From Candidatus Solibacter sp. (lineage in GTDB: Bacteria > Chloroflexota > Dormibacteria > DASZGP01), in the NCBI GenBank assembly GCA_035569605.1, contig DATMMS010000005.1, positions 355,262 through 419,261 on the forward strand: a stretch of 64,000 nt of DNA, given 5' to 3'. Shown piece after piece: positions 1 to 64,000 of this stretch. The position numbers and the translations under genes were made by a program. The notes beneath the pieces are model-generated. The model worked only from the letters and a program-made list of their open reading frames with translations. It did no database searches and was not told the origin of the DNA. Every line of letters begins with the position of its first letter. Within the stretch, counting starts at the first letter, position 1.

Positions 1-605
1 TCACCAGCGGCAACCACATATGGGATCAGAAGGAGATCCTCAGTGCGTTGGACGACCTCCCGATCCTGCGCCCGCTGAACTACCCGCCGGGAACTCCAGG
101 CCGGGGCCACCTCGTCCACGATCTCGGCGAGCGCGGCCAGGTGGCGGTTGCCAACGTCCAGGGACTGGTCTTTATGCCGCCGATCGACTCGCCCTTTCGC
201 GCCATCGATTCCTTCCTCAGCGCGACCCAGGATGTCACTGTCCGGATGGTGGACATTCACGCCGAGGCCACCAGTGAGAAGCAGGCAATGGCCCAATATC
301 TCGACGGCAAGGTGAGCCTTTTGTGGGGCACCCACACGCACACGCCGACCGCGGACCAGCGCGTGATGCCCCAGGGTATGGCTTACGTCAGCGACCTCGG
401 GATGGTGGGCCCGCGGGATTCGGTCATAGGCATGGAGGCCGAAGGCTCGCTGAGACGCTTCCTGACCGGCATCCCGCAGCGCTTCAAAGTGGGCTCCGGC
501 ATGGTGACTTTCAATTCGGTTGTGGTTAGGATAAGCGTCACCACTGGCCGGGCTGAGTCTATCGAGAGGGTGGACCACACTGTCGATGTCTCATCCGCCG
601 ACTGA
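1..605 (+). CDS. ymdB: YmdB-family metallophosphoesterase (2',3'-cyclic-nucleotide 2'-phosphodiesterase-like), 5' end outside window
   Basis: Frame is open from base 3 (TSGNHIWDQKEILSALDDLPILRPLNYPPGTPG...), no start codon in window; GNHxWD block and downstream conserved segments resemble YmdB; located directly upstream of spoVS as in Bacillus rny-ymdB-spoVS. Confidence 0.75.
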   Translation, partial: TSGNHIWDQKEILSALDDLPILRPLNYPPGTPGRGHLVHDLGERGQVAVANVQGLVFMPPIDSPFRAIDSFLSATQDVTVRMVDIHAEATSEKQAMAQYLDGKVSLLWGTHTHTPTADQRVMPQGMAYVSDLGMVGPRDSVIGMEAEGSLRRFLTGIPQRFKVGSGMVTFNSVVVRISVTTGRAESIERVDHTVDVSSAD

Positions 606-608
606 ACG

Positions 609-878
609 ATGCAGACATTGGAAATCCTCAAAGTCTCAGCAACATCCAAACCCGTCGCGGTCGCAGGAGCAATCGCCGGTGTGGTGAGGACGCAATCGCG
701 CGTGGAGGTGCAGGCGATCGGCGCCGGCGCCATCAACCAGGCGGTGAAGGCGATCGCCATCTCGCGCGGCTACGTCGCGCCCGGCGGCATCGACCTGGTG
801 TGCATCCCCTCGTTCATCGACATCTCGATCGACGGCGAGGAGCGCACCGGCATCCGGCTCCTGATCGAAGCTCGCTAA
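609..878 (+). CDS. spoVS: SpoVS-family protein (stage V sporulation protein S homolog)
   Basis: 89 aa; MQTLEILKVSATSKP...VQAIGAGAINQAVKAIAISRGYVAPGGIDLVCIPSFIDISIDGEERTGIRLLIE matches SpoVS along its whole length. Confidence 0.9.
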   Translation: MQTLEILKVSATSKPVAVAGAIAGVVRTQSRVEVQAIGAGAINQAVKAIAISRGYVAPGGIDLVCIPSFIDISIDGEERTGIRLLIEAR

Positions 879-912
879 CCAGGGCATCCGGCTCCTGATC
901 GAAGCTCGATAA
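849..912. repeat. Near-perfect 30-bp tandem direct repeat spanning spoVS 3' end and stop codon
   Basis: GGCATCCGGCTCCTGATCGAAGCTCGCTAA (849-878) repeated as GGCATCCGGCTCCTGATCGAAGCTCGATAA (883-912), one mismatch, 4-bp spacer. Confidence 0.8.
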
Positions 913-949
913 GCCGAGGCATCGGGCGGCGCCGGATAAGCTTGCCCGG

Positions 950-3661
950 ATGGGTCAGGGTCTGGTTCGGGAGCCGGTGTCGACTACCGCCGATGGCGGC
1001 GACCCGGTGGCCCAATCGACCGAGGCGGAGGCTGGAACCGGCGTCTCATCGCCATCTGCGGCCAAGGCCCAGAGCCCGGTCCTGGAGCAGTACCTGGCCG
1101 CCAAGCGCGAGCATCCGGATGCGGTCCTGCTCTTCCGGCTGGGCGACTTTTTCGAGACCTTCCAGGAGGACGCCGAGGTGGCCCACCAGGTCCTCGGAAT
1201 CACGCTCACCTCGCGGGACTTCGGGCGCGCCGGTCGGCACCCGATGGCCGGGTTTCCTCAGCACGCCGCCGAGGGGTACATAGGCCGCCTGCTGGCAGGC
1301 GGGCACAAGGTAGCGGTCTGCGACCAGGTGGAGGAGGCATCGGCGGCCAAAGGCCTGGTGCGGCGCGAGGTGGTCAGGGTGCTGACGCCGGGGACCATCG
1401 TCGAAGGCGCGCTGCTCGACCCGGCCAGGGAGAATCCGTTGGTCTCGCTGACCTGGGACGACAACCAGATCGGCCTGGCGTTGTTGGAGGTGTCGACCGG
1501 GAGGGTCGAGCTGACCGAATTTCCGGTCAGCCGCCTGGCAGTCCTCGGCGAGGTGCTGGCACGGATCTCGCCATCGGAGTTGCTTGTCGCTGAGGACGCC
1601 GAGACCGCGGTCGCCGCCTTCCGCTCGGGCGCCGGCGAGGCCTGGAACCTGAGCCCGCTGGAGGGTTGGCGATTCGAGGCCACCCGGGGCCGGCAGCGAA
1701 CGCTCGAGGCCCTAGGCGTCGCCAGCCTGGCCGGGTTCGATTGCGACGACCTGGGCCCAGCCCTCGGCGCGCTCGGTGCCGCCTTCGACTACCTGGCTCG
1801 TAACCACCTGCAGCTGCCCAGGGACGTCATCCGCCTGCGCCGCACCAGGGTCGGGGCAACCATGCACCTGGACGCCGCCACCATCGCCAACCTGGAGCTG
1901 GTCGACAGTCTTGGGGGCGGAGGGCGCGGGCTGCTCGATCAACTCGACCGCACCCGATCGCCGATGGGTGCTCGCCGGCTCCGTCAGTGGCTGCTTTCGC
2001 CGCTGATCGATGTGGCCGCCATCGACGACAGGCTGGCGGCCGTCTCGGTGCTGGTGCAGGACGACGGCCTCCGCCAAAGCATCTCGGCGGCACTGAAGCG
2101 CGTGCGCGACCTGGAGCGGCTGACGACCCGCACAGCGCAAGGCCGGGCCGCGCCCCGGGATCTCGGGGCCATACGCGACTCGCTGCCGGCCCTGGCCGAT
2201 TTGTCTCAGACCCTCCTGGCCCAGAGTGGCGACGCGCTGGCGGGACCCCGGGAGGCGATCCGGCCGGAGCCGGATCTGGCGCGGCTGCTGACGTCGGCGC
2301 TCGAGGACTCTCTGCCACCGACGAGCGGTGAGGGCGGGATCATCCGCCCGGGTTACGACGCCCGGCTGGATGAGCTTCGGTCGTCGATCCGGGACGCCCA
2401 GGCGTGGATCGCGGCGCTGGAGCAGCGGGAGCGGGACGCCAGCGGCATCAAGGGCATCAAGGTGGGGTTCAACCGAGTCTTCGGCTACTACCTCGAGATC
2501 AGCAACGCCAACCGTCTGCCTGTGCCCGACAGCTACCAGCGAAAGCAGACCCTGGCCGGCGCCGAGCGCTATATCACGCCCGAGCTGAAAGAAAAAGAGA
2601 GCGTCGTGCTCAACGGCGAGCAGGCGATCTACGCCCGCGAGCGTGAGGTTTTCATCGAGCTCTGCGCCGTGGTGACGCGTTCGGCACCTGGGCTGCTCCG
2701 CTCGGCCGAGGCGATTGGCGACCTCGACGCCCTCCACAGCCTCGCGGCCGCCGCGATGGAGAACGGCTGGAGTCGCCCCGAGGTCTTCGACGGATATGAG
2801 ATCGAGATCCAGGGAGGCCGCCACCCGCTGGTCGAAGCGGCGCTCGGGCCCGGCAACTTCGTGGCCAACGACCTGAGCCTCGACGAGGACCGGAGGGTGA
2901 TGCTCTTGACCGGCCCCAACATGGCCGGGAAAAGCACTTACCTGAGGCAGTGCGGAATCCTGGTGGTCCTGGCCCAGGTGGGCAGTTTCGTGCCCGCAAC
3001 CAGGGCTCAGGTCGGTGTCGTCGATCGCGTGTTCACCCGCGTCGGCGCCCACGACGCCATCGCTAGCGGACTGTCGACCTTCATGGTGGAGATGGTGGAG
3101 ACCGCCAACATCCTGAATCACGCAACCAGCCGGAGCCTGCTCGTCATCGACGAGATCGGTCGTGGCACCAGCACCTACGACGGCATCAGCATCGCCCAGG
3201 CCGTGGTCGAGCACATCCACGACGCTCCCCGGCTCGGCTGCAAGACGCTCTTCGCCACTCATTTCCACGAGCTGACGGCGCTCGCGGAGCGGCTGCCGGC
3301 GCTCCGCAATCACCGCGTCGAGGTCAGCGAGGAAGGGGGCAGGGTCACCTTCCTGCACCGCATCGTTCCGGGCGGCGCCGACCGCAGCTATGGCATCCAC
3401 GTCGCCGAGATCGCCGGGCTTCCCGCCGTGGTGACGGCGAGGGCCAGAGAGCTGCTGACCGGGTTGGAGGCATCCAAGCCCCTGGCCGGCGCCACCGGCG
3501 CCAAGGACCAGCTCAGCCTGCCGATCGAGGTGACTCACCCCTTGGTCACCGAGCTTGCCGGGATCGAGATCGAGAGTCTGAGCCCGCTTGAGGCGCTGAA
3601 CCAGTTGGCACGCCTCAAGTCCCTTGGCCGGGATGCGGACGAGGCTTCCCGCCCATCGTGA
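950..3661 (+). CDS. mutS: DNA mismatch repair protein MutS
   Basis: 903 aa; N-terminal mismatch-binding block (LEQYLAAKREHPDAVLLFRLGDFFETF), Walker A TGPNMAGKSTYLRQ, ABC-type ATPase blocks (DEIGRGTSTYDG). Confidence 0.93.
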   Translation: MGQGLVREPVSTTADGGDPVAQSTEAEAGTGVSSPSAAKAQSPVLEQYLAAKREHPDAVLLFRLGDFFETFQEDAEVAHQVLGITLTSRDFGRAGRHPMAGFPQHAAEGYIGRLLAGGHKVAVCDQVEEASAAKGLVRREVVRVLTPGTIVEGALLDPARENPLVSLTWDDNQIGLALLEVSTGRVELTEFPVSRLAVLGEVLARISPSELLVAEDAETAVAAFRSGAGEAWNLSPLEGWRFEATRGRQRTLEALGVASLAGFDCDDLGPALGALGAAFDYLARNHLQLPRDVIRLRRTRVGATMHLDAATIANLELVDSLGGGGRGLLDQLDRTRSPMGARRLRQWLLSPLIDVAAIDDRLAAVSVLVQDDGLRQSISAALKRVRDLERLTTRTAQGRAAPRDLGAIRDSLPALADLSQTLLAQSGDALAGPREAIRPEPDLARLLTSALEDSLPPTSGEGGIIRPGYDARLDELRSSIRDAQAWIAALEQRERDASGIKGIKVGFNRVFGYYLEISNANRLPVPDSYQRKQTLAGAERYITPELKEKESVVLNGEQAIYAREREVFIELCAVVTRSAPGLLRSAEAIGDLDALHSLAAAAMENGWSRPEVFDGYEIEIQGGRHPLVEAALGPGNFVANDLSLDEDRRVMLLTGPNMAGKSTYLRQCGILVVLAQVGSFVPATRAQVGVVDRVFTRVGAHDAIASGLSTFMVEMVETANILNHATSRSLLVIDEIGRGTSTYDGISIAQAVVEHIHDAPRLGCKTLFATHFHELTALAERLPALRNHRVEVSEEGGRVTFLHRIVPGGADRSYGIHVAEIAGLPAVVTARARELLTGLEASKPLAGATGAKDQLSLPIEVTHPLVTELAGIEIESLSPLEALNQLARLKSLGRDADEASRPS

Positions 3662-3671
3662 TCGCCGCCAG

Positions 3672-5480
3672 TTGAGCATCCAGCGGCTCGACCAGACGGT
3701 CGCAGATGCGATCGCCGCCGGCGAGGTGGTGGAGCGTCCAGCGTCAGTGGTCAAGGAGCTGGTCGAGAACAGCCTCGACGCCGGATCGAAGCGCGTAACC
3801 GTAGAGATCGACGGCGCCGGGGTGGACCGGATCCTTGTCGTCGACGACGGCGCGGGGATCGGCGCCGACGAGCTGGCGCTGGCGCTCACCCGGCACGCGA
3901 CGTCGAAGCTGTCCAGCATCGCGGAGCTGTCGAGGATCGAGTCGCTGGGGTTTCGAGGCGAGGCGCTGGCCAGCATCGCCGCGGTCTCCCGGATCGAGCT
4001 CCGAAGTACGGCGGCGGGAGCCACCGATGGTGCCGCGATCAGAGCAGAGTACGGAGTGACCGGGGAGCCGACGACCGCGCCGCCCGTTCCCGGCACCCGG
4101 GTCGAGGTCAGCGGCCTGTTCGAGAACACGCCGGCCCGGCGGGCGTTCCTGAAGCGGCCGGCGACAGAGGCAGCAGCGGTGGCGAAGGTGCTGCAGGGAC
4201 TCGCGCTCTGCCATCCACACGTCGCTTTCAGTCTTCGCGTCGAGGGACGTCGCAGCCTGGACACCGCGGGCGACGGTGACAGGGAGCGGGTGCTTCGCTC
4301 GGTGCTGAAGGGAACGCCTGACGTGCTCGAGGTGCGTGGCGCCCGCGACGGCGTCTCGGTAAGCGGGATGATTGGTGAGCCGTCGGGAATGCGGCGGAGC
4401 CGGGAGCACCTTTACCTCTCCGTCAACGGTCGCCCCGTGGTCAGCCGGAACCTGGCCTTCGCGGTGGAGCAGGCCTACCGAGGGCTGGCGGGGCCCGGGC
4501 TCTTCCCGGTGGGCGTGCTGGCGCTGACGATGCCTCCGGAGTCCGTGGACGTGAACGTCCATCCAACCAAGCGCGAGGTACTTTTCCGCGCCGCACGCAC
4601 GGTTTTCGCGACGATCCAGGAGAGCTGCTTGCTGGCCCTGAGTCGCAGCGCCGCCTATGCCGGCGGCGGCTTGCTCTCCAGAGGGCCCGAGCTACGGGAG
4701 GACTCTGGCGGGTACGGGTCCGCGGTCGAGGCTCCTGGCGTCGCGATATCTTCCGGCACGCGCTCCGCGCTCGAGATGGTCGCAGTGGCAGCCGAGGTCG
4801 TGGCGGAATCGGATGTCGCCGCGCACCCGGCGCCGGCGTCAGGGCACCACGAGCCGCTGCTCCTGGAGCTGGCGCCGGCGGATCCTGCTACCCGGATCTT
4901 GCGAGGGCCATTCCGCCTTGTGGGCCAGGTCCTCGACAGCTACATCGTCGCCGAGGGACCCAACGGCCTGGTGCTCGTCGACCAGCACGCGGCACACGAG
5001 CGGGTTCTATTCAACCGCCTGGTAGCGGCCCGGGGCTCTGAAGGAACCACCCGTCAACCGATGCTGGTGCCCGCTTTGCTGCACCTGTCGCCGGTCCAGG
5101 CCGCCTGCCTGGAGGACTGCCGCCTCGACCTCGCCGCTGCCGGGCTCGACATCGAGGAATTCGGTGGCGGCGCTGCCCGGCTGGTCGGTCATGACCCGGC
5201 CCTCCCGTCGCGACAGCTCGACCGGATCGCGCTCGATGTCATCGACAGTCTCTTGACTGAGGGTCCCGAGGTGGACCAGGCACGACGGCTTGAGCGGGCC
5301 ACGTACACCGTCGCCTGTCACTCGGCGATCAAGTTCGGCCAGCATCTCAGCCGCGAGGAGATGGAGGCCCTGCTCAGGGCCCTGGAGGTCGCCGACCCCG
5401 GGATCACGTGCCCGCACGGAAGGCCCACCCTCCTGGAGATCACTGACAGCCAGCTCCGCCGCGAGTTCCGCCGCAGCTAG
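3672..5480 (+). CDS. mutL: DNA mismatch repair protein MutL
   Basis: GHKL ATPase N-terminus IAAGEVVERPASVVKELVENSLDAGS; start placed at in-frame TTG 3672 (about 11 aa before IAAGEVV, as in characterised MutL); upstream in-frame ATG at 3624 would overlap mutS; start uncertain. Confidence 0.88.
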   Translation: MSIQRLDQTVADAIAAGEVVERPASVVKELVENSLDAGSKRVTVEIDGAGVDRILVVDDGAGIGADELALALTRHATSKLSSIAELSRIESLGFRGEALASIAAVSRIELRSTAAGATDGAAIRAEYGVTGEPTTAPPVPGTRVEVSGLFENTPARRAFLKRPATEAAAVAKVLQGLALCHPHVAFSLRVEGRRSLDTAGDGDRERVLRSVLKGTPDVLEVRGARDGVSVSGMIGEPSGMRRSREHLYLSVNGRPVVSRNLAFAVEQAYRGLAGPGLFPVGVLALTMPPESVDVNVHPTKREVLFRAARTVFATIQESCLLALSRSAAYAGGGLLSRGPELREDSGGYGSAVEAPGVAISSGTRSALEMVAVAAEVVAESDVAAHPAPASGHHEPLLLELAPADPATRILRGPFRLVGQVLDSYIVAEGPNGLVLVDQHAAHERVLFNRLVAARGSEGTTRQPMLVPALLHLSPVQAACLEDCRLDLAAAGLDIEEFGGGAARLVGHDPALPSRQLDRIALDVIDSLLTEGPEVDQARRLERATYTVACHSAIKFGQHLSREEMEALLRALEVADPGITCPHGRPTLLEITDSQLRREFRRS

Positions 5481-5487
5481 CCGGCCC

Positions 5488-6402
5488 ATGGCGTCCGTCC
5501 CGGTGGCCATCGTCGGACCAACCGCGGTCGGCAAGACCAGGGTTGCGGTGGACCTCTGCCGCAGGATCGGCGGCGAGATCGTCTCGATCGACTCGAGGCA
5601 GGTGTATCGGGGACTCGAGATCTGCAGCAACGCCCCCAGCGCCAAGGACCTGCGCGGGGTTCGGTGCCACCTCGTGGGCGTCATAGAACCGGGCCAGAAG
5701 GTCGACGCCGCTGGGTACGTGGCCATGGCGCGCCCGGTCGTCGAGTCGCTGGCGGTGGAGTCAAAGACCGCGGTGCTGACAGCGGGAACCGGGCTCTACC
5801 TCAAGGCCCTGTTGGGGGGTCTGGACCTCGGCGGCCACCCGGCGGACGGGGTTCTGCGACGAAGCCTCGAGACCCGAGCGCGAAGCGACCTGGGGGCGCT
5901 GGTCGACGAGCTGGCCGAGATGGAGCCTGATACGGCTTCCCGTATCGATCGGGCAAACCCGGTACGCGTCGTCCGCGCCTTGGAGCTCGCGACCATCCGG
6001 CGCGGACAGGCTCTACCGACGACATTGGTCGGGCGCCCGATCGTCGCCGTCAAGATCGGCCTGACCGCACCGCGGGCGCTCCTCTACGAATGGATCGACG
6101 CGCGAGTCGATCACATGCTTACCTCCGGGTGGCTGGCGGAGGTCCGGAGCCTGGCTGACAGTGGGACCACGCTCAGCCGCGCCGCGTTGAGCAGCATCGG
6201 GGTTCGCGAGCTGGTCGAGGTCGCGGCTGGGAGGATGGCGCCGGACGTGGCCCGTGCCGCCATCGCGCAGCGGACGCGGAACTATGCCAAGCGCCAGCTG
6301 ACGTGGTTTCGCGCCGATCCCGAGGTGCGCTGGCTCGATATGACGCGGTTCAGCGGGTCGGATATCGTTGAGGCCATAGTCGAATTGATCGAGAAGAGAT
6401 GA
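5488..6402 (+). CDS. miaA: tRNA dimethylallyltransferase MiaA
   Basis: P-loop N-terminus VAIVGPTAVGKTRVAVDLCRRIGGEIVSIDSRQVYRGLEI; ATG at 5488 is 8 bp after mutL stop; the longer ORF from 5290 is an in-frame extension inside mutL. Confidence 0.9.
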   Translation: MASVPVAIVGPTAVGKTRVAVDLCRRIGGEIVSIDSRQVYRGLEICSNAPSAKDLRGVRCHLVGVIEPGQKVDAAGYVAMARPVVESLAVESKTAVLTAGTGLYLKALLGGLDLGGHPADGVLRRSLETRARSDLGALVDELAEMEPDTASRIDRANPVRVVRALELATIRRGQALPTTLVGRPIVAVKIGLTAPRALLYEWIDARVDHMLTSGWLAEVRSLADSGTTLSRAALSSIGVRELVEVAAGRMAPDVARAAIAQRTRNYAKRQLTWFRADPEVRWLDMTRFSGSDIVEAIVELIEKR

Positions 6403-7229
6403 ATTTTCACAAGATGCAGGGCGCGGCGAACGACTTCGTCGTAGTCGACGGCCGCGCCGAGAGGGCTGTCGACTGGGCGGCCCTGGCCATCAAGGCCTGT
6501 GACCGCCGGCGCGGCGTCGGCGCCGACGGCCTGCTGGCGCTCGAGGACAGCGACGACGCCGATTTCCGGATGCGCTACCACAACGCCGACGGCAGCATCG
6601 GAGAGATGTGCGGCAACGGCATCCGATGCATGGCCAAGTTCGCCCTCGACATCGGCGCCACTAAGGCCGGCAGCCTGGTTTGGGAGACCGGCGCGGGTCG
6701 GATCGCGACCGAGGTCCTGGAGTACAGCGGCGGGGTGGCCATGGTTCGCGCCGACATGGGACCGCCGCGGTTTGCGCCGTCTGAGATCCCCGTGGACGCT
6801 TCCGGGCCGGAGGTGCTGGAAACGCCATTTGCGGTCAACGGCTCGCAGCTGAGGCTCACCTGCGTCAGCATGGGCAATCCCCACGCGGTGACCTTCGTCG
6901 ACAGTGTCACCGAGTTCCCCCTTGAACGGCTCGGTCCCGAGGTGGAGCATCACCCGGCGTTCCCAAACCGCACCAACTTCGAGATCGTCGAGGTGATCGA
7001 CGCCGGCCATCTGAGGATGAGGGTGTGGGAGCGCGGGGTGGGAGAGACGATGGCATGCGGGACCGGGGCCTGCGCTGTTGCCGTCGCCAGCCAGATGGTC
7101 CGACAGACCGCCTCGGACGTGGACATCGAGGTGCCCGGGGGCCGGCTCCGGGTCTCCTGGCGGCCAGGCGAGAACGTTCTCCTCACCGGGCCCGCGGAGA
7201 CAAGCTTCACCGGCGAGCTTCCCTGGTGA
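6399..7229 (+). CDS. dapF: Diaminopimelate epimerase DapF
   Basis: MQGAANDFVVVDGR...MRYHNADGSIGEMCGNGIRC and C-terminal GETMACGTGACA motifs; ATGA overlap with miaA stop. Confidence 0.9.
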   Translation: MNFHKMQGAANDFVVVDGRAERAVDWAALAIKACDRRRGVGADGLLALEDSDDADFRMRYHNADGSIGEMCGNGIRCMAKFALDIGATKAGSLVWETGAGRIATEVLEYSGGVAMVRADMGPPRFAPSEIPVDASGPEVLETPFAVNGSQLRLTCVSMGNPHAVTFVDSVTEFPLERLGPEVEHHPAFPNRTNFEIVEVIDAGHLRMRVWERGVGETMACGTGACAVAVASQMVRQTASDVDIEVPGGRLRVSWRPGENVLLTGPAETSFTGELPW

Positions 7230-8401
7230 CGCAACTCCGCGACGGGCTCGCGGCCCGGCGGATGTCGCGCATCCCCCCTTACCTGTTCGCCGAGATCGAC
7301 AAGAAGGTCGCGGCCAAGCGCGCTGCCGGCGTGGACGTCATCGCCCTCGACATCGGCGATCCCGATACCCCGACGCCCGGGCATATCGTCGACGCTGCCC
7401 GCGACGCCCTGCCTCACGTCGAGAACCAGCGCTACGCCTCTTACTTCGGGATGCCGGCGCTGCGCCAGGCCGTCGCCGGCTGGTACAAGGGCCGCTTCGA
7501 CGTCGACGTCGATCCCGACAGCGAGATCCTGCCGACACTGGGATCGAAAGACGGCATCTCCCACCTGCCGTTCGCGCTGGTTGATCCTGGTGATGTGGTG
7601 CTGGTGCCGAGCCCCGGGTATCCGGTCTACTTCACTGGCACCGTGATGGCGGACGGTGAGCCGCACATTCTGCCTCTGCGGGCCGAAAACGGATGGCTCC
7701 CCGACCTCGAGGCGGTGCCCGCGGCGGTCGTCGAGCGCGCGCGGATCCTGTGGCTGAACTATCCCAACAACCCCACCGCCGCGACCGCCCCCAGGGATTT
7801 CTACGAGAAGGCGCTCACCTTCTGCCGCCGCAACGGCATCGTGCTCTGTCACGACTTCCCGTATTCGGAGGTCACCTTCCGCGGCTATCGGGCGCCCAGC
7901 GTCCTCGAGATCCCGGGCGCCAAGGAGGTCGCGATCGAGTTCCACTCGCTCTCCAAGACCTTCAACATGACCGGGTGGCGAATCGGGATGGCGGTGGGGA
8001 ACGAGGCGGTGCTCCGGCTGCTGGGCCAGGTCAAGACCAACATCGACTCGGGCATCTTTCCGGTGGTGCAGCGCGCCGGCATCGCCGCGCTGGAGGGCCC
8101 TGACAACGACGCCCTCAACGGCATCTACGAGGCCAGGCAGAGCCGAACGCTGGAAGTGCTGCGAGACCTGGGCTGGCGGGACGCGGTGGCTCCTGATGCC
8201 ACCTTTTATCTATGGCTGCCCGTCCCCGATGGCTACACCTCGGTTTCCTTCGCCTCCCACGTGCTCGACCAGGCGGGCGTCAACGTGACCCCCGGCAACG
8301 GTTTCGGGGAGTACGGCGAGGGCTACTTCCGTTTGTCGCTGACGGTGCCCGACCAACGGCTCGATGAGGCCCTCGAACGGCTGCGCAAACTGACCTTCTG
8401 A
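7226..8401 (+). CDS. dapL: Class I PLP aminotransferase, probably LL-diaminopimelate aminotransferase (DapL)
   Basis: RIPPYLFAEIDKK...IALDIGDPDTPTP N-terminal blocks; immediately follows dapF; start either GTG 7226 (GTGA overlap with dapF stop) or ATG 7262; the ORF-track start at 7025 is an extension inside dapF. Confidence 0.7.
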   Translation: MTQLRDGLAARRMSRIPPYLFAEIDKKVAAKRAAGVDVIALDIGDPDTPTPGHIVDAARDALPHVENQRYASYFGMPALRQAVAGWYKGRFDVDVDPDSEILPTLGSKDGISHLPFALVDPGDVVLVPSPGYPVYFTGTVMADGEPHILPLRAENGWLPDLEAVPAAVVERARILWLNYPNNPTAATAPRDFYEKALTFCRRNGIVLCHDFPYSEVTFRGYRAPSVLEIPGAKEVAIEFHSLSKTFNMTGWRIGMAVGNEAVLRLLGQVKTNIDSGIFPVVQRAGIAALEGPDNDALNGIYEARQSRTLEVLRDLGWRDAVAPDATFYLWLPVPDGYTSVSFASHVLDQAGVNVTPGNGFGEYGEGYFRLSLTVPDQRLDEALERLRKLTF

Positions 8402-8440
8402 CCCCGAGGGTAAGCCGGGAGATCCGGCCCAAGAGCTGAC

Positions 8441-9745
8441 ATGCCCGGCCTCGACGAGTTTGTATTCGCGCCCGACCAGGAGCCCGAGCGGGTCTATCTG
8501 ATGGGACTGGGCCTTCCCGGCGTGTCGGGCACCAAGCTCGAGGAGCAGATGGCAGAGCTGGCGGAGCTCGCGGTGACCGCCGGCGCCGAAGTGGTGGGCT
8601 CCGACGTTCAGCACCTTGAGCGAGCCAACCCGACCACGATCTTCGGCAAGGGCAAGGTCGACGAGCTCAAGAGTCTCAAAGGCGACCTCGACTTCACCAC
8701 CGTTATAACCAACGACGAGCTGGCGCCGCGGCAGCAGCGCAACCTCGAGGACGCGATGAATATGAAGGTCCTGGATCGCACCGAGCTGATCCTCGACATC
8801 TTCGCCCGCCACGCCCGATCCCACGAGGGTCGGCTCCAGGTCGAGGCGGCGCAACTGCGCCACCTGCTGCCGCGACTGGCGGGCGGCCGAAACCTCTCCA
8901 GGCTCGGCGGCGGCATCGGTACCCGCGGTCCCGGCGAGCAGAAGCTTGAGGTCGATCGCCGCCGGATCCGCCATCGCATCAGCCAGCTCAAGGCGGAGAT
9001 CGCCAAGCTGGAGAAATCCCGCGGCCTGCACCGCCAGGCGAGACGGCGCGCCGAGGTGCCGGTGGTGGCCGTTGTGGGGTACACCAACTCCGGGAAGAGC
9101 ACGCTGATGAACGCCCTCACCGGGGCCGGCGTGCTGGAGGCCGACCAGCTATTTGCCACCCTCGACCCGACCACGCGCGCGGTTGAGCTGCCGGACGGGC
9201 GTCGAGTGCTGCTGACCGACACCGTCGGGTTCATCCAGAAACTCCCCACCGACCTGGTCGCGGCTTTTCGCGCCACCCTCGAGGAGGTCACCGAGGCCGA
9301 CCTGATCCTGCACGTGCTGGACGCCAGCCACCCCGCGATGCGAGATCACTTCGACGCCACCAACGATGTGCTCGATGACCTCGAAGCGATGGACAAGCCG
9401 CTCGTCCTGGCCTTCAACAAGTGCGACCTGCTGGACGCGGGGACAGTTGCCATGATCCGGCGCCGGGGAGACTGGTCGCCCTATGAGGAGGTGGTGCCGA
9501 TCTCCGCTCGTACCGGCCTCGGGCTTCCCGGGCTGCTGGAGGCCATCGAGCGCCAGACGCGATTGAACCTGGTCGAGCTCGATCTGCTGGTGCCCTATGA
9601 CCACGCGGGCGTGGAGTCAGAGCTGCGCCAGCATGGACGCGTGCTGAAGCTGGACTACGTGGAGGACGGGATCCGGATCGCGGCGGAGGTGCCGGGCAAC
9701 CTGGCGCCGCGGTTCGCCGAATTCGCTAAAACCCCCGCGGGTTGA
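8441..9745 (+). CDS. hflX: GTPase HflX
   Basis: HflX N-domain (LQVEAAQLRHLLPRLAGG...GPGEQKLEVDRRRI) followed by G-domain GYTNSGKSTLMNALTG / DTVGF. Confidence 0.9.
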   Translation: MPGLDEFVFAPDQEPERVYLMGLGLPGVSGTKLEEQMAELAELAVTAGAEVVGSDVQHLERANPTTIFGKGKVDELKSLKGDLDFTTVITNDELAPRQQRNLEDAMNMKVLDRTELILDIFARHARSHEGRLQVEAAQLRHLLPRLAGGRNLSRLGGGIGTRGPGEQKLEVDRRRIRHRISQLKAEIAKLEKSRGLHRQARRRAEVPVVAVVGYTNSGKSTLMNALTGAGVLEADQLFATLDPTTRAVELPDGRRVLLTDTVGFIQKLPTDLVAAFRATLEEVTEADLILHVLDASHPAMRDHFDATNDVLDDLEAMDKPLVLAFNKCDLLDAGTVAMIRRRGDWSPYEEVVPISARTGLGLPGLLEAIERQTRLNLVELDLLVPYDHAGVESELRQHGRVLKLDYVEDGIRIAAEVPGNLAPRFAEFAKTPAG

Positions 9746-10370
9746 CGCGAAGGACCCCGACCACAACGCCTTCGACCGTGAGGTCGGGCACCCGGATCGA
9801 CTGGTAGGCGGGGTTGGCCGGCTCCAGGCGATAGCCGGAGGGCTCGCGGTAGAGGCGCTTGACTGTGGCTTCCGACTCGCCCGTCTCGGGATGCTCCAGC
9901 CGGGCAACCACGACGGCGCCGTTCTTGGCCTCGTGCCCGGGCCGGACGGCCACCAGGTCGCCGTCCATGATGCCTTCGTCGATCATGCTGTCGCCACGCA
10001 CCCGGAGCAGGAAGGAGTCCTCGCCGAACAGCCCACTGGCGACTTCGACGCGATCCTCTACGTTGCTCTCGGCCAGGATCGGCGTACCGGCCGCCACCTG
10101 GCCGATGATCGGCAGGCTGACGATGTTGTTGGCCTGGGTGGTCGCCAGAGGGTCCTTCTCGACCAGCTCGATGGCTCGCGACTTGGACGGGTCACGGTGG
10201 ATGTAGCCCTTGCGCTCGAGGGTGTTGAGGTGGTTCTGGACCGTGGAGCTCGAACTCAGGCCGATAGCCAGCCCGATCTCTCGCACGGTCGGCGGATAAG
10301 CCTTCTCCCGGAGCATCTTCCTGAGGTAGTCCAGGATCTCGCGCTGTCGGTGGGTAAGGACCTCTGGCAT
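9726..10370 (-). CDS. lexA: SOS repressor LexA
   Basis: N-terminal wHTH (LTHRQREILDYLRK...PTVREIGLAIGL) plus S24 peptidase domain (VRGDSMIDEGIMDGDLVAV...KRLY); ATG at 10370; the ORF-track start at 10631 is an unsupported extension; 3' end overlaps hflX convergently by 20 bp. Confidence 0.9.
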   Translation of the reverse strand: MPEVLTHRQREILDYLRKMLREKAYPPTVREIGLAIGLSSSSTVQNHLNTLERKGYIHRDPSKSRAIELVEKDPLATTQANNIVSLPIIGQVAAGTPILAESNVEDRVEVASGLFGEDSFLLRVRGDSMIDEGIMDGDLVAVRPGHEAKNGAVVVARLEHPETGESEATVKRLYREPSGYRLEPANPAYQSIRVPDLTVEGVVVGVLRVNPRGF

Positions 10371-10437
10371 GACGTTCCTCCGCGTTGGCGCAGCGCCGGA
10401 GTGGACGCAGGATGCGCTGGTGGCGGTGCCAACAGTA

Positions 10438-10471
10438 GCACAAATGTTTGCCCAGCGCAAACGCATGTTCG
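10438..10471. promoter_or_regulatory. Candidate LexA operator(s) upstream of lexA, between lexA and divergent ferredoxin gene
   Basis: CAAACGCATGTTCG at 10458-10471 (CGAACATGCGTTTG on lexA sense strand; 13/14 match to CGAAC-N4-GTTCG); weaker palindrome-like GCACAAATGTTTGC at 10438-10451. Confidence 0.45.
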
Positions 10472-10606
10472 TGGTGCCTGAGAGGCCCCTTTTGGGGCGC
10501 TTTTGGGCGCCTGACGGGGCCGTCACGTTGGCGGCGCGGCGTTGATAGAATTGCAACTGCTTTTGACTAGGCCCCCGGCGGGGCAACTTTTGGGAGACCG
10601 TCGCCG

Positions 10607-10864
10607 ATGACCTACGTAATCGCCGAGCCATGCATCGGCACCAAGGACAAGTCCTGCGTCGATGTCTGCCCGGTGGACTGCATCCACGGCGCCGACGAGG
10701 ACCCCCAGCTCTACATCAACCCCGAGGAGTGCATCGACTGCGGAGCGTGCGAGCCCGCCTGCCCGGTGACCGCCATCTTCGTGGACTACGACGTTCCCGA
10801 GCAGTGGAAGGCCTACACCGAGCTGAACGCCGACTACTTCAAGACCGGCCGGACCGCACTCTAA
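10607..10864 (+). CDS. 7Fe ferredoxin (3Fe-4S/4Fe-4S)
   Basis: 85 aa; MTYVIAEPC...CVDVCPVDCI...CIDCGACEPACPV cysteine clusters typical of FdxA/FdxC-type ferredoxins. Confidence 0.9.
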   Translation: MTYVIAEPCIGTKDKSCVDVCPVDCIHGADEDPQLYINPEECIDCGACEPACPVTAIFVDYDVPEQWKAYTELNADYFKTGRTAL

Positions 10865-10945
10865 GTTCGCATTTGAGCTTGCGGGGCGGCAGGCGTCGAT
10901 CATGCTGCCTGGCGCCCGGCGCCCCGTGATCACACAGCCAACGTC

Positions 10946-12361
10946 GTGAGCGACCAGCCCACGAGAATGGAACGGGACTCGATGGGCGAGCTCCCGGTCC
11001 CGGCGGACGCGTACTACGGCGCCCAGACACAGCGTGCGGTCCTCAATTTCCCCATCGGCGGTCTCACCATGCCCCCAGGAATGATCAGGGCTCACGCCCG
11101 GATCAAGGCTGCCGCCGCGAAAGTCAACCACGACCTTGGGCTGCTCGACGGCAAGATCGCGGATGCGATAGTCGCGGCCGCCACGGAGGTCGCCGAGGGC
11201 AAGTTCGACGACCAGTTCCCGATCAACGTCTATCAGACGGGGTCGGGTACTTCGACCAACATGAACCTGAACGAGGTCATCGGCAACCGGGCGACTGAGA
11301 TCCTGGGCGGCGATCGGGGCAGCAAGCTGGTGCACCCCAACGACCACGTCAACATGGGGCAATCCAGCAACGACATCATCCCCACGGCGATCCATATCGC
11401 CGCGCTGATGGCGATCGAGACCGAGCTGATCCCGGCGCTGGAGCACCTCCAGGTCGAGCTGGAGAAGAAGTCGAAGCAGTTCTGGGGCACCATCAAGACC
11501 GGCCGCACCCACCTGCAGGACGCCACCCCGATCCGGCTGGGGCAGGAGTTCCTGGGCTGGGCCGGCCAGATGGAACGCGGCGTCGCCCGGATGCGCCGGG
11601 CGCAGGACGAGCTGCGCGAGGTGGCCCTGGGCGGCACCGCGGTGGGCACCGGGGTGAACACTCACCCGGAGTTCGCGCGGCGGGTCTGCGAGCTGCTCTC
11701 CAGGGACCTGGGGGTGACCATCAGCGAGACCACCAACCATTTCCAGGCCCAGTCCAGCCTCGATAACGTGGTCGCCGCCAGCGGCGCTCTGAGAACCGTC
11801 GCCGTGAGCCTCTACAAGATCGCCAACGACATCCGCTGGCTCGGCTCGGGACCGCGGGCGGGGATCGGCGAGCTGGCGCTGCCGGCGGTCCAGCCTGGCA
11901 GTTCGATCATGCCCGGCAAGGTCAACCCGGTGATCGCGGAGTCGGTGACCATGGTAGTCGCCCAGGTTGTCGGCAACGACGCGACGGTCGCCTTCGCCGG
12001 CGCCGCGGGATCGATCTTCGAGCTCAACCTGATGATGCCGGTGGCGGGACACAACCTGCTCAGCTCGATTCACCTGCTGGCGGCGGCGGCGCGGAACTTC
12101 GCCGACCAGTGTGTCACCGGCATCGAGGACACCGGGCATGGGCCCGAGATGGTGGAGCGAGGCCTGATGCTGGCAACCGCGCTGGCGCCGGCGATCGGCT
12201 ACGACACAGCGGCGGACCTGGCCAAGACCGCCTTCAAGGAAGGCAAGACGATCAGGGAGGTCGCCCGCGAGAAGACGGACCTGACTGAGGCACAGCTGGA
12301 CCATCTGCTCGACCCGGCGGCGATGACCGAGCCCGGGGCCAGCGCCGGAGGCGGCGGCTAG
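10946..12361 (+). CDS. fumC: Class II fumarate hydratase-like lyase (fumarase/aspartase family)
   Basis: 471 aa; GAQTQRAVLNF, GSGTSTNMN, TGRTHLQDATPIRLGQEF, GSSIMPGKVNPV signature blocks; FumC versus aspartate ammonia-lyase not fully resolvable without alignment. Confidence 0.65.
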   Translation: MSDQPTRMERDSMGELPVPADAYYGAQTQRAVLNFPIGGLTMPPGMIRAHARIKAAAAKVNHDLGLLDGKIADAIVAAATEVAEGKFDDQFPINVYQTGSGTSTNMNLNEVIGNRATEILGGDRGSKLVHPNDHVNMGQSSNDIIPTAIHIAALMAIETELIPALEHLQVELEKKSKQFWGTIKTGRTHLQDATPIRLGQEFLGWAGQMERGVARMRRAQDELREVALGGTAVGTGVNTHPEFARRVCELLSRDLGVTISETTNHFQAQSSLDNVVAASGALRTVAVSLYKIANDIRWLGSGPRAGIGELALPAVQPGSSIMPGKVNPVIAESVTMVVAQVVGNDATVAFAGAAGSIFELNLMMPVAGHNLLSSIHLLAAAARNFADQCVTGIEDTGHGPEMVERGLMLATALAPAIGYDTAADLAKTAFKEGKTIREVAREKTDLTEAQLDHLLDPAAMTEPGASAGGGG

Positions 12362-12370
12362 AGCGTACTC

Positions 12371-12414
12371 TTGACACGAACGGCTGTTCGTGCATAATAG
12401 CGAACATGAGTTCG
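12371..12414 (+). promoter_or_regulatory. Sigma70-like promoter with two Cheo-type LexA boxes
   Basis: TTGACA 12371-12376, 16-bp spacer, CATAAT 12393-12398; CGAACGGCTGTTCG 12377-12390 fills the spacer; CGAACATGAGTTCG 12401-12414 overlaps the ATG at 12406. Confidence 0.55.
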
Positions 12415-12738
12415 TATGCCGATGTTCACTCTGGCGTCCGCCGTTCGCGCTACTACGCGCCGCCGGTGCCTCGTCGCAAGGCAGCCCGCATCAAGATCGG
12501 CCGGATCCTGGTGGTCCTCGGCATACTCATGATCGTCTTCATGAAGGCAGCCTATGGGGGAGGGCGGACGGGGACGGAATCCATCACCGTGCAGCCCGGC
12601 GAAACGGTTTGGAGCATCGCCGCCATCCGCTACCCGGACGACGACACCCGCAGCAGGGTGGCGGAAATCGTCGAGCTCAACCATCTCGGCAGCGCGCCAA
12701 TCTACTCCGGCGAGCGGCTGAGCATCCCGGCTCAGTAG
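12406..12738 (+). CDS. Small single-pass membrane protein with C-terminal LysM domain (YneA/ChiZ-like architecture)
   Basis: 110 aa; basic N-terminus, TM helix RILVVLGILMIVFM, LysM block ITVQPGETVWSIAA...SGERLSIP. Confidence 0.8.
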   Translation: MSSYADVHSGVRRSRYYAPPVPRRKAARIKIGRILVVLGILMIVFMKAAYGGGRTGTESITVQPGETVWSIAAIRYPDDDTRSRVAEIVELNHLGSAPIYSGERLSIPAQ

Positions 12739-13059
12739 GCACCGTACCCGGCCGGCCCGAAGGGCCGCTCGCGTAGCGTGGACCGGTCTTTGCCGGGCCC
12801 ACGACCGGTACCGTGACCCTCAAATTTGGTGCAAGAAACGCTTTCTGAGAGCGTCGTGTACGACAGAGCTCTTTGTGTGTATGAGTACCTCAGATTTGTC
12901 TGAGGGGGGCCAGTAGTGTTACAACAGTGTTGCAACTGTCACAGGAAGTACTAGGAACAGGGCAAACGCTCGGTGGGATGGCGAGCTTGCGGGAGGATTG
13001 ACGGGGTGAATCGGCGTACTTGTGGGCGTGCAGGCGCACGCCTTGGAAGGGACAGCTAG

Positions 13060-14421
13060 ATGTTCGGCGAACGAATCGCGATTGTTTTCATCACCGCGTC
13101 GTTGCTCCTTGGCGGAGGCCTGGGATACGCGGTCGTGGCCGACTACAACGCGACCAAGAACCTGAAGAACACCGCCACCGCCGGTTCCACCGTAACCACC
13201 GATCTGGGCCCCTCGGCGGAGCCTTCGGCCGCCGCCAGCGCGGCGACTGGGGGAGCGACCGCGACCGTGAATGCCGCCAAGCCGGGGCAGGTGGCGCTCG
13301 CGACCAGCCAGGCGGCCTCCGGCGTCAGCCACGATCAGATCGTCGTCGGCGGCATCTTCGACATGACCGGCCCGGTGGACTCCTCGGTGGAGCGAGACAC
13401 CGTTCGTGCGTACTTCAACAAGGTCAACGCCGCTGGTGGCATCAACGGCAGAAAGCTCGTCCTTACCTACTGCGACTCCCAGTACGACAACGTCCAGACC
13501 CACCAGTGCTCCAACGAGATGGTCAGTGCGCATGTCCTCAGCGTGGTTGGATGGACGGCCCCCAAGGGGGAGAACGACGAGGTCAAGTTCCTTGCTCAGC
13601 AGGAGCAGATTCCGATCATCGGCGGCCTGGGAACGCCGGAAGAGTTCAACTACCCGCTTTCCTACCCGGTCTCAACTTCGTTCACGCGAGCCGGACCGGG
13701 ACTCGCGGACGAGCTCAGCATGAACGGGTTCAAGCACCCGTCGATCATCTACATCAACGACGTGCCCTGGATTCAGCCCGTGCTGCAGGCGATCCTCGAT
13801 TCCCTGCATGCCCGGGGCATCCATGAGGCCAGCGTGGAGCCGGCCGCATCGACGGACCAGGACTACACCGGTCACGTCAACAACCTGCAGCAGGGCGGCC
13901 CTGACTCCCTGATCGCGGCGCTCGACCCGTTCAGCTACGCCCGTCTGTTCTCCGCGATGAACCGCGTCGGCTGGCACCCGCCAGTGATCGGCGCCGGGCT
14001 GGACAAGGGCAACCAGCAGCACGCGTACAGCACCCAGCTGGAACACGCGCAGTCACTGGTGCCCTTCCTGTCTCCGTACGATCACCAGAACAACGCCACC
14101 GTGGTCGACTACCTGAACACCGTCCAGCGCTACTACCCGCAACAGGTGCCGGCGCTGGACATCTACACGCAGATAGCCTGGTCGGCGGCCCAGGTCTTTG
14201 TCGAGGCCGTCAAACGCGCGGGGGCCAACCTCACGCGGGCTTCGCTGGTCCAGGCGCTGAACTCGATCCAGAACTTCGACACCGGGTGGTCGAGACCTCT
14301 GTCCTACAGCGCCAACACCCCTCACGACCCCAACCGTTGCTACACGTACGTGAAGCACGACCCGACGACATACGACCAAGGCGGGACCTGGCACACGTAC
14401 ACCGACTGGAAATGCTTCTAG
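13060..14421 (+). CDS. ABC transporter substrate-binding protein, type I periplasmic binding fold (branched-chain amino acid LivK-like)
   Basis: 453 aa; N-terminal membrane anchor/signal, IVVGGIFDMTGPVDSS...VNAAGGINGRKLVLTYCDSQYD blocks typical of Leu/Ile/Val-binding protein family; first gene of operon. Confidence 0.85.
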   Translation: MFGERIAIVFITASLLLGGGLGYAVVADYNATKNLKNTATAGSTVTTDLGPSAEPSAAASAATGGATATVNAAKPGQVALATSQAASGVSHDQIVVGGIFDMTGPVDSSVERDTVRAYFNKVNAAGGINGRKLVLTYCDSQYDNVQTHQCSNEMVSAHVLSVVGWTAPKGENDEVKFLAQQEQIPIIGGLGTPEEFNYPLSYPVSTSFTRAGPGLADELSMNGFKHPSIIYINDVPWIQPVLQAILDSLHARGIHEASVEPAASTDQDYTGHVNNLQQGGPDSLIAALDPFSYARLFSAMNRVGWHPPVIGAGLDKGNQQHAYSTQLEHAQSLVPFLSPYDHQNNATVVDYLNTVQRYYPQQVPALDIYTQIAWSAAQVFVEAVKRAGANLTRASLVQALNSIQNFDTGWSRPLSYSANTPHDPNRCYTYVKHDPTTYDQGGTWHTYTDWKCF

Positions 14422-15377
14422 CCGGGTTCCTCGGTCACTTCGCGGCGATAACCGTCGCCGGGATCGTGCTGGGCGGAATCTTTGCGCTCACCGCCGTGGG
14501 CATCGTGCTGGTGTATCGCGTCACCGGCGTTCTCAACCTGGCCCAGGGCGCGATGGGGATGTTCTCGACCTTCATGGCCTGGGCGGTGCTCCATTACTGG
14601 CATCCCTTTGCCAAGACCTCGAACCTGGCTTTCAGCACCCCGAGCTCGATCGCGGTGGCCGTCGTCGTGGCGCTGCTTTTCTCGCTGCTGTTGGGCCTGG
14701 CGCTGGAAAACCTGGTCTTCCGCTGGATCCGCGGACGGCCGCCGGTGGTCAAGACGGTCGTGACGGTCGGCATCCTGCTGACCCTGCAATCGTCAGCGGC
14801 GCTGCTCTTCGGCAGCACCCAGTACCACGAGGCGATCCAGTTCTTCGACAGCTCACGCTGTCCTGACACCAACCTTCTCTGCTTCACCATCGTCCTTGGG
14901 CCGGTTCGCTTCGGCTACGACCAGCTGCTGGTTGTCGGAGCGACCCTGCTGCTCGCCACCGGGCTGGCGCTCTTCCTCCGCTACGCCCGAGTTGGGGTGG
15001 CGATGAGGGCGGTATCAGACGACGCCGTCGCCGCCAGCCTGTATGGCATCCCCGTGAACATGATCGGTTCGGTTTCGTGGATGCTCGGGAGCCTGGTGGC
15101 CGCGGTCGCCGGGATCCTGCTGATCTCCATCGGGGTCACCTTCGACACCGTCAGCCTCACGGTTCTGATCGTGGATGGGCTGGCGGCCGCCCTGATCGGA
15201 GGCCTGGTCTCACTGCCGCTTGCGGTCGTTGGCGGCTTTGCGCTTGGCCTTCTGGAGACCTATCCAAAGCTGTGGATCTCGCAGTCGACCGGCCTGCCCA
15301 AGGTCATCGCCATCCTGGTGATCCTGGCGGTTCTGATGCTTCGCAGTGAGCGCTCGCTGCTGAGGGCAAAGACGTGA
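14412..15377 (+). CDS. livH: Branched-chain amino acid ABC transporter permease (LivH-like)
   Basis: Polytopic membrane protein; ATG 14412 overlaps SBP stop; ORF-track start 14286 is an upstream extension. Confidence 0.85.
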   Translation: MLLAGFLGHFAAITVAGIVLGGIFALTAVGIVLVYRVTGVLNLAQGAMGMFSTFMAWAVLHYWHPFAKTSNLAFSTPSSIAVAVVVALLFSLLLGLALENLVFRWIRGRPPVVKTVVTVGILLTLQSSAALLFGSTQYHEAIQFFDSSRCPDTNLLCFTIVLGPVRFGYDQLLVVGATLLLATGLALFLRYARVGVAMRAVSDDAVAASLYGIPVNMIGSVSWMLGSLVAAVAGILLISIGVTFDTVSLTVLIVDGLAAALIGGLVSLPLAVVGGFALGLLETYPKLWISQSTGLPKVIAILVILAVLMLRSERSLLRAKT

Positions 15378-16420
15378 TCGTGGGACGGCGGGGCCGCATT
15401 GTAGCCGGGTTGCTGTCGCTGCTGGTCGCGGCGCTGGTGCCCCTGCTGCTCCCGGTCGGGATGCAGAACCTGGCCATCGGAGGCGCCCTGGCGGTGTCGG
15501 TCCTGTACGCCTTCGGCGTGCTCTCGGTGGTCGTCCTCACTGGCTATGTCGGCCAGGTCTCGTTCTGCCAGGCGACCTTCATGGGGATCTCGGCGCTGGC
15601 AACCGCCGCACTGGTGAACCACGGCCTCAACTACTTCGCCAGCGCCGCCGTCGGGGTCGCGCTCTCGTTCGCGCTCGGCATCATCGTCGGGATCCCGGCG
15701 CTCCGTCTCCGCGGCATCCTGCTCGCTGTGGTCACCGTCGGCGTGGCTCTCAGCTTCGACTATTTCTTCTTCCAGGACGCTTCCTTCGGCTGGTTCAACG
15801 GCGGCCTTTCGGGCTGGAAGGTGGAAGAGGCGACCTTCTTCGGGTTGAGCCTGAACAACCTCGACTTCGATCACCTGATCAAGGTCTACTGGCTGCTGTT
15901 GGCGCTGTTCGCGGTGATCGCGGTCGCGATCGTCAACCTCCATGACTCCGGCAGCGGCCGCCGGTTCCGCGCCATTCGGGACTCTGAGGTGGCGGCGGCC
16001 ACCATGGGCGTCGACCTCACTCGCTACAAGCTGCTCGCCTTCGGCATCTCGGCGGCGATCGCCGGGGTAGGGGGGGCGTTCTTCCCGCTGGTCGAAGGCG
16101 CTGTTACGCACGATCCCTTCTCCTTCTTCCACTCCTTGACCCTGGCGGCGGTGGCGGTCCTGGTCGGGATCAGGTTCATTCCAGCGGCGATCCTGGGTGG
16201 CGTGTTCCTGCAGCTGTTCCCTTACGCGATCGCCAAGCTGGAGCAGGGGTTGAACCACCAGGACATCGGACTGACCTGGTTCAACGCCGTGCTCGGCGCC
16301 CTGCTGGTGTTCCAGCTGATCGTCTATCCCGACGGGGTGTGGGGCTCGCAAGCAAAGCAGACTTCGCACGCCCTGTCGAAGTTGCCGGTTGCCAGGCGCC
16401 CGGTGAGGGCGGTCCAATGA
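15374..16420 (+). CDS. livM: Branched-chain amino acid ABC transporter permease (LivM-like)
   Basis: Polytopic membrane protein; GTGA overlap with livH stop. Confidence 0.85.
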
Positions 16421-18138
16421 GCCTGCTCTCGGTGAAAGACGTCAGCCTCTCCTTCGGTGGGGTGCGCGCGCTCGACTCGGTGTCGTTGGAGCTGAACCAG
16501 GGAGAGATCCTGGGCCTGATCGGCCCCAACGGTGCCGGCAAGACCACGCTCTTCAACTGCATCTCCGGTGTGCTGCGCCCGGATCACGGCCAGATTCGAT
16601 TCGAGGATCAGCCGATCCTGCGGCTCAAGCCCCACGAGCGTGCCCAGCGGGGGATAGCCCGGACCTTCCAGGACCTCCAGGTCTGGCACTCCATGACAGT
16701 CCTCGAGAACTGCCAGCTTCCCTTCGACGCGCTCTCCGGGCGGAGCACGATCGCCGACGCTCTGCGGCTGCCGTGGGCCAACCAGGTCGAGCGGGAATCG
16801 ATCGAGCGAGCCCGCGCGGTGCTCCACTCCCTCGATCTGCTCGAGCACAGCGAGCGCCTCGCCGGCGACCTGCCCGTCGGTCTCCAACGCCGAGTCGAGA
16901 TCGCGCGGGCCCTGGCGATGAAACCCAAGCTGATCCTGCTCGACGAGCCGGCTTCGGGCCTCGACGCGGACGAGACCAACGCGCTGGCCGCAGCGCTGAA
17001 CCGGATCCGCGACAAGTTCAACGTCTCGATGCTGCTGGTCGATCACGACATGAGCCTGGTGATGCGCGCCTGCGACTACCTCTACGTCTTGGACTTCGGG
17101 GAGCTGATCTCGACCGGCCGGCCGGAGCGCGTCCGCGAGGATCCCCGCGTCATCGAGGCCTACCTGGGAGCGGCCGCCGAAGCCACGACCGAGGCCGAGA
17201 CGGTGAAAGCCAGGCCGAAGAAGAAGCTCGAGGTGCTGCCGCCGGTGTCGCCTCAGCCATTGCTCGAGGTCAAGGACATGTCGGCGGGGTACGGCGGCAT
17301 CGAGGTGATCCGCGGCATCAGCCTGACCGTCGGGCGCGGCGAAATCGTGGCCTGCATCGGCGCCAACGGCGCGGGCAAGACCACCACGCTGCGGGCCATC
17401 TCCGGGATCCTTCGCACCAACCGCGGCAAGGTGACGTTTGACGGCAAAGACATCACCAGGAAGGCCCCCGAGGCGATCGTCCGGCTGGGCATGGTTCATA
17501 TCCCGCAGGGGAGGGGGTTGTTCCCTCAACTGACGGTTGCCGAGACCCTTCGGCTGGCCTCGTACAGCGGCGCCGCCAGCGTCGACCTGACGCCGGCCCT
17601 GGACGCATTCCCGATGCTGAAGACCCGGCTCAACCAGGCCGTCGGCACGCTCTCGGGTGGGCAGCAGCAGATGGTGGCTCTGGCGCGAGCGCTGCTGGTT
17701 CAGCCCAAGCTGCTGTTCCTCGACGAGATGTCCCAGGGGCTGGCGCCGGCCGTCGTGCAACAGCTGTTCGAGCGGATCGAGCTCTTCCGCAAGAGCGGCA
17801 CCTCGGTCTTCCTGGTCGAACAATTCGTGGACTCGGCGCTGGCGATAGCGGACCGCGCCTACGTCTTCGAACAGGGTTCGGTGGCCGTGGAAGGCCCGGC
17901 GTCCGTGATGCGTCGCGACCGTGATGTGATCGCAGGCGCTTACCTGGGGACGGCGGTCGCGATGGCCGAGGTGAGCAGCAACGGCAACGGACACCACGCC
18001 TCGGCGTTGCTGGCCGACCTGTCGATCAAGCTGCCGGCCGAGTTGAAGCGTGCGGTCCAGGAGCGGGCCGCGAGCGAAGGCAAAGATCCCGGAGAGATGA
18101 TTGCGGAGTTGCTAGCCGCAGGAGGGCGAGCGAAATGA
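16417..18138 (+). CDS. Fused tandem ABC ATPase (LivG-like + LivF-like domains) with about 50-aa C-terminal extension
   Basis: Two Walker A motifs ([12 protein letters not shown]; [14 protein letters not shown]), two signature/Walker B sets; ATG 16417 gives ATGA overlap with livM; tail after the usual ...AYLG end. Confidence 0.85.
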
Positions 18139-19544
18139 CCAGGCCTCGGTTGCGCACGTCGAAGACAGTCGCGTTCGGTATTTTTGTCGCGTTCACAGGC
18201 CTGCTGCTGCTGGCCGCCACTGTAATGGCCGAGGTGCCCGCAACCGTCGACTCCTACGGCGGCAACGCCTTTGCCTCGGGTGTCCACGTCATCGTCGGCA
18301 GCAACAACGACCCCAACTTCTCCAACGGCGCGATCGGAAACCGGTATCCGCTGGCCCAGGCGGGGCAGGACATCTCGCCGGCATCGTCAGCGACAGCGAG
18401 CGTCGACGACTACGGGCCGTTGGTGTCGACCGTCCTCGGCAATGACTGCAACGCGCCGCCGCCGAGCCCTCTGCCGGCACCGTCGCCGCAGCCCAGTCCG
18501 AACTACTGCCTGGAACAGATCCGCAGGGACGTCCCGTACGCCCGGGCCCAGTTCCCCAACCCGCCCGGTGTGGCGGATCAGACGGTCAACGGTCCGAGCG
18601 ACCCCAGCCTGCCCCCGCTGCCAAGCACGGGCACGGCAAGCGCTCACGCCCGGGAGCTCCGGGCCTTCGCCGATGGCGTCTACACGGGATCGCCGGACGG
18701 AGCCACGTTCACCAACGCCACGGCCCACAGCGAGACCGGCGTCGCCAGTGATGGAACCATCACCGTCCGGACCCATTCCCACATCGGCTCCGCGTGTTTC
18801 GGCAGCTGCGGAGTGTCCAACTGGCTCCAGGTCACCAACACCGACGTGCAGACCATCGTCACCGCCGTCAACGGCAAGCCCGTGCCGCAGGCCGTGGTGG
18901 CGCCAGGACAGGTGCAGTTCTGTTCCGCGCCGGGGAACTGCCAGTCGGTGCAACTCTCAAACAACGGCGTCACCGTCGGAGGAATCGCCCCCCCGACGCC
19001 GCCTCCACCGGTCCCCGGTATTCCCACGTCGGTGCCGGTCCCAGGTACGGGAGCCAGCGGCGAGACCCCATTCTTCAAGGTCCGCACCATCAACCCGATC
19101 AAGTCCGTCAACGGCTCCACCGGGTCCATCGATGCTCTGGGCCTCGACGTCGAGGTCATGCAGCCGGGCAACTCGGGCTCCGGTATTCCCGACTCCCAGG
19201 TCGAGTTCATCCTCGGTGAGGGCCACGCCGACGGCTTCTCGCTGGCCTCGCTCGGTCTTGAGTCCGGCGGCGTCACCGACCTAACCGGCGGTGGCGACAC
19301 CGGCTCGCTGCTGGGGAGCATCGTGGGGGATAACCCAGGCGGCAGCGCCGCCGGCGTCACGCTGCCCGCGATCAAGCACACCGTCATCCGCCCCGGCGGA
19401 TTGGCTCTGGCGGGAGCTCTGCGGCCTCCGTTCATACCCTGGTTCTACGCCTGGGAAGCCTCCGCCTTCGCGGCCGCCGCTTCGATGGTCTGGGCCCGAA
19501 GGAGCCGTCTGAGAGACATTGCCGAGGAGGCGCTGGGCCAATGA
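18135..19544 (+). CDS. Hypothetical secreted/membrane-anchored protein, Pro-rich, Cys-containing
   Basis: 469 aa; N-terminal signal/anchor (VAFGIFVAFTGLLLLAA), C-terminal hydrophobic segment; ATGA overlap with ATPase stop; no family recognised. Confidence 0.6.
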   Translation: MTRPRLRTSKTVAFGIFVAFTGLLLLAATVMAEVPATVDSYGGNAFASGVHVIVGSNNDPNFSNGAIGNRYPLAQAGQDISPASSATASVDDYGPLVSTVLGNDCNAPPPSPLPAPSPQPSPNYCLEQIRRDVPYARAQFPNPPGVADQTVNGPSDPSLPPLPSTGTASAHARELRAFADGVYTGSPDGATFTNATAHSETGVASDGTITVRTHSHIGSACFGSCGVSNWLQVTNTDVQTIVTAVNGKPVPQAVVAPGQVQFCSAPGNCQSVQLSNNGVTVGGIAPPTPPPPVPGIPTSVPVPGTGASGETPFFKVRTINPIKSVNGSTGSIDALGLDVEVMQPGNSGSGIPDSQVEFILGEGHADGFSLASLGLESGGVTDLTGGGDTGSLLGSIVGDNPGGSAAGVTLPAIKHTVIRPGGLALAGALRPPFIPWFYAWEASAFAAAASMVWARRSRLRDIAEEALGQ

Positions 19545-19804
19545 GCGTGATGGCGGCCCGAACCGGCAAGACCACCCTGCACTGCCCCAACGACGACTGG
19601 GATTTCGATCCCCGATACACGGAGGGGGTATGCCCGATCTGCGGCTGGGGTCCGGGAAAGCGGCCCACCGCGGCCTGGCTGGCGCGGGTTGAGGCCCTGC
19701 CCTGGGACTACATCACGCTGGCGATCTTTGCTGTCGTGCTGCTCGTCGTGGGTGTGCTCGTCGGCATGGCCGCCAACGTGAACATCCTTCCCCAGGGCGC
19801 CTGA
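19541..19804 (+). CDS. Small zinc-ribbon membrane protein (hypothetical)
   Basis: 87 aa; CPNDDW...CPICGW Cys pairs then TM helix ITLAIFAVVLLVVGVLVGM; ATGA overlap with upstream gene. Confidence 0.5.
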   Translation: MSVMAARTGKTTLHCPNDDWDFDPRYTEGVCPICGWGPGKRPTAAWLARVEALPWDYITLAIFAVVLLVVGVLVGMAANVNILPQGA

Positions 19805-19866
19805 GGCTGCACCAGCTGTGATCGCCGCCGGCAACCTGCCGGCGGCTCAGTCGGAGGATCTTGGGG

Positions 19867-20427
19867 CTATCGGCGGGCTGTTCGCCAGGCCGAGTACGCT
19901 GTCGCGACGCCGGCCAGGCTGATCGCCGCCAGCAGGGATTCCACCGGCACCCCCGTGGTGAAGGGTGCCATGCCGATCGTCCAGGGGGCGCGATTGTGAG
20001 CCAGGACGGCGATATTGCTGGCGGTCACGAAGCCGACCAGCGAGGCGCCGCCCGCGGCCAGGATCGCAAGCCGCCGGACCCGGCCGGCGCCGGCGAGCGC
20101 CAGCGCTGCAGCCCCGATCAGCGTCAGGCCGAGTCCCAGCTCGGTCAGCTCGACAAGCCGGGGCAATATCGTCGGGAACCGGGAGGCCAGGTTCGCCATC
20201 ACGGCACCGTAGGGTCCTGGAGCGTGGGAGACGAAGCCCACAAAGCCGTTCACAAACGCGGCGTTCTGCAGCTTGGTCAAGCCTGAGAAGAGCCACTCCC
20301 AAGCCTGTACGGCGCTCAGAGTGGCGATGCCTACGTAAGGTCCCGCGGTCGCGAGCCCGGTACGGGCGGCTGTATGGACCCTGGCCGGAGCCGAGGTCCT
20401 GGTAGGGGAGACTGATGTAGCAGCCAT
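19867..20427 (-). CDS. Hypothetical polytopic membrane protein (possibly DoxX-like)
   Basis: 186 aa, several hydrophobic helices; family assignment weak. Confidence 0.45.
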   Translation of the reverse strand: MAATSVSPTRTSAPARVHTAARTGLATAGPYVGIATLSAVQAWEWLFSGLTKLQNAAFVNGFVGFVSHAPGPYGAVMANLASRFPTILPRLVELTELGLGLTLIGAAALALAGAGRVRRLAILAAGGASLVGFVTASNIAVLAHNRAPWTIGMAPFTTGVPVESLLAAISLAGVATAYSAWRTARR

Positions 20428-20654
20428 CTGGTCTGCCTCCTGTGCGGTTGTCCCGTACGAATCATCCGTACGGCGACTCCACTGGTGATAACTCCACGTT
20501 GATATACGGCATTCCGATGCGGCACCGGGCGCGCGATTGATCCGCGGCGCGCTTGGGGGACAGAGGGTTCAGAGGCCACTCTTCGCCTCAGACGTAGCGT
20601 CGTAAATTGTATCTTTTGCGACGTTTACCGAGAGGAAGAGAGTGGCGTCGGGGC

Positions 20655-21579
20655 CTATTTCGCCCGGCTGAAGTTCGCCGTGACCTTCGCGTCCAGCTGC
20701 GTTCCGAGGTCCTGGTACTGCTTTTGCAACGTGGCGTAGTCGAACTTCTCCAATGCGTCGATATCAATCTTGAGGGCCGCCTGGGCAGTCTCGATCGCGG
20801 ACAGATTCCGGTTCTGGACGCCGTCCACGACGCCCTTGATATGGGTCAGCTCCGACCTGAAAACGGCCAGGAACTCCTTCAGCTTGGACGGCGTGTCGGG
20901 CGCGGCCGTGGCTCCGGTGATCAGCTTGTCAAGGCTGGCGCTGGGAGCCGCATAGTCAGCCTCAGCGGTACTCACCTTTTGCGCGGTCAGGTCGGCGCTC
21001 AGAGTCTTGAGCTCGACCAGGGTGGTCATGAGATCGCTGATCAGGCCGATCTGCTGTTTGACCGATCCGATTACGCTTATCTCAGCGACAAGGCCATCGT
21101 GATAGGCGCCCAGCCGGCCATGCTCGCGATCCAGCATGCTCGCCGAGATGGCTGTGAACATTGATCGATCCTGTACCTTCCGGTCGGCCGTTGCGACGTC
21201 CCTGATCTCGGTTTCATCCGTGGACTTGAGCGAGTCGAGCTCCACGTTTGCCTGGTCCAGCGCCGTCTTCGCTCGGGCAGGGTCAAAGTTGGTCCCGCTA
21301 AGGTCACCCACGCCGCTGAAGACCGTGCGCAGCTTGGCTTCGAAGTCGACATGGCGCTGGTCGACGGTCGAGCGCACGGCGTTTGAGGCATCGATCCTGT
21401 CTTTGGCCGCGGCCCTGGAGGCGACGACATAACCCACCGCCACCCCGATCAAGACCACCACCGCCGCGACGACGATCAGGAGATTGCGCACGAGGTGGCC
21501 CGCTGCCGCTACGGGTGGCGGTGGCAGTGATTCCCATAATGCTGGCGTGGGCGTGGCCTGGACTGCTGGCTCGTCGATC
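20655..21579 (-). CDS. Hypothetical membrane-anchored protein with long helical ectodomain
   Basis: Start placed at ATG 21579 preceded by GAGAGGGGGA RBS-like purine run; N-terminal TM (LLIVVAAVVVLIGVAVGYVV); the ORF-track start 22112 is an Arg-rich extension overlapping the divergent gene. Confidence 0.6.
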
Positions 21580-21665
21580 ATTTCGTTGCGTTCCCCCTCT
21601 CGGTTACCCCGCAGTGGGGACCATGGTAGGCCACTTGTGCGCTGGCGTGCGCCTAACCTAGACGC

Positions 21666-22139
21666 ATGCGGGCGGTGAGTCTGCGGACGGCTGAGGTCCT
21701 GACCTGGATCGCGATCTGCCTGACCAGCTTCCTGGCGTTCCGGATCTTCGCGATCTACCTCACGCTGCTCAACCCGGCGACGTGCAACGACAGCTGTGAC
21801 CTGGGCCGCGACGCCATCCGCGTGTTCCTGGCGGTCTTCGTCGTCGGCTGGTTTCCCTGGCTGCTGATGCTCTGCATCTCCTACGCGCGGCGCCACGCCG
21901 AGCTGTGGTGGCTGCCGCACTGCGTGGTGATCGTCGGCGCCTATATCTTCGCCATGGCGTATGTGGCGGTCCTGTTCATGGGCTTCAGCGACGCCAATGG
22001 CCGCACGCCGTTCCTGGCGCTCTCGGCCGCCGCTAGCCTCGGGTTGGCCGGCCTGGTGCTGATCGCCGGCGTCGTGCTCGATCGCCATGTCCCCCCGGAC
22101 ACCACCGTCCACTTCTTCCAGGAGGACTCCGGAGAGTAG
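21666..22139 (+). CDS. Hypothetical membrane protein
   Basis: 157 aa, 4 predicted TM helices; divergent from previous gene. Confidence 0.5.
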   Translation: MRAVSLRTAEVLTWIAICLTSFLAFRIFAIYLTLLNPATCNDSCDLGRDAIRVFLAVFVVGWFPWLLMLCISYARRHAELWWLPHCVVIVGAYIFAMAYVAVLFMGFSDANGRTPFLALSAAASLGLAGLVLIAGVVLDRHVPPDTTVHFFQEDSGE

Positions 22140-22154
22140 CCGAAACGTCGCAAT

Positions 22155-23162
22155 ATGCGGCGTCGCGGTTTACACTGCCGTTCGGTGGTCTCTTCCTCTA
22201 CGCGTCTCCAAGACCAGGTGTCGGCGTTCCTCGAGCACTGCGAGATCGATCGCAACCTCTCGCCGCTGACTGTGCGCATGTACGCGCAGTACCTCGGCGC
22301 GTTCGGCGCATGGGCCGCCGCCGAAGGCGTCACCAGCGCCGAGCAGATCACCCCAGAGGTGGCCCGGCGCTACCGCGTCCACCTCAACCGATACGTGTCG
22401 CCGGTCACCCGTCGCAACCTCTCGCGCGGGACCCAGACCTCGTACCTGGTGGCGCTGAGGTCGCTGCTCCGCTTCCTGAGCCGCTCCGGAGAGGACACCA
22501 TGGCCGCCGATCGTGTCGAGCTTGGCAAGAGCGGCGGTCGCAGCCTCAAGTTTCTCGACTCACACCAGGTGGCGCGCCTGCTGGCGTCGGTCGACGCCAC
22601 CGACGAGCCTGGGATGCGCGATCGGGCCATCCTCGAGCTGCTGTTCTCGACGGGGCTGCGGGTCTCCGAGCTGGTCGGACTGGATCGCGAGCAGGTCAAC
22701 CTGGAGAGCCGCGAGTTCTCGGTCATGGGCAAAGGTCGCAAGGTCCGCGTCGTCTTCGTCAGCGACGAGGCGGCCGACGGGATCCGCTCCTACCTGTCGA
22801 TGCGAAAGGATCGGTTCAAGCCGCTCTTCATCCGCTACCGCGGCCACGCCGCCGAGCAGGAGACCCCCGGCGGGCGCGCCGCCATGGACGGCGAGGCCTG
22901 GCGTCTGAGCGCCCGGTCGGTGGAGCGCATGGTTGCCAAGTACGTGCGGCTGGCGGGGCTGGGCGTCAAGGCCACGCCGCACACGCTGCGCCACAGCTTC
23001 GCCACCGACCTGCTCTTCAACGGCGCCGACCTGCGTTCGGTCCAGGAGATGCTTGGGCACGCCAACCTCGCGACCACCCAGGTGTACACGCACGTCACCA
23101 ACCCGCAGCTGCGGGCCGTGCATCGCGACTTTCACAGCGGCAACCGCCGCCGTGGCGACTAG
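22155..23162 (+). CDS. Tyrosine site-specific recombinase, XerC/XerD type
   Basis: C-terminal catalytic block LRHSFATDLLFNGADLRSVQEMLGHANLATTQVYTHV; N-terminal SAM-like domain; true start may be in-frame GTG at 22185. Confidence 0.85.
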   Translation: MRRRGLHCRSVVSSSTRLQDQVSAFLEHCEIDRNLSPLTVRMYAQYLGAFGAWAAAEGVTSAEQITPEVARRYRVHLNRYVSPVTRRNLSRGTQTSYLVALRSLLRFLSRSGEDTMAADRVELGKSGGRSLKFLDSHQVARLLASVDATDEPGMRDRAILELLFSTGLRVSELVGLDREQVNLESREFSVMGKGRKVRVVFVSDEAADGIRSYLSMRKDRFKPLFIRYRGHAAEQETPGGRAAMDGEAWRLSARSVERMVAKYVRLAGLGVKATPHTLRHSFATDLLFNGADLRSVQEMLGHANLATTQVYTHVTNPQLRAVHRDFHSGNRRRGD

Positions 23163-23199
23163 ACCGAGTCCCTCGCCAGGGAGACCCCCTCCCCCGCTG

Positions 23200-23511
23200 T
23201 CAGCCTCTTATCTGGACCGCCGGCTGGACCTGTAGGCGCACCTTGCTGAAGCAGTCGTTGCAGTAGACAGGCCGCGATTCCCGCGGCTCAAACGGGACCT
23301 GTGTCGTGGTCCCGCACTCGGCGCAGATCACGTCATACATCCGTCGTGATCCCTGACGCTGAAGGCGTTTGGCGGATCGGCACTGCGGGCATCGCTGGGG
23401 CTGGTTCAGCAGGCCCTTTTCCTGGAAGAAACTCTGCTCACCCGCCGTCCATACGAAGTCGGCAGAGCAATCACGACACCTCAGCGTCACGTCCTCGAAT
23501 CCCATCGGCAC
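23200..23511 (-). CDS. Zinc-ribbon protein with four CxxC pairs (hypothetical)
   Basis: 103 aa; CRDC...CPQC...CAEC...CNDC. Confidence 0.6.
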   Translation of the reverse strand: MPMGFEDVTLRCRDCSADFVWTAGEQSFFQEKGLLNQPQRCPQCRSAKRLQRQGSRRMYDVICAECGTTTQVPFEPRESRPVYCNDCFSKVRLQVQPAVQIRG

Positions 23512-23604
23512 CTCCCAGTTCCATGGGTCTGCGGTCGAACCGCCCTACCATAACTCCGGCGTCATACCGGCTGCAAACAGCGGGCAAACGACGGGCAAAC
23601 CGCC

Positions 23605-23985
23605 TCAGCCGCTTTTACGAATGCCGTTATAGATAGTCTTGCCGCCCACCAGCAGCAGGTAAACCGCGAACACCTGGCGCAGCCGCTGCTGGTCGATGTG
23701 CACCGCCAGATAGGCGCCGGCCGCGGCGGTGACTGCCCCCAGCAGACCCATCCAGATCGTGGGCTGGATGTCGATATTGCCGCGGCGATAGTGCGACTGC
23801 GCTCCACTCAGCGCGGTGGGCAGGATAACCAGCAGGGACGTGCCCTGGGCGACCGATTGCTGCACTCCCAGGACCAGCACCATCGCCGGAACCATGATCA
23901 CGCCGCCGCCGATCCCAAGCGCTCCGGAAAGCATTCCTGAGACCAAACCGATGACCAGGGTCAGCGCCCCCTCACCGACGTTCAT
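23605..23985 (-). CDS. TSUP (TauE/SafE, DUF81) family membrane protein, C-terminal-half-like unit
   Basis: 126 aa, 4 TM; GxGGG motif SGALGIGGGVIMVP; start ATG overlaps stop of upstream half (ATGA). Confidence 0.7.
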   Translation of the reverse strand: MNVGEGALTLVIGLVSGMLSGALGIGGGVIMVPAMVLVLGVQQSVAQGTSLLVILPTALSGAQSHYRRGNIDIQPTIWMGLLGAVTAAAGAYLAVHIDQQRLRQVFAVYLLLVGGKTIYNGIRKSG

Positions 23986-24389
23986 GGCAGCAGCAGCCTG
24001 GTCGCCACGACGACGAGCAGCACGCCGAAGGCCAGCGTCAGCTGGCGGTCCGAGACGCGGTGGGCGATGACGGCGCCAAGCCGTGCGCCGACAACCCCTC
24101 CGATCGCCAGCAGCAAAGCGAGCTCAAACCGCACATTGTGGCCGCCCGCCAAGTAGTACGTGGCCACACCCACGATCGAGATCGGGATGATGGCGAGCAG
24201 CGAATTGGCGACCGCCCGCCTCTGGTTGAGGCCCAGCGCCCAGGTCAAACCTGGCACCAGCACCACTCCCCCACCGACGCCCAACAGGCCGCTCACGAAG
24301 CCGGCCACAGTGCCGACGCCAAGGGCCCGAGCTAAGGGCTTACCAGTAGCGCCAGGCACGGTTTCCGGGAGAGGTTCCAAACATCTCAC
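23982..24389 (-). CDS. TSUP (TauE/SafE, DUF81) family membrane protein, N-terminal-half-like unit
   Basis: 135 aa ORF; SGLLGVGGGVVLVPGL motif; start probably downstream of 24389 because the ORF overlaps the spoIID-like 3' end by 50 bp. Confidence 0.65.
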   Translation of the reverse strand: MRCLEPLPETVPGATGKPLARALGVGTVAGFVSGLLGVGGGVVLVPGLTWALGLNQRRAVANSLLAIIPISIVGVATYYLAGGHNVRFELALLLAIGGVVGARLGAVIAHRVSDRQLTLAFGVLLVVVATRLLLP

Positions 24390-26226
24390 CGTAGACCACG
24401 AAGTCAGCCGGTGAGCCGGCGTTGATTGCCCGGATGAACGCGCCCGGGGTCACCGTGCAGACGCGGGACGAACCGACCATGCGCACGCTGTTGAGGCGAT
24501 CTGAGGCGTCGCGGTCGGAGAGGTCGAAGGATCTCAGGGTGCCACACTGCGCCGCGCTGTAGGTCCCGCCCAGGTAGCCCTGGATCTCGCTGAGCGTGTG
24601 CGCCGGCGTGTACCAGGTGTGGAGTGGGCTGACGTCGTAGTTGTCGACCACCCCGGCCAGGTAGGGTGTGTTGCTGCCGCCCCACTCGTCCACGGCGGAC
24701 TGGGTGTGGCCGCCGTCGCTGGACGAGAACACTGCATCGATGATCTGGCCGCCGTAGAAGACCCCCTGCAAATGCGTCGTGGCGATGGCGGCGTTCTGCG
24801 ACTGGGTCTCGCGGCCGACTCCGCCGTAGACCTGGGAGGCGGTGGTGTCGTCGACGTCATACAGCCCTCCGCCGAGGTGGTACAGGGCGTAGGTGCGAGC
24901 GGCCACCATCTGGGCGGCGAGCGCGTTGAGGGGCCAGCTGGAAGGCACCTCGGCGATGCCTTGGAGGTAGCTCTCGAGCTCGACGTGGTTGATCACCTTG
25001 AAGCCGCTGCTGCCGTCGACCCAGGCCTCGCCGCGGTACTCCCGTCCACTGCCGCTGACCTGGAAGTACAGGCCGGGCACCAGCCGCAGCGTCGAGCTGT
25101 GGGCGCTGCCGCCTGCCCAGCTGGCGCTGATGCTGCCGTCGCCGTTGCGCGAGAACGTGGCCGTCTGGTCCTGCGCCAGGTGGCCCAGGACGTTGCCGGA
25201 GACGTCCTGCACCGTCGCCGGAGCGGACCTCGGGGTGATGGCGCCGCCGGCGCCCGTCAGGTAGACGCGGACGGTTTGGTCTGGGACCGAGCCGATGCTC
25301 ACCCCGCTGTAGAAGCTGTGAATGATCTGCTGCCACCCGATACCCGCCTGGGCCATGCCCAGCGCGCCGTACTGGGCCAGGCCCACGCCGTGCCCCCAGC
25401 CGTGCCCGCAGAAGCTGATCTTGCCCGCCGGCGCGGCAGGGCACACCGAGCCGTAGGCCAGCCCCGATCCCTTCTGACCGGCGGCTGCCGCTGCCGCCGC
25501 GGCGGCGGCGAGCGCCTGCTCCAACTGCGTCTCGGCTCGCTGGGTGCCACGAAGCGCGGCCAGCTGAGCGCGCTGCTGGGCCTCGATTTGGGATTCGATC
25601 GCGGCCTGGTTCTGGACCTGTCCCGATGCTGCAGCGGCTCTTGCCGCGAGCTCGGCCAGGAGCGGGTCGAGCTCGGCCTTGAGCCGCGCGGTCTCGTCAC
25701 GGTCGCGACTCAGCGCGTCGCGCTCCTCACGTAACCGGACCGCCTGGTCGTAGTTGTCGCGGGTCACGTGGGCGATGTAGATGAGGCGGTCAAGGAAGTC
25801 CGAGAAGCTGTTGGCCTCGAACAGGAAGACGATGGCGTCCGCCGGACCGGTCTTGTAGAGGCTGCGGCTCTGGGTCCGGAAAAGGTTGATATGAGCGTCG
25901 TGCTGCCTCTGGATCTGCTGGCCCCGGGCGTCGAGAGCCGCGATCTGGCGGCTGAGCTGATCTGCTCGGGCGAGCTGACTCTGATAGTCCGCCTGCTTGG
26001 CATTGAAGTCGGCGCGGAGCTGGTCCAGCATCGCCTGAGCCGACTGCTGCTGGCCGGCCAGCTGGTTGAGCGCCGCCCTCTGGCTCTGCTCCTGCGCCTT
26101 GAGCGCAGCCAGCTGATCTGGGGTCGGGTCAGCCAGGGCCGAGGTCGCCGGCATCGCGCCCACCATCAGGCAGACGGACAAAAACGTAGGCAGAAATGTG
26201 CGAAGACGCATGGAGGCTGAACTCAT
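24340..26226 (-). CDS. SpoIID/LytB-domain protein with N-terminal signal peptide and coiled-coil region
   Basis: 628 aa; signal peptide, Gln/Ala-rich coiled coil, poly-Ala run, C-terminal SpoIID-like blocks (MVAARTYALY...VYGG...SSSDGGHTQS). Confidence 0.8.
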   Translation of the reverse strand: MSSASMRLRTFLPTFLSVCLMVGAMPATSALADPTPDQLAALKAQEQSQRAALNQLAGQQQSAQAMLDQLRADFNAKQADYQSQLARADQLSRQIAALDARGQQIQRQHDAHINLFRTQSRSLYKTGPADAIVFLFEANSFSDFLDRLIYIAHVTRDNYDQAVRLREERDALSRDRDETARLKAELDPLLAELAARAAAASGQVQNQAAIESQIEAQQRAQLAALRGTQRAETQLEQALAAAAAAAAAAGQKGSGLAYGSVCPAAPAGKISFCGHGWGHGVGLAQYGALGMAQAGIGWQQIIHSFYSGVSIGSVPDQTVRVYLTGAGGAITPRSAPATVQDVSGNVLGHLAQDQTATFSRNGDGSISASWAGGSAHSSTLRLVPGLYFQVSGSGREYRGEAWVDGSSGFKVINHVELESYLQGIAEVPSSWPLNALAAQMVAARTYALYHLGGGLYDVDDTTASQVYGGVGRETQSQNAAIATTHLQGVFYGGQIIDAVFSSSDGGHTQSAVDEWGGSNTPYLAGVVDNYDVSPLHTWYTPAHTLSEIQGYLGGTYSAAQCGTLRSFDLSDRDASDRLNSVRMVGSSRVCTVTPGAFIRAINAGSPADFVVYGEMFGTSPGNRAWRYW

Positions 26227-26269
26227 TCTTTAGGCCGCCACCGGCCCTGTCAACCTCGTTGGCGGAGAT

Positions 26270-27232
26270 TTAGCCTGCCTGCGAGAGCTCCTTAATCACG
26301 TTCACAACGCTCTCGGACAGTCCGTGGAGGTCATATCCCCCCTCCAGGCACCAGGCGCTCCGGCCGTCGCAGAGATCAGCGGCCCAGGCGGTGATGCGAG
26401 CCGCCAGGATGCCGTAATCAACGGATTCCAGCTCCATCTGGGCCAGCGGATCGCTTCGGTGGGCATCGAAGCCCGCGCTCACGAGAAGCAGTTGGGGAGC
26501 GTATTCGCGGAGCGCGGGCGCGAAGACCTGATCGAACACCTCGACGTATTCAGATCGCCCCCCGCCCGCAGTCATTGGCGCGTTGAGGGTGAACCCTTCG
26601 CCTTCACCCTGGCCGCGCTCTGACGCGGCACCGGTGCCGGGATAGAGCGGGTACTCGTGGCAGGACATGTAGAGCACGTCGGACCGCTCGTAGAAGATGT
26701 CCTGGGTGCCGTTGCCGTGATGGACGTCGAAGTCCACGATCGCCACCCGTTCCAGTCCAAAGTCAAGCGCCGCCTGGGCTGCGATCGCGATGTTGTTGAA
26801 AAGGCAGAAGCCCATCGCCTTCGACCTGGTGGCGTGGTGGCCCGGGGGCCTGGTGAGGCTGAAGGCGGAGCCTTGCTCGCCCGCCAGGACCGACTGGACC
26901 GCCGCCACCGCCCCGCCCGCGGACGCCACCGCGGCGGCGACAGAGTTCGGCCCCAGCCAGGTGTCAGGGTCTAGCCACTCGCCCGTGCCCCGGGCATCGG
27001 CCGAAGCGCCGGCGTCGAAGATGGCGGCCACGTGGTGCGGGTCGTGCACGGATTCGAGCATCTCCCGCGTCGCCGGCTCGGGCCGCCGCCTCGGCAGCTC
27101 GCGGAGATCGGGGTCAGCCGCCAGCGCCTCATCGATGGCAGCCAGTCGCTCGGGCCGCTCGGGATGACCGGGCGCCTGGTGGAGGTCGCAGTCCGGGTGG
27201 CTGAAGAGAAGCGGCGCCCGCCCCGGAGTCAT
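26270..27232 (-). CDS. Histone deacetylase-superfamily hydrolase (AcuC/acetylpolyamine amidohydrolase-like)
   Basis: FDVHHGNGTQ...MSCHEYPLYPGTG blocks; ATG 27232 overlaps stop of upstream gene (ATGA); ORF-track start 27355 is an extension. Confidence 0.8.
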   Translation of the reverse strand: MTPGRAPLLFSHPDCDLHQAPGHPERPERLAAIDEALAADPDLRELPRRRPEPATREMLESVHDPHHVAAIFDAGASADARGTGEWLDPDTWLGPNSVAAAVASAGGAVAAVQSVLAGEQGSAFSLTRPPGHHATRSKAMGFCLFNNIAIAAQAALDFGLERVAIVDFDVHHGNGTQDIFYERSDVLYMSCHEYPLYPGTGAASERGQGEGEGFTLNAPMTAGGGRSEYVEVFDQVFAPALREYAPQLLLVSAGFDAHRSDPLAQMELESVDYGILAARITAWAADLCDGRSAWCLEGGYDLHGLSESVVNVIKELSQAG

Positions 27233-28446
27233 GTCACGTCGAGGTCGAGGGCCAGCTCCCGCAGGAATGACTCCACATCGGTAACGATGCCTACGGTCTG
27301 GAAGGAACCGCGGTCCGACAGCTTGGTCACCACCGATGGCTCCATGTCGACACATACCGTACGGACCGTTGCCGGCAGCAGGTTGCCGGTGGCGATGCTA
27401 TGCAGCATCGTGCCGACCATCAGGGCCAGCCTGATGTCCCGCTGGCGGATGGCCTGGCGCATCCTCTTCTGAGCCACGATCACATCGGTGATGACGTCGG
27501 GCAGAGGCCCGTCGTCCCGGATCGAGCCGGCCAGGACGATCTCGATCCCCGCCTTGGTCGCCTCGAACATGACGCCGCTTTTGACGACACCGCTCTCCAC
27601 GGCGGCCGCGATCGACCCCGCTCGGCGGATCTCGTTGATGGCTCGGATGTGGTGCTCATGGCCGTGCTCCAGGCCCAGGCCCGAATCGAGGCTGATGCCC
27701 AGCGAGGTTCCGAACAGCGACGACTCGATGTCGTGGGCGGCCAGCGCGTTGCCGGCGAACAGCACCTGCACGTACCCAGCGCGGATCAGAGCTGACAGAT
27801 AGCGTCCGGCGCCGGTGTGGATGACTGCGGGTCCCCCGACAAAGAGGATGGAGCCGCCGTCGGCGCGGATCTGGCGCATGTCGGCGGCGATCTCCCTGAT
27901 CACCAGCTTCTTGGGCTTCTCGGCCGACACCTGCGACTGCATGAACCCGAAGATCTCGCGGTCTCGGGATCGCTCCAGCGGCTGCACCCTAATTCCGAGA
28001 TACCCGGTCACCACCATCTGGCCAACCCGGGCCTCGTCGACGGGGAGGCAGAACGCTCGCTCGCCGTCGACCGCGATGCCGCAGTCCATCTCGATGTTCT
28101 CGACCTCCAGCCAGCGTTCGCCGACGCGCACCGAGGTCGGCTGGTTGCTGGTCGAGTAAAACTCGCCTGGGAAGACCCCATCCTGCGTCACCGCCTGCAG
28201 CTGGGCGCCGACGTGGTCCAGGGGCGCGGCGCCGTACTGCTGGATGGCGGTGAGGATCTCGCCCAGCAGGGTCTCGTCGCTCGCTTCCACCGACAGCCTC
28301 ACGTAGGACTTCTCGTCCTTGTGCTTGCCGACCCGGAACTCCTCGACGTCGAAGTTTCCGCCCATGTCCATGATCGTGTCCCAGACCTTGGGCAGAGCCA
28401 GGCTGTCGATGATGTGGCCCTCGAGGGCCACCAATGCCCGTTCCAT
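27229..28446 (-). CDS. Conserved hypothetical protein, possibly LOR/SDH-like domain family (TIGR00300-like); assignment tentative
   Basis: 405 aa from ATG 28446; Rossmann-like Gly-rich segment LFVGGPAVIHTGAGRYLSALIRAG; family call from recalled pattern only. Confidence 0.5.
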   Translation of the reverse strand: MERALVALEGHIIDSLALPKVWDTIMDMGGNFDVEEFRVGKHKDEKSYVRLSVEASDETLLGEILTAIQQYGAAPLDHVGAQLQAVTQDGVFPGEFYSTSNQPTSVRVGERWLEVENIEMDCGIAVDGERAFCLPVDEARVGQMVVTGYLGIRVQPLERSRDREIFGFMQSQVSAEKPKKLVIREIAADMRQIRADGGSILFVGGPAVIHTGAGRYLSALIRAGYVQVLFAGNALAAHDIESSLFGTSLGISLDSGLGLEHGHEHHIRAINEIRRAGSIAAAVESGVVKSGVMFEATKAGIEIVLAGSIRDDGPLPDVITDVIVAQKRMRQAIRQRDIRLALMVGTMLHSIATGNLLPATVRTVCVDMEPSVVTKLSDRGSFQTVGIVTDVESFLRELALDLDVT

Positions 28447-28456
28447 CTCGCCGATT

Positions 28457-29266
28457 CTAGAGCGCGGCTTGGATCTGATCGCGCAGCCGGCGCGCCGCAT
28501 CAGCAGCCGCGTGCTGGTGGTCCGGGCCACGGCTGGCGTGCATGATCGACCGCGAGGAGCTGATCAAGAAGGCACCCTCTCTCCCCTCCCCCGCGGCCGC
28601 CCCGACGGCGCCGACCAGGTCGCCCTGCTGGGCGCCGACCCCAGGGACCAGGATCGGCAGGCTCGGGCAAACGGCCCTGATCCGCTCGATGTCCGGCGGG
28701 AAGGTGGCGCCGGCGACCAACCCGACGTTGTCGTTGGTGTTCCACTGGTTGGCGAGCTCCGCCACCCGGAGGAAGAGCGGTGTGCCGTCCACCGGCAGCT
28801 CCTGCAGCTCGCTCGACCCGGCATTCGACGTGCGGCAGAGGACAAAGACGCCGCGCTCGGGGCGGCGCAGGAAGGGCTCCAGGCTGTCGCGCCCCATGTA
28901 CGGGCTGACCGTCGCCGCCCCGGCTCCGTAGGTCTCGTATGCCGCCTCCGCGTATCGCTCGGCGGTGTTGCCGATGTCACCTCGTTTGACGTCGAGGATC
29001 ACCGGGATCTCCTCTGGGACCGAGGCGATAACCGCCTGCAGCACCTCCATCCCGTGCGGGCCCATGATCTCGTAGAAGGCGGAGTTGGGTTTGTACGCGG
29101 CTGCAAACTCGGAGGTCGCCTCCACCACCCCGGTGACGAAGCGAAGCACCTCGTCGGGGTCGACTTCGAACTCCGCCGGGAGCGCCTCCAGGTCAGGGTC
29201 GAGCCCGACGCACACATTCGAGCCGCGATCGCGGATGGATGCGCGGAGAGATTCGTTGAAGGTCAA
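28457..29266 (-). CDS. pyrF: Orotidine 5'-phosphate decarboxylase, type 2
   Basis: 269 aa; VCVGLDPD and ILDVKRGDIGNT active-site blocks. Confidence 0.85.
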   Translation of the reverse strand: MTFNESLRASIRDRGSNVCVGLDPDLEALPAEFEVDPDEVLRFVTGVVEATSEFAAAYKPNSAFYEIMGPHGMEVLQAVIASVPEEIPVILDVKRGDIGNTAERYAEAAYETYGAGAATVSPYMGRDSLEPFLRRPERGVFVLCRTSNAGSSELQELPVDGTPLFLRVAELANQWNTNDNVGLVAGATFPPDIERIRAVCPSLPILVPGVGAQQGDLVGAVGAAAGEGREGAFLISSSRSIMHASRGPDHQHAAADAARRLRDQIQAAL

Positions 29267-29301
29267 ATCTTCAGCCGTGCACCGTCATCGCGGTGCACGC
29301 C

Positions 29302-29529
29302 TCAAACCTCGTGGGTCTCGAGGACTTTGTAGCCGGTCGACTCCAGCTGCGCCACCCGCTTCTCCGGATAGCCGCGCATGCCTGGAAGCGGGAATGCGCC
29401 GGATTCGTCCAGCGGCGCCTCGAAGAGGATCTTCACCTCCTCGAGGAAATCGACGTCGGGGCCGCTGATCCAGCCGGTATCGGTGACCTCCACCGTGGGC
29501 CCGCCCTTGGTCAGTGTCCAGACTTTCAT
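29302..29529 (-). CDS. Hypothetical small protein
   Basis: 75 aa acidic ORF between repeat-protein gene and pyrF; no family recognised. Confidence 0.45.
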   Translation of the reverse strand: MKVWTLTKGGPTVEVTDTGWISGPDVDFLEEVKILFEAPLDESGAFPLPGMRGYPEKRVAQLESTGYKVLETHEV

Positions 29530-29541
29530 CCCGGCGCAAGT

Positions 29542-29955
29542 TTACCGGGGCGTCGTATCTCCTGTCTGGCGCAGCATCCGGCTGCTGGCTCGATCGGCGG
29601 CGTCGAGCTCCAACTCGACCCTCGCCCGGAGCCGCTCGATGATCGTCAGCTCCACCAACTCGCCATCTCGTCGAACCTGGTTGGGCGCGTTCAGCCGGTC
29701 CAACAGCTGGTGGCCTTCGAGCTCTTCTTCTGGCGTCATGCTTCTGGGTGTCGCCCGCGGAGTCGAAACCGCGCCCGGAGGCGCTGTTGAAGCCTGCTCG
29801 CGGTCGCTGGCCGCGGTGGCTCGATGATCGGCGGCCAGCCTGCGAGCAGTGCTTGCCTGAGCACGGTCGTCGGCGGCGATCTCACGATTAGAGCTCGCCT
29901 CGGCGCGGTCATCCGCGGCCTGACCTCGCCCAGTGGCAGACCGCGCCAGGTCCAT
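29542..29955 (-). CDS. Hypothetical low-complexity repeat / coiled-coil protein (possibly 5'-extended to about 30146 through a frameshift)
   Basis: 137 aa; degenerate repeats AADDRAEAS/AADDRAQAS/AADHRATAAS then helical C-terminus; upstream overlapping ORF 29736-30146 carries similar repeats in another frame. Confidence 0.45.
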   Translation of the reverse strand: MDLARSATGRGQAADDRAEASSNREIAADDRAQASTARRLAADHRATAASDREQASTAPPGAVSTPRATPRSMTPEEELEGHQLLDRLNAPNQVRRDGELVELTIIERLRARVELELDAADRASSRMLRQTGDTTPR

Positions 29956-30215
29956 GGCCTCGCGACGGTCCCTGACGAGTCGACCTCGTCCGCCAGGTCG
30001 TCGTGCGCGTCAGCCTGCTTGTCGCGAATGTCCGCAGCCGTGTCGCGCGCCGCCGCCGCCCGGTCGCGCTGTTGCGCAACCAGGTTGTGTAGCCGTGTCC
30101 GCGCCTTGGGGCTGCCATTCTTGGCCCTCCCGCGCGGACTCACCACAAAAGTCTAGGTCGGACGGCGGTCCGCAACCATGACTTGAGAAGGGTTGCCCGA
30201 AACATGAGCAGAATT

Positions 30216-30293
30216 TGGTCGGCGAGACAGGATTTGAACCTGCGACCCCCAGTCCCCCAGACTGGTGCGCTACCGAGCTGCGCCACTCGCCGG
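30216..30293 (-). tRNA. tRNA-Pro (anticodon GGG)
   Basis: Cloverleaf folds by hand: acceptor CGGCGAG/CTCGCCG, anticodon stem CCAGT/ACTGG, loop CTGGGGG, T-loop TTCAAAT, encoded CCA. Confidence 0.9.
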
Positions 30294-30324
30294 CCGGAGG
30301 CGATTCTACCGTTCGCCGAGTTGG

Positions 30325-31358
30325 CTAGCTGAACCCCAGCCCCTCGCTCTCGCTGCGGCCGGTGCGCTGCATCAGGCGGATGGCAACGTGCATCGGATCG
30401 GCCGCCTGGAAGAGGATCTCCGCCACCGCTTCGGTGATCGGCAGCTCCACGTTCAGCTGTTCTCCCAGCCGCAGGGCCTCACGGGTGGTGTTGACCCCCT
30501 CGGCCACCATCGTCATGCCCGACTCGATCTCCTCGAGCGTCTTCCCGGTGCCGATGCCGATGCCCAGGGCGCGGTTGCGGCTGTGCGGCGAGGAGCAGGT
30601 AACGACCAGGTCGCCGAGGCCGGTGAGGCCGGCGAAGGTGCGTGACCGCGCGCCCATGGCACACCCCAGCCGGGTCATCTCCACCAGACCCCGGGTCATT
30701 ATCGCGGCCTTGGCGTTGTCGCCGGCCTCCAGCCCGTCACAGATGCCGGTGCCGATGGCGATGACGTTTTTCATCGCTCCGCCCACCTCCACCCCGACGA
30801 CGTCGTCGTTGGTGTAGGCCCGCAGCCGCGGTCCGGAGATGCGGCCCTGGGCCGCCTCGGCGCGCTGCTGGTCGGCGCAGGCGATGACGGTCGTGGCGGG
30901 CATTCCCTGGGCGATTTCGCGGGCAATGTTCGGCCCCGAGATGGCGCCGACGACTGCGCGGTCTCCCAGTGTTTCCGTCAGGACCTGGGACATCAGCCGA
31001 CCACTCTCCGGGTCCAGCCCCTTGGCGGCGCTCAGCACCAGCGGCGGCTCGCCGCCTTTCTTGGTCTGCGTCCGGAGGATGCCCGACAGCGCCCTGGCGG
31101 TGGTCAGCATCGCCTTGCAGGGCACCGCCATGATCACGATCGGCACCTTGTAGACGGCGTCTGCCAGGTCGGCGGTGAAGTAGACCCCCTTGGGGATCTC
31201 GATCTCGGTGAGGTAGCGGGGGTTGTGGCGCTTCGCCTCCATGGCTGCCGCCTGGCCGCCGTCGCGGGACCAGACGTAGGTCTCGCCACCGCTGCTGAGC
31301 GCGCACGCCAGCGCCGTGCCCCAACTGCCGGCGCCGATGATGGCGACGCGATCAGCCG

Positions 31359-31362
<4 letters not shown>
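30325..31362 (-). CDS. gpsA: NAD(P)H-dependent glycerol-3-phosphate dehydrogenase
   Basis: N-terminal Rossmann IIGAGSWGTALA and GpsA C-terminal blocks. Confidence 0.9.
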
Positions 31363-32705
<1,343 letters not shown>

Positions 32706-32731
32706 CCTCGAAGGCTAAGGGATGATGTACC

Positions 32732-33457
32732 GTGACGGCGATGCAAAACGTCGGCAACAGCTTCAGCCTTCCATTTCGCAGTCCCGGCTACTTCGGAACC
32801 CTGGTGTTGATGGGGCTGATCGGCCTGATCCCCATCGTCGGCTGGATCAACTCGCTGGGATGGATGCTCTCCATCGTCGACAACTACCGCTCCGGACGTA
32901 CGGACCTGCCTCCGGCTGGCTTTCAGTACATCGGCCGGGGAGCGACGCTGTTCCTGGTGGTGCTGGTCTACGGCCTCATCCTCAGCGCCATCTTCGCGGT
33001 GCCGTTCTTCCTCATTCTTGCGGGCTCGATCGCCAGCGCCAGCACCTCCAGCGCGACACCGGGCTCGACGGCCTTCTTCGGAGGCGGCTTCGCCACCTAC
33101 GTCGGGCTGATCCAGCTGCTCTCGCTGGCGATCAGTCTCTTCTACCCCGCCGTCATCGTGGCCACCGAGCGCGGCGGAGCCGGTGGCGGCCTCAACCCGG
33201 TCAACGTCTTCGGCATCGCCGCCGCGAACTGGAAGAACACGTTCATCGCCGGGCTGTTGTTCTTCGCCGCCAGCTTCATCGGCGGGCTTGGCATCTACGC
33301 CTGCTGCATCGGCATCCTCTTCACGGCGCCCTACAGCACCGCCGTCATGGCTGGAGTGGTTCGGTACTACGAGGCCGAGTTCGAGATACCGCCGGTGGCG
33401 CCACCGGCGAGCGTGCCCCCGCCGCCTCCGCCGCCCGCGCCCTACCCGCCTAGCTGA
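32732..33457 (+). CDS. Hypothetical polytopic membrane protein with Pro-rich C-terminus (DUF4013-like?)
   Basis: 241 aa, multiple TM helices, C-terminal PPPPPPPAPYPP. Confidence 0.55.
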   Translation: MTAMQNVGNSFSLPFRSPGYFGTLVLMGLIGLIPIVGWINSLGWMLSIVDNYRSGRTDLPPAGFQYIGRGATLFLVVLVYGLILSAIFAVPFFLILAGSIASASTSSATPGSTAFFGGGFATYVGLIQLLSLAISLFYPAVIVATERGGAGGGLNPVNVFGIAAANWKNTFIAGLLFFAASFIGGLGIYACCIGILFTAPYSTAVMAGVVRYYEAEFEIPPVAPPASVPPPPPPPAPYPPS

Positions 33458-33905
33458 TCGGCTCGGGACCGAACTCGGGCGGCTCCTCCTGCCGCAGGAC
33501 GAAGGCGTTGACGTCGACCTGCTTGCCGGCGTCGATCGCCATGATCAGGTAGACGTATTCCGGCCAGGCGTGCTCGGCGTCGTACTGGGAGGGCCGGGCG
33601 GGGTGGTCGGGATGGGTGTGCCAGAACCCCACCACCTCGATCCCGCGCTCGCGCGCGTCCCTCTCGGCGCGCAGGATGTCCTTCGGATCCATGATGTAGC
33701 GGTCCCGCGCGCTGTGCTCCCGATCGTCCTTCTCCGCGGGAACATTGGCGTTCTCGCCAGTCTCACGGAGGTTGGTGGCCGCTCGCACCTCGACCACCTC
33801 GACCTCATCGCCGAAGCTTCCAAGGAAGATGCCGCAGCCCTCGTAGGGATAGGCGCTCTCCCCCATCTCGGTCATCTGCCGGCGGAGCTCGACCGAGATC
33901 CTCAT
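33450..33905 (-). CDS. JAMM/MPN+ metalloprotease (Mov34 family; Mec-like)
   Basis: 151 aa; E...HTHPDHPARPSQYD JAMM zinc motif; immediately downstream of cysteine synthase gene. Confidence 0.75.
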   Translation of the reverse strand: MRISVELRRQMTEMGESAYPYEGCGIFLGSFGDEVEVVEVRAATNLRETGENANVPAEKDDREHSARDRYIMDPKDILRAERDARERGIEVVGFWHTHPDHPARPSQYDAEHAWPEYVYLIMAIDAGKQVDVNAFVLRQEEPPEFGPEPIS

Positions 33906-33915
33906 TGCGCGGTGG

Positions 33916-34869
33916 TCAAGTTCGGTTGACGTAGAGACCGCTGGACAGGTAGCGGTCGCCGCCGTCGGGGAAGATCATCACCACCACCCCACTCTCCAGG
34001 CGCGCAGCCACCTGGGCCGCGCCCCAGAGCGCGGCGCCGCAGCTGTGCCCCACCAGGATGCCCTCGCTGCGGGCCAGCCTCCGGGCCAGGTCGTAGGCGT
34101 CCTCGGTCTCGACGTCGATGAGCTGGTCGTGCACCGTCTCGTCGTAGATCCCCGGCCGGATCGCAGTGGGGATGTGCTTGAGCCCCTCCAGGCCGTGCCA
34201 TCCGCTCGACGGCTGTACCGCCACCACCTGGATCTCGGGGTTGTACTCGTGCAGCCGCCGCCCGGTGCCGACCAGGGTGCCGCTGGTGCCGAGACCGGCC
34301 ACGAAATGAGTGATTCTGCCGCCGGTCTGCTCGATGATCTCGGGCGCTGTGGTGTGGTAGTGGGCCAGCGGGTTGTTGGGATTGTTGTACTGGTCGGGCA
34401 TGTAGTACCGCTCGGGGTCGGCGGCGAGCATCTCGTGGGCTCGAACGATGGCCCCGTCCGATCCCTCGGCGGGGTCGGAGTACACGATCTCCGCGCCGAA
34501 TGCGAGAACCGTCTCGCTGCGCTCCTTGCTCACGTTCCCCGGCATCACAAGGACCAACCTGTAGCCCTTGGCGGCGGCCACCAGCGCATAGCCGATGCCT
34601 GTGTTCCCCGATGTCGAGTCCAGGATCACCTTGTCGCGGGTCAGCTCACCGCTGCGCTCCGCCTCCTCGATCATCCGCTTGGCGGGTCTGTCCTTCACCG
34701 AGCCACCGGGGTTGAACCACTCCGCCTTGGCCCAGAACTCGACTCCGGGGTGGCTCTTCTCGAACATGTGGACCTGGATCAGCGGGGTGTTGCCGACCCG
34801 GTCGAGAATCGTCCTCGCCACGCCGTCGTCGCCCGAAGGGGTGATGGGTCCGGGCGCCGGCTGACTCAT
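33916..34869 (-). CDS. Cysteine synthase (PLP-dependent; CysM/CysK family)
   Basis: GNTPLIQ and SGNTGIGYALVAAAKGYRLVLVMP PLP-binding blocks. Confidence 0.85.
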   Translation of the reverse strand: MSQPAPGPITPSGDDGVARTILDRVGNTPLIQVHMFEKSHPGVEFWAKAEWFNPGGSVKDRPAKRMIEEAERSGELTRDKVILDSTSGNTGIGYALVAAAKGYRLVLVMPGNVSKERSETVLAFGAEIVYSDPAEGSDGAIVRAHEMLAADPERYYMPDQYNNPNNPLAHYHTTAPEIIEQTGGRITHFVAGLGTSGTLVGTGRRLHEYNPEIQVVAVQPSSGWHGLEGLKHIPTAIRPGIYDETVHDQLIDVETEDAYDLARRLARSEGILVGHSCGAALWGAAQVAARLESGVVVMIFPDGGDRYLSSGLYVNRT

Positions 34870-34911
34870 TTCGAGGCCAAGTTTATCCGTGGCCCTGTCG
34901 CTCGCCCGCCG

Positions 34912-35160
34912 TCAGTGGACGACGTACCGAACCAGGATGATTGTCACGCCGCCGATCAGACCGAGTCCGATGCCATACCCCACAAAACTGCGAGCCAGCA
35001 CGCTGTACCGCCGGGGCAGGATGTTCATGATCGCCTTGCCCGCCAGGAAGCCAATCCCCACCGCGGCTACCGAAGGGTGGTGGTTGAGCAGGCCGTAGAT
35101 GGCCACCAGCGTGAATGCGGCCGTCTCGAAGAGCTGCAGCGCCGTGTACGGGCCGATCAC
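34912..35160 (-). CDS. Hypothetical small membrane protein
   Basis: 82 aa, 2-3 TM segments. Confidence 0.4.
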   Translation of the reverse strand: MIGPYTALQLFETAAFTLVAIYGLLNHHPSVAAVGIGFLAGKAIMNILPRRYSVLARSFVGYGIGLGLIGGVTIILVRYVVH

Positions 35161-35172
35161 CGCTACGGCCGC

Positions 35173-36252
35173 CTAGCTTTCGCGGCGGAAACCGTAATCC
35201 AGCAGGCTTGCCGCGTCGGTGAAGATCAGCGGGTCGTCCATCTCCACCGTGACCAGGGTATGGCTGCCCCGATGGGCGCCGCCGACGAAGACCTGGCCGG
35301 CCTTGTCGGTGAGCCCGGTCTTGAAGCCGATGGCGCCAGGGTAGGTCCAGAGCAGCTTGTCGAGATTGGTCGGGAAGAAGGCCTTGTGGTCGGAGCTGTA
35401 AGCGAGCGTCTCCTCCTTGGTGGTGACCACGCCGGCAAGCACCGGATAGTGCTCATAGAGGTAGGCGGCAGTCAGCGCCAGGTCGTGGGCGCTGCTGTAC
35501 TGACCGGCGTCGTCCAGCCCCGAGGGATTGACGAATTGGGTGTCGGTCAGGCCCAGCGCGACGGCCTTGCTGTTCATGGCGCGGACAAAATCGGCCCGAC
35601 CGTGCCCGACCGTGGTGGCAGCAAGCGTCTCGGCCGCGTCGTTGCCCGAGTCCAGTAGCAGCCCGTAGAGGAGCTCGCGCACCGTCAGTGTTTCGCCGGC
35701 GCTGAGCCCCATGACATTGGGCTCCACGTTCACCGCTGTATCGGGCACCACCAGCCGGTCATCGGGGCTGGCGTGGTCAAGGGCTACCATCGCGGTCGTC
35801 AGCTTGGTGGTGCTGGCGATCGCCATCCGCTGGTGCGGGTTGCGGCTGAAGAGGACGTGGCGATTGTCGATATCGACCAGGATGGCGGCCTTGGCGCGGA
35901 CAGCCGGCGCGCCCGCCGCCGGGTTGGCCTGTGCCCAGCGGTAGTCCCAGGAGTACGGCGGCGAGAGCAGCGCCTGGGCCGCCTCGTGGCGGTCGCTGAC
36001 GGCATAGACCGGGACCGCCGGCTCGACCACGTGGGCGGCGGCGACGCTGGTGGCAGCGGTGGCAGCAGCTCGTCCGCCGATCGTGACGTGAGTTGCCATC
36101 CAGATCGCGCCAGCCAGGAGCGCCAGGGAGGCGAACAGCACCAGGACGTCCCGGCGCCGAGCGCCTTTCCGGCGCCGGGGACCGTAGGAGCGACTTGCTG
36201 GCGTGAATGTGACGCGTGCCGCGGATCTGCGCTGGTACAAGTCGGCCCCCAT
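35173..36252 (-). CDS. D-alanyl-D-alanine carboxypeptidase (serine-type, peptidase S11)
   Basis: Active-site SxxK in ASTTKLTTAMVALDH; N-terminal membrane anchor; ATG 36252. Confidence 0.8.
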   Translation of the reverse strand: MGADLYQRRSAARVTFTPASRSYGPRRRKGARRRDVLVLFASLALLAGAIWMATHVTIGGRAAATAATSVAAAHVVEPAVPVYAVSDRHEAAQALLSPPYSWDYRWAQANPAAGAPAVRAKAAILVDIDNRHVLFSRNPHQRMAIASTTKLTTAMVALDHASPDDRLVVPDTAVNVEPNVMGLSAGETLTVRELLYGLLLDSGNDAAETLAATTVGHGRADFVRAMNSKAVALGLTDTQFVNPSGLDDAGQYSSAHDLALTAAYLYEHYPVLAGVVTTKEETLAYSSDHKAFFPTNLDKLLWTYPGAIGFKTGLTDKAGQVFVGGAHRGSHTLVTVEMDDPLIFTDAASLLDYGFRRES

Positions 36253-36354
36253 GAAACCAGAGCCCCGTCGGGCTGTCAATCGCGCCCTCGGGCGCGCCGA
36301 CATTAGAGTAGCGGATGGGGTTTACTATGCTTCGACCATCGCTAGGAGGGAATC

Positions 36355-36780
36355 ATGGCTCAAGGAGATCTGATCGCCAAGCTTGGCGCCTGCAAGCTGT
36401 TTGAGGACCTCTCCAAATCGGACCTCAAGAAGGTCGCGGAGCGCATGGCCGAAGATCATTTCCCCGCCAAGACGACGATCCTCAAGGAAGGCGAGGAGGG
36501 CATGGGATTCTTCTTTGTCGTCCTCGATGGCAGCGCCACGGTGGTCCAGCACGGCAAAGAGGTGGCGGTGCTCAAGCAGGGCGACTTCTTCGGCGAAGTC
36601 ACCTCCCTCAACGGCGGGCCGCGCACGGCCTCGGTCAGGACCAACAGCGCGCTCTGGGTGATGCGACTGACCGACAGCAACTTCCGCCCCTTCCTCGAGG
36701 AGTTCCCCAAGGTAACCTTCCGCATCCTCGAGCGCGTCCTGATGCGTTTCCAGGCGCTGGCTACAAACGCGGGATCGTAA
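36355..36780 (+). CDS. Stand-alone cyclic nucleotide-binding domain protein
   Basis: 141 aa; cNMP-binding core FFFVVLDGSATV...QGDFFGEVTSLNGGPRTASVRT; no DNA-binding or enzymatic domain attached. Confidence 0.75.
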   Translation: MAQGDLIAKLGACKLFEDLSKSDLKKVAERMAEDHFPAKTTILKEGEEGMGFFFVVLDGSATVVQHGKEVAVLKQGDFFGEVTSLNGGPRTASVRTNSALWVMRLTDSNFRPFLEEFPKVTFRILERVLMRFQALATNAGS

Positions 36781-36805
36781 GCCCGATCGACCGGACCCGC
36801 CGCGG

Positions 36806-37000
36806 TTGGCGATGAACGAGCAGGACGAAATCGAGCTGGAGGCGTTGATGCGGCAGCGCCGCACCAGCGATTCGCGGCTCAACCGGGCACTGGGTGAGCT
36901 GCTGGGTAGCCACCACGGCGCCGACGAGACGCTGGCGGCGATCGACGAGGTGGAGGGCATTCTGCGCCAGCTCGCGTCCCTGGTCGGAAGGCTTTCCTGA
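36806..37000 (+). CDS. Hypothetical small protein
   Basis: 64-aa ORF, helical; weak support. Confidence 0.3.
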   Translation: MAMNEQDEIELEALMRQRRTSDSRLNRALGELLGSHHGADETLAAIDEVEGILRQLASLVGRLS

Positions 37001-37034
37001 GCCAGCTCACGCGGCTCGCTGTCGGGCTCGCCTC

Positions 37035-37268
37035 CTAGAGGACGCCCATCTTCACAAAGGCGATCGTGGTGATGATCCCCGCCACCAGCAGCACCGCCCC
37101 GACCAGCCTGTGGGAGGCCGGCTCGTCGCCATTGAGGATCGGGAACCAGTCTCCCCTCCCCTCGTAGAAGTCGGTCATGTCATTGGTGGCGCCGAAGATG
37201 TTGAACAGCAGCATCGCGCCGACCAGGCCGAGGAGCAAGGGCCCCAGCAGGAAGAACCACGCTTGCAT
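37035..37268 (-). CDS. Hypothetical small membrane protein
   Basis: 77 aa, two TM helices. Confidence 0.4.
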   Translation of the reverse strand: MQAWFFLLGPLLLGLVGAMLLFNIFGATNDMTDFYEGRGDWFPILNGDEPASHRLVGAVLLVAGIITTIAFVKMGVL

Positions 37269-37329
37269 GCTCTCAGCCTAGGCCGGATGGGCGGCTATGG
37301 CCAGCAGGCCACCGGATATCCTCGGACAG

Positions 37330-37965
37330 ATGGCCCAGATTCTCGATCCCAGCCTGCTCGCCTTCGCCGGCCTGGCCCTGTTGCTGGCGGTCACGCCCGG
37401 TCCCGACATGGCGACGGTGACGCGCAACGGCCTCGCCTACGGCCGTCGCGGCGTGGTCCTGACCGCGCTTGGCATCGGCACCGCGCTGCTGGGTTGGACC
37501 GCCGCCGGCGCCGTCGGCGTGGCGGCCGTCCTGGAGGCGTCCGCGGTGGCGTTCACCGCCGTCAAGCTGGCGGGGGCCTGCTACCTCGCCTACCTTGGCG
37601 CCAGAAGCCTGCTCGACAGCCGGCACGCTCGAAGGCCTGATCTCAGAAGCGCCCCGCTGGCGCCCGCCGGCCGGATCTACCGGACCGGTTTTCTCAGCGC
37701 CGCGCTCAACCCCAAGCTGGGCGTCTTCTTCGTGACCCTGCTGCCCCAGTTCGTCCGCCCAGGTCAGCCGGCGCTGGCCCGGCTGCTCCTGCTGGGGGCG
37801 ATCTTCAGCGTCATCGGCATCTTATGGCTGGCGATCTATGGGGTCGCGGTCACCAAGGCGCGAGACGCCATCGACACACCCCGGGTCCGTGCCTGGATGG
37901 AGCGCGTCAGTGGCGTCGTCCTGGTCGGGTTCGCCGCCCGCCTGGCGCTGGAGCGGGCGCGGTAG
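37330..37965 (+). CDS. LysE/RhtB-family amino acid exporter
   Basis: LLAVTPGPDMATV motif and 6-TM profile; start at ATG 37330 (ORF-track 37297 also possible). Confidence 0.75.
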   Translation: MAQILDPSLLAFAGLALLLAVTPGPDMATVTRNGLAYGRRGVVLTALGIGTALLGWTAAGAVGVAAVLEASAVAFTAVKLAGACYLAYLGARSLLDSRHARRPDLRSAPLAPAGRIYRTGFLSAALNPKLGVFFVTLLPQFVRPGQPALARLLLLGAIFSVIGILWLAIYGVAVTKARDAIDTPRVRAWMERVSGVVLVGFAARLALERAR

Positions 37966-37984
37966 AACGTTCCGGGTAGAGCCC

Positions 37985-39820
37985 CTAGGCCGGGGCGCCC
38001 GAGGCCGCGCGAGACCGCCGACGAGCCCGCTCTCCCGCGCTCAGCCACCGCTTGCGGAGCCTGATCGCCTTCGGAGTCACCTCCAGGAGCTCGTCGTCAC
38101 CGAGGAAGTCGAGGCACTGCTCCAGCGACATCTTCAGGGCCGGGGTCAGGCGCACGGCGATATCCGACGTCGAGGAGCGCACGTTGGTCTTCTGCTTCTC
38201 CTTGCAGACGTTGACTGCGATGTCCTCGCCGCGCTTGTTGAGCCCGACGATCATGCCCTCGTAGACCGGCTCGCCGGCCTCGATGAAGGTGATCCCCCGC
38301 TCTTGGGCGTTGGCCAGGCCGTAGGCCACCGCGATCCCCGGCTGCGACGCCGTGAGCACGCCGTTGCGCTGGGCGTTGAGGTCGCCCGCCCAGGGCCGGT
38401 AGCCCAGCAGCAGCGATCCCATCATCCCGTTGCCGGCGGTCAAGGTCAGGAAAACGTTGCGGAAGCCGATCAGGCCGCGGGTCGGAATGGCGTATTCCAG
38501 CCGCACCCGCGAATTCGGCTCGTACGAGATCTCGATGTTCTCGCCGCGCCTTCGCCCCAGCGCCTCGCTGATGGCTCCCACGTACTCCTCAGGGACGTCG
38601 ACCGTCAGGTGCTCCACCGGCTCCATGCGCTTGCCGTTGACCTCCTTGACGATCACCTCGGGTCGCGAGACCGCGAACTCGTAGCCCTCGCGGCGCATCG
38701 TCTCGATCAGCACGGCAAGGTGCAGCTCGCCACGGCCGCTGACAACGAATTCGTCGGCCGAGTCGGTCTCCTCGAATCGGAGCCCCAGATTCAGGTCGAG
38801 CTCCCGGAGCAGCCGGGCGCGCAGCTGGCGCGAGGTGCTGTACTGGCTCTCGCGGCCGGCGAACGGTGAGTTGTTGACACTGAAGGTCATCCGCACCGTT
38901 GGCTCCTCGATGTTGATCCGCGGTAGCGGGTCGGGATACTCCGGGTCGGCCAGGGTATCGCCGATGGCCACCTCGTCAATCCCGGTCAGGACCACGATAT
39001 CGCCGGCACGAGCCAGCTCTACAGGCTCCGTCCCCAGCCCTCGATGCAGCATCACCTTGGCGACCTTGCCCCTCACCGTGTCCTTCTCGCGGAGCACCGC
39101 CACGGTGTCGCCGGGCCGGATCTGACCGCGCGTTATGCGCCCGACCGCCAACCTCCCGGTGTAGTCGTCCCAGCCCAGGTTTGCGACCAACGCCTGGAAG
39201 CCGCCCTCCTCCTCGATGGGCGCGGGAACGTGGTGGATGATGGCCTCGAGCAGCGGCTCCAGGCTGCCGGTCATCGTCCCCGGCTCGAGGCCGGCGCGCC
39301 CCTCGCTGGCGATCGCGTAGATCACCGGGATGTCGAGCTGGTCGGCGTTCTCGGCCAGCTCCAGGAACAGGTCGTGGGCCGCCTCCAGGGCCTTGGCCGG
39401 GTCGGCGAGGGGGCGGTCGAGCTTGTTGATCACCAGGATCGGCCGGAGCCCGACCTCAAACGCCTTGCGGAGCACGAAGCGGGTCTGCGGCATCGGGCCT
39501 TCGGCGGCGTCGATCAGCAGCAGGCAGCCGTCGGCCATGTTGAGCACCCGCTCCACCTCGCCGCCGAAGTCGGCGTGGCCGGGGGTGTCGATGATGTTGA
39601 TCCAGACGTCGCCGTAGCGGATGGCGGTGTTTTTGGCCAGGATGGTGATGCCCTTTTCACGCTCGAGATCGCCTCGATCCATGATCAGCCGTCCCACCTC
39701 CTGGTTGTCCCTGAAGGTGTGGCTCTGCTTGAGGAGGGCGTCGACCAGGGTCGTCTTGCCATGGTCGACGTGGGCGATGATGGCCACGTTCCGGAGATCG
39801 TGGCGGATGCGTGAAGTCAC
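37985..39820 (-). CDS. typA: Translational GTPase TypA/BipA
   Basis: [41 protein letters not shown]-motifs; start at GTG 39820 ([14 protein letters not shown]); ORF-track start 40165 is an Arg-rich extension. Confidence 0.92.
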
Positions 39821-39865
39821 CCCCAAGCATATGGCCTCGCGTAACGCCGGCCGGTATCTCCCGTC

Positions 39866-40438
39866 GTGGTCCAATTCCTGCTGCGAACAAGATGGGCCAG
39901 CCGGCTGGTCACCGCCGGGCTGATTGTCGGCGCCGTGGCCGGCTGCGGCCAGGTGTCGACTGCGGCCCGCCTCACCGCCGGAGTGCTGTCGAGCTCGCTG
40001 TCCCCGTCGCCGACCGGAGATCTGTCGCCATCCCCTTCGCCGGTCCCCTCGCCGTCTGTCACCGCTGTACCGTCTCCCCCCGCGCCGCCTCCACCTCCGC
40101 CCGCACCCACCCCGGCCACGCTCCGCTTCCCCCTGGTGGCGGTGGCGGAGCCGGTCATGGGGCAAGTCGTCATCATTCCTGGCGCCGGCTCGTACCAGCT
40201 CACCATCAGCGCCCGTGGCCTGCCGCCTGGATCAGCCCACTCGGTTCATCTTCACTTTGGCTCCTGTCCCAGCACCGGCGTGCACCTGGCGGTGCTGGGC
40301 ACCTTGGTCGCGGACAGCGGGGGCTCGGGCAGCATGACCGTGACGATATCCAGGCCGTACAGCGGCAGCGGCCGCTTTGTCATCGTGTACGTTGGCCCCT
40401 CGGCGGGGGCCCTAGCGGCCTGCGCTCAGCTCGGCTGA
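39866..40438 (+). CDS. Putative lipoprotein with Pro/Ser-rich linker and C-terminal beta-rich domain
   Basis: Lipobox-like VAGCG after hydrophobic N-terminus; PSPSPVPSPS...PPAPPPPPPAP linker; domain family not assigned. Confidence 0.55.
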   Translation: MVQFLLRTRWASRLVTAGLIVGAVAGCGQVSTAARLTAGVLSSSLSPSPTGDLSPSPSPVPSPSVTAVPSPPAPPPPPPAPTPATLRFPLVAVAEPVMGQVVIIPGAGSYQLTISARGLPPGSAHSVHLHFGSCPSTGVHLAVLGTLVADSGGSGSMTVTISRPYSGSGRFVIVYVGPSAGALAACAQLG

Positions 40439-40450
40439 CCGGGCGGTTGA

Positions 40451-41359
40451 TCAGGTGAGCTTGGGTGCCTCCACCGGCGCCCGGGCGATGACGCCCACCG
40501 CGAGCAGCACCAGGACGCCGCCGAGGAGCTGGGTCGGTCCCAACAGCTCGGCGAAAAAGACTGCCGCCAGCGCCGCGGTTGAGACCGGCTCGAGAGTGCT
40601 GATCAAGGAGGCTCGGCCAGGATCGGTGAGGCGCAGGCCGGCGAGGAAGGCACCAGCGCCTACCACCGTCGAAATCAGCGCCAGCCCCAGCACCGCAAGC
40701 CAGGCCGCCGGGTCGCCCGGCGCCGCGTAGCTGCCACTCCCCAGGCCGAATCCCAGGAAGGCCAGCCCCGCCGAGATCGAGATCACCGCCGTCGCCAGCC
40801 ATGGGTCCACGCTCTCGAGCACGCGCTTGCCAGTAAGGATGTAGGCGCTGTAGAAGACCGCCGAGAGCAGTCCCAGCGCCACACCCTCGACACGCAGCCC
40901 GCCGTGCGGGCTGGCGACCAGGACGGTCCCGCCGATGGCGGCCGCCAGCGCGATCAGGCGCGACCGCGTCAGCGGGATGCCATAGATCGGGCGGCTGAGG
41001 ACGGTGACGATCACCGGGTAGGTGTAAAGCAGGATGCTGGTGACCGCTGCCGGAACGAACCTGATGCTGTTGAAGTAGGCGGTCGACTGGGCCGCGTACC
41101 CCACAGCCCCCAGCAGCACCAGCATCCCCAGCGTCGACCGGCCGGGCATTGAAACACCGCGCAACAGAGAGATCGAGGCCAGGATCAGGCCGGCTACCAG
41201 GAACCGGGTCGCCAGCAGGCTCTGCACGTTCATCCCGTGGGCGTAGGCAAACCGCCCGAAGATGGGCAGCGCGCCAAACGACACCGCTGACGTGACCAGC
41301 AGCAGGTCGGCGCGGGCGTCGCGGCGACGAGGTGTGGTGGCGATCGCCGGGTTGCCCAT
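40451..41359 (-). CDS. EamA-family (DMT superfamily) transporter
   Basis: 10-TM profile with duplicated EamA-like halves; start approximate (ATG 41359 or 41374). Confidence 0.75.
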   Translation of the reverse strand: MGNPAIATTPRRRDARADLLLVTSAVSFGALPIFGRFAYAHGMNVQSLLATRFLVAGLILASISLLRGVSMPGRSTLGMLVLLGAVGYAAQSTAYFNSIRFVPAAVTSILLYTYPVIVTVLSRPIYGIPLTRSRLIALAAAIGGTVLVASPHGGLRVEGVALGLLSAVFYSAYILTGKRVLESVDPWLATAVISISAGLAFLGFGLGSGSYAAPGDPAAWLAVLGLALISTVVGAGAFLAGLRLTDPGRASLISTLEPVSTAALAAVFFAELLGPTQLLGGVLVLLAVGVIARAPVEAPKLT

Positions 41360-41449
41360 ACTTCTCTGGAGCATATGAGTCGAGGGATTGTCGAGATCGA
41401 AAGGGCGGCTGTCGACGCCGTCAGCGGCAGGCCGCCGTCGCCTGCCGCC

Positions 41450-42871
41450 ATGATCCGCTCCCGGGTGTCCGGCGTAAGCGCGTATCAGCGTGGCCTGGTC
41501 GCGATAACCGCGCTGGCCCTGCTCGCGAGGACGGTGCTACTGGGGACGGTCCCTCGGTTCTGGGGCGACGAGGCCTTCAACGCTGTCCAGGTCCGCAAGC
41601 CGCTGCTGTCGATGCTCGACGTTGTCCGCCACGACAGCCACCCGCCGTTGATCTACCTCCTGCAAGCGCTTATCGCCACGGTTTCCACTTCGCCCGCCGC
41701 GCTGCGCCTGGTCTCCGCGCTGGCGGGCACCGCCGCGGTCCTGCTGTCGGCGGCCGTCGGCCGGCGCCTTGCCGGCGACCGCGCCGGCCTACTGGCCGCC
41801 GCGGTCCTGGCGGCCTTCCCCGGCTACCTGCTGTCTTCGCGTGACGCGCGCGGCTACGCGCTGGCGATGGCGCTGGTGCTGGCGGCGTCGCTGACCCTGT
41901 GGCGGGCGATCGAGCGTCCCACCCGAGGCCGGCTGGCGGTGTACGGCGTTTGCGTCGCGGGCGCCGTGTACACCCACTACTTCGCGGTCCCGGCGGTGGG
42001 TGTCCAGCTGGTGGTGGCGCTGTGGGCGTTTCGGCCTGGAAAGCGGGTCGCCGCCAGGCTGGTGATCGCGGCCGGACTGGGCGGCCTGACCCTGGTGCCC
42101 TGGCTGGCGGTGGCGACGGCCCAGTTCCAGCACGCCGGCTCCTCCTTCTGGGTCGCGCCGATACACTTCGGCTCGCTACTCGCCGACCTGTGGACCCGGG
42201 TCGGGCAGACCCCCGGCGAGGAGCTGACGACGCTGGGGACCTTGCTTGGCGAGGCCGCCCTGGTCCCGTTGGTGGTGGTGCTCTATCGCCGCGCCGATCC
42301 TGCCCGCCGCCCAGCCGTCCTCTATCTGTTGGGGTGCGCCCTGGTGCCGACGGCGGCGCTGCTGGCGGCCAGCCTGGTAAAGCCGGTATACGACACCCGG
42401 TTTGTGCTCATCTTCTGGGGACCCGGAGAAGCCGTCGTCGGCGCCAGCCTGGCCGTGATCCCCTGGCGCTGGGTGGCGCCCGCCGTGTGCATCGGGTTGG
42501 TGATGGCGTCGGTCCTGAGCCTGTCCCAGATCCAGCGACCCGACTTTGAGGCGGTGGCGGCTCCGCTGAAGGGGCATGTACAGCCCGGCGACGTGGTCGC
42601 GCTGAACGGCGCAGACCACTACTTCTCGATCGCATATGCGGTCGATGACGCCACGGCCCGCCGGATGGTGGTCGTCGCCGATGACATCCCGTGGTATTTC
42701 GGCACCGCCGGCTATCCGCCCGGCACCCAGGTGCACGCAATCCCCAACGTGCCCGGAAGGATCTACCTGGTGACCGACGAGGGACGCCGGCTGCCACGGA
42801 TCCCTTCCGGCTTCAAACTGGCCAGCAGCTCCTGCCATGGGGGAGTCTGCGTGGACGCGTACGCCCGCTGA
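41450..42871 (+). CDS. GT-C fold glycosyltransferase, family 39-like (PMT_2/ArnT-like)
   Basis: N-terminal TM cluster with conserved Asp-containing loop (FWGDEAFNAV...HDSHPPLIYLL); start approximate (ATG 41375 would abut the divergent EamA start). Confidence 0.7.
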   Translation: MIRSRVSGVSAYQRGLVAITALALLARTVLLGTVPRFWGDEAFNAVQVRKPLLSMLDVVRHDSHPPLIYLLQALIATVSTSPAALRLVSALAGTAAVLLSAAVGRRLAGDRAGLLAAAVLAAFPGYLLSSRDARGYALAMALVLAASLTLWRAIERPTRGRLAVYGVCVAGAVYTHYFAVPAVGVQLVVALWAFRPGKRVAARLVIAAGLGGLTLVPWLAVATAQFQHAGSSFWVAPIHFGSLLADLWTRVGQTPGEELTTLGTLLGEAALVPLVVVLYRRADPARRPAVLYLLGCALVPTAALLAASLVKPVYDTRFVLIFWGPGEAVVGASLAVIPWRWVAPAVCIGLVMASVLSLSQIQRPDFEAVAAPLKGHVQPGDVVALNGADHYFSIAYAVDDATARRMVVVADDIPWYFGTAGYPPGTQVHAIPNVPGRIYLVTDEGRRLPRIPSGFKLASSSCHGGVCVDAYAR

Positions 42872-42903
42872 CCGTCGCCGGTAGAGCCCTGCCCCGCTGG
42901 GTC

Positions 42904-44358
42904 GTGCCCGCCATCGCGGTGGCCTTGGTGGCGGCGGCGCTGGCGGTGCGGCTCGTCGATCTGCAGTCCCAGCCCGGAGGGCTGTACCCAGACGAAGGCG
43001 CCGAGGCCCTGGACGCCTACCGGCTGCTCCACGTGCCTGGATTCCACCCCGTTTTCTTCCACGACGACGGCGGCCGCGAGGCCCTCTACGCGTACGTGGT
43101 CGCGGTTGCTTTCAGGATCGCCGGCGCCTCTGTCCTGGTGCTGAGAAGCGTCTCCGTGGCGATCGGTGTGCTCGCGGTGGCGGCCCTATACCCGGCGCTG
43201 CGGCGGTTCGGGCCGGCTGTGACCCTCGCCGGCATGGCCTGGGCGGCAGGAGCCCTGTGGTTGATCTGTATCTCACGCGACGGCATGCGCAACGTCCTGG
43301 TACCGCTGTTTGGCGCCTTGCTGCTGTGGGCCCTGGTGCGCTGGGCCGACCGGCCGGCGCGGGGCGCCGCGCTGCTCGCGGGCGCGATAGCCGGCGCCGG
43401 GTTGTGGACCTACCAACCCCTCAAGCTGGCCCCCATCCTGGTCGTGCTCTGGCTGCTCTGGCTTCGACACGCCAACCACGAGCGCTACCTGCGGATGCGG
43501 TCAGGCCTCGGATGGTTCGCGCTCGCCTACGCCATCGCCGGCGCGCCGATGCTGCTGACCGCGGTAATGGACCCCGTCAACTACTTCGGTCGCGCCGCTG
43601 GGGTCTCGCCGCTCAACCCGGCCAACTCCGGGATCGGATTCGTCGACCACACCCTCCGGACGCTGGGGATGTTTGTGTTCGCCGGTGACCCCAACCCACG
43701 ACACGACGTCGGGTCCCTTCCCCTGTTGGGGTGGCCATTGTTCGGGCTGGCATGCCTGGGCGCCTGGAGCGCCTGGACGCGGCGGCACGACCCCGGTTAC
43801 GCGCTGGTCCTGTTGGGAGTGCCGGTCTTCCTGCTGCCCCCCCTACTGGGCATCGACGGCGGGGTGCCCCACTTCCTTCGCAGCCTGGGGCTGGCGCCGT
43901 TCCTCGCCGCCCTGGTCGGCATGGGAGCTGCTCTCCTGATCGACTTGTCCCGGCGGCGACCCGGACCCTGGCCCCGGGTCCTTGCCGTCGCCTCCCTGGC
44001 GGTACTCCTTGCCGTCGTTGGCGCAGGTAGCTGGATCGCCTACTTCTCCCGCCCCCAGAGCGCCCGGTACCAGGCTTTTGCATACGACGTGGTTGCCCTG
44101 GCGAACGCCGCCGGTCCCCGGGACGCCGTGGTCGTCGACGACTACAACCGGATCGATGTCGAGTTCCTCGACGCAGGCCGGCCGACCCGGATTTTCCAGC
44201 ACGGCGTCCCTCTGACCGACCCCGGCCGGTACGCCCAGGTCCTTGCTCTCAGCAGGCAGGACTTGGAGGTGGCGCTGGGTCCGGCGGTGGCGGCCAGAGC
44301 CCGAGTTGTCTCGACGACCCCGGCCGGCAGACCGGCGGTTTGGTCGGTGGCCCCGTAG
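42904..44358 (+). CDS. GT-C fold glycosyltransferase, family 39-like, second paralog
   Basis: GGLYPDEGAEALDAYRLL...VFFHDDGGREALY loop motif and polytopic profile; frame is open upstream into previous gene; start set at first GTG after its stop, uncertain. Confidence 0.65.
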   Translation: MPAIAVALVAAALAVRLVDLQSQPGGLYPDEGAEALDAYRLLHVPGFHPVFFHDDGGREALYAYVVAVAFRIAGASVLVLRSVSVAIGVLAVAALYPALRRFGPAVTLAGMAWAAGALWLICISRDGMRNVLVPLFGALLLWALVRWADRPARGAALLAGAIAGAGLWTYQPLKLAPILVVLWLLWLRHANHERYLRMRSGLGWFALAYAIAGAPMLLTAVMDPVNYFGRAAGVSPLNPANSGIGFVDHTLRTLGMFVFAGDPNPRHDVGSLPLLGWPLFGLACLGAWSAWTRRHDPGYALVLLGVPVFLLPPLLGIDGGVPHFLRSLGLAPFLAALVGMGAALLIDLSRRRPGPWPRVLAVASLAVLLAVVGAGSWIAYFSRPQSARYQAFAYDVVALANAAGPRDAVVVDDYNRIDVEFLDAGRPTRIFQHGVPLTDPGRYAQVLALSRQDLEVALGPAVAARARVVSTTPAGRPAVWSVAP

Positions 44359-44535
44359 ATTCCACCGACGGCACCCGGTCCGACGTTAAGGGGAGGTTAA
44401 CTCGTAAAGGAGGCCATTAATTAGGGGTCTCCCCAGGCGCCGGGATGATGGCAGAATGGGGCGCGAGGGGACAGGAAACACCAATGCATACAGCCTCAAG
44501 CCCCCCACACCGGCGGGCCAACAGCAAGGTAGCCC

Positions 44536-47500
44536 GTGCCTGACGGCGTCGACCGCGTCGCTGGGGCTGACCACACGAACGCGGAATCGACCGACGAGGA
44601 TGAATTCTCTGTCCCGACGGGCGATCCCGAGCAACTGCTGAGCGTCCTCTTCACCGACCTCGTCGGCTCGACCGAGCTGTCGGGCCGGATTGGCGATGCC
44701 GAGTCGGCGGAGTTGATGGAGGAACTCAACGGGCTGCTGGCGCGTCAGTTCGAGCGATTTGCTGGTCGTGTCGTGAAGAGCACCGGCGATGGTTTCCTGG
44801 TGACGTTCACCTCGGTTCGGAAGTCGATCGCCTGCGCGCTGGCGATCCAGCAGGCGATGGCGGAGCGGAACCGCCGCCGGGCAGGCCAGCCACTCACGAT
44901 CCGCATCGGCATCAACGCCGGTGAGGTGTCGATCGGACGCCACGACGTGCACGGATCAGCCGTCAACGCCGCCGCCCGGATCGTGGACAAAGCCGAGCCG
45001 GGAGAGGTGCTGGTATCGGAGACGGTCAAGCAGCTTGGCGGCAGTACATCGGGAATCGAGTTTTCCGACCGCGGCCGGGTGCGACTCAAGGGCTTCGAAG
45101 ACCGCTGGCGCGTTTACCGCGTCTGCCTCACAGAGGACGCCGCATCCACGGCGCCCGTGGTGCCGGCGCGAACAGCGTTCGTGGGCCGTGAGCAGGAGAC
45201 GGCGGCTCTTACGCGCAGGCTCGAGCTGGCGCTGGGCGGCCAGGGCGGGCTGGTGATGATCGGCGGCGAGCCCGGTGTGGGCAAGACCCGGCTCAGCAAG
45301 GAGCTCGCGGCGATCGCCGCCAAGCGGGGCATGCGCGTCCTCACCGGCCACTGCTACGAGACCGCAGGCACCCCTCCATACGTTCCCTTTGTCGAAATCC
45401 TGGAGACCAGCCTGGTCGAAGCCGGCGCCCAGGGGTTCCGAGTGGCACTCGGTGAGGGCGCGGCCGAGGTGGCCCGCATCATGCCCGAGCTGCGACGAGT
45501 CTTCCCGGATCTTCCCCCACCGCTGCAACTCCCTCCCGAGCACGAGCGTCACTACCTGCTCAACAGCCTCACCGGCATCGTCACCCGTGCGGCTTCGCGC
45601 GGTCCGCTGCTGATGATCGTCGAGGATCTACATTGGGCCGACGAGCCCACCCTGCTGCTGGTGCAGAACCTCGCCGAACGGCTGGTCGACGCCCCCGTCC
45701 TGATCGTGGGCACTCATCGGGACAGCCACGTCGACATCGGCGAGCCGCTGACCCGAACCCTGGAAGCACTCCACCGGCGGCGGCTGGTCCACAGGATGGC
45801 TCTCAAGGGACTCGACCGTGAGGGCGTCCGGGCCATGCTTGTGGCCCTCGCCGGGCAGCAGTTTCCCGAAGGCCTGGTGGAGTCGATATTCGACGAGACG
45901 GAGGGCAACGCCTTCTTCGTCGAGGAGGTGTTTCGGTTCCTGGTCGAAAACGACCGGCTGTACGACCAGTCGGGCCGGTTCTTCGACGCAATCGCGCTGG
46001 GCGAGCTGGACGTGCCCGAAGGCGTGCGGCTGGTGATCGGCCGCCGCCTGGAGAACCTGAACGCCGAGGATCGTGAATCCCTGGCCGCGGCTGCGCTGAT
46101 TGGCCGGTGGTTCAGTTTCAAGCTGCTCCAGGAAGTGGCCGACAGTGACGCCGACACGCTCCTTGACGGGATCGACAAAGCCGAGGCGGCCGGACTGTTG
46201 GTGCCGTCGACCGAGGCCGGCCAGGCGCGTTTCAGCTTCGCCCACGAGCTGATAAGGCAGACATTGGTGACGGGGCTGTCGCCGGCTCGACGGCAGCGAA
46301 TCCATCTCCGCATCGCTGACGCGCTGGAGCGTATGCATTCGGACAACATCGACAACCGGGTCGCTGAGATCGCCCACCACCTCGCCAGCGCGGGCGAAGC
46401 CGCCGAGGCCGAGCGGACCGCGGGGTACCTGGTGCGCGCCGGCGATCGGGCGCTCGGCGCGGCAGCCTTCGAGGACGCCCTGCGGCTGTACGAGCAGGCA
46501 GTCGCGATTCTGCCCCCAGACAGTCCCGCGGGGGCCGACGCGCGGAGGCAGCTGGGTATGGCCCAGCGCTGCCTCGGGCGATGGGACGAGGCGATGGCGT
46601 CCTGGGAGCTGTGCCTGGCGACCTATGAGCGTCTCGGCGACGCCGACGCCATCGGGCTGCTCTGCCGGATCGCCGCCATTCAGCTGTCCTGGCAGGCCCG
46701 ATTCCGAGACGCCCTCCACCTGGCTGCCAAGGGACTGGCGGCGCTGGGCGAGCGGTCGACTCCCGACCGTGCCCGCTTGATGTGCTTCACCGGTGGCACC
46801 ATGTCGCTTGCCGGCGACGCCGCCCAGGGCGAGATGATGACCACCGAGGGAACCCGGATCGCGACCGAGCTGAACGAGCCCGGAGCGATCGCGTACGCGA
46901 TGTACATCCGCACCGTGCATCTCTTCGCATCGATGCGCTACCCCGAGGCGGTCGCGGTCGGCACCGCCGCCGAGCCGCTTCAACTGGCGATCGGCAACGC
47001 CTGGGACCTGGCCAGCCTCAAGGCGCACATCGCCCAGTCGCAGCTGGGCATGGCGGCCTTCGAGGACTGCGAAGCAACCGCTGACGCACTGGCCGAGCTG
47101 GCGGGGCGGATCAGCCACCTGGGGGCTTCGATGTACGCGCCGCGCCTGCGCGCTTCGATCGCCTTCATGCGCAGCGGCGACATATCGGCCTGGCGCCGGT
47201 TCGCCGAGGCGGACCTCGACTTCATGGACAGGCACGACCTTCCCCTGATCGCGGACTGCAGCACCTATCTCGGCCTCGCCGATTTCTGGGCCGGCAGCTG
47301 GGACAGCGCCCTGGAGCTGATGAGCACCGGCGTGGCCGGCGAACGGCCGGGGGCGATCGGGGGCAACGGGGCGATCCTGGCCGTCTATCAGGCCTACGCG
47401 GGCGACCTCCACGAGGCGCTGGCCCTGGTGGACACCCACGCCGGCCGGCGGCCGGTTCATGGGGCGCTCAGCGGACGCGGCGCCTGGACCGAGCTGTTCT

Positions 47501-47880
47501 GCGACGTGGAGACGCTGGCCGTCGCCGGTGAGCACGCCAGGGCAGCCGAGCTCTACCCGTTATTGGCCGAGGCCCTCGCGTCCAGGGTCGTGATCAGGCC
47601 TCTTGACTCGCGCCTGATCGAAACCCTGGCCGGCATAGCCGCGGCCTCGGGCGAGGACTGGCCGGCGGCAGCTACCCATTTTGAGACGGCCATCAGGCTG
47701 GCAGCCGAACTTCCGGCAAGACTGGAGGCCGCCGACGCCCGCCGCTTCTACGCCTTGATGCTCGAGACCCAGGGAGCGCAGAGCTCACTGGAGAAGGCGC
47801 GGCAGCTCCGGGCTGAGGCGCGCGACATCTACCTGTCGATGGAGATGCCCCGCCACGCTGAGATGGTGGCGGGGCCCTAG
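44536..47880 (+). CDS. Multidomain protein: class III nucleotidyl cyclase domain + P-loop NTPase (AAA_16/STAND-like) + TPR-like helical repeats
   Basis: 1114 aa; cyclase blocks FTDLVGSTE / KSTGDGFLVTF / HGSAVNAAARI; Walker A GGEPGVGKT, Walker B-like LLMIVEDLHWAD; long helical C-terminus; GTG start with AAGGTAG RBS. Confidence 0.85.
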   Translation: MPDGVDRVAGADHTNAESTDEDEFSVPTGDPEQLLSVLFTDLVGSTELSGRIGDAESAELMEELNGLLARQFERFAGRVVKSTGDGFLVTFTSVRKSIACALAIQQAMAERNRRRAGQPLTIRIGINAGEVSIGRHDVHGSAVNAAARIVDKAEPGEVLVSETVKQLGGSTSGIEFSDRGRVRLKGFEDRWRVYRVCLTEDAASTAPVVPARTAFVGREQETAALTRRLELALGGQGGLVMIGGEPGVGKTRLSKELAAIAAKRGMRVLTGHCYETAGTPPYVPFVEILETSLVEAGAQGFRVALGEGAAEVARIMPELRRVFPDLPPPLQLPPEHERHYLLNSLTGIVTRAASRGPLLMIVEDLHWADEPTLLLVQNLAERLVDAPVLIVGTHRDSHVDIGEPLTRTLEALHRRRLVHRMALKGLDREGVRAMLVALAGQQFPEGLVESIFDETEGNAFFVEEVFRFLVENDRLYDQSGRFFDAIALGELDVPEGVRLVIGRRLENLNAEDRESLAAAALIGRWFSFKLLQEVADSDADTLLDGIDKAEAAGLLVPSTEAGQARFSFAHELIRQTLVTGLSPARRQRIHLRIADALERMHSDNIDNRVAEIAHHLASAGEAAEAERTAGYLVRAGDRALGAAAFEDALRLYEQAVAILPPDSPAGADARRQLGMAQRCLGRWDEAMASWELCLATYERLGDADAIGLLCRIAAIQLSWQARFRDALHLAAKGLAALGERSTPDRARLMCFTGGTMSLAGDAAQGEMMTTEGTRIATELNEPGAIAYAMYIRTVHLFASMRYPEAVAVGTAAEPLQLAIGNAWDLASLKAHIAQSQLGMAAFEDCEATADALAELAGRISHLGASMYAPRLRASIAFMRSGDISAWRRFAEADLDFMDRHDLPLIADCSTYLGLADFWAGSWDSALELMSTGVAGERPGAIGGNGAILAVYQAYAGDLHEALALVDTHAGRRPVHGALSGRGAWTELFCDVETLAVAGEHARAAELYPLLAEALASRVVIRPLDSRLIETLAGIAAASGEDWPAAATHFETAIRLAAELPARLEAADARRFYALMLETQGAQSSLEKARQLRAEARDIYLSMEMPRHAEMVAGP

Positions 47881-47889
47881 GATCCGGCT

Positions 47890-48168
47890 TTAGCCTTCTC
47901 TTGAGAGCCGCGCGGCGACCAGCGCCCGCAGCGTCTCGATTTCGCGTCCGACGGTGTCCAGCTCACCCTTCAGGCGGTTGGCCTGGCGCGCCGCCTTCTC
48001 GGCGGCGACCTTGGCCTCCTCCCCGGCCGAAGCCAGGGGCGCCTCTTTGATGGTTCGCTTCAGCTGCTGAGCCAAGCGGTCGTAGGTCGGGGTGAGAAGC
48101 TCGATTCGCCTGCGCAATGCCGACACCTGTCCCGGCATCAGGACCTCATCCACTCCCCGGCTATTCAC
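47890..48168 (-). CDS. Hypothetical small coiled-coil protein
   Basis: 92 aa; start overlaps csp stop by 4 bp. Confidence 0.4.
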   Translation of the reverse strand: MNSRGVDEVLMPGQVSALRRRIELLTPTYDRLAQQLKRTIKEAPLASAGEEAKVAAEKAARQANRLKGELDTVGREIETLRALVAARLSREG

Positions 48169-48515
48169 TGAACGTCGCTGTGCTCGGCTTCTGCCTCTTC
48201 GGCGGCGGGCTCCTCTTGGGAGGCCTCTGCCTCGGCTGCGGGGGCTGCATCGGCGGCGGTGGTCTCGGCAGCAGGAGCTTCGGCCACGGGAGCCGGGGCC
48301 GGCGCGGCGGCGGGAGCACCCTGGCTGACTCGAACCTGGGCGGCCCGGGGTCCCTTGGGGCTGTCCTCGACATCGAACTCGACGCGCTCGTTGCCTCGTA
48401 GTGAGTCGAAGTTTTCGATGGCGCTGCGGTGGAAGAAGTACTCCTTCCCGTCTTCAGCCGTGATGAATCCGAATCCGCGGTCGGACACGAGTTTCTTGAT
48501 GGTTCCGGTGGTCAT
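48165..48515 (-). CDS. Cold-shock domain protein (CspA family) with acidic Ala/Glu/Pro-rich C-terminal tail
   Basis: KKLVSDRGFGFITAEDGKEYFFHRSAI RNP motifs; ATG 48515 (MTTGTIKK); about 50-aa low-complexity tail. Confidence 0.85.
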   Translation of the reverse strand: MTTGTIKKLVSDRGFGFITAEDGKEYFFHRSAIENFDSLRGNERVEFDVEDSPKGPRAAQVRVSQGAPAAAPAPAPVAEAPAAETTAADAAPAAEAEASQEEPAAEEAEAEHSDVQ

Positions 48516-48681
48516 TTCTTGCTCCTCTTTCTCGAACTGGTCTGCGGGCCGGCGACGAAATGTCCGAGAAAGGCGATGAGCACCGCAGGAGTCGCCACGA
48601 CGGCGACACATCTAACCATATACCCTCGGTATCGCGGTTGCCGGTCCCAGCAGGGAACCGTTCGCTTGGGGTAGGATCGCG

Positions 48682-49740
48682 TTGGCGCCTGTGAGTCGCC
48701 TTTGGCGGCCGGGCTGCGGGATCGCCCTGGGCGCCGCTCCTTCCACTTCAGGAGGACAAATTCTGCGCTTTCGCATAGGGCTACTGGCTGTCGTGGCTGC
48801 GTTCTCCGTGCTGTCCACTACGACCGGCCTGGGAGCCACGGCTGACTCCCTCGCCGCCCTGGCGGCGCAGCGGCAGGCCCTGCAGGCCCAGGCGAACAGC
48901 GTCCTGGGGCAGCGTCAGACCACTTTGTCGCGGCTGCTGCAGACCAAGGACCTGCTGGCCACGCTTCGAGGGCAGCTCGATCAGAACGCCTCGAAACTGG
49001 CCGAGCTGCAGTCTCAGCAGGAGGACTTGAGAGCGGGAATCGAGGCCACCAGCGCCCACATGCAGACCGACCGCGACCTGCTCGCCGGAATCGTCCGCCA
49101 GCAGTACAAGACCCGAGGCGACAGCAAGCTGTCCCAGATCCTTTTCGATTCCTCGAACCTGAGCCAGATTGTCGATCGCATCGTCGCCACAGAGGCCATC
49201 AGCAGCCGTGCCCACGACCTGATTGTCGAGCTCCGGGTGGAGCAGTCGACCCTCAACAGCCAGTCCGCCGCGCTGGCCGCAAAGCAGGCCGAGGCCAACC
49301 GGCTCAGGGATCGCCTGACGGCGCAGAAAAAGCAGGTCCAGGCGGTCGCCGCCGACTACCAAACGCAGGTCGATTCGATGGACGCCAACGCCCAGGCGCT
49401 ACTGGCGCGAATCAAGGCAATCGACGCGGCAATCGCGGCCCTGACCTCGCCCCCTTCGGGGGGCCGCCAGTACACCCAGCAGCAGATCATCGCCATCATC
49501 AGGGGAGCGGCGGCCCAGTACGGCGCCAACGGCGACCAGATGGTGCGGGTCGCCCGCTGCGAGTCGAGCCTGAACCCGTACGCCTACAACCGGAGCTCTG
49601 GCGCTTCGGGTCTGTTCCAGTTCATGCCCGGCACCTTCTACGGCAACGGCGGGCACAACATCTGGGACCCCACCGACCAGTCGGATGTCGCCGCCAAGAT
49701 GTTCGCGCGGGGCGACTCCGGGGCCTGGAGCTGCAAGTAG
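48682..49740 (+). CDS. Secreted coiled-coil protein with C-terminal transglycosylase-like domain
   Basis: N-terminal anchor, long Gln/Ala-rich helical region, C-terminal GASGLFQFMPGTF block. Confidence 0.65.
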   Translation: MAPVSRLWRPGCGIALGAAPSTSGGQILRFRIGLLAVVAAFSVLSTTTGLGATADSLAALAAQRQALQAQANSVLGQRQTTLSRLLQTKDLLATLRGQLDQNASKLAELQSQQEDLRAGIEATSAHMQTDRDLLAGIVRQQYKTRGDSKLSQILFDSSNLSQIVDRIVATEAISSRAHDLIVELRVEQSTLNSQSAALAAKQAEANRLRDRLTAQKKQVQAVAADYQTQVDSMDANAQALLARIKAIDAAIAALTSPPSGGRQYTQQQIIAIIRGAAAQYGANGDQMVRVARCESSLNPYAYNRSSGASGLFQFMPGTFYGNGGHNIWDPTDQSDVAAKMFARGDSGAWSCK

Positions 49741-49792
49741 GTCGCCGCCTGAGCGCATCATTGGGGAATGCGCCTGAGGGAGGACTGACCAC

Positions 49793-51553
49793 ATGACAGA
49801 AGTCACCACCAAACCCGCCGCGATCGCCAGCCCGCAGTGGCGGCAGCAGGTCGACCAGGACATCGCCAAACTGGGGGCGCACGCCACCGAGTGGGCGCGG
49901 CTTGGCATTCGCCGCAAGATCGAGCTTCTCCATGGTCTGCGCGACCGGACAGCCGCCCAGGCGGACCGTTGGGTGGAGCTGGCGACCGAGGCCAAGGGGA
50001 TCCCGGCTGGTTCGCCGCTCGCCGGCGAAGAGTGGACATCCGGTCCATGGGCTCTGCTCTACGGCGTCAACAGGCTGGCTGAGACGCTGTCGGGGATCGA
50101 GAAGACGGGCATGGTTCCGCTTTCTCAGAGCGCCGTGCGAACCCGGCCCGACGGCCAGGTGGTGGTAGATGTCTTTCCCCAGAGTGCCTACGACTCCCTT
50201 CTCCTGAGCGGCATTCGCGCCGAAGTCTGGATGCAGCCGGGGGTGACCGCGGGAAACCTGCGGGAGACGATGGGCGCTTTCTACCGCCAGAAGGAGCCGG
50301 CGGGCGCGGTATCCCTTGTCCTGGGGGCCGGCAACATCGCCTCCATTGCGCCCCTGGACGTGGTCTACAAGCTCTACGCCGAGGGCAGCGTCTGCCTGCT
50401 CAAGATGAACCCCGTCAACGACTACCTGGGGCCGGTCCTGGAGGCCGCTTTCGCGGAATTCATCGAAGCGGGCTACCTGGCCACGGTCTACGGCGGCGCT
50501 GACGTGGGGGCATACGTGGCCGACCACCCCGGCGTCGACGAGATCCACATCACCGGGAGCGCGCGCACGCACGACGCGATCTACTTCGGCGGCGGGCCTG
50601 AGGGAGAACGGCGCAAGCGCGAAAACCAGCCTCTCACCACCAAGCGGATGACCAGCGAGCTCGGCAACGTCAGCCCGACCATCGTCGTGCCCGGCCCGTG
50701 GAGCGAGGCCGACATCCGTTTCCAGGCGGCGCACATCGCGACCCAGAAGATGCACAACGGCGGCTTCAACTGCATCGCCGCCCAGGTGCTGATCCTGCCT
50801 TCAAGCTGGGACCGCGGGGCAGCGCTGGTGCATGCGGTCGAGGACATCCTCAAGGCCACTCCGGCGCGCCTCCCCTACTACCCGGGAGCCGGGGATCGTG
50901 AGCGGACGCTGCTCGCCGCCCACCCCGACGCCGACCTCATCGACGCCGGCGGTCCAGACGCCATCCCGCGTGCCGTGATCACGGGCATCGACAGCTCAGC
51001 CGGCGACGAGGTCTGCTTCCGGACCGAGGCCTTCTCGGCGGTGCTGGCGGTGACATCGCTGCCAGGCGACGACCCCGGCGACTACCTGGAGAGCGCCGTG
51101 GAGTTCGCCAACACGCGGCTTTGGGGAACGCTGGGCGCCAACATCCTGATCCACCCGGCCACCATCAAGGCGCTGGGCGATAGATTCGAAGACGCCCTCG
51201 CCGCCCTCCACTACGGATGCATCGCTGTCAACTCGTGGACCGGCGTCGGCTTCCTGCTGGCACAGGCCACCTGGGGCGCCTTCCCGGGACACACCCCGGA
51301 CGACATTCAGAGCGGGATCGGCGTGGTGCACAACTCCCTGCTCTTCGACAAGGCTCAGAAGAGCGTCGTCTACCAGCCGTTCTATCCATTCCCGCGCGGC
51401 CTGCGCCACGGCCAGACGGCGATGCTGCCGAATCCGCCGTGGTTCATCACCAACAAGCGCGCGGACAAGATAGCCAAGAACCTGGTCGCTTTCGAGGCGC
51501 AGCCAAGTCCCCTGCGCCTGGCGCCAATTTTTTCGGAGGCGCTGAGGGGCTAG
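49793..51553 (+). CDS. Aldehyde dehydrogenase-superfamily protein (uncharacterised subfamily)
   Basis: 586 aa; ALDH-like catalytic blocks TSELGNVSP and GGFNCIAAQ; good RBS GGGAGG upstream. Confidence 0.6.
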   Translation: MTEVTTKPAAIASPQWRQQVDQDIAKLGAHATEWARLGIRRKIELLHGLRDRTAAQADRWVELATEAKGIPAGSPLAGEEWTSGPWALLYGVNRLAETLSGIEKTGMVPLSQSAVRTRPDGQVVVDVFPQSAYDSLLLSGIRAEVWMQPGVTAGNLRETMGAFYRQKEPAGAVSLVLGAGNIASIAPLDVVYKLYAEGSVCLLKMNPVNDYLGPVLEAAFAEFIEAGYLATVYGGADVGAYVADHPGVDEIHITGSARTHDAIYFGGGPEGERRKRENQPLTTKRMTSELGNVSPTIVVPGPWSEADIRFQAAHIATQKMHNGGFNCIAAQVLILPSSWDRGAALVHAVEDILKATPARLPYYPGAGDRERTLLAAHPDADLIDAGGPDAIPRAVITGIDSSAGDEVCFRTEAFSAVLAVTSLPGDDPGDYLESAVEFANTRLWGTLGANILIHPATIKALGDRFEDALAALHYGCIAVNSWTGVGFLLAQATWGAFPGHTPDDIQSGIGVVHNSLLFDKAQKSVVYQPFYPFPRGLRHGQTAMLPNPPWFITNKRADKIAKNLVAFEAQPSPLRLAPIFSEALRG

Positions 51554-51566
51554 CCCGCGGCCTCGC

Positions 51567-52550
51567 CTAAGTGGAGGTGGCGGCGCTGACCGTGAAGCCG
51601 TAGACGCCGAGGTAGCGAATCGGATCTGCCTGCGCCGCCGGGACCCTCACCGCGATCTCGTACAGCGTCCGGTAGGTGACCGAACGGTAGGAGCCGGGAG
51701 GGACCAGGGTGCCGAGGTTGGCGCGGTCTCCGTCCTGCTGGTAGATCTTCCCGCCCGCTGCCGTCTCCTTGAGCGTCTCTGAGACCACACAGAACTGCAC
51801 CCCGCCCCCACCGGCGACGGCGTAGGCGGCCCTGATCGAGTCGTCGACGCTGAACTGATCGCTGCTCGCGGACCCGCCGGAAGCGATGCTGGCAGTGTGG
51901 GCTTTGAGCTGGCTCAGCCACGACGCCATGTTGGTCCCCGGCTCGAAAGGCTTCAGGTTGGGGTCGTTGAGGTAGTCTCCCCCGGAGCTCGCCAGCGTCA
52001 TCAGGCCCGCGGTCCGGGTGCAGATCTCCGATGGTCGAACACGGAGCTTGGTGGAGTCGGTGAGCACCGCCGCCTGCTGCCGGGCGTCGGTGCCGATGGT
52101 CGGCAGGGCGACCCCCGCGTCGATGGGAAAGAGCGCATGCAGCTTCCAGCCGTCACCAGGCCCGCGCTGAACGAAGAGGGCGACCTCGAGGCCGTTTGTC
52201 AGCTTCAGCGTCACCGACGAGAGCCCGAAAGTCGCGACGAACTTGGCCGGGTAGGTCAGCTGCGGCGCGACGAACACGTTGACGTCGCTGACCTTCAGGT
52301 CGGCCACGTCAGGGACCTGCAGAACCGAATTTGTCAGGATCTGCGCCTTCTGGAAGGTTGCGTCGGGATCCTCGGCGAGCTGGTCGATAGTCGCGTTGTC
52401 GCCCACGTTGAGGATCTTGGGCAGCTGGACCTGGGCGATCTTCAGGGCCACCGCGGGAGTCACCAGAGAGGTGGTGCGGATGGCCTGCGTGGTGGACGAC
52501 CCGCAGCCCGCGATCACCAACGCGCAGGTGATGAGAAGCGCTTTCCTCAA
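51567..52550 (-). CDS. Hypothetical lipoprotein
   Basis: Start proposed at TTG 52550 giving MRKALLITCALVIAGCGSS lipoprotein signal; the longer ORF to 53105 overlaps the crp-like gene and is rejected. Confidence 0.5.
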   Translation of the reverse strand: MRKALLITCALVIAGCGSSTTQAIRTTSLVTPAVALKIAQVQLPKILNVGDNATIDQLAEDPDATFQKAQILTNSVLQVPDVADLKVSDVNVFVAPQLTYPAKFVATFGLSSVTLKLTNGLEVALFVQRGPGDGWKLHALFPIDAGVALPTIGTDARQQAAVLTDSTKLRVRPSEICTRTAGLMTLASSGGDYLNDPNLKPFEPGTNMASWLSQLKAHTASIASGGSASSDQFSVDDSIRAAYAVAGGGGVQFCVVSETLKETAAGGKIYQQDGDRANLGTLVPPGSYRSVTYRTLYEIAVRVPAAQADPIRYLGVYGFTVSAATST

Positions 52551-52667
52551 AGCGGAGAGCTGCGCGCGACGTGGTCCCTCATTGCGCCTTAAATGATGGA
52601 CGGTTTTTAGTGAGCTCTCAGCCGACCGATCGGCCCACCGCGGTAGCACCCAACGACGTACGATCGT

Positions 52668-53360
52668 GTGGCGATGGCTGTGTCGCTTCCGTTGCTGGAG
52701 TATGTCGGCCGTCCGTTCCTGCAGAGGTTGTCCGAAGCCAGCCGCCACAGGCTCCTCCGCAAGAGTGTCGTTGTCCGCTATCAGCCGGGAGAGATCGTCT
52801 ACCAGCCTGGAGACCCCGACCGGGTCGAGGTACTGGAGAGCGGCTTTGCCCGCCTCTATCTCTCCTCGCCGGACGGACGGGAGACAACGGTCAGGTACAT
52901 GCGCGCCGGCGACCTGGTTGGCAGCCTGCTGGTGATGGGCCTGGGCTTTGAAGGATCCATGCAGATCATCGTGCGCAGCAGCGGAATTCGATTGGACCTC
53001 GCCAGTCTCCGGGATCAGCTCGAGGTCGACCCTGAGCTCGCGGATGCCCTGGCCGCAGACCTGGCCTGCCGGTACTCGCACACCGTTCGCGCCATGGCGG
53101 TGCAATCGTTTGGGTCAATCATCCAGCGCATCGCCTTCGACCTTCTCGACCGGTCCTGCCGGGAGCAGCTCGCCTCGAAGGACCTGCGGGCGCGCATCTC
53201 GCACGAAGAGCTGGCCAACAGCATCGGATCGGTTCGACAGGTGGTCAGTCGCGGTCTCGCCGAGCTACGACGTGAGGGTCTCATCGACACCGGGCATCGG
53301 CGCATACAAGTCCTGGACCCAATCGGGCTGGAGGCGCTGGCGCAGTCCGTCCTCAGCTGA
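52668..53360 (+). CDS. Crp/Fnr-family transcriptional regulator
   Basis: N-terminal cNMP-binding-like beta-roll, C-terminal HTH (ISHEELANSIGSVRQVVSRGLAELRREGLI). Confidence 0.8.
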   Translation: MAMAVSLPLLEYVGRPFLQRLSEASRHRLLRKSVVVRYQPGEIVYQPGDPDRVEVLESGFARLYLSSPDGRETTVRYMRAGDLVGSLLVMGLGFEGSMQIIVRSSGIRLDLASLRDQLEVDPELADALAADLACRYSHTVRAMAVQSFGSIIQRIAFDLLDRSCREQLASKDLRARISHEELANSIGSVRQVVSRGLAELRREGLIDTGHRRIQVLDPIGLEALAQSVLS

Positions 53361-53376
53361 CCTCGACCCGGCTGGG

Positions 53377-53982
53377 TCAGGTTACGAACTTATCGAATCC
53401 CAGGGCTGACACGTCTGGATGGGCCTTCATCGCTTCCAAGAGGGAAGCGCCATCGAACTCCCGGACGTCGTACTGGCACACGGCCACGGCGGGGAAGCTC
53501 TTGATGACTGCGCCGACCAGGCGCTCGAAGACCAGCATCTGCTGCACCGTCGCGAAGCTTGACTTGACGCAGGCCATGTCACCGACGATCCGAACCACCG
53601 GCGGATGGGTGCCGTGGGAGAGAGCGTCCCAGATCGACTGGTTCCAGAATGCCAGGGCCTCCTCCACAGTCCGGCCGGGCGCGGGGGCAGTGACGAACAG
53701 GCCGCGACGCCTGGCTTCGGCCAGCTCGGCCGTGAGGCCTTCCTCAAGCGCCTCGACGTACCGGTCGAGAACCTCCCCTGATGCGATCAGGAAGCACGGC
53801 TGGCCGGAGGACAGCCCCTCGCGGAGGAACGGCGCCGCGATGCGAAGTCGGCCTTCCTCGGTCGAGTAGTACGTCGCCAGGTGCATGCCCCCTTGCACCA
53901 GGACCCCCGATAGGTCTACCAGCGCCGCAGCCGACCCTTGTCCGATAACGTCATCGTCCAAACTGCCTACCCCAAACGCCAC
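53377..53982 (-). CDS. MEDS-domain protein (putative sensory domain)
   Basis: 201 aa; HLATYYSTEEGRL...FLREGLSSGQPCFLI...RIVGDMACV...VCQYD pattern consistent with MEDS. Confidence 0.6.
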   Translation of the reverse strand: MAFGVGSLDDDVIGQGSAAALVDLSGVLVQGGMHLATYYSTEEGRLRIAAPFLREGLSSGQPCFLIASGEVLDRYVEALEEGLTAELAEARRRGLFVTAPAPGRTVEEALAFWNQSIWDALSHGTHPPVVRIVGDMACVKSSFATVQQMLVFERLVGAVIKSFPAVAVCQYDVREFDGASLLEAMKAHPDVSALGFDKFVT

Positions 53983-54094
53983 GATACACCAGCGTCCCGG
54001 CGTTGGATGAAGCAGTCGACTTAGCGCATCTGCTCGTCTGGCTTCGGGATCCTAGCGCCTATCAGCGGAAGGCCGGCCGACCCATCCGCGACGC

Positions 54095-55114
54095 TTACCG
54101 CCAGCCAAGCTCCGGCGCGATTTGGCTGATGACCGCATCGAGGACGTGGGCGCAGTAATCCACACCGAGCTGATTGGGTATGGTCAGCAGCAGGGTGTCA
54201 GCCGCGGCGATCGCCTCATCCTCTGCCAGTTGCTTGACCAGCTGATCCGGCTCAGCGGCGTAGGTCTTGCCGAAGCGCGCCGTGCCACCGTCGAGGTACC
54301 CAACCTGGTCCTGCGAATTGGCTTCGCGACCGAAGTAGCTGCGGTCCAGCTCGTTGACGATCGGGAAAATGCTGCGGCTCACCGAAACGCGGGGCTCGCG
54401 GGTGTGGCCGGCATCAGCCCAGGCCTTGCGGAATCGTCCGATCTGCTCCGCCTGCAGCTGGTGGAACGGCACACCGGTGTCCTCGGTCAGAAGGGTCGAG
54501 CTCATGAGGTTCATCCCCTGTTCGCCGGCCCACTCGGCGGTCTTTCGGGTGCCGGCGCCCCACCAGATCCGTTCGCGCAGACCCTCCGAGTACGGCTCGA
54601 CGCGGAGCAGCCCGGGCGGGTTGGGGAACATCGGTCGCGGGTTCGGTCGGGCAAAACCCTCACCGCTCAGGACTTCCAGGAAGACCCTGGTGTGCTCCCG
54701 CGCCATGTCAGCGTGGTCGGAGCCGTCGGCGGGGACGTAACCGAAGTATCGGTAGCCGTCGATGACCTGCTCAGGGGACCCCCGGCTGATGCCCAGCTGC
54801 AGTCGCCCGCCGGCGATGAGATCAGCGGCGCCCGCGTCCTCCGCCATGTATAGAGGGTTCTCGTAGCGCATATCGATCACGCCGGTCCCGATCTCGATCT
54901 TGCTGGTCTTGGCGCCGATGGCTGCGAGCAGCGGGAACGGCGAGGCGAGCTGGTTGGCGAAGTGGTGCACCCGAAAGAACGCCCCGTCCGCCCCAACCTC
55001 TTCCGCCGCGACCGCGAGGTCGATCGACTGCAGCAGAGCATCCGAGGCCGAGCGCGTCTGCGAGTGCGGCGAGGGCGTCCAGTGGCCGAATGACAGGAAC
55101 CCGATGCGCTTCAT
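54095..55114 (-). CDS. LLM-class flavin-dependent oxidoreductase (luciferase-like monooxygenase family)
   Basis: 339 aa; TIM-barrel LLM blocks (GADGAFFRVHHF...IEIGTGVIDM...LQLGISRG). Confidence 0.8.
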   Translation of the reverse strand: MKRIGFLSFGHWTPSPHSQTRSASDALLQSIDLAVAAEEVGADGAFFRVHHFANQLASPFPLLAAIGAKTSKIEIGTGVIDMRYENPLYMAEDAGAADLIAGGRLQLGISRGSPEQVIDGYRYFGYVPADGSDHADMAREHTRVFLEVLSGEGFARPNPRPMFPNPPGLLRVEPYSEGLRERIWWGAGTRKTAEWAGEQGMNLMSSTLLTEDTGVPFHQLQAEQIGRFRKAWADAGHTREPRVSVSRSIFPIVNELDRSYFGREANSQDQVGYLDGGTARFGKTYAAEPDQLVKQLAEDEAIAAADTLLLTIPNQLGVDYCAHVLDAVISQIAPELGWR

Positions 55115-55193
55115 GATCGGACCTAACCTATCGCAGGCTCGGCTTCTTCCACCTCATGCCGGAGCGATTCGAACCGTCGACAGCTCGCTCGGA

Positions 55194-55460
55194 TCAGCGA
55201 ACTGCGACCCCGAGCAGCATCAGTCCTCCACCTGCGATGAGAAGGAGGCAACCGATTGCCCAGAGCGGCAGTAGGTTGGCGATTGCCGTTATCGCCCCCG
55301 CAATCACGAGGCCGCCAACCGAGTCCGCACCGCCGATGCCCCAACCGCCCAGGCGTTCACGGCGACCTCCCTTGTGTTCGCGATCGTAGAGGAGTGCGAT
55401 TACGCCCAACACAAACAGGCCGAAGCCACTGAACGCGAGCACATATTCCGGGTATGTCAC
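55194..55460 (-). CDS. Hypothetical small membrane protein
   Basis: 88 aa, 3 hydrophobic segments; upstream of LLM gene on same strand. Confidence 0.35.
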   Translation of the reverse strand: MTYPEYVLAFSGFGLFVLGVIALLYDREHKGGRRERLGGWGIGGADSVGGLVIAGAITAIANLLPLWAIGCLLLIAGGGLMLLGVAVR

Positions 55461-55798
55461 CTGTCTATCGGCAGCTGCGGCTTCATTTGGGGCTTGCGGC
55501 GCCTGCGCTCAAGGACGCTTCAGGAACCTCAGGCCGAACGCCCCGAAAACCACGACAATTCCGACGTTTGCTATTAGCCGCTCTACTAACTGGTGCCTGA
55601 AGAACAGGACGTCCACGCCGACGACGGCGGCTACCAGCGCCAGCACGTACAACAAGAGAACCGCCTGCCTTCCCATCGTTCCTTCCTACTCTATGCGTTC
55701 TCCCGAGATGCGCCACGGCTGTTTGTATACGGCGGCGCGAGAGGATGCCAGCCCTGGCTGACAGCGGGTGAGCTCGAGGCGGCTCCGGTCGGCCTGAC

Positions 55799-55892
55799 TG
55801 GCGGAGCGGGAGGGATTCGAACCCTCGAACGAGGTTGCCCCCGTTACGGCATTTCCAGTGCCGCGCCCTCGACCGGACTAGGCGACCGCTCC
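55799..55892 (-). tRNA. tRNA-Ser (anticodon GGA)
   Basis: Class II tRNA with long variable arm; anticodon stem CGGCA/TGCCG, loop CTGGAAA; T-loop TTCGAAT; encoded CCA. Confidence 0.9.
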
Positions 55893-56045
55893 GTGCGGTC
55901 CGAATTCTAGCCGCCGAGCTCGTTCTGACGGCCCTCGATCAAGGCCTCGCGGGTAGCCCGGACGGATTTGCGTGGCGATCCTTGTGAGCAGGGCACAAGC
56001 GCGCCATCCGGGCCCGCCGGTATCATTTCCCTCGGAAGGGATTTG

Positions 56046-57812
56046 ATGAGATCGGGAGCCCAGCGGGGCCTTTTCTTGGTGACTATCGGCGTGGCCGCTT
56101 TCGTCTTGGCGGGCCAGGCCACTCCGTCGCGCGCCGCGACTTCGGCGCCGGCGCTCTTACGCGACGTCGAGGCGGGTCGCTTCCTGGTGCAGCCGGCAGC
56201 GACAGCCATGACGACCGCCGACGTCATTCAGCCGGACACCCAGATCGAACCGTCGATCGCCGCCAACCCCAACAATCCTCTCAACGCCGTCGTCGGATTC
56301 CAGGAGGGCCGGCGGGACAGCGGCGGCGACTACACCAACGGCTACGCCACCACATTCGACGGCGGCAAGACGTGGACCTATGGCGAGCTCCCCAAGCTCA
56401 CGAAATGGCAGGGCTCGATCTATGACCGAGCCTCCGACGCAGCGCTCGCGTTCGGCGCCGACGGCACCGTCTACTACAACTCTCTGATCTTCGACATCGA
56501 GTCCGGCAACGGGCTCCTCAGCGGCATGGCCGTCAACATCTCGCACGACGGCGGAAAGACCTGGAGCGACCCGGTCGTGATCCAGTCAGACATGCTCGGC
56601 GGCCTTAACGACAAGAACTGGATCGTGGTCGATCGGGGCAATGGCCCGGGGCACCACCAGGGCAGGGTCTACGCGGTCTGGGATCGCGTTGCCGAAGAGG
56701 TCTACAACTACTGCGACAACAGCTGCGAGAACCCCGCCAACTGGTTCGCCCAATCGCTGCCCTTCGGCGCTGGCCAGGGCATCGGCTCGTTCCCCGTGGT
56801 CCTCAACGATGGCAGCCTTGGCATCATCTATAACGCCCTGCCAGGTGGGACGCCCCCGCTTCCCGGGGAGCAGCCCGACCTAAACACCACCGGCGCCGAG
56901 AACCTGTCGATCGTGCTGGCGCCGGCGGCGGGAAGCATCCCCACCGGGGCTCCCCTGGTATTCACCCCGCCGATCGGGATCGCCGTCAACAGGACCAACG
57001 GCGTCAGTTTCCAGCGCGCCGGCGGGCTGCCCGCGGCCGACGTCGACCCCCTCACCGGCGCCATCTACGCGGTCTGGGAGGATGGCCGCTTCCGTACCGA
57101 GTCCACCAGCACCATCAACGACGCCGTCTTTTCCAAGTCAACTGACGGAGGCATGACCTGGGGGCCGGTGACCAAGATCAACCCCGGGCCCGAGAACGAC
57201 TTCGTCAACCACTACAACGTGGCCGTCTCGGCAGGCAGCGATGGCTCGATCAGGGTGATGTACCGGCAGCGGGTCGAGGGGCTCACCGAGGCCAAGTACA
57301 GCCGGACGATCGACACGTTCTACCAGGAGTCTCGGGACGGCGGCGCGACCTGGACCTCGCCGCTCAAGGTCGACCAGCAGCAGGCGACCACCTTCAGCTA
57401 TGGCGCGCTCTCCCGCGGCGGGCTCTTCGAGGGCGACTACAACCAGCTGGCAGCCGCAGGCCCCTACACATACGTCGCTCGCGACGAGGCCTACGCCCTC
57501 ACCTCGGGGGAGACGCCTGGGGTGATCCTCAAGAGTGACGGGACGGCATATGTCCTCAACACCGCCGCATGCGGTGACACCGTGACGTCGGCCTGCTTGA
57601 CACATCAGCACCAGCGGACCTGGGTCGGCGTGATCGGACCGGCTCCGGCAGCCGTGCCGCAGGCCACCCCTACCCTGTCGGTCCTTGCCGTCAGTTTGCC
57701 GGGCACCTCTGCCGCCCTCCCCGCGTGGCTCGGGCTGGCGCTTGTCGTACTTTCGGCCCTGCTTCTGGCGACGATCGCCTGGCTTCGCCGCCGGCGTCCA
57801 GCCGCGACCTGA
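56046..57812 (+). CDS. BNR/Asp-box repeat protein (sialidase-like beta-propeller), secreted, with C-terminal hydrophobic anchor
   Basis: Four SxDxGxTW Asp-boxes (FDGGKTWT, SHDGGKTWS, STDGGMTWG, SRDGGATWT); N-terminal signal peptide; C-terminal LPGTS + TM + RRRR. Confidence 0.75.
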   Translation: MRSGAQRGLFLVTIGVAAFVLAGQATPSRAATSAPALLRDVEAGRFLVQPAATAMTTADVIQPDTQIEPSIAANPNNPLNAVVGFQEGRRDSGGDYTNGYATTFDGGKTWTYGELPKLTKWQGSIYDRASDAALAFGADGTVYYNSLIFDIESGNGLLSGMAVNISHDGGKTWSDPVVIQSDMLGGLNDKNWIVVDRGNGPGHHQGRVYAVWDRVAEEVYNYCDNSCENPANWFAQSLPFGAGQGIGSFPVVLNDGSLGIIYNALPGGTPPLPGEQPDLNTTGAENLSIVLAPAAGSIPTGAPLVFTPPIGIAVNRTNGVSFQRAGGLPAADVDPLTGAIYAVWEDGRFRTESTSTINDAVFSKSTDGGMTWGPVTKINPGPENDFVNHYNVAVSAGSDGSIRVMYRQRVEGLTEAKYSRTIDTFYQESRDGGATWTSPLKVDQQQATTFSYGALSRGGLFEGDYNQLAAAGPYTYVARDEAYALTSGETPGVILKSDGTAYVLNTAACGDTVTSACLTHQHQRTWVGVIGPAPAAVPQATPTLSVLAVSLPGTSAALPAWLGLALVVLSALLLATIAWLRRRRPAAT

Positions 57813-57823
57813 GGGGGCTCTGG

Positions 57824-57912
<89 letters not shown>

Positions 57913-57939
57913 AGGCACCGGTTGACGGCTAGAAATCTA

Positions 57940-58392
57940 TCAGGCGCGTAATCCCTTGAAGAACCCCGAGAGCATGTCCGAGGCCTCCGCCGCCAGCACC
58001 CCTGAGGTCACCGCCACCCGATGGTTGTTGGCGGGGTGGTCGAGGACCCGGTAGGCGGACCCATCAGCACCCTTTTTGGGGTCGGTGGCGGCGTAGACCA
58101 GCCGCCCGAGCCGGCTCAACACCATCGCAGAGGCGCACATGGGGCAGGGCTCGAGCGTCACGTACAGTGTCACGGAGTTGAGGCGCCAGGTGCCCAGCCG
58201 GGCGGCGGCCCGCCGCAGGCAGAGCATCTCGGCGTGCGCGGTGGCGTCGTGGGCGGCCTCCATCCGGTTGCTCGCCGCGGCGATCCTCATGCCGTCGATC
58301 ACCGCTACCGCCCCCACCGGGACTTCGCCTCGCCCGCCCGCGCTGCGGGCCAGTCGCAGGGCTTCGCGCATCCAGGCCTCGGCCTCCGCCAT
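57940..58392 (-). CDS. tadA: tRNA-specific adenosine deaminase TadA
   Basis: CDA-fold zinc motifs HAEMLCLR and PCPMCASAM. Confidence 0.9.
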   Translation of the reverse strand: MAEAEAWMREALRLARSAGGRGEVPVGAVAVIDGMRIAAASNRMEAAHDATAHAEMLCLRRAAARLGTWRLNSVTLYVTLEPCPMCASAMVLSRLGRLVYAATDPKKGADGSAYRVLDHPANNHRVAVTSGVLAAEASDMLSGFFKGLRA

Positions 58393-58444
58393 GCTTCATC
58401 TTAGAATGGAGGCATACGCGCCAGCCTGGTGAAAGGGATGCTCG

Positions 58445-58810
58445 ATGCCGGTACACGTTGACCTAGCGCAATTCCCTCGCCTCGTGTGCCCGCGCTGCGG
58501 CCTGGTCGCGCTGGTCGACCCGACCCTGCCTCCGGACCTGCATCCCTCGCTCACCTGCCCCAATTGCTCCAAGGCGCTGGGCCGGCCCCCACGTGCGGTG
58601 CTCGACGGGCGCGCGCGACACGTTCGGGCGGTGCCTCTTCGTCAGGCGGCGCCGGTACGCCGCCCCAAGGTGACCGGCCCGGTGCCCAGCCAGGCCGCCG
58701 TGAGCCTGACGATCGCGGGCATCTTCATGCTGATGCTGATCGGGCTCTTCGTCTGGTTCCTTCTGAACCCGCACTCGGGCCCCGGGTTCGGCGCGCTGAC
58801 CAAGCCCTGA
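58445..58810 (+). CDS. Hypothetical zinc-ribbon membrane protein
   Basis: 121 aa; CPRCG...CPNC then TM helix LTIAGIFMLMLIGLFVWFLL. Confidence 0.5.
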   Translation: MPVHVDLAQFPRLVCPRCGLVALVDPTLPPDLHPSLTCPNCSKALGRPPRAVLDGRARHVRAVPLRQAAPVRRPKVTGPVPSQAAVSLTIAGIFMLMLIGLFVWFLLNPHSGPGFGALTKP

Positions 58811-58818
58811 ACTGACGG

Positions 58819-59199
58819 ATGTCGGGCCCACTCCCCTCCCCCAAGAGTCGCCTGCGCGCGGTTTACAGCGAATCCGCCGAACCGGCGCTTCGTACCGAGG
58901 GCGTGATCTACCAGCTCGAGGACACCGGGCAGCCGGTGCTGCGCCTGCGGCCCACGGTCCGCATGGTCGACGACAACGGGTCGCCGCGGTACCTCTACCG
59001 CGTCGACGCCTTCTCGCGGCTTACGGGCAAGCGGCTGGGGCGGGCCGAGGTGCTGGCCGAGCTGGACAGCCCGTCCGAGTTCGCGGCGAAATCGCGCCAA
59101 TTCCAATCCGACGCCTTCCGCACGGTCGTCGATGCCCTCAGCGGGGCGCTGGTCGAGCGCTTCGCGGACCGAGAGGCTACCGGGGCGATTCAGCGCTGA
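58819..59199 (+). CDS. Hypothetical protein
   Basis: 126-aa ORF 9 bp after previous gene; no family recognised. Confidence 0.45.
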   Translation: MSGPLPSPKSRLRAVYSESAEPALRTEGVIYQLEDTGQPVLRLRPTVRMVDDNGSPRYLYRVDAFSRLTGKRLGRAEVLAELDSPSEFAAKSRQFQSDAFRTVVDALSGALVERFADREATGAIQR

Positions 59200-59206
59200 G
59201 AGAAAG

Positions 59207-59280
59207 GGTGACCTGTGGGGCTTGAACCCACGACCTCCAGGGCCACAACCTGGCGCTCTACCAACTGAGCTAAGGCCACC
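59207..59280 (-). tRNA. tRNA-His (anticodon GTG)
   Basis: Anticodon stem CCAGG/CCTGG, loop TTGTGGC; encoded extra 5' G (G-1) opposite discriminator C; CCA not encoded. Confidence 0.9.
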
Positions 59281-59314
59281 ACGAGACGGCGTAAAGCCTA
59301 AGGGTTGGCGCCAG

Positions 59315-60571
59315 TCAGATGCGCCCGTCCAGGAAGAACGTCCGCATCGGCCCCTTTCCCTTGACGTCGATCACCCCCCGCTCCCGGAACCGGTGGGTGT
59401 CGCGGAGGATCGTCCAGCACCTCTCGGTGACCTGGATCTCGCCCGCCAGGCTGTTGGACTCCATCCGGCTGGCGGTGTTCACGGTGTCGCCCCAGAGGTC
59501 GTATATGAACTTGCGCTTGCCGATGACCCCCGCCACAGCGGGGCCGGAGTCGACCCCGATCCGGATGTCGAGCGGAGCGTTGATCTCATTTCGCACCGAC
59601 GCCAGCACGACCCGCATTTCCAGCGCCAGGTCGGCGATTGCCGCGGCGTGATCAGGACGGGGCGATGGGATCCCGGCGGCGACCATGTAGGCATCGCCGA
59701 TGGTCTTGATCTTCTCCAACCCGCGGCTGTCGACGATCTGGTCGAAAGCGCTGAAGAGGCTGTTCAACAATGTCACGACCTCCTGCGGCGCCAGCGAAGC
59801 GGACAGCGGCGTGAACCCGACGACGTCCGCAAACAGAACTGACACGCCGTCGAACCCGTCGGCGATGACGCCGTCCGATCGTTTCAATCTCTCCGCTACC
59901 GGGGCGGGGAGCACGTTCAACAAAAGGCCCTCGGATCGAGCATGTTCGGCGTCCAGCGCCGACTTCATCTTTTCTCGCTCGCCGACGAAGTAGAGCAACA
60001 CCAGAAAGACGACCAGGGCGACGCCGCTGACGTCGAGCAGGAAGAAAACCACCCTGACATCGGCGGGAATCGCGGGGCGGGGCAGCAGGTGAAACGCCTC
60101 CAGGAATCCCGACACCAGCACCAGGGCCAGGAATCCCAAGAACCATGGCCACGACTTCCGTAATCCGACGAACATCAGCGCTCCCAGCGGAGCCACCACG
60201 GCCCACAGAGCCACCGCGCTCGAAGCCGCGAAGCCGCCGAGACTCCACTGCAGAAGAAACGGCAGGATCAGCATCAAGGGGAGCTGCGTGGCGAGGAGAA
60301 AGCGGAACCTCTTGGTCGCGAAAAACACCGCCAGCGATATGACGACCACGACCTGGTACGCCAGCGGTATCAGCGCCGAGAGCCAGATCCCGAGATAGCC
60401 ATAGATGCCCACCCAGACAAACGCCAGTAGCGTGACGAGGCAGGCGGTGATGGTCAGCGTGCTCTTTCTCAGCAGCTCATCTCCGCTGTCGCCGGGCAGA
60501 GTGCCGGCCCGCGCCAGACGCGTCACCCACCGAGTGAGGGCTCCTTGGGAAGGGGTGATCTCTGGCGTCAT
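59315..60571 (-). CDS. Membrane-bound class III adenylate/guanylate cyclase
   Basis: About 6 N-terminal TM helices then cyclase domain (VLFADVVGFTPL, KTIGDAYMVAAG, GDTVNTASRMES). Confidence 0.85.
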   Translation of the reverse strand: MTPEITPSQGALTRWVTRLARAGTLPGDSGDELLRKSTLTITACLVTLLAFVWVGIYGYLGIWLSALIPLAYQVVVVISLAVFFATKRFRFLLATQLPLMLILPFLLQWSLGGFAASSAVALWAVVAPLGALMFVGLRKSWPWFLGFLALVLVSGFLEAFHLLPRPAIPADVRVVFFLLDVSGVALVVFLVLLYFVGEREKMKSALDAEHARSEGLLLNVLPAPVAERLKRSDGVIADGFDGVSVLFADVVGFTPLSASLAPQEVVTLLNSLFSAFDQIVDSRGLEKIKTIGDAYMVAAGIPSPRPDHAAAIADLALEMRVVLASVRNEINAPLDIRIGVDSGPAVAGVIGKRKFIYDLWGDTVNTASRMESNSLAGEIQVTERCWTILRDTHRFRERGVIDVKGKGPMRTFFLDGRI

Positions 60572-60676
60572 TGGTGCAGGCTAATTCATCTTCGCTGTCG
60601 GCCGACCCAAGCGCCGGTTGCCCTGGCCTCCTCCTGGGTGCCGCATTCGAGCACTGTCGCTATCCTCAACCACAAT

Positions 60677-60752
<76 letters not shown>

Positions 60753-60780
60753 CGCACACAAACCTCGCTACGATTTGGCG

Positions 60781-61428
60781 ATGAGCGAGACGTCGTCGCC
60801 GGTGGACCTCCTCGACCTGGTGGATTGGCGCCGGCGCGTGGGCGACCTGTACCGCATCTCGGGTCCCGACGGTCTGGCTGAGTTCCGTGCCGCTCGGGAC
60901 GAGCTGCTGCGGACCCATCCGCAGTCCCCCATCCAGGAAGGCGAGCGCGCCTCGTTCCCGGGCATCCGATATTTCACGGCGGACCCTGCGTACCGGGTTG
61001 CCAGCCGGCTCGAGCCGTCAGAGAGCGAAGAGGAGATCCTCATCGAGACGGGCGGCCCGGACGGCGATATCCGCTACGGCCGCGCCGGCACCCTGGCCTT
61101 CCGCATTGGTGACGCCGACTGCCGGCTCACGGTCTTTTCGCTGATCGGGTACGGCGGCGGGCTGTTCCTACCGTTCCGCGACTCCACCTCGGGTCACCAG
61201 ACCTATGGCGGCGGCCGCTACCTGATGGACACCATCAAGGGCAGCGACCGGCTCTGCCTGGAGAGCCGGCCGGGCAGCGACGAGGTGACCATCGACTTCA
61301 ACTACGCCTACAACCCGAGCTGCGCTTACGACCCGCACTGGGCCTGTCCGCTGGCGCCGCGAGAGAACTGGCTGCCGGTCCCGGTCGAGGCCGGCGAGAT
61401 GTCGTACGACCCATCGGAGGCGGCTTAG
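60781..61428 (+). CDS. DUF1684-like protein (hypothetical)
   Basis: 215 aa from ATG 60781, 29 bp after tRNA-Arg; ORF-track start 60718 would overlap the tRNA; family call from recalled motif pattern only. Confidence 0.55.
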   Translation: MSETSSPVDLLDLVDWRRRVGDLYRISGPDGLAEFRAARDELLRTHPQSPIQEGERASFPGIRYFTADPAYRVASRLEPSESEEEILIETGGPDGDIRYGRAGTLAFRIGDADCRLTVFSLIGYGGGLFLPFRDSTSGHQTYGGGRYLMDTIKGSDRLCLESRPGSDEVTIDFNYAYNPSCAYDPHWACPLAPRENWLPVPVEAGEMSYDPSEAA

Positions 61429-61437
61429 CCCGACCCA

Positions 61438-62844
61438 TCACAGCAGGTGGTAGACGTTGCCCAGGTTGAGGCTGGTCGCCGCTCCGGCGAGGACGATCAG
61501 GGCAAGGCTGAGCGCTGTACCCATCCTGGCGGCAGGCACCCAGAACTCGGAGTCGCGTCGCCACAGGAGCACGCCGGAGGGTAGGACCAGCAGCGCCACG
61601 ACCGCCGCCAGCAGAAAGGCGTCGGGTTGCCACGGGGTGTTCCCCACCGCCAGCTCGGTCGCCCCGGCGCCACCCAACACGATCACCAGGAGCAGGCCCG
61701 GCAGCGACGGACGGCGTAGCACCTCCCAGCAGACGTACCCCGCCGCCAGGTAGATCAGCGGGTACAGCACGATCCGGTACCAGCCATAGCGGGGCATCAC
61801 TGTGGCATCGCCCAGCACGGCGATCCCCGCCGCGTAGGCGACCAGGGGCCAGCCGAGCAGCAGGGCCCTGGGGCCCATCCGCTCCCGCAGCAGCAGCACC
61901 GCGGCGCCCAGCCAGCCGAGGTGCCACCATCCATCGGTCAGGCGCCCGCCCAGGCCCGCGTTGTCGGTGATGAAGCCGACTCCCGCCGTCACCCCGTGCC
62001 GATGGGTGCTCCATTCCTGCAGCACCGCGATGAAAAGCCTGAAGTCGAAAAGCGCCGCGTAGCCGAAGTAGAGGCCCAATCCCGCGAGCGCAGCCAGCGC
62101 CACCGCCGCAGCGAGGCGCCAGTGGCCAAGACTGAGCAGGATCGTCGCGACGGCCGCCCCCAGCACCAGTCCGGTGATCTTGGTCAAAGGCAGGAGAAGC
62201 GCGCAGCCGAGCAGCGTGGCGATCGCCGCCCTGCCGCCATCCTCGACGTGGAGACGGTGCACCATCAGCAGGCCGAGCAGGAGCAGCGGCGCAAGCAGCG
62301 CCTCGGTCTCGACCTCCCGGCCCATCAGCACGGCGCCGGGCGTCACCGCCAGCAACAGCACACCGAGGAGAGCGGCGCGGCGGTCAAGGATCCGGCGCCC
62401 GAGCAGGTAAGCCAGCGACAGCGATAGCAGGCCGAGAGTGATGCCGACGGGTCTGACCATCGCGTCGGTCACATCGGTCAGGTTCCGCGCCCCCAGCAGG
62501 TAAACCCAGGCGCCGGTAAGGAACGACAGCAGCGGCGGATGCGTGAGCCACGGATGCACGATCTTGTAGGTCGTCCCGTTGGCGAGCAGGACGTAGTCGA
62601 CGTGGTACGCGCGCAACACCTCCCACGAGTACGGGACGTGCTTGGTGATCAGGGTGAGGCCGCTCCAGGCGAACTGGAGTGGGTCCTGGTTGTCAGAGAG
62701 CTGCGGCGCGGCGGTGAAGTCGTGGTAGCGAAGGGCTGTGGTGACCAGGAGGATGATCGCGACCGCAGCGGTCTCCAACCGCGTCCAGTTAGGCGGTCGG
62801 GACCAGGTTTCGCCGTCCTCCGCGGCGCCGGCCGCCCGGGTCAC
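61438..62844 (-). CDS. Hypothetical polytopic membrane protein (possible GT-C-like)
   Basis: 468 aa, more than 10 hydrophobic helices; start overlaps stop of upstream ResB-like gene (ATGA). Confidence 0.55.
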   Translation of the reverse strand: MTRAAGAAEDGETWSRPPNWTRLETAAVAIILLVTTALRYHDFTAAPQLSDNQDPLQFAWSGLTLITKHVPYSWEVLRAYHVDYVLLANGTTYKIVHPWLTHPPLLSFLTGAWVYLLGARNLTDVTDAMVRPVGITLGLLSLSLAYLLGRRILDRRAALLGVLLLAVTPGAVLMGREVETEALLAPLLLLGLLMVHRLHVEDGGRAAIATLLGCALLLPLTKITGLVLGAAVATILLSLGHWRLAAAVALAALAGLGLYFGYAALFDFRLFIAVLQEWSTHRHGVTAGVGFITDNAGLGGRLTDGWWHLGWLGAAVLLLRERMGPRALLLGWPLVAYAAGIAVLGDATVMPRYGWYRIVLYPLIYLAAGYVCWEVLRRPSLPGLLLVIVLGGAGATELAVGNTPWQPDAFLLAAVVALLVLPSGVLLWRRDSEFWVPAARMGTALSLALIVLAGAATSLNLGNVYHLL

Positions 62845-64000
62845 CCCGAGGTCGACTGGGGCGCGGCGCCGGGGGCTCGGGGGCGCCTGCCGCCGTCGAC
62901 GGGCAGGGGGGTGTTGGCATCGGTCCGCCTACCGATGGCCGCCGCGACGCCCTCCCGAGGCTGCGCCACCCGGCGCCGCGCCCTGGCTTCGCGCGCCTGC
63001 AGCAGGGGGGCGAGGTAGAGCCTGACCATCAACCCACCGAGCATGAGCGCGAAGGAGAACCAGATCACCGGCACTCCGGGATCGTCGGTAGCCTGGAGCC
63101 CGGTATAGCGCAGAAGCTGCGGAAAGCTGACCCGGTAGCCGCCGGGGAGGCCGACGCTCTGGCCCAGCAGCACTCCGCCGGTCCAGATCTCGCTCATCCG
63201 CGTGGTGTCCAGCTCGTTCACGTTCTGAGCCCGGGCAGCCTGGAGGTCGCCCTTGAAGAAGCGGAACAGCACCGCGGGGTTGTTGGGATTGGCGCTGCCG
63301 GCCCGCGCGCCGTTTGGCCCCTGCTGTAGGTCGGGCACCATGAACATCAACGCCCCCAGCTGCTGGCCCGGGGGACCCGCGGCGGGCACCTTGAGGATCC
63401 CGTTCTGCAGCTGCGGGTCGCCGAAGAAGTTGATCGGGCCGTTGAAGACGGTCTTGCCGGTGGGGTCGGTCACCTGCAGGACCGGCGACCATCCGTAGCT
63501 GGCCTGGTAGAACTTGACGCCGCGATATTCCAGGTAGTCGTTGACCCGGATGTCCTTCTGCATCACCTTCCTGCCCCCGTCGAACACTTCGACGTGGGAG
63601 ACGAACTCCTGGGGCTTGCCGTTGGCGTAGTAGCTGGCGTTGAAGCTGTCGACGCGGACTTCGTAGCCCTTGTGCTGGCCGGCGCCGAACAGGACCCCCT
63701 CTTCGATCTGGTCGTATGACGGCCGCGCCTCGACCACCGACTGGCCTTCGATGACGTTGACGAAGGCGGAGAAGCCGGCCGCCTTGCCGTACAGGACGCC
63801 GAAAAGGAGAACGAAGAAGCTGAGATGGAAGACCAGGCTCCCGGCCTCGCCGATGAACTGGTGGTTGCGGGGCAACCCGCGTCGCCAGCGCCGGTACAGG
63901 GCTCGGCCGCGCGTGTAGACGCAGTTGGAGAGCGATGTATACATCAGCACCGCGGCGACCACCAGCGGCCAGGATTCGTAGACCGAGAACAAACCCAGCC
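62841..64000 (-). CDS. ResB/Ccs1-like cytochrome c biogenesis protein, N-terminus outside window
   Basis: Large extracytoplasmic region followed by C-terminal TM (GLQATDDPGVPVIWFSFALMLGGLMVRLY) resembling ResB; partial, tentative. Confidence 0.5.
   Translation of the reverse strand, partial: LGLFSVYESWPLVVAAVLMYTSLSNCVYTRGRALYRRWRRGLPRNHQFIGEAGSLVFHLSFFVLLFGVLYGKAAGFSAFVNVIEGQSVVEARPSYDQIEEGVLFGAGQHKGYEVRVDSFNASYYANGKPQEFVSHVEVFDGGRKVMQKDIRVNDYLEYRGVKFYQASYGWSPVLQVTDPTGKTVFNGPINFFGDPQLQNGILKVPAAGPPGQQLGALMFMVPDLQQGPNGARAGSANPNNPAVLFRFFKGDLQAARAQNVNELDTTRMSEIWTGGVLLGQSVGLPGGYRVSFPQLLRYTGLQATDDPGVPVIWFSFALMLGGLMVRLYLAPLLQAREARARRRVAQPREGVAAAIGRRTDANTPLPVDGGRRPRAPGAAPQSTSG

Follow-up and report, generated by a model that had tools for sequence, protein, structure and literature searches.

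The control that FtsEX exerts on cell wall cutting is central to how bacteria divide and grow, and its structural side is well studied. The partners of FtsEX covered in a review carry peptidase or LytM domains, which either cut peptides or activate amidases (PMC11627006). EnvC from E. coli, from P. aeruginosa and from V. cholerae is bound to FtsEX, has a catalytically dead LytM domain and activates AmiA/AmiB, and where RipC is bound to FtsEX, the segment that joins the two helices at the tip of the coiled coil lies against FtsX (PMC11627006). A different family of cell wall enzymes is represented by SpoIID, in which the catalytic glutamate is E88 in B. subtilis (PMC6635528) and for which the E101A mutant of the C. 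difficile protein is inactive (PMC6221140). The C. difficile enzyme also has a Cys/His zinc site (PMC6221140). For a SpoIID that is septal and unrelated to sporulation, Waddlia offers a precedent (PMC6635528).

We have analyzed two proteins, A and B, encoded in a 64-kb stretch of DNA (the window) from the uncultured lineage Dormibacterota. Both have the layout of PcsB (S. pneumoniae), CwlO (B. subtilis) and RipC/RipA (Mycobacterium, Corynebacterium), and their active sites are intact, as in those proteins. The catalytic domains of the latter are CHAP or NlpC/P60 peptidases/amidases, whereas neither A nor B carries a CHAP, NlpC/P60 or LytM effector. Instead, protein A has a SpoIID/LytB domain and protein B an SLT/Rpf-like domain, both of which are predicted to be directed at glycan.

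Genes and layout of proteins A and B

The features of gene A are listed below.

24340..26226, minus strand: gene A, secreted coiled-coil/permuted SpoIID-LytB protein (ORF, Pfam and NCBIfam matches, orthologues)
26225..26253, minus strand: promoter-like site TTGACA-17-AAGAAT of gene A (10/12 matches; 1 site against 0.4 expected; weak evidence)
26131..26226, minus strand: signal peptide, residues 1-32, cleavage after ALA (sequence, orthologues, AF2)
25471..26124, minus strand: coiled-coil hairpin of EnvC/PcsB type, residues 35-252
25747..25887, minus strand: hairpin-tip motif, residues 114-160, ...LYKTGPADAIVFLFEANSFSDFLDR... (CC_PcsB match, conservation, BLASTP to B)
25426..25470, minus strand: short linker, residues 253-267, including Cys262 (conservation, low pLDDT 246-257)
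25276..25425, minus strand: residues 268-317, FCGHGWGHGVGLAQYGALGMA...FYSG, aligned with the C-terminal end of canonical SpoIID (phmmer)
25012..25275, minus strand: all-beta region between the two SpoIID segments, residues 318-405 (AF2 strands, pLDDT 91-98)
24343..25011, minus strand: SpoIID core, residues 406-628, corresponding to canonical SpoIID over its N-terminal two thirds
24949..24951, minus strand: codon of Glu426, predicted catalytic residue (alignment to E101 of C. difficile SpoIID)

Protein A has 628 residues when counted from the first ATG and 623 residues from Met6 (26211). Met6 is probably the true start, since the orthologues begin there and the promoter-like site overlaps the first ATG. 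That site lies within the 43-nt gap after an upstream deacetylase gene. The N-terminus, MRLRTFLPTFLSVCLMVGAMPATSALA/DP (the slash marks the cleavage site), is a classical signal peptide that is common to the orthologues, and the AlphaFold2 model has a low-pLDDT helix at residues 12-22 in this stretch.

The features of gene B are as follows.

48682..49740, plus strand: gene B, secreted coiled-coil/Rpf-like SLT lytic transglycosylase (ORF, Pfam, orthologues)
48750..48756, plus strand: Shine-Dalgarno sequence AGGAGGA of gene B, followed by caa ATT CTG (DNA)
48763..48843, plus strand: signal peptide, residues 28-54, cleavage after ATA (sequence, orthologues)
48841..49446, plus strand: coiled-coil hairpin, residues 54-255
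49057..49257, plus strand: hairpin-tip motif, residues 126-192, ...QQYKTRGDSKLSQILFDSSNLSQIVDR... (CC_PcsB match, conservation)
49477..49737, plus strand: lysozyme-like lytic transglycosylase domain, residues 266-352
49561..49563, plus strand: codon of Glu294 (in RCES), predicted catalytic residue (invariance, MltC alignment)

Protein B is 352 residues long from TTG and about 325 residues from CTG 48763, and the NCBI call begins at GTG 48793 (315 residues). The probable translation start is CTG 48763, which lies six bases downstream of the perfect AGGAGGA, and the SGG(Q/N) codons that bear this Shine-Dalgarno sequence are kept in orthologues with long N-termini. The signal peptide reads RFRIGLLAVVAAFSVLSTTTGLGATA/DS, and a like pattern is present in the orthologues P0124, P0133, P0135 and P0165.

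Both genes have a coding-type GC3 of 0.85-0.87. Full-length orthologues of protein A form about 100 clusters and those of protein B about 70, in Dormibacterota/'Chloroflexi' MAGs; A and B are real genes rather than chance ORFs, and they are conserved phylum-wide. Each protein consists of a signal peptide, an antiparallel two-helix coiled coil of ~200 residues and a C-terminal peptidoglycan domain, a layout that had been proposed for both ORFs in a sequence-only reading and that the HMMs, the AlphaFold2 models and the orthologues bear out. The hairpins were modeled as helices 35-125, 127-136 and 141-252 in A and 54-147, 150-156 and 160-255 in B, with pLDDT mostly 80-96, and the pTM of 0.51 for each model leaves the inter-domain geometry uncertain.

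Homology of the hairpins to partners of FtsEX

The hairpins of A and B are homologous to the coiled coil of EnvC, PcsB, RipC and RipA. The likeness to PcsB/EnvC pointed out earlier turns out to be one of descent, as judged by the profiles of the two families and by structure prediction. The A-family profile matches SpoIID first among PDB entries, and each of the next five is an FtsEX partner (8hd0_E at 7e-9, 8tzk_E, 4cgk, 6tpi and 8i6o_E) that aligns with it over the coiled coil, at profile positions 5-242; EnvC is found at 7e-9 and PcsB at 9e-7, and the first unrelated coiled coil only at 5.6e-4. For the B-family profile the coiled-coil matches lie only between 1e-3 and 8e-3, the best being PcsB (1e-3), Cg1735/RipA-like and EnvC (8e-3), save for an uncharacterised membrane protein, 8qox_B. 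When the coiled coil of B alone was used as a profile, the homology search returned B orthologues again and no new catalytic partners. The Pfam family CC_PcsB (PF24568) is matched at E<=1e-3 by 22 of the 54 A-family and 22 of the 51 B-family members, and it is also among the Pfam assignments already on record for several orthologues. The window proteins themselves, with 22 bits for A and 16.5 bits for B, miss its 27-bit cut-off, so that their assignment comes through the profile matches. In the comparison of predicted structures the coiled coil of A is best matched by EnvC and PcsB, and the coiled coils of PcsB, RipC and RipA are structurally similar to those of A and B.

A and B share a motif at the hairpin tip, which is where each coiled coil is most conserved, and BLASTP aligns the coiled coil of A with that of B at 2e-5 over this stretch. 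In the A family the tip residues Y124, G127 and F141 are kept in 52, 49 and 51 of 54 members, respectively, and in the B family R139, Y142 and F155 are invariant (51 sequences). Residues 114-160 of A are the predicted FtsX docking site. The two proteins would be paralogous coiled-coil fusions, one to a SpoIID-type and the other to an Rpf-type enzyme.

Two differences from described partners concern the hairpin and what follows it. EnvC has a 'restraining arm' helix, of which no separate counterpart is predicted in A or B, since their second helix is continuous in the AlphaFold2 models. RipC has a long Pro-rich linker (PMC11627006), whereas the linker of A is short (about 15 residues) and flanked by a conserved Cys pair, Cys262 in the linker and Cys273 just downstream in the next segment. 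Each is kept in 48 of 54 members and the two may form a disulfide; residues 246-257 have low pLDDT.

Catalytic domains and the permutation of SpoIID

HMM assignment succeeds for each of the two C-terminal domains and their catalytic residues are retained (Glu426 in A and Glu294 in B), so the cell wall domains proposed from sequence alone stand. Protein A has a SpoIID fold, scoring 65.5 bits against PF08486 SpoIID (cut-off 23), which is matched by 54/54 family members, and 165.3 bits against TIGR02669 SpoIID_LytB (cut-off 83.3). The order of its parts is not the canonical one, in which the helix segment GHGVGMSQYG is C-terminal; protein A ends without a GHGVG motif. By phmmer, residues 269-317 of A pair with residues 275-323 of 4rwr, and residues 268-311 with 307-350 of 5txu, while residues 411-554 pair with 62-221 of 4rwr, i.e. 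non-collinearly with the first match. The A-family profile likewise gives two non-collinear SpoIID stretches, and shifting residues 258-317 to the C-terminus makes the protein collinear with canonical SpoIID. The SpoIID domain of protein A is thus a circular permutation, in which the ~50 residues that end SpoIID from B. subtilis, C. difficile and B. anthracis (PDB 4RWR, 5I1T, 5TXU) come first. Compared with canonical SpoIID and the septal homologue of Waddlia chondrophila, A is also without a membrane anchor and adds a beta region of ~90 residues and the N-terminal coiled coil.

Glu426 pairs with the residue E101 of C. difficile SpoIID (5txu numbering) and is kept in 54/54 members, and in the displaced GHGVG...Q segment G274, G276, H279, G280, G282 and Q285 are invariant across the 54. 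Protein A is probably a lytic transglycosylase or muramidase of SpoIID type, and the substrate, which like that of B we infer, is probably glycan strands stripped of peptides.

The permuted order is not confined to proteins with a coiled coil. In a scan of species genomes, whose taxon counts are a sample and no census, it was common to Dormibacterota, Actinomycetota and Chloroflexota among the matches listed. The permuted SpoIID/LytB proteins from Actinomycetota and Chloroflexota that have no coiled coil (e.g. P0108, P0113, L004-L049) show the same order as A and are 34-40% identical to it over A residues ~262-620, but none of them carries the coiled coil of A. Either their GHGVG segment comes directly after the signal peptide, or they carry SH3 domains or a tandem second copy, as in P0106 (Propionicimonas). 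P0266 is a tandem form as well, and the SpoIID/LytB superfamily as a whole comprises about 12,000 clusters at E<=1e-10. Natural circular permutation of this peptidoglycan enzyme appears not to have been described, in that our literature search found nothing pairing SpoIID with circular permutation. The sequence-only reading had noticed neither the permutation nor the glycan-directed nature of the effectors. The permutation has consequences for domain models, as the Pfam model spans no more than about 97 residues of the SpoIID domain, and it is also relevant to structure-based annotation.

Protein B has a lysozyme-like fold and is a predicted small lytic transglycosylase of the Rpf/SLT type. 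It scores 34.6 bits against PF01464 SLT (cut-off 21.3; matched by 51/51 members) and 27.4 bits against PF06737 Transglycosylas (cut-off 27; 49/51 members). All 51 sequences have C293, E294, S295 and C351, MltC has an ES motif that lines up with the one in B, and the Cys pair may form a disulfide by analogy to RpfB. Like RpfB and RpfC, B has a minimal lysozyme-like domain with a Cys-Glu-Ser motif and a C-terminal Cys, and the RpfB catalytic domain is 31% identical to it in a structural alignment, although the SLT model outscores the Rpf model for B. In joining a coiled-coil module to an Rpf-type glycosidase, B is reminiscent of the mycobacterial RipA-RpfB complex; there the coiled-coil RipA and Rpf are separate polypeptides, whereas in B the two modules are fused.

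With catalytic residues intact, A and B look like enzymes of the PcsB/RipC type and not like catalytically dead regulators such as EnvC.

Proposed mechanism and its alternatives

The explanation that we favor, with somewhat better than even confidence and by analogy to the described systems, is that A and B are secreted enzymes which cleave glycan strands and are mounted on hairpins of the EnvC/PcsB/RipC/RipA type that dock on FtsX. The hairpin tip (YK-x-G/R ... LF-x-S/A-x-x-F/L-S ... DR) would dock between the extracellular domains of an FtsX dimer, ATP binding and hydrolysis by cytoplasmic FtsE would move the hairpin, and this movement would release or position the catalytic domain. Glycan cleavage by A and B would in this way be confined to the sites and times of active division or elongation machinery. 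Binding to FtsX, autoinhibition and a septal role are all suggested by analogy; since no ftsEX is linked to either gene, we infer the coupling to FtsEX and do not read it from the locus. It would also be without precedent for a glycan-cleaving domain, as the partners reviewed are all peptidase or LytM proteins (PMC11627006).

A competing view, which we consider unlikely but weigh seriously, keeps the enzymes as proposed and makes the coiled coil independent of FtsEX, either as a stalk that serves autoinhibition or oligomerisation or as a handle for another membrane partner. RipA of Corynebacteriales, a coiled-coil hydrolase, is reportedly controlled in such an independent manner, with SteAB, and the scores of both window proteins below the CC_PcsB cut-off fit this view as well. 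So does the genomic context. Pfam scans of about 50 ORFs found no ftsE or ftsX in the 64-kb window, and none was found within 10 kb of the A orthologues P0087, P0027 and L003 or the B orthologues P0182 and P0185. We assume that ftsEX is present elsewhere in the host genome; our searches found no literature linking Dormibacterota to FtsEX, and only a generic review joining SpoIID, FtsX and coiled-coil. The missing linkage carries little weight, because pcsB, cwlO, ripC and envC are stand-alone genes unlinked to ftsEX in model organisms too. Moreover, EnvC and PcsB, which match the coiled coil of A best in sequence and in structure, both depend on FtsEX, and the conserved tip that A has in common with B speaks for one docking partner of both more than for simple oligomerisation.

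A role in septal remodelling had been suggested in view of a candidate SOS division inhibitor and a D,D-carboxypeptidase in the window. No genetic link to the LexA-associated ORF, the D,D-carboxypeptidase or division genes, and no division cluster, was seen in the window or in the orthologue neighborhoods. The D,D-carboxypeptidase (35173-36303) is indeed in the window, as is LexA (9726-10631), but they lie 9-14 kb from A among housekeeping genes and form no operon with it, and we rejected a division or SOS gene cluster around A. The conservation of A's surroundings in L002 is whole-region synteny. A frameshifted TauE beside A was likewise rejected, as the two half-size genes are separate in L002 too.

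It is improbable that protein A acts mainly as a non-lytic amidase helper, in the manner of EnvC or of B. subtilis LytB through its SpoIID-like domain. The SpoIID/LytB family (TIGR02669), to which A belongs, is associated with amidase enhancement through LytB and through SpoIID acting on SpoIIP; EnvC is a precedent for a coiled-coil activator, and JGI names some A orthologues 'peptidoglycan hydrolase-like amidase'. Against this, the invariance of Glu426 and of the GHGVG...Q motif across 54 members is what an active enzyme would have, and no amidase gene is adjacent to A in the window or in L001-L003. The two roles are in any case compatible, since SpoIID does both.

It is highly improbable that the coiled coils are just Gln/Ala-rich low-complexity helices whose likeness to PcsB/EnvC is compositional: for A, generic coiled coils trail the EnvC and PcsB matches by about five orders of magnitude, the match falls on a specific tip motif that is not repetitive and in which Y, G and F are nearly invariant, and CC_PcsB is the sole coiled-coil family matched by many A-family members, any other being matched by one or fewer of the 54. 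That A is a sporulation SpoIID orthologue for endospore engulfment, as the Pfam family name and the presence of SpoVS (609-878) and YmdB (48-605) in the window might suggest, is hardly credible and was rejected, as A fails the spore_II_D equivalog model TIGR02870 (83 bits, under the 234.75 cut-off), and differs in architecture, with a signal peptide that is cleaved, a coiled coil and a permuted domain where SpoIID has a membrane anchor and the canonical order; nor were other engulfment genes seen in the window.

Returning to secreted glycan cutters docked on FtsX, one can ask what the permutation would do. In A it joins the end of the coiled coil, via the short linker flanked by the Cys pair, to the invariant GHGVG...Q helix segment, and if this segment lines the catalytic groove, motion of the hairpin could switch the active site itself between open and closed. 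The fuller proposal, that FtsEX of Dormibacterota directly gates the cleavage of glycan rather than of peptide through A and B and that the permutation is then mechanistically relevant, is speculative and in our judgment distinctly doubtful. Were it true, it would define a new class of FtsEX effectors and a functional use of domain permutation. The permuted SpoIID/LytB order itself is present in many proteins of Actinomycetota, Chloroflexota and Dormibacterota, tandem-duplicated forms included. The docking handle with its glycan cutters, if confirmed phylum-wide, would widen the range of activities controlled by FtsEX and would show how the wall is remodeled in Dormibacterota, an uncultured, slow-growing soil lineage.

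Two genes for secreted coiled-coil proteins and their surroundings

Two genes in the window encode secreted proteins in which a coiled coil precedes a peptidoglycan domain.

24340-26226, minus strand: gene A, 628-aa ORF, coiled coil and SpoIID/LytB-type domain
48682-49740, plus strand: gene B, 352-aa ORF, coiled coil and SLT/Rpf-like domain
26225-26253, minus strand: promoter-like TTGACA-17-AAGAAT, overlapping the first ATG of A
48750-48756, plus strand: perfect Shine-Dalgarno sequence AGGAGGA, then caa ATT CTG

Codon-position GC in both ORFs follows the pattern of genuine genes (window GC 67%), and full-length orthologue clusters number about 100 for A and about 70 for B, nearly all from MAGs named Candidatus Dormibacteria/Dormibacteraeota or 'Chloroflexi bacterium'. 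Both fusions are conserved across this lineage. The identical NCBI proteins (P0001, HXA42666.1, and its partner P0121; contig of 420,906 bp) carry the label 'Candidatus Solibacter sp.' (Acidobacteriota). Since close homologues and syntenic contigs all come from Dormibacterota/Chloroflexota-type MAGs, the source MAG is probably misnamed or mis-binned.

A orthologues start at the counterpart of Met6 (MR[LF]RT..), which together with the promoter-like site over the first ATG suggests translation from Met6 at 26211 and, if that site is real, an mRNA leader of a few bases. No canonical start codon lies at the right spacing after the AGGAGGA of B. TTG 48682 adds 26 residues, and the NCBI start, GTG 48793 (37 nt beyond the AGGAGGA), cuts into the signal peptide and removes its charged N-terminal portion; CTG 48763 fits best and is the probable start. 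Many B-orthologue annotations are similarly shortened at the N-terminus.

The window is ordinary chromosomal DNA, with genes for YmdB, SpoVS, MutS, MutL, HflX, LexA, FumC, a branched-chain amino-acid ABC system, a Xer-type recombinase, two half-size TauE proteins, A, a histone-deacetylase-family protein, an ArgZ-like protein, GpsA, Der, a D,D-carboxypeptidase, BipA, a cyclase-ATPase, a cold-shock protein, B, an aldehyde dehydrogenase and others.

9726-10631, minus strand: LexA ORF as called, with a ~85-residue N-terminal extension ahead of the DNA-binding domain
10607-10864, plus strand: divergent 85-aa ORF overlapping the LexA ORF
12406-12738, plus strand: 110-aa LysM protein, after fumC
18135-19544, plus strand: 469-aa ORF, coding-type composition
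20655-22112, minus strand: 485-aa ORF, coding-type composition
23605-23985 and 23982-24389, minus strand: half-size TauE/SafE pair, 126 and 135 aa, 4-base overlap
26270-27355, minus strand: histone-deacetylase-family gene (PF00850)
51567-53105, minus strand: 512-aa ORF, coding-type composition

The 469-, 485- and 512-aa ORFs had no Pfam match at E<=1e-3. The 'SOS division inhibitor' proposed in the sequence-only reading is probably either the 85-aa ORF or the LysM ORF, neither of which is linked to A or B. Against the Pfam model, the upstream TauE/SafE gene covers the C-terminal half and the downstream gene the N-terminal half; a frameshift was rejected as the cause because two separate genes are also kept in relative L002 (11835-12607).

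The PF00850 gene lies directly upstream of A on the same strand in all lineages examined (8825-9784 in locus L001, 8873-9856 in L002, 8896-9816 in L003), and in a 40%-identity lineage it still precedes the A orthologue among different neighbours; no functional link to A is evident from gene context. The neighbours of B differ from lineage to lineage and are uninformative.

Catalytic domains and the circular permutation of A

The C-terminal domains had been read from sequence as peptidoglycan-active, and domain searches bear this out. A passes the cut-offs of PF08486 (65.5 bits, cut-off 23) and TIGR02669 SpoIID_LytB (165 bits, cut-off 83), and B those of PF01464 SLT (34.6 bits, cut-off 21.3) and, barely, the Rpf-type PF06737 'Transglycosylas' (27.4 bits, cut-off 27); Rpf domains are the structurally nearest relatives of B. 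With these assignments made and the catalytic residues intact, neither failed HMM assignment nor loss of catalytic residues tells against that reading. In the B family, all 51 sequences keep Cys293-Glu294-Ser295 and Cys351. Glu426 of A, kept in 54/54 family members, lies opposite E101 of C. difficile SpoIID (phmmer alignment, 5txu numbering), where E101A abolished activity and sporulation (PMC6221140); the equivalent E88 of B. subtilis SpoIID is essential (PMC6635528). A as a sporulation SpoIID orthologue is ruled out by its failure against the equivalog TIGR02870 (83 bits, cut-off 235). A might mainly enhance an amidase, as LytB does, but its catalytic Glu, invariant in the family, points to an enzyme; the two roles can coexist.

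Score, fold and catalytic residue place A in the SpoIID/LytB family, but it lacks the canonical topology: its SpoIID domain is circularly permuted. Residues 268-317 (FCGHGWGHGVGLAQYGALGMAQAG...FYSG) align with the C-terminal ~50 residues of SpoIIDs of known structure (4rwr 275-323, 5txu 307-350), and residues 411-554, which follow this GHGVG segment, align with SpoIID residues 62-221; the C-terminal end of A is without any GHGVG motif. The A-family profile also gives two non-collinear stretches, and relocating residues 258-317 to the C-terminus makes both matches collinear with SpoIID. In permuted proteins the former C-terminus (..YYxGT) leads straight into the former N-terminal strand (..VRVxL), and the new termini fall between the '..LGLxSTxF' strand and the strand ahead of GHGVG.

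The permuted order was found in 108/108 scorable matches of the A homologue search, and it extends to relatives without a coiled coil, in which the GHGVG segment directly follows the signal peptide. A scan of 1.84 billion cluster representatives gave 11,849 relatives of the SpoIID part at E<=1e-10, and the best 150 of these include at least 90 permuted and at least 27 canonical proteins. Among the species-representative genome matches listed, the split follows taxonomy.

Domain order in species-representative genomes
Permuted, at least 49 loci: Dormibacterota, Actinomycetota (Gaiellales, Solirubrobacterales, Thermoleophilia, a Coriobacteriia MAG), Chloroflexota
Canonical, at least 22 loci: mainly Cyanobacteria, Firmicutes, Desulfobacterota

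In the homologues P0106 (Propionicimonas sp., 789 aa) and P0266 (795 aa) the whole permuted unit is duplicated in tandem, with GHGVG at ~52 and ~440, and the junction between copies restores canonical SpoIID order. Permutation through duplication and truncation would be expected to yield such an arrangement, either as an intermediate or as a replay. Permuted SpoIID with N-terminal bacterial SH3 domains and no coiled coil occurs at L010 and L042 (Chloroflexota / Limnocylindrales), L014 (Chloroflexia) and L041 (Anaerolineaceae), the last also with a CAP domain; the long N-terminal regions at L009 and L037 have no Pfam match. The coiled-coil/permuted-SpoIID fusion is confined to Dormibacterota-type MAGs among the matches listed. 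We found no description of permuted SpoIID or of the SpoIID/coiled-coil fusion in the literature.

Coiled-coil hairpins of the PcsB/EnvC type

AlphaFold2 predicts, with high confidence, a single long antiparallel hairpin in each protein.

A, residues 35-125 and 141-252: hairpin helices, joined by short helix 127-136
B, residues 54-147 and 160-255: hairpin helices, joined by short helix 150-156
A, residues 114-160: hairpin tip matching CC_PcsB, ...LYKTGPADAIVFLFEANSFSDFLDR...
B, residues 126-192: hairpin tip matching CC_PcsB, ...QQYKTRGDSKLSQILFDSSNLSQIVDR...

The proposed layout of signal peptide, coiled coil and C-terminal peptidoglycan domain holds for both proteins, and the suggested resemblance to PcsB/EnvC proves to be homology. 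When the A-family profile was searched against all PDB sequences, the best matches after SpoIID were EnvC (8hd0_E, 7e-9), V. cholerae EnvC (8tzk_E, 6.5e-7) and PcsB (4cgk, 8.8e-7), followed by EnvC 6tpi (1.8e-6) and P. aeruginosa EnvC (8i6o_E, 1.7e-4), all of them matched over the coiled coil (profile positions 5-242); the earliest unrelated coiled coil appeared at 5.6e-4. The B profile gave weaker matches: PcsB (1.1e-3), an uncharacterised membrane protein (8qox_B, 1.8e-3), RipA-like Cg1735 (4.7e-3) and EnvC (7.7e-3). Pfam CC_PcsB scores the window proteins below its cut-off of 27 (A 22, B 16.5 bits) and matches 22/54 A-family and 22/51 B-family members at E<=1e-3; other coiled-coil families are each matched by at most one A-family member. 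Likeness between A and B is confined to the hairpin tip (BLASTP 2e-5), the most conserved part of the coiled coil in both. The E-value gap to unrelated coiled coils and the specific tip motif argue against a merely compositional likeness.

A predicted docking handle for probable glycan-cleaving enzymes

A and B are most likely secreted autolysins that cleave glycan strands and are carried on a predicted FtsX-docking handle. A would be a SpoIID-type lytic transglycosylase or muramidase, and B an Rpf/SLT-type lytic transglycosylase; characterised SpoIID members act on denuded glycan (PMC6635528, PMC6221140). Structures of FtsEX-EnvC and FtsEX-RipC show the coiled-coil domain gripped between two FtsX extracellular domains, and in RipC the tip segment linking both helices rests against FtsX (PMC11627006). 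By analogy with PcsB, RipC and EnvC (PMC11627006), the hairpin tips of A and B may bind FtsX, seated between its extracellular domains; the FtsE ATPase cycle would then move the hairpin and release or position a catalytic domain that is presumably autoinhibited by the coiled coil. We infer likewise the substrate and site of action of both proteins, and the presence of FtsEX in genomes carrying them.

The 64-kb window lacks FtsE, FtsX, amidase and dcw genes; in model organisms pcsB, cwlO, ripC and envC are as a rule unlinked to ftsEX. As a less likely alternative, the coiled coil may act independently of FtsEX, for which RipA of Corynebacteriales is a reported precedent (PMC9897464).

The FtsX-docked reading places A and B beside PcsB, CwlO and RipC, with which they share the defining coiled coil and, by analogy, perhaps a similar way of working, whereas the effector domain differs. 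Mycobacterial RipA and RpfB are separate polypeptides that form a pair, whereas in B a RipA-like coiled coil and an Rpf-like domain are fused. The FtsEX partners listed in a 2024 review are LytM, CHAP or NlpC/P60 proteins (PMC11627006). What should be noteworthy to specialists is the predicted glycan-cutting effectors, which may be linked to FtsEX, and the permutation.

What the first reader, a model, noticed from the sequence alone, without database searches (positions are those of the whole stretch)
25481..25510. GCN trinucleotide tract encoding a poly-Ala run inside the SpoIID-like gene
gcggctgccgctgccgccgcggcggcggcg (minus-strand reading) encodes about nine consecutive alanines within a Gln/Ala-rich coiled-coil region. 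Such tracts are slippage-prone and may vary in length between strains; the same protein has a signal peptide and the SpoIID-like catalytic domain.
Basis: seen in the sequence. Interest (0 to 1): 0.22.

Follow-up and report, generated by a model that had tools for sequence, protein, structure and literature searches.

The report
Fixed-length alanine helix in wall enzyme
The run of ten alanines is real, but it is a fixed-length, conserved alanine-rich helix joining the coiled-coil stalk of a secreted cell-wall-cutting enzyme to its catalytic domain, not an unstable repeat that changes length between strains, so it is an ordinary feature.

Summary
The tract exists. Window 25480..25509 on the minus strand encodes ten consecutive alanines, A240-A249, in a 628-aa gene (24340..26226, minus).

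The run is far beyond chance: about 1.5e-5 such runs are expected in the window's proteins. It is not a slippage tract, for these reasons:
- It uses mixed GCC/GCG/GCA codons. The longest perfect period-3 stretch is 12 nt, and Tandem Repeats Finder reports nothing there.
- In the 41-row alignment (48-100% identity) L239..K252 has no gap.
- 35 cluster members from seven 90%-identity clusters that include the region all keep the same tract length.
- Relatives differ only by substitution. The family consensus is LAAAxAAAxAAAxK.
- Five related loci keep ten alanines although about half of the codons differ synonymously, and although some carry a pure (GCC)6.

The protein has a probable signal peptide and a Gln/Ala-rich antiparallel coiled coil whose best fold matches are PcsB and EnvC. 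The alanine helix follows, then a short Gly/Pro/Cys linker and a SpoIID/LytB domain with the catalytic glutamate conserved. The organism is a Dormibacteraeota MAG.

[quoted passage not shown] That regulatory role is inferred; no FtsEX genes lie in the window. Low interest.

The parts
25480..25509 (-). Ten consecutive Ala codons (A240-A249): GCC GCC GCC GCG GCG GCA GCG GCA GCC GCC
   Evidence: Searches give the sequence and translation. One search gives the chance estimates and repeat purity. One search shows that Tandem Repeats Finder finds nothing here.
25471..25524 (-). Conserved Ala-rich helical segment L235-K252. The family consensus is LExALAAAxAAAxAAAxK. It is the C-terminal end of the second long coiled-coil helix.
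   Evidence: L235, E236, L239, A240, A244, A249 and K252 are invariant; A238, A241, A246 and A248 are conserved in at least 90%; positions 243, 247 and 251 are polar and variable; there are no indels. DSSP helix 141-251, with pLDDT below 50 from residue 241.
24340..26226 (-). Gene for a 628-aa secreted coiled-coil SpoIID/LytB-domain protein
   Evidence: ORF. (GC1/2/3 of 0.67/0.51/0.87, typical of genes here). (884 homologues; a 100% identical protein in an NCBI MAG). (domain matches).
26131..26226 (-). Probable signal peptide, aa 1-32, with cleavage after SALA
   Evidence: Read from the sequence. A32 and D33 are at least 90% conserved. The model has pLDDT below 50 over residues 1-33. No signal-peptide predictor was run.
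25474..26121 (-). Gln/Ala-rich antiparallel coiled-coil hairpin, aa 36-251 (helices 36-125, 127-136 and 141-251). The conserved tip motif is YKxGP...FSDFLDRL.
   Evidence: structure model. (composition). (Pfam CC_PcsB at aa 114-160, 22 bits, below the cut-off of 27). (NCBIfam PcsB model at aa 26-173, E 5e-5). (top fold matches are PcsB 4CGK, EnvC 8TZL/6TPI, RipC 8IDC and RipA 6EWY).
25408..25473 (-). Short Gly/Pro-rich linker, aa 252-273 (KGSGLAYGSVCPAAPAGKISFC), with invariant C262 and C273
   Evidence: conservation. (no regular secondary structure, pLDDT below 50 to residue 260).
25276..25422 (-). GHGWGHGVGLAQYGA segment, aa 269-317. It is homologous to the C-terminal end of crystallised SpoIID but sits N-terminal of the main domain here.
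   Evidence: query 269-317 aligns to 4RWR residues 275-323 and to 5I1T residues 283-326.
24577..25008 (-). SpoIID/LytB catalytic core, aa 407-550, including invariant E426, which aligns with the catalytic E101 of C. difficile SpoIID
   Evidence: PF08486 and TIGR02669. (alignment to 4RWR and 5I1T). (E426 invariant). (E101 is catalytic, PMC6221140).

Best explanation
The Ala10 run is the all-alanine form of a conserved, fixed-length, alanine-rich alpha-helical segment (family consensus LAAAxAAAxAAAxK). This segment ends the coiled-coil module of a secreted peptidoglycan lytic-transglycosylase-like enzyme and leads, through a short Gly/Pro/Cys linker, into its SpoIID/LytB catalytic domain.

In this sub-clade the three or four tolerant, normally polar positions (242/243, 247, sometimes 250) have been replaced by Ala through point substitutions. 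This produces a homopeptide without any repeat expansion. Selection keeps the length and the small helix-forming side chains, so the tract behaves as a rigid spacer helix and not as a mutable repeat.

By analogy with PcsB and EnvC, this helix may hold or gate the catalytic domain relative to the regulatory coiled coil, as a 'restraining arm'. This last step is inferred, not shown.
For: Shown:
- The tract uses mixed synonymous codons; the longest perfect period-3 stretch is 12 nt, and Tandem Repeats Finder is silent.
- There is no indel between L239 and K252 in the 41-row alignment at 48-100% identity. A240, A244, A249 and K252 are invariant, and variation is confined to positions 242, 243, 245, 247, 250 and 251.
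- The tract length is identical in all 35 members of seven 90%-identity clusters that include the region.
- Ala10 is kept in L002, L003, L004, L008 and L010, with 5-6 of 10 codons differing synonymously from the window.
- Orthology is supported by conserved gene order: ArgZ-like, HDAC-family, this gene, TauE, Zn finger, XerC/D-like.
- The model places residues 240-249 at the C-terminal end of helix 141-251, directly before the unstructured linker and the catalytic domain.
- The best fold matches of the whole model are PcsB, then EnvC (both in complex with FtsX or FtsEX), RipC and RipA.

From the literature:
- PcsB has an alanine-rich helix (residues 210-253) between its coiled coil and its CHAP domain. 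That helix is described as homologous to the EnvC restraining arm (PMC7668044).
- PolyA stretches can form, and overlap with, coiled-coil structures (PMC4049302).
Against: - The model's confidence is low exactly here (pLDDT below 50 for residues 241-260), so the helical state rests on Ala helix propensity and DSSP of a weak model.
- The fold matches to PcsB and EnvC are weak (E 3e-4 to 8e-3, TM 0.2-0.4), and generic coiled coils such as Smc also match.
- The sequence matches to PcsB models are below their cut-offs.
- No FtsE or FtsX gene lies in the 64-kb window, so the regulatory analogy has no support from context.
- The 40%-identity sister family has a shorter, less Ala-rich junction (LDRYETEAAQAALRGSG), so the Ala-rich form is specific to this clade and not essential to the architecture.
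- No reads were available, so within-population heterogeneity below the assembly level was not tested.
Confidence: 0.78

Rival explanations
1. The GCN tract is a slippage-prone trinucleotide repeat whose copy number changes between strains. That would tune the length of the stalk or generate variation.
For: GC-rich GCC/CGG-type repeats are intrinsically slippage-prone (PMC8113271). The run is far longer than chance allows. Some relatives carry a purer (GCC)5-6 stretch.
Against: The codons are mixed and the longest perfect period-3 stretch is 12 nt. Tandem Repeats Finder reports nothing. There is no length difference between L239 and K252 in the 41-row alignment, nor in the 35 near-identical cluster members from several sources. 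The codons diverge synonymously while the count stays at 10.
Confidence: 0.04
2. The Ala-rich stretch is a flexible, disordered low-complexity linker that merely tethers the catalytic domain to the coiled coil and has no defined structure.
For: pLDDT is below 50 over residues 241-260. Reviews describe an 'alanine-rich linker' in PcsB. The polar positions tolerate many residues.
Against: Flexible linkers usually vary in length, but this one has no indel between L239 and K252 in the 41-row alignment. Seven positions are invariant and four more are conserved in at least 90%. Ala has the highest helix propensity, and DSSP continues helix 141-251 through the tract. The truly linker-like Gly/Pro segment follows at 252-268, and that is where the only indels occur.
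Confidence: 0.15
3. The homopeptide is a neutral by-product of GC-rich codon pressure acting on unconstrained positions. It carries no selected property of its own beyond what the AAAxAAAx motif already had.
For: The genome has 67% GC and 12.6% Ala. Only 3-4 substitutions separate the family consensus from Ala10. An independent Ala10 or Ala11 state appears in a more distant relative (P0019) and in P0008.
Against: Loci with Ala10 are not more GC-rich (0.667-0.689) than loci with AAAQAAAE (0.674-0.726). Ala10 is stably kept across sequences down to 74% identity (P0002-P0006). This account concerns the origin of the run and is compatible with the best explanation; it does not exclude it.
Confidence: 0.3

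Closest known systems
PcsB of Streptococcus pneumoniae (PDB 4CGK), an FtsEX-controlled peptidoglycan hydrolase with an alanine-rich helix/linker
   Same: Both are secreted proteins with a long antiparallel coiled coil, then an alanine-rich helix, a short linker and a C-terminal cell-wall-cleaving domain. PcsB is the top fold match of the model. Weak sequence matches to PcsB coiled-coil models fall at the hairpin tip. The alanine-rich helix 210-253 of PcsB lies in the same position (PMC7668044).
   Different: The catalytic domain here is SpoIID/LytB (a lytic-transglycosylase type), not CHAP. The NCBIfam PcsB equivalog scores 22.6 bits against a cut-off of 450. No ftsEX genes are nearby. The organism is a Dormibacteraeota MAG, not a Firmicute.
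EnvC (PDB 6TPI, 8TZL) and RipC (8IDC), coiled-coil partners of FtsEX; the EnvC 'restraining arm'
   Same: They share the coiled-coil hairpin fold. In each, a helix lies between the coiled coil and the C-terminal domain, and in EnvC it gates that domain (PMC7668044).
   Different: EnvC carries a degenerate LytM domain and activates separate amidases. Here the C-terminal domain keeps its catalytic Glu (E426). The gating role of the Ala helix is not shown here.
SpoIID of Bacillus and Clostridioides (PDB 4RWR, 5I1T, 5TXU), the sporulation lytic transglycosylase
   Same: The catalytic core is homologous (E 1.9e-17 to 4RWR). The catalytic glutamate is conserved, and so are the AQxVAARTY and GHGVG motifs.
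   Different: The protein is not SpoIID proper: TIGR02870 scores 83 bits against a cut-off of 234.75. It has a 215-aa coiled coil in place of a membrane anchor, and a beta-rich insert at aa 318-406. The GHGVG segment lies N-terminal of the core, a permuted order.
Simple-sequence contingency repeats and disease-type polyalanine expansions
   Same: It is a GCN-encoded homopeptide.
   Different: The codon repeat is not pure and no length polymorphism is seen.

Membership tests
SpoIID/LytB domain family (Pfam PF08486, NCBIfam TIGR02669) | Profile match above the curated cut-off | tested here: met
   PF08486 scores 65.5 bits against a cut-off of 23. TIGR02669 scores 165.3 bits against 83.3.
SpoIID/LytB domain family (Pfam PF08486, NCBIfam TIGR02669) | Catalytic glutamate (E101 in C. 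difficile SpoIID) present | tested here: met
   E426 aligns with the Glu of GEM in 5I1T (chain residue 77, which corresponds to E101). It is invariant in all 41 aligned sequences. The catalytic role of E101 is from PMC6221140.
SpoIID/LytB domain family (Pfam PF08486, NCBIfam TIGR02669) | Canonical order of segments: core first, then the C-terminal GHGVGMSQ segment | tested here: not met
   The GHGVG segment (aa 269-317) precedes the core (aa 411-554). The same permuted order occurs in the distant homologues P0106-P0120.
Stage II sporulation protein D proper (TIGR02870 equivalog) | Equivalog score above the cut-off | tested here: not met
   83 bits against a cut-off of 234.75.
PcsB / EnvC / RipC-type FtsEX-regulated coiled-coil cell-wall hydrolases | N-terminal antiparallel coiled-coil hairpin of the PcsB/EnvC fold | tested here: inconclusive
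   The top fold matches are 4CGK, 8TZL_E, 6TPI_A, 8IDC_E and 6EWY, but with TM 0.2-0.7 and E of 3e-4 or weaker. Pfam CC_PcsB scores 22 bits, below its cut-off of 27.
PcsB / EnvC / RipC-type FtsEX-regulated coiled-coil cell-wall hydrolases | Alanine-rich or restraining helix between the coiled coil and the C-terminal domain | tested here: met
   The conserved LAAAxAAAxAAAxK segment lies at the end of helix 141-251, before the catalytic domain. The PcsB counterpart is described in PMC7668044.
PcsB / EnvC / RipC-type FtsEX-regulated coiled-coil cell-wall hydrolases | Physical or genetic dependence on FtsEX | not testable with these tools
   No ftsE or ftsX gene is in the window. The rest of the genome was not available.
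PcsB / EnvC / RipC-type FtsEX-regulated coiled-coil cell-wall hydrolases | PcsB equivalog score, CHAP domain | tested here: not met
   NF046104 scores 22.6 bits against a cut-off of 450, and no CHAP domain is found.
Slippage-prone simple-sequence (contingency) repeat | Uninterrupted identical repeat units | tested here: not met
   Three different codons are used, the longest perfect period-3 stretch is 12 nt, and Tandem Repeats Finder reports nothing.
Slippage-prone simple-sequence (contingency) repeat | Copy-number differences among strains or close relatives | tested here: not met
   The length is identical in all 35 near-identical cluster members that include the region and in the 41-row alignment. 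At the DNA level ten codons are kept in 5 related loci. Read-level variation was not testable.

The most novel reading that the evidence does not exclude
The protein family may be an uncharacterised, FtsEX-type (PcsB/EnvC-like) regulated lytic transglycosylase of Dormibacteraeota. It consists of a coiled coil, a fixed Ala-rich helix and a permuted SpoIID/LytB domain, and its gene order is conserved across the phylum. In this reading the fixed-length alanine helix acts as the autoinhibitory restraining arm. That would extend the coiled-coil activation mechanism to a fourth catalytic class and to an uncultured phylum.
Probability: 0.25. Interest if true: 0.4.

Novelty: new member of a known kind. 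Interest (0 to 1): 0.12.

Why it matters
As a repeat the tract does not matter much. It is not a mutable locus, and its length appears to be under purifying selection. It is a useful reminder that a homopeptide in a GC-rich genome can arise by point substitution inside an already Ala-rich helix.

The host protein is mildly interesting. It joins a PcsB/EnvC-like coiled coil and an Ala-rich helix to a SpoIID/LytB lytic-transglycosylase domain, in an uncultured phylum (Dormibacteraeota). This hints that coiled-coil-gated control of cell-wall cleavage is used with more catalytic domains than the CHAP, NlpC/P60 and LytM types studied so far.

Tried and rejected
- **Tandem Repeats Finder** on 24000-26500 at a minimum score of 30 found nothing at the tract.
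- **Plus-strand reading.** The quoted string reads Ala10 in a plus-strand frame, but that frame is not within any long ORF. The long antisense ORF 24598..25734 reads GGCRCRRGGGE there. The minus-strand gene has the GC3 signature and the homologues. Rejected.
- **GC-pressure explanation.** Loci with Ala10 are not more GC-rich than loci with interrupted motifs. Not supported as a sufficient cause.
- **Search for ftsE/ftsX or other partners in the window.** Pfam scans of 60 ORFs, including ORFs in the gaps of the first gene list, found none.
- **Rfam and tRNA scans** of the window found only five tRNAs, none near the gene.
- **Literature search** for a coiled-coil SpoIID linked to FtsEX found nothing relevant.
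- **Second structure prediction.** Not run. The tool returns no contacts, so it could not show whether the Ala helix docks on the catalytic domain.

Full report
**1. The observation**

The minus strand of window 25509..25480 reads GCC GCC GCC GCG GCG GCA GCG GCA GCC GCC. In the frame of the 628-aa ORF 24340..26226 (minus) this is A240-A249, ten consecutive alanines.

The string it quoted is the plus-strand text. Because (GCS)n is nearly self-complementary, that text also reads Ala10, but in a plus-strand frame that belongs to no long ORF.

The minus-strand ORF is the real gene. Its GC1/GC2/GC3 is 0.67/0.51/0.87, like the other genes of the window. It has 884 database homologues, including a 100% identical protein from an NCBI MAG.

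The run is not a chance event:
- Ala makes up 12.6% of the window's 16.9k coding residues, so 1.5e-5 runs of 10 or more are expected.
- Only 9 of 200,000 shuffles of the Ala-rich coiled-coil segment reach 10.
- It is the only Ala run of 5 or more in the window's genes, and the longest homopeptide in any of the six frames.

**2. The protein**

| Segment (aa) | What it is | Evidence |
|---|---|---|
| 1-32 | Probable signal peptide (MRLRT, hydrophobic core, SALA\|DP) | By eye; A32/D33 conserved in at least 90%; pLDDT below 50 |
| 36-125, 127-136, 141-251 | Long-helix hairpin, 23% Ala and 15% Gln | AlphaFold2 model from 41 homologues (mean pLDDT 72) |
| 252-273 | Unstructured Gly/Pro-rich linker with invariant C262 and C273 | |
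| 269-317 | GHGWGHGVGLAQYGA segment | |
| 318-406 | Beta-rich insert | |
| 407-491 | Pfam SpoIID, E 7e-18 | |
| 411-550 | TIGR02669 SpoIID/LytB, 165 bits against a cut-off of 83 | |

E426 aligns with the Glu of the GEM motif of C. difficile SpoIID (chain residue 77 of 5I1T, which corresponds to E101) and is invariant in the family. E101 is the catalytic residue (PMC6221140).

The protein is not SpoIID proper: the TIGR02870 equivalog scores 83 bits against a cut-off of 234.75.

The organism is a Dormibacteraeota MAG. Relatives with the same gene order carry that label. The NCBI label of the identical protein, 'Candidatus Solibacter sp.', looks like a binning or naming error.

**3. Is the tract a slippage-prone, length-variable repeat?**

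This was tested in three ways, and all three results were negative.

*(a) Repeat purity.* Three synonymous codons are mixed. The longest perfect period-3 stretch is 12 nt and the longest period-6 stretch is 14 nt. Tandem Repeats Finder at its lowest threshold reports nothing.

*(b) Comparison across species.*
- In an alignment of 40 homologues at 48-100% identity, the segment from L239 to K252 has no gap in any sequence.
- The only indels in the neighbourhood come after K252, in three sequences.
- The family consensus is LE-A-L-AAAxAAAxAAAx-K.
- A240, A244, A249 and K252 are invariant. A238, A241, A246 and A248 are conserved in at least 90%.
- Variation is concentrated at 243 (Q20, A15, E3, D2, N1), 247 (A18, E12, N7, D2, Q2), 251, 242 and 250.
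- The window's Ala10 is therefore this motif with the few tolerant positions also occupied by Ala.
- P0008 reaches Ala11 by a G250A substitution, and P0040 interrupts the run by A242P. Both keep the same length.

*(c) Comparison across strains.*
- Of 44 members examined from seven 90%-identity clusters, drawn from JGI, ENA, Logan, NCBI and SRC data, 35 include the region.
- All 35 have the same tract length.
- 25 of them, in five clusters, have exactly Ala10. The 10 members of clusters 4 and 7 carry interrupted runs of the same length.

*At the DNA level.*
- Five related loci (L002, L003, L004, L008, L010; 78-89% protein identity) keep ten Ala codons.
- 5-6 of the ten codons differ synonymously from the window.
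- L002 and L003 carry a pure (GCC)6, and L004 and L010 a (GCC)5, without any length change in their cluster.

The gene order (ArgZ-like, HDAC-family, this gene, two half-size TauE, Zn finger, XerC/D-like) is conserved in L001-L019, so these are orthologues.

Together these results show that the number of residues is under constraint and that the sequence evolves by point substitution.

**4. What the tract most likely does**

The tract forms the last turns of the second long helix of the coiled-coil hairpin. It sits immediately before the flexible Gly/Pro linker and the catalytic domain.

The strict conservation of length and of small residues, together with tolerance at positions i, i+4 and i+8, fits a rigid Ala-coated helix. 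Such a helix would set the distance and orientation between the coiled coil and the enzyme, and it can pack closely against another surface.

The best fold matches of the whole model are:
- PcsB (4CGK, E 2.9e-4)
- EnvC in the FtsEX complex (8TZL_E) and bound to the FtsX periplasmic domain (6TPI_A)
- RipC (8IDC_E) and the RipA N-terminal domain (6EWY) lower down

Weak sequence matches to PcsB coiled-coil models fall on the hairpin tip.

PcsB has an alanine-rich helix (residues 210-253) between its coiled coil and its CHAP domain. Cook et al. equate that helix with the restraining arm of EnvC and propose that it gates the catalytic domain (PMC7668044). PolyA segments can form, and overlap with, coiled coils (PMC4049302).

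I therefore propose that the Ala helix here is the counterpart of that element. This step is an inference:
- The model is poor at residues 241-260.
- Coiled-coil fold matches are promiscuous.
- No ftsEX genes are present in the 64 kb.
- The sister family at 40% identity has a shorter, less Ala-rich junction.

**5. Rivals**

- *Slippage tract.* Contradicted by section 3.
- *Disordered linker.* Possible given the low pLDDT, but hard to reconcile with zero indels and eleven conserved positions. The Gly/Pro segment that follows is the linker-like part, and it is where the indels occur.
- *Neutral GC-driven drift at tolerant sites.* Plausible as the origin of the all-Ala state and compatible with the main explanation. 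However, Ala10 loci are not more GC-rich than the others.

**6. Novelty and verdict**

The tract is a real but ordinary feature. It is a conserved alanine-rich connector helix of a kind already described in coiled-coil cell-wall hydrolases, here in a new host protein (coiled coil plus SpoIID/LytB domain) from an uncultured phylum. Interest is low. The only aspect worth pursuing is whether this family is an FtsEX-type regulated lytic transglycosylase.

Noticed in passing
window 24577-25422 (-), aa 269-550 of the protein: The segment order is permuted relative to crystallised SpoIID (4RWR, 5I1T) and to the TIGR02669 model. The GHGVG...QYGA segment that ends canonical SpoIID lies N-terminal of the catalytic core here, separated from it by a beta-rich insert (aa 318-406). 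Distant homologues P0106-P0120 also have a single GHGVG motif directly after the signal peptide, so this looks like a widespread circularly permuted subfamily.
   Followed up: partly
window 26270-28530 (-) and L001-L049: An HDAC-family (deacetylase/amidohydrolase) gene lies directly upstream of the coiled-coil SpoIID gene on the same strand, in essentially every related locus, including the 40%-identity family. An ArgZ-like/LOR-SDH gene precedes it in the closer clade. Whether there is a functional link is unknown.
   Followed up: partly
window 23605-24389 (-): The TauE/SafE-type membrane protein is encoded as two adjacent half-size ORFs with a 4-bp overlap. Each matches one half of the Pfam profile, and both are conserved as separate pieces in relatives.
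   Followed up: partly
window 24340-26226 (-), residues C262/C273 and C561/C590: Two pairs of invariant cysteines occur in a secreted protein. They may form disulfides, one of them clamping the loop just before the GHGWGHG motif.
   Followed up: no
window 26154-26226 (-): Three different start codons are in use for the same gene. The longest ORF gives 628 aa, JGI gives 623 aa (P0121), and NCBI gives 604 aa (P0001, HXA42666.1). The NCBI start would delete the signal peptide. No obvious Shine-Dalgarno sequence lies upstream of either of the first two ATGs.
   Followed up: partly
whole window / P0001: The 100% identical NCBI protein is labelled 'Candidatus Solibacter sp.' (Acidobacteriota). All syntenic relatives are Dormibacteraeota or 'Chloroflexi CF_' MAGs, so the MAG is probably mis-binned or mislabelled.
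   Followed up: no
window 19544-21666: About 2 kb has no ORF with a clear coding signature or Pfam match, and no Rfam or tRNA hit.
   Followed up: no
window 12406-12738, 35173-36303, 48682-49740: Other cell-wall genes are scattered in the window: a small LysM protein, a D-Ala-D-Ala carboxypeptidase (S11) and an SLT-domain transglycosylase. None is adjacent to the gene in question.
   Followed up: no

Follow-up and report, generated by a model that had tools for sequence, protein, structure and literature searches.

A predicted stand-alone ornithine cyclodeaminase gene in a conserved pyrF operon of Dormibacterota, followed in one clade by an HDAC-family deacetylase gene

Why does a pyrimidine biosynthesis gene share a tightly packed cluster with a conserved hypothetical gene and a deacetylase-fold gene, and do the products of the last two act in one pathway? 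The initial annotation of this locus, which lies within a window of 64,000 nucleotides (the whole stretch of DNA that was analysed), had guessed a LOR/SDH-like protein for the 405-aa product and, from its pairing with an HDAC-fold enzyme, proposed a pathway of amine modification. The window belongs to a Dormibacterota MAG: a 100% identical protein and all close relatives bear Dormibacter* labels. The locus comprises the following features:

30216–30292, minus strand: tRNA-Pro(GGG), found by ARAGORN and by Rfam RF00005 at 61.6 bits
29542–29955, minus strand: 137-aa low-complexity ORF rich in D, R and A, from the ORF list; doubtful as a gene
29302–29529, minus strand: orf75, a 75-aa ORF for a small conserved protein, GC3 0.84
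29270–29305, minus strand: perfect 9-bp GC-rich hairpin (inverted repeat I2) in the orf75–pyrF spacer, from an inverted-repeat search and RNA folding
28457–29266, minus strand: pyrF, type-2 orotidine-5'-phosphate decarboxylase with a TTG start (TIGR02127 and PF00215)
27229–28446, minus strand: predicted 405-aa ornithine cyclodeaminase of the TIGR00300 family (TIGR00300, PF04455, PF21571, PF21570)
27229–27232, minus strand: ATGA start/stop overlap of the cyclodeaminase and HDAC genes, read from the sequence; predicted translational coupling
26270–27232, minus strand: predicted 320-aa zinc-dependent HDAC-family (class II, "cluster 1") deacetylase (PF00850)
26225–26253, minus strand: candidate sigma-70-like site TTGACA-17-AAGAAT, from a consensus scan (10 of 12 matches)

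The genes are arranged on the minus strand in the order 137-aa ORF, orf75, pyrF, 405-aa gene and 320-aa HDAC-family gene, with successive gaps of 12 bp (137-aa ORF to orf75), 35 bp (orf75 to pyrF) and 10 bp (pyrF to the 405-aa gene). At the last junction, the ATG of the HDAC gene (27232–27230) overlaps the TGA stop codon of the 405-aa gene (27231–27229). The ORF coordinates and the sequence bear out the layout first described, with gaps of 10–35 bp and ATGA at 27229–27232. This tight packing exceeds chance, since other species show these junctions again, a recurrence that shared ancestry explains. The tRNA-Pro(GGG) gene lies between der-gpsA and the gene cluster, is found after gpsA in six related loci as well (L004, L005, L010, L011, L012 and L015), and likely marks the upstream limit of the transcription unit. 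At the other end, the sigma-70-like site is located in the 43-bp spacer between the HDAC gene and the SpoIID gene, with one site found versus 0.7 expected in shuffles; on this weak evidence SpoIID may have a promoter of its own here, and the HDAC gene would then be the last gene of the unit.

The two most upstream ORFs differ in standing. The 137-aa ORF matched no family in Pfam and NCBIfam searches, has a GC3 of 0.73 versus 0.83–0.91 in its neighbours, and is overlapped by an ORF in another frame (29736–30146). A search for a tandem repeat at the DNA level found none, tblastn with this ORF matched only the identical contigs L001–L003, and the stretch of about 670 bp that holds it is missing in the closest relatives, L004 and L005. 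The "repeat protein" of the initial annotation therefore exists as an ORF, but its status as a gene is doubtful, and the stretch is specific to the source genome. Copies of orf75 with 72–85% identity occupy the same position in L004, L005 and L010–L012. It matched no family in Pfam and NCBIfam searches and only four representative clusters among 1.84 billion proteins, and it is restricted to one Dormibacterota subclade. The hairpin in the spacer between orf75 and pyrF folds as RNA at -25.3 kcal/mol (z = -4.7) and may act as a partial terminator or processing site; comparable hairpins are present in L005 and L011 and were not found in L004, L010 and L012.

Analysis of the 405-aa protein, whose ATG start agrees with the N-termini of its homologues, gave a score of 517.8 bits against TIGR00300 (equivalog cut-off 410.8) over residues 2–401 of 405, a model that NCBI currently names [quoted passage not shown]. 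Three Pfam domains, PF04455 (Saccharop_dh_N, E = 4.6e-32), PF21571 (ArgZ-like_C_1st, E = 4.1e-27) and PF21570 (ArgZ-like_C_2nd, Rossmann, E = 6e-100), are contiguous over residues 5–398, and the protein matches PDB entries 6lrh (the C-terminal half of AgrE; E = 1.6e-105, query residues 2–403) and 3c2q (E = 8e-101). The HMM search thus showed that the family had been guessed rightly from the start (TIGR00300/PF04455, LOR/SDH-like). The protein is not a bifunctional lysine-oxoglutarate reductase/saccharopine dehydrogenase, because the Pfam search detected no AlaDh_PNT or Sacchrp_dh domain at E <= 0.01 and only the PF04455 "conserved region" is present. It was likewise rejected as a bifunctional ArgZ/AgrE, with 414.6 bits against NF052231 (cut-off 1025) over profile positions 286–691 only. 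The link to Arg/Lys-derived amines accordingly stands, by family, for arginine-derived ornithine, and falls for lysine, since the LOR/SDH domains are absent. This evidence assigns the 405-aa protein to a known family, as an ornithine cyclodeaminase that stands alone.

The predicted enzyme would convert L-ornithine to L-proline and ammonia through a redox-neutral hydride shuttle, as family knowledge suggests: hydride would be taken from C-alpha, the delta-amine would cyclise on the imine, ammonia would leave, and the hydride would be returned. [quoted passage not shown] The role of the cyclodeaminase would most likely be proline supply from ornithine, as in methanogens, or a catabolic ornithine drain, as in AgrE. 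According to Desguin 2025, as cited in PMC13524815, an ornithine cyclodeaminase uses a nickel-pincer adenine dinucleotide that it binds non-covalently; we tie this report to TIGR00300 because of its current NCBI name, and the dinucleotide would be the hydride carrier in this family. No larB, larC or larE gene was found among the Pfam-scanned window genes (for window 17229–24340 and 32700–40165 through Pfam labels precomputed for L001, an identical contig, which cover window 17229–38446) or in a scan of 10 frequent neighbour clusters. In 93 sequences of related loci, 1.5 Mb in total, no LarC-like GxSGDM motif was detected, and all SGGxDS matches were NadE. We infer nickel-pincer dependence in the source organism from the family annotation only.

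PyrF passed the type-2 OMP decarboxylase model TIGR02127 with 236.9 bits (equivalog cut-off 110.6) and matched PF00215 at E = 2.3e-28. OMP decarboxylase catalyses the last step of UMP synthesis. We surveyed the neighbourhoods of 80 species loci, 76 of them assessable for the position of pyrF and 75 for that of the HDAC gene. The pyrF gene lies directly upstream of the cyclodeaminase gene in 51 of the 76, nearly every Dormibacterota-type locus, and in no surveyed locus of Ktedonobacteria or another phylum; a 4-nt overlap joins the two genes in 35 of 56 loci. What had been called an unexpected co-organisation with pyrF proved to be the most conserved feature of the locus, phylum-wide and mostly with the 4-nt overlap. 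In Dormibacterota, the cyclodeaminase gene seems to belong to the vertically inherited core.

The HDAC gene is found downstream of the cyclodeaminase gene in 9 of the 75 species loci, all in one deep clade that includes the source genome, as read from a neighbour-joining tree of the cyclodeaminase without support values. Of 11 species loci with the HDAC gene, 10 retain the overlap as [A/G]TGA, and pyrF, the cyclodeaminase gene and the HDAC gene remain together in two arrangements that differ in both flanks. The identities of the two proteins to those of the window co-vary (Spearman 0.95), which fits vertical co-inheritance. In the sister clade, the gene downstream of the cyclodeaminase gene is variable, for example an SDR gene in L007 and TauE elsewhere, and the closest HDAC homologues outside Dormibacterota adjoin NAD kinase, AlaDh_PNT dehydrogenase or TPR proteins. 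The proposed pairing therefore stands in that the genes are conserved together and coupled, but it is confined to a single origin in one Dormibacterota clade, with unrelated neighbours beside the nearest homologues; support for a functional pairing between the two enzymes, cyclodeaminase and HDAC-fold, is weak.

Analysis of the 320-aa protein revealed a strong match to PF00850 (E = 5.7e-91, 305 bits). Its best PDB matches are the HDAC6 catalytic domains, 5ji5 and HdaH-type enzymes such as 5g0x, and acetylpolyamine amidohydrolases (9gkz, 6phr) match more weakly (E = 1e-40 to 1e-44). In an alignment of 14 HDAC sequences, H132/H133, the zinc site D169/H171/D256, Y300 and the motifs RPPGHH (residues 128–133) and EGGY (297–300) show no variation; a gatekeeper leucine, within D-P-L-A at residues 261–264, is found in 13 of the 14. 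Judging from these residues, the protein is an intact, class-II-type, zinc-dependent deacetylase. The foot-pocket motifs RPPxHH and EGGY mark "robust deacetylases", with the RPP motif stated for cluster 1, and polyamine deacetylases carry, past the third zinc ligand, either a gatekeeper glutamate (PEG) in HDAC10 or a PIS motif in bacterial ApaH (Graf et al. 2024, PMC11532494); a polyamine-specificity loop is a further mark of polyamine deacetylases. From RPPGHH, EGGY and the leucine gatekeeper we predict an active, acetyl-specific amidohydrolase that acts on substrates of the acetyl-lysine type. An HDAC10- or ApaH-type polyamine deacetylase is disfavoured by these motifs, since DPLA holds neither the PEG glutamate nor PIS. 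AcuC, the label that JGI gives to homologues, was rejected on the best matches, which are class II (HDAC6, HdaH) and not class I/AcuC; it is further disfavoured by the RPP motif of cluster 1 (AcuC belongs to cluster 2c) and by the lack of an NCBIfam match. No acuA, acuB or acsA gene lies near the HDAC gene.

Taken together, these genes of known families probably make up a housekeeping operon that is translationally coupled and conserved within its lineage, and no shared substrate chain is needed to explain it. In this model, pyrF and the cyclodeaminase gene would form an ancestral, phylum-wide core to which the deacetylase gene was added once, downstream, and the three genes would be co-expressed because they are inherited as one unit. 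The arrangement is passed down within the Dormibacterota lineage, and it provides no evidence for a new pathway.

One observation speaks against a housekeeping-only view: the stop-start overlap is kept down to 58% and 46% identity despite rearranged flanks, which is more than usual for passive synteny. Such retention could stem from selection to express functionally linked enzymes together.

We considered other functions for the coupled deacetylase. In an unlikely two-step route, it would deacetylate N-delta-acetylornithine, or N-alpha-acetylornithine in place of ArgE/ArgJ, and the ornithine would pass to the coupled cyclodeaminase to yield proline. The overlap in 10 of 11 species, the trio that stays intact while its flanks change and the co-divergence of the two proteins agree with this route, as does the recognised gap that missing N-acetylornithine deacetylases leave in bacterial pathway annotation (GapMind 2026). 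Against it stand the single origin, with the pair absent in about 80% of Dormibacterota-type loci and in every other sampled phylum, the unrelated contexts of the nearest HDAC homologues, the ordinary acetyl-lysine-type site and the lack of arg genes within the 64-kb window. On chemical grounds, N-delta-acetylornithine favours the route, being similar to acetyl-lysine with one carbon fewer; N-alpha-acetylornithine does not, as we know of no HDAC-family enzyme that acts on N-alpha-acetyl amino acids. It is improbable that the enzyme is dedicated to deacetylating a small molecule, such as N-delta- or N-alpha-acetylornithine, and thereby feeds ornithine to a nickel-pincer-dependent cyclodeaminase. 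If it did, the route from acetylornithine to proline would be an undescribed one and its substrate class would be new for the HDAC family; the phylum-wide 4-nt coupling to pyrF might then reflect a real metabolic tie of pyrimidine synthesis to the ornithine/arginine branch point.

It is similarly unlikely that the enzyme is a lysine deacetylase that strips inhibitory acetyl groups from the co-expressed cyclodeaminase, PyrF or both, or from metabolic enzymes in general, and so regulates them. The cluster-1 "robust deacetylase" signature, the HDAC6-CD2-like leucine gatekeeper and the translational coupling would suit such a regulator, for which AcuC/AcsA-type regulation (PMC13121692) offers a precedent; however, the window genes checked include no nearby acetyltransferase gene, nothing marks the cyclodeaminase as a target, and the sister clade has the pyrF–cyclodeaminase pair without the deacetylase. 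Very improbable, and largely refuted, is the polyamine-modifying pathway initially envisaged, in which an acetylpolyamine amidohydrolase would work with a LOR/SDH-like amine dehydrogenase. The name of PF04455, "LOR/SDH bifunctional enzyme conserved region", and the acetylpolyamine amidohydrolases among the weaker PDB matches speak for it. It is contradicted by the 405-aa protein, which passes the cyclodeaminase equivalog model and has neither dehydrogenase domain; the polyamine idea is also disfavoured by the leucine gatekeeper and the better matches to HDAC6 and HdaH.

The main result is a cleared annotation: the protein that most records still call "LOR/SDH-like conserved hypothetical" or "TIGR00300 family protein" is, by family, a stand-alone ornithine cyclodeaminase, of a family recently tied to a nickel-pincer cofactor. 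If Dormibacterota lack proBAC, the cyclodeaminase would be their proline route, which would imply a need for nickel and Lar genes, relevant for cultivating this uncultured soil phylum. The coupling to pyrF, and to an HDAC-type deacetylase gene in one clade, is a small unexplained regularity, and the fixed cyclodeaminase partner gives a concrete substrate hypothesis for a short bacterial deacetylase subfamily.

Comparison with known systems places both enzymes. The 405-aa protein has the same PF04455-PF21571-PF21570 architecture as the C-terminal domain of AgrE/ArgZ (Anabaena Alr4995, PDB 6lrf/6lrh; Synechocystis Sll1336, 6juy), belongs to the same family as the stand-alone archaeal homologue M. 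maripaludis Q6LXX7 and PDB 3c2q, and has long invariant blocks, including G-H-x-H-H, in common with them. Unlike AgrE, it stands alone without the N-terminal arginine dihydrolase half, and its gene lies in a bacterial pyrF operon, whereas the AgrE and archaeal homologues occur in arginine-catabolic or archaeal contexts. The mu-crystallin-type ornithine cyclodeaminase (Pseudomonas putida, Agrobacterium) catalyses the overall reaction predicted here, with a hydride-shuttle mechanism (PMC3497308), but is unrelated in fold and family; it uses NAD+, in contrast to the nickel-pincer adenine dinucleotide of the Desguin 2025 report as cited. The deacetylase has PF00850, the His pair, Asp-His-Asp and Tyr in common with class IIb HDACs and cluster 1 HdaH enzymes (HDAC6 CD2, P. 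aeruginosa HdaH 5g0x, Alcaligenes/Bordetella FB188 HDAH 1zz0, Burkholderia 5ji5), as well as the RPPGHH and EGGY motifs, and shares the leucine gatekeeper with HDAC6 CD2. It is short, without the C-terminal extension of about 30 aa in its nearest Acidobacteriota and Dehalococcoidia homologues. Unlike those of HdaH and class IIb enzymes, its gene is translationally coupled, as the overlap predicts, to an ornithine cyclodeaminase gene, a coupling of which we found no description.

Analysis of the window identified five ORFs packed on the minus strand with intergenic gaps of 12, 35, and 10 bp, the last two genes sharing an ATGA overlap at 27229-27232. Both the packing and the overlap, first described in the initial annotation, were confirmed by reading the sequence. 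The features of the cluster and the tRNA gene that separates it from der-gpsA are as follows:

30216-30292, minus strand, tRNA-Pro(GGG), between der-gpsA and the cluster
29542-29955, minus strand, 137-aa ORF, initially annotated as a repeat protein (ORF reading)
29302-29529, minus strand, 75-aa ORF, here termed orf75 (ORF reading)
28457-29266, minus strand, pyrF (ORF reading, family match)
27229-28446, minus strand, 405-aa cyclodeaminase gene (ORF reading, family match)
26270-27232, minus strand, 320-aa HDAC-family gene (ORF reading, family match)

The GC3 of the four conserved genes, calculated from the GC content by codon position, is 0.83-0.88, which supports them as coding. Longer starts, giving 433 aa for the cyclodeaminase and 361 aa for the HDAC-family protein, were rejected in favor of the inner start codons because homologues of the two enzymes measure 401-413 aa and about 320 aa, respectively, and the alignments begin at the inner ATGs. 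Long plus-strand ORFs, such as 27817-28545 and 28319-29332, were regarded as antisense artefacts of a high-GC genome, given the GC3 values and family matches of the minus-strand genes. With the tRNA-Pro gene upstream and a sigma-70-like site (26225-26253), detected by a consensus scan, in the spacer between the HDAC-family gene and the SpoIID gene, (orf75)-pyrF-cyclodeaminase-HDAC is likely a transcription unit. A terminator scan gave matches solely within genes, and an Rfam search found the tRNA alone.

The 137-aa ORF is doubtful as a gene: its GC3 of 0.73 gives no support, it has no family match, and it is overlapped by an ORF in another frame. It lies within a stretch of about 670 bp that is missing from the closest relatives. 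This genome-specific insert (29542-30215, minus strand) contains two D/R/A-rich ORFs, 29736-30146 and 29542-29955, which overlap in different frames and are both of a "DRxxA" flavor, and neither a DNA tandem repeat nor a family match was found in it; it could be one frameshifted gene or non-coding altogether. The stretch directly downstream of tRNA-Pro is variable in length, measuring about 670 bp in the window, about 2.6 kb in the related locus L010, and almost nil in L004 and L005, the closest relatives. The orphan orf75 is matched by four representative clusters in a library of 1.84 billion proteins; it is 72-85% conserved inside the subclade and always lies right before pyrF. A 5172-aa repeat protein (P0242) matches orf75 in 13 stretches with 38% overall identity, but this match seems to reflect composition and was set aside. 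A perfect 9-bp GC hairpin (29270-29305, minus strand; -25.3 kcal/mol, z -4.7), located shortly ahead of the pyrF start, overlaps with the stop codon of orf75. Hairpins of different sequence occupy the same place in L005 and L011, and none was found in L004, L010, or L012; the hairpin may act as a partial terminator or as a processing site.

The window is ordinary chromosomal DNA and carries ymdB, spoVS, mutS, mutL, an aminotransferase gene, hflX, lexA, a fumarase/aspartase-type lyase gene, a Liv-type ABC transporter, xerC/D, a split TauE gene, SpoIID, the pyrF cluster, tRNA-Pro, gpsA, der, a cysteine synthase gene, and bipA. The sporulation-named genes (48-878 and 24340-26226) comprise ymdB, spoVS, and a gene whose 628-aa product has a SpoIID domain and an N-terminal coiled coil. 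Two half-size genes with a 4-nt overlap (23605-23985 and 23982-24389, minus strand; 14231-14889 in L004 and 12424-13097 in L007) encode the TauE/SafE-type exporter, and this split is not a sequencing frameshift, as both Dormibacterota clades share it. A protein encoded on a 421-kb MAG contig shows 100% identity to the 405-aa protein, and nearly all relatives of the latter carry Dormibacterota labels. Several MAG records whose sequence and synteny are of the Dormibacterota type also appear under the labels Candidatus Solibacter, Sulfotelmatobacter, Nitrosopolaris, Nitrosotalea, and Eisenbacteria (protein record P0001; loci L026, L031, L043, and L067), and such divergent labels suggest mis-binning or mislabelling in public assemblies.

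The pyrF product is a type-2 OMP decarboxylase (TIGR02127, 237 bits against a cut-off of 111). The 405-aa protein matches PF04455, PF21571, and PF21570 in a Pfam scan and scores 517.8 bits against the equivalog model TIGR00300 (cut-off 410.8), so the initial placement in a LOR/SDH-like family (TIGR00300/PF04455) was right. The LOR/SDH function itself is refuted by domain content, as Pfam and NCBIfam scans of the protein revealed no true lysine-oxoglutarate reductase or saccharopine dehydrogenase domain. TIGR00300 is currently named [quoted passage not shown] in NCBIfam. The protein aligns end to end with 3c2q and with the C-terminal half of Anabaena AgrE (6lrh, E 1.6e-105), an enzyme that converts arginine to proline via ornithine (PMC8262935), but it fails the bifunctional AgrE-type model because the arginine dihydrolase half is missing. 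The most likely activity of the cyclodeaminase is the conversion of ornithine to proline. The tRNA-Pro(GGG) gene stands just upstream of this operon, and its position is kept in the HDAC-bearing clade (L004 8819-8895, L005 8817-8893, L010 6191-6267, L011 1518-1594, L012 1240-1316, and L015 904-978), which is probably synteny only.

An ornithine cyclodeaminase has been reported to use a non-covalently bound nickel-pincer adenine dinucleotide (Desguin 2025, as cited in PMC13524815, which names no family), and we tied this cofactor to TIGR00300 because of the NCBIfam family name. No larB, larC, or larE was found among the window genes scanned with Pfam or among the frequent neighbor clusters. A lar motif search of 1.5 Mb of related loci gave no match, although for LarC this is a weak test. 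These results say little, as the genes for the cofactor do not have to lie close to that of the enzyme. Most sister-clade loci have a glutamine-dependent NAD synthetase gene (NadE, 580-650 aa) in divergent orientation upstream of pyrF-cyclodeaminase (L007 4206-5996 and about 38 other loci of the pyrF-only clade, for example, near 8201 in L019 and near 8144 in L025). NadE uses up nicotinate adenine dinucleotide, from which nickel-pincer cofactors are also made; the location of the NadE gene may be coincidental synteny.

A one-genome-per-species scan yielded 80 loci with cyclodeaminase relatives of 55-89% identity. Neighbors were tallied by tblastn with the window proteins, replacing a length/GC-frame gene caller that produced noisy clusters and antisense ORFs in loci of 65-75% GC. 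The pyrF gene lies directly upstream of the cyclodeaminase gene on the same strand in 51 of the 76 assessable loci, which amount to essentially all high-GC Dormibacterota-type loci, and in none of those from Ktedonobacteria, other Chloroflexota, Planctomycetota, or Bacillota. Exact junctions were read in 56 loci; in 35 of them, pyrF and the cyclodeaminase gene overlap by 4 nt, and the median gap is -4.

The deacetylase partner is more narrowly distributed. The initially proposed cyclodeaminase/HDAC pair, with the HDAC-family gene downstream, is conserved in one Dormibacterota clade only (9/75 species loci that could be assessed, along with the metagenome contigs L004-L006). The closest HDAC homologues of other phyla (50-55% identity) adjoin genes for NAD kinase, AlaDh_PNT dehydrogenase, or TPR proteins. 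In a cyclodeaminase neighbor-joining tree without support values, all HDAC-bearing loci fall within one deep clade, sister to the large pyrF-only clade. Within it, the [A/G]TGA overlap is retained in 10 of 11 species, and the identities of the two proteins to those of the window co-vary (Spearman 0.95). The three genes persist across two flank arrangements: der-gpsA-tRNA-Pro-orf75 upstream with SpoIID-TauE downstream, or a two-component system upstream with SH3 (called in L006 only) and YjbQ downstream, an M50 peptidase gene lying beyond in L041 and L074. Outside the clade, the gene after the cyclodeaminase varies, for example, SDR or TauE. The SDR gene of L007 was rejected as a general alternative partner, being present in 0/75 species loci. 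The gene for a 52%-identical HDAC homologue from an unrelated lineage has a 4-nt overlap with the gene for a 370-aa AlaDh_PNT-family dehydrogenase (L090, 6001-8156), another tight link between this deacetylase subfamily and an amino-acid/amine dehydrogenase-type enzyme.

The HDAC-family protein matches PF00850 (E 6e-91), and among solved structures it is closest to the HDAC6 catalytic domains, Burkholderia 5ji5, and bacterial HdaH enzymes. At the sequence level, the matches to solved structures are unambiguous for both this enzyme and the cyclodeaminase. The catalytic His pair, the Asp-His-Asp zinc site, the catalytic Tyr, RPPGHH, and EGGY are invariant in the alignment (n=14); motifs of the RPPGHH/EGGY type have been linked to acetyl-specific "cluster 1" deacetylases (Graf et al. 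2024). Behind the third zinc ligand, the gatekeeper site has the sequence D-P-L-A; its Leu is shared with HDAC6 CD2, whereas HDAC10 has Glu and bacterial polyamine deacetylases have the PIS motif. This residue disfavors the polyamine version of the amine-modification pathway proposed initially, and the most likely activity of the enzyme is deacetylation of lysine-type substrates.

The data are most simply read as a housekeeping operon that is inherited and translationally coupled, in which pyrF and the cyclodeaminase gene would be an ancestral Dormibacterota core that the deacetylase gene would have joined once, the overlap being retained ever since. No observation demands a shared pathway for the two enzymes. 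The deacetylase could nonetheless release ornithine from an acetylornithine or act as a regulator of the co-expressed enzymes, and both alternatives stay in consideration because the overlap persists at 46-58% identity.

The pyrF coupling and the deacetylase partner of this putative housekeeping operon are modest comparative-genomic regularities. Both enzymes are members of known families, and the function of the 405-aa protein's family has been published meanwhile; the phylum-wide coupling of pyrF with the cyclodeaminase gene and the clade-specific deacetylase partner may be previously undescribed.
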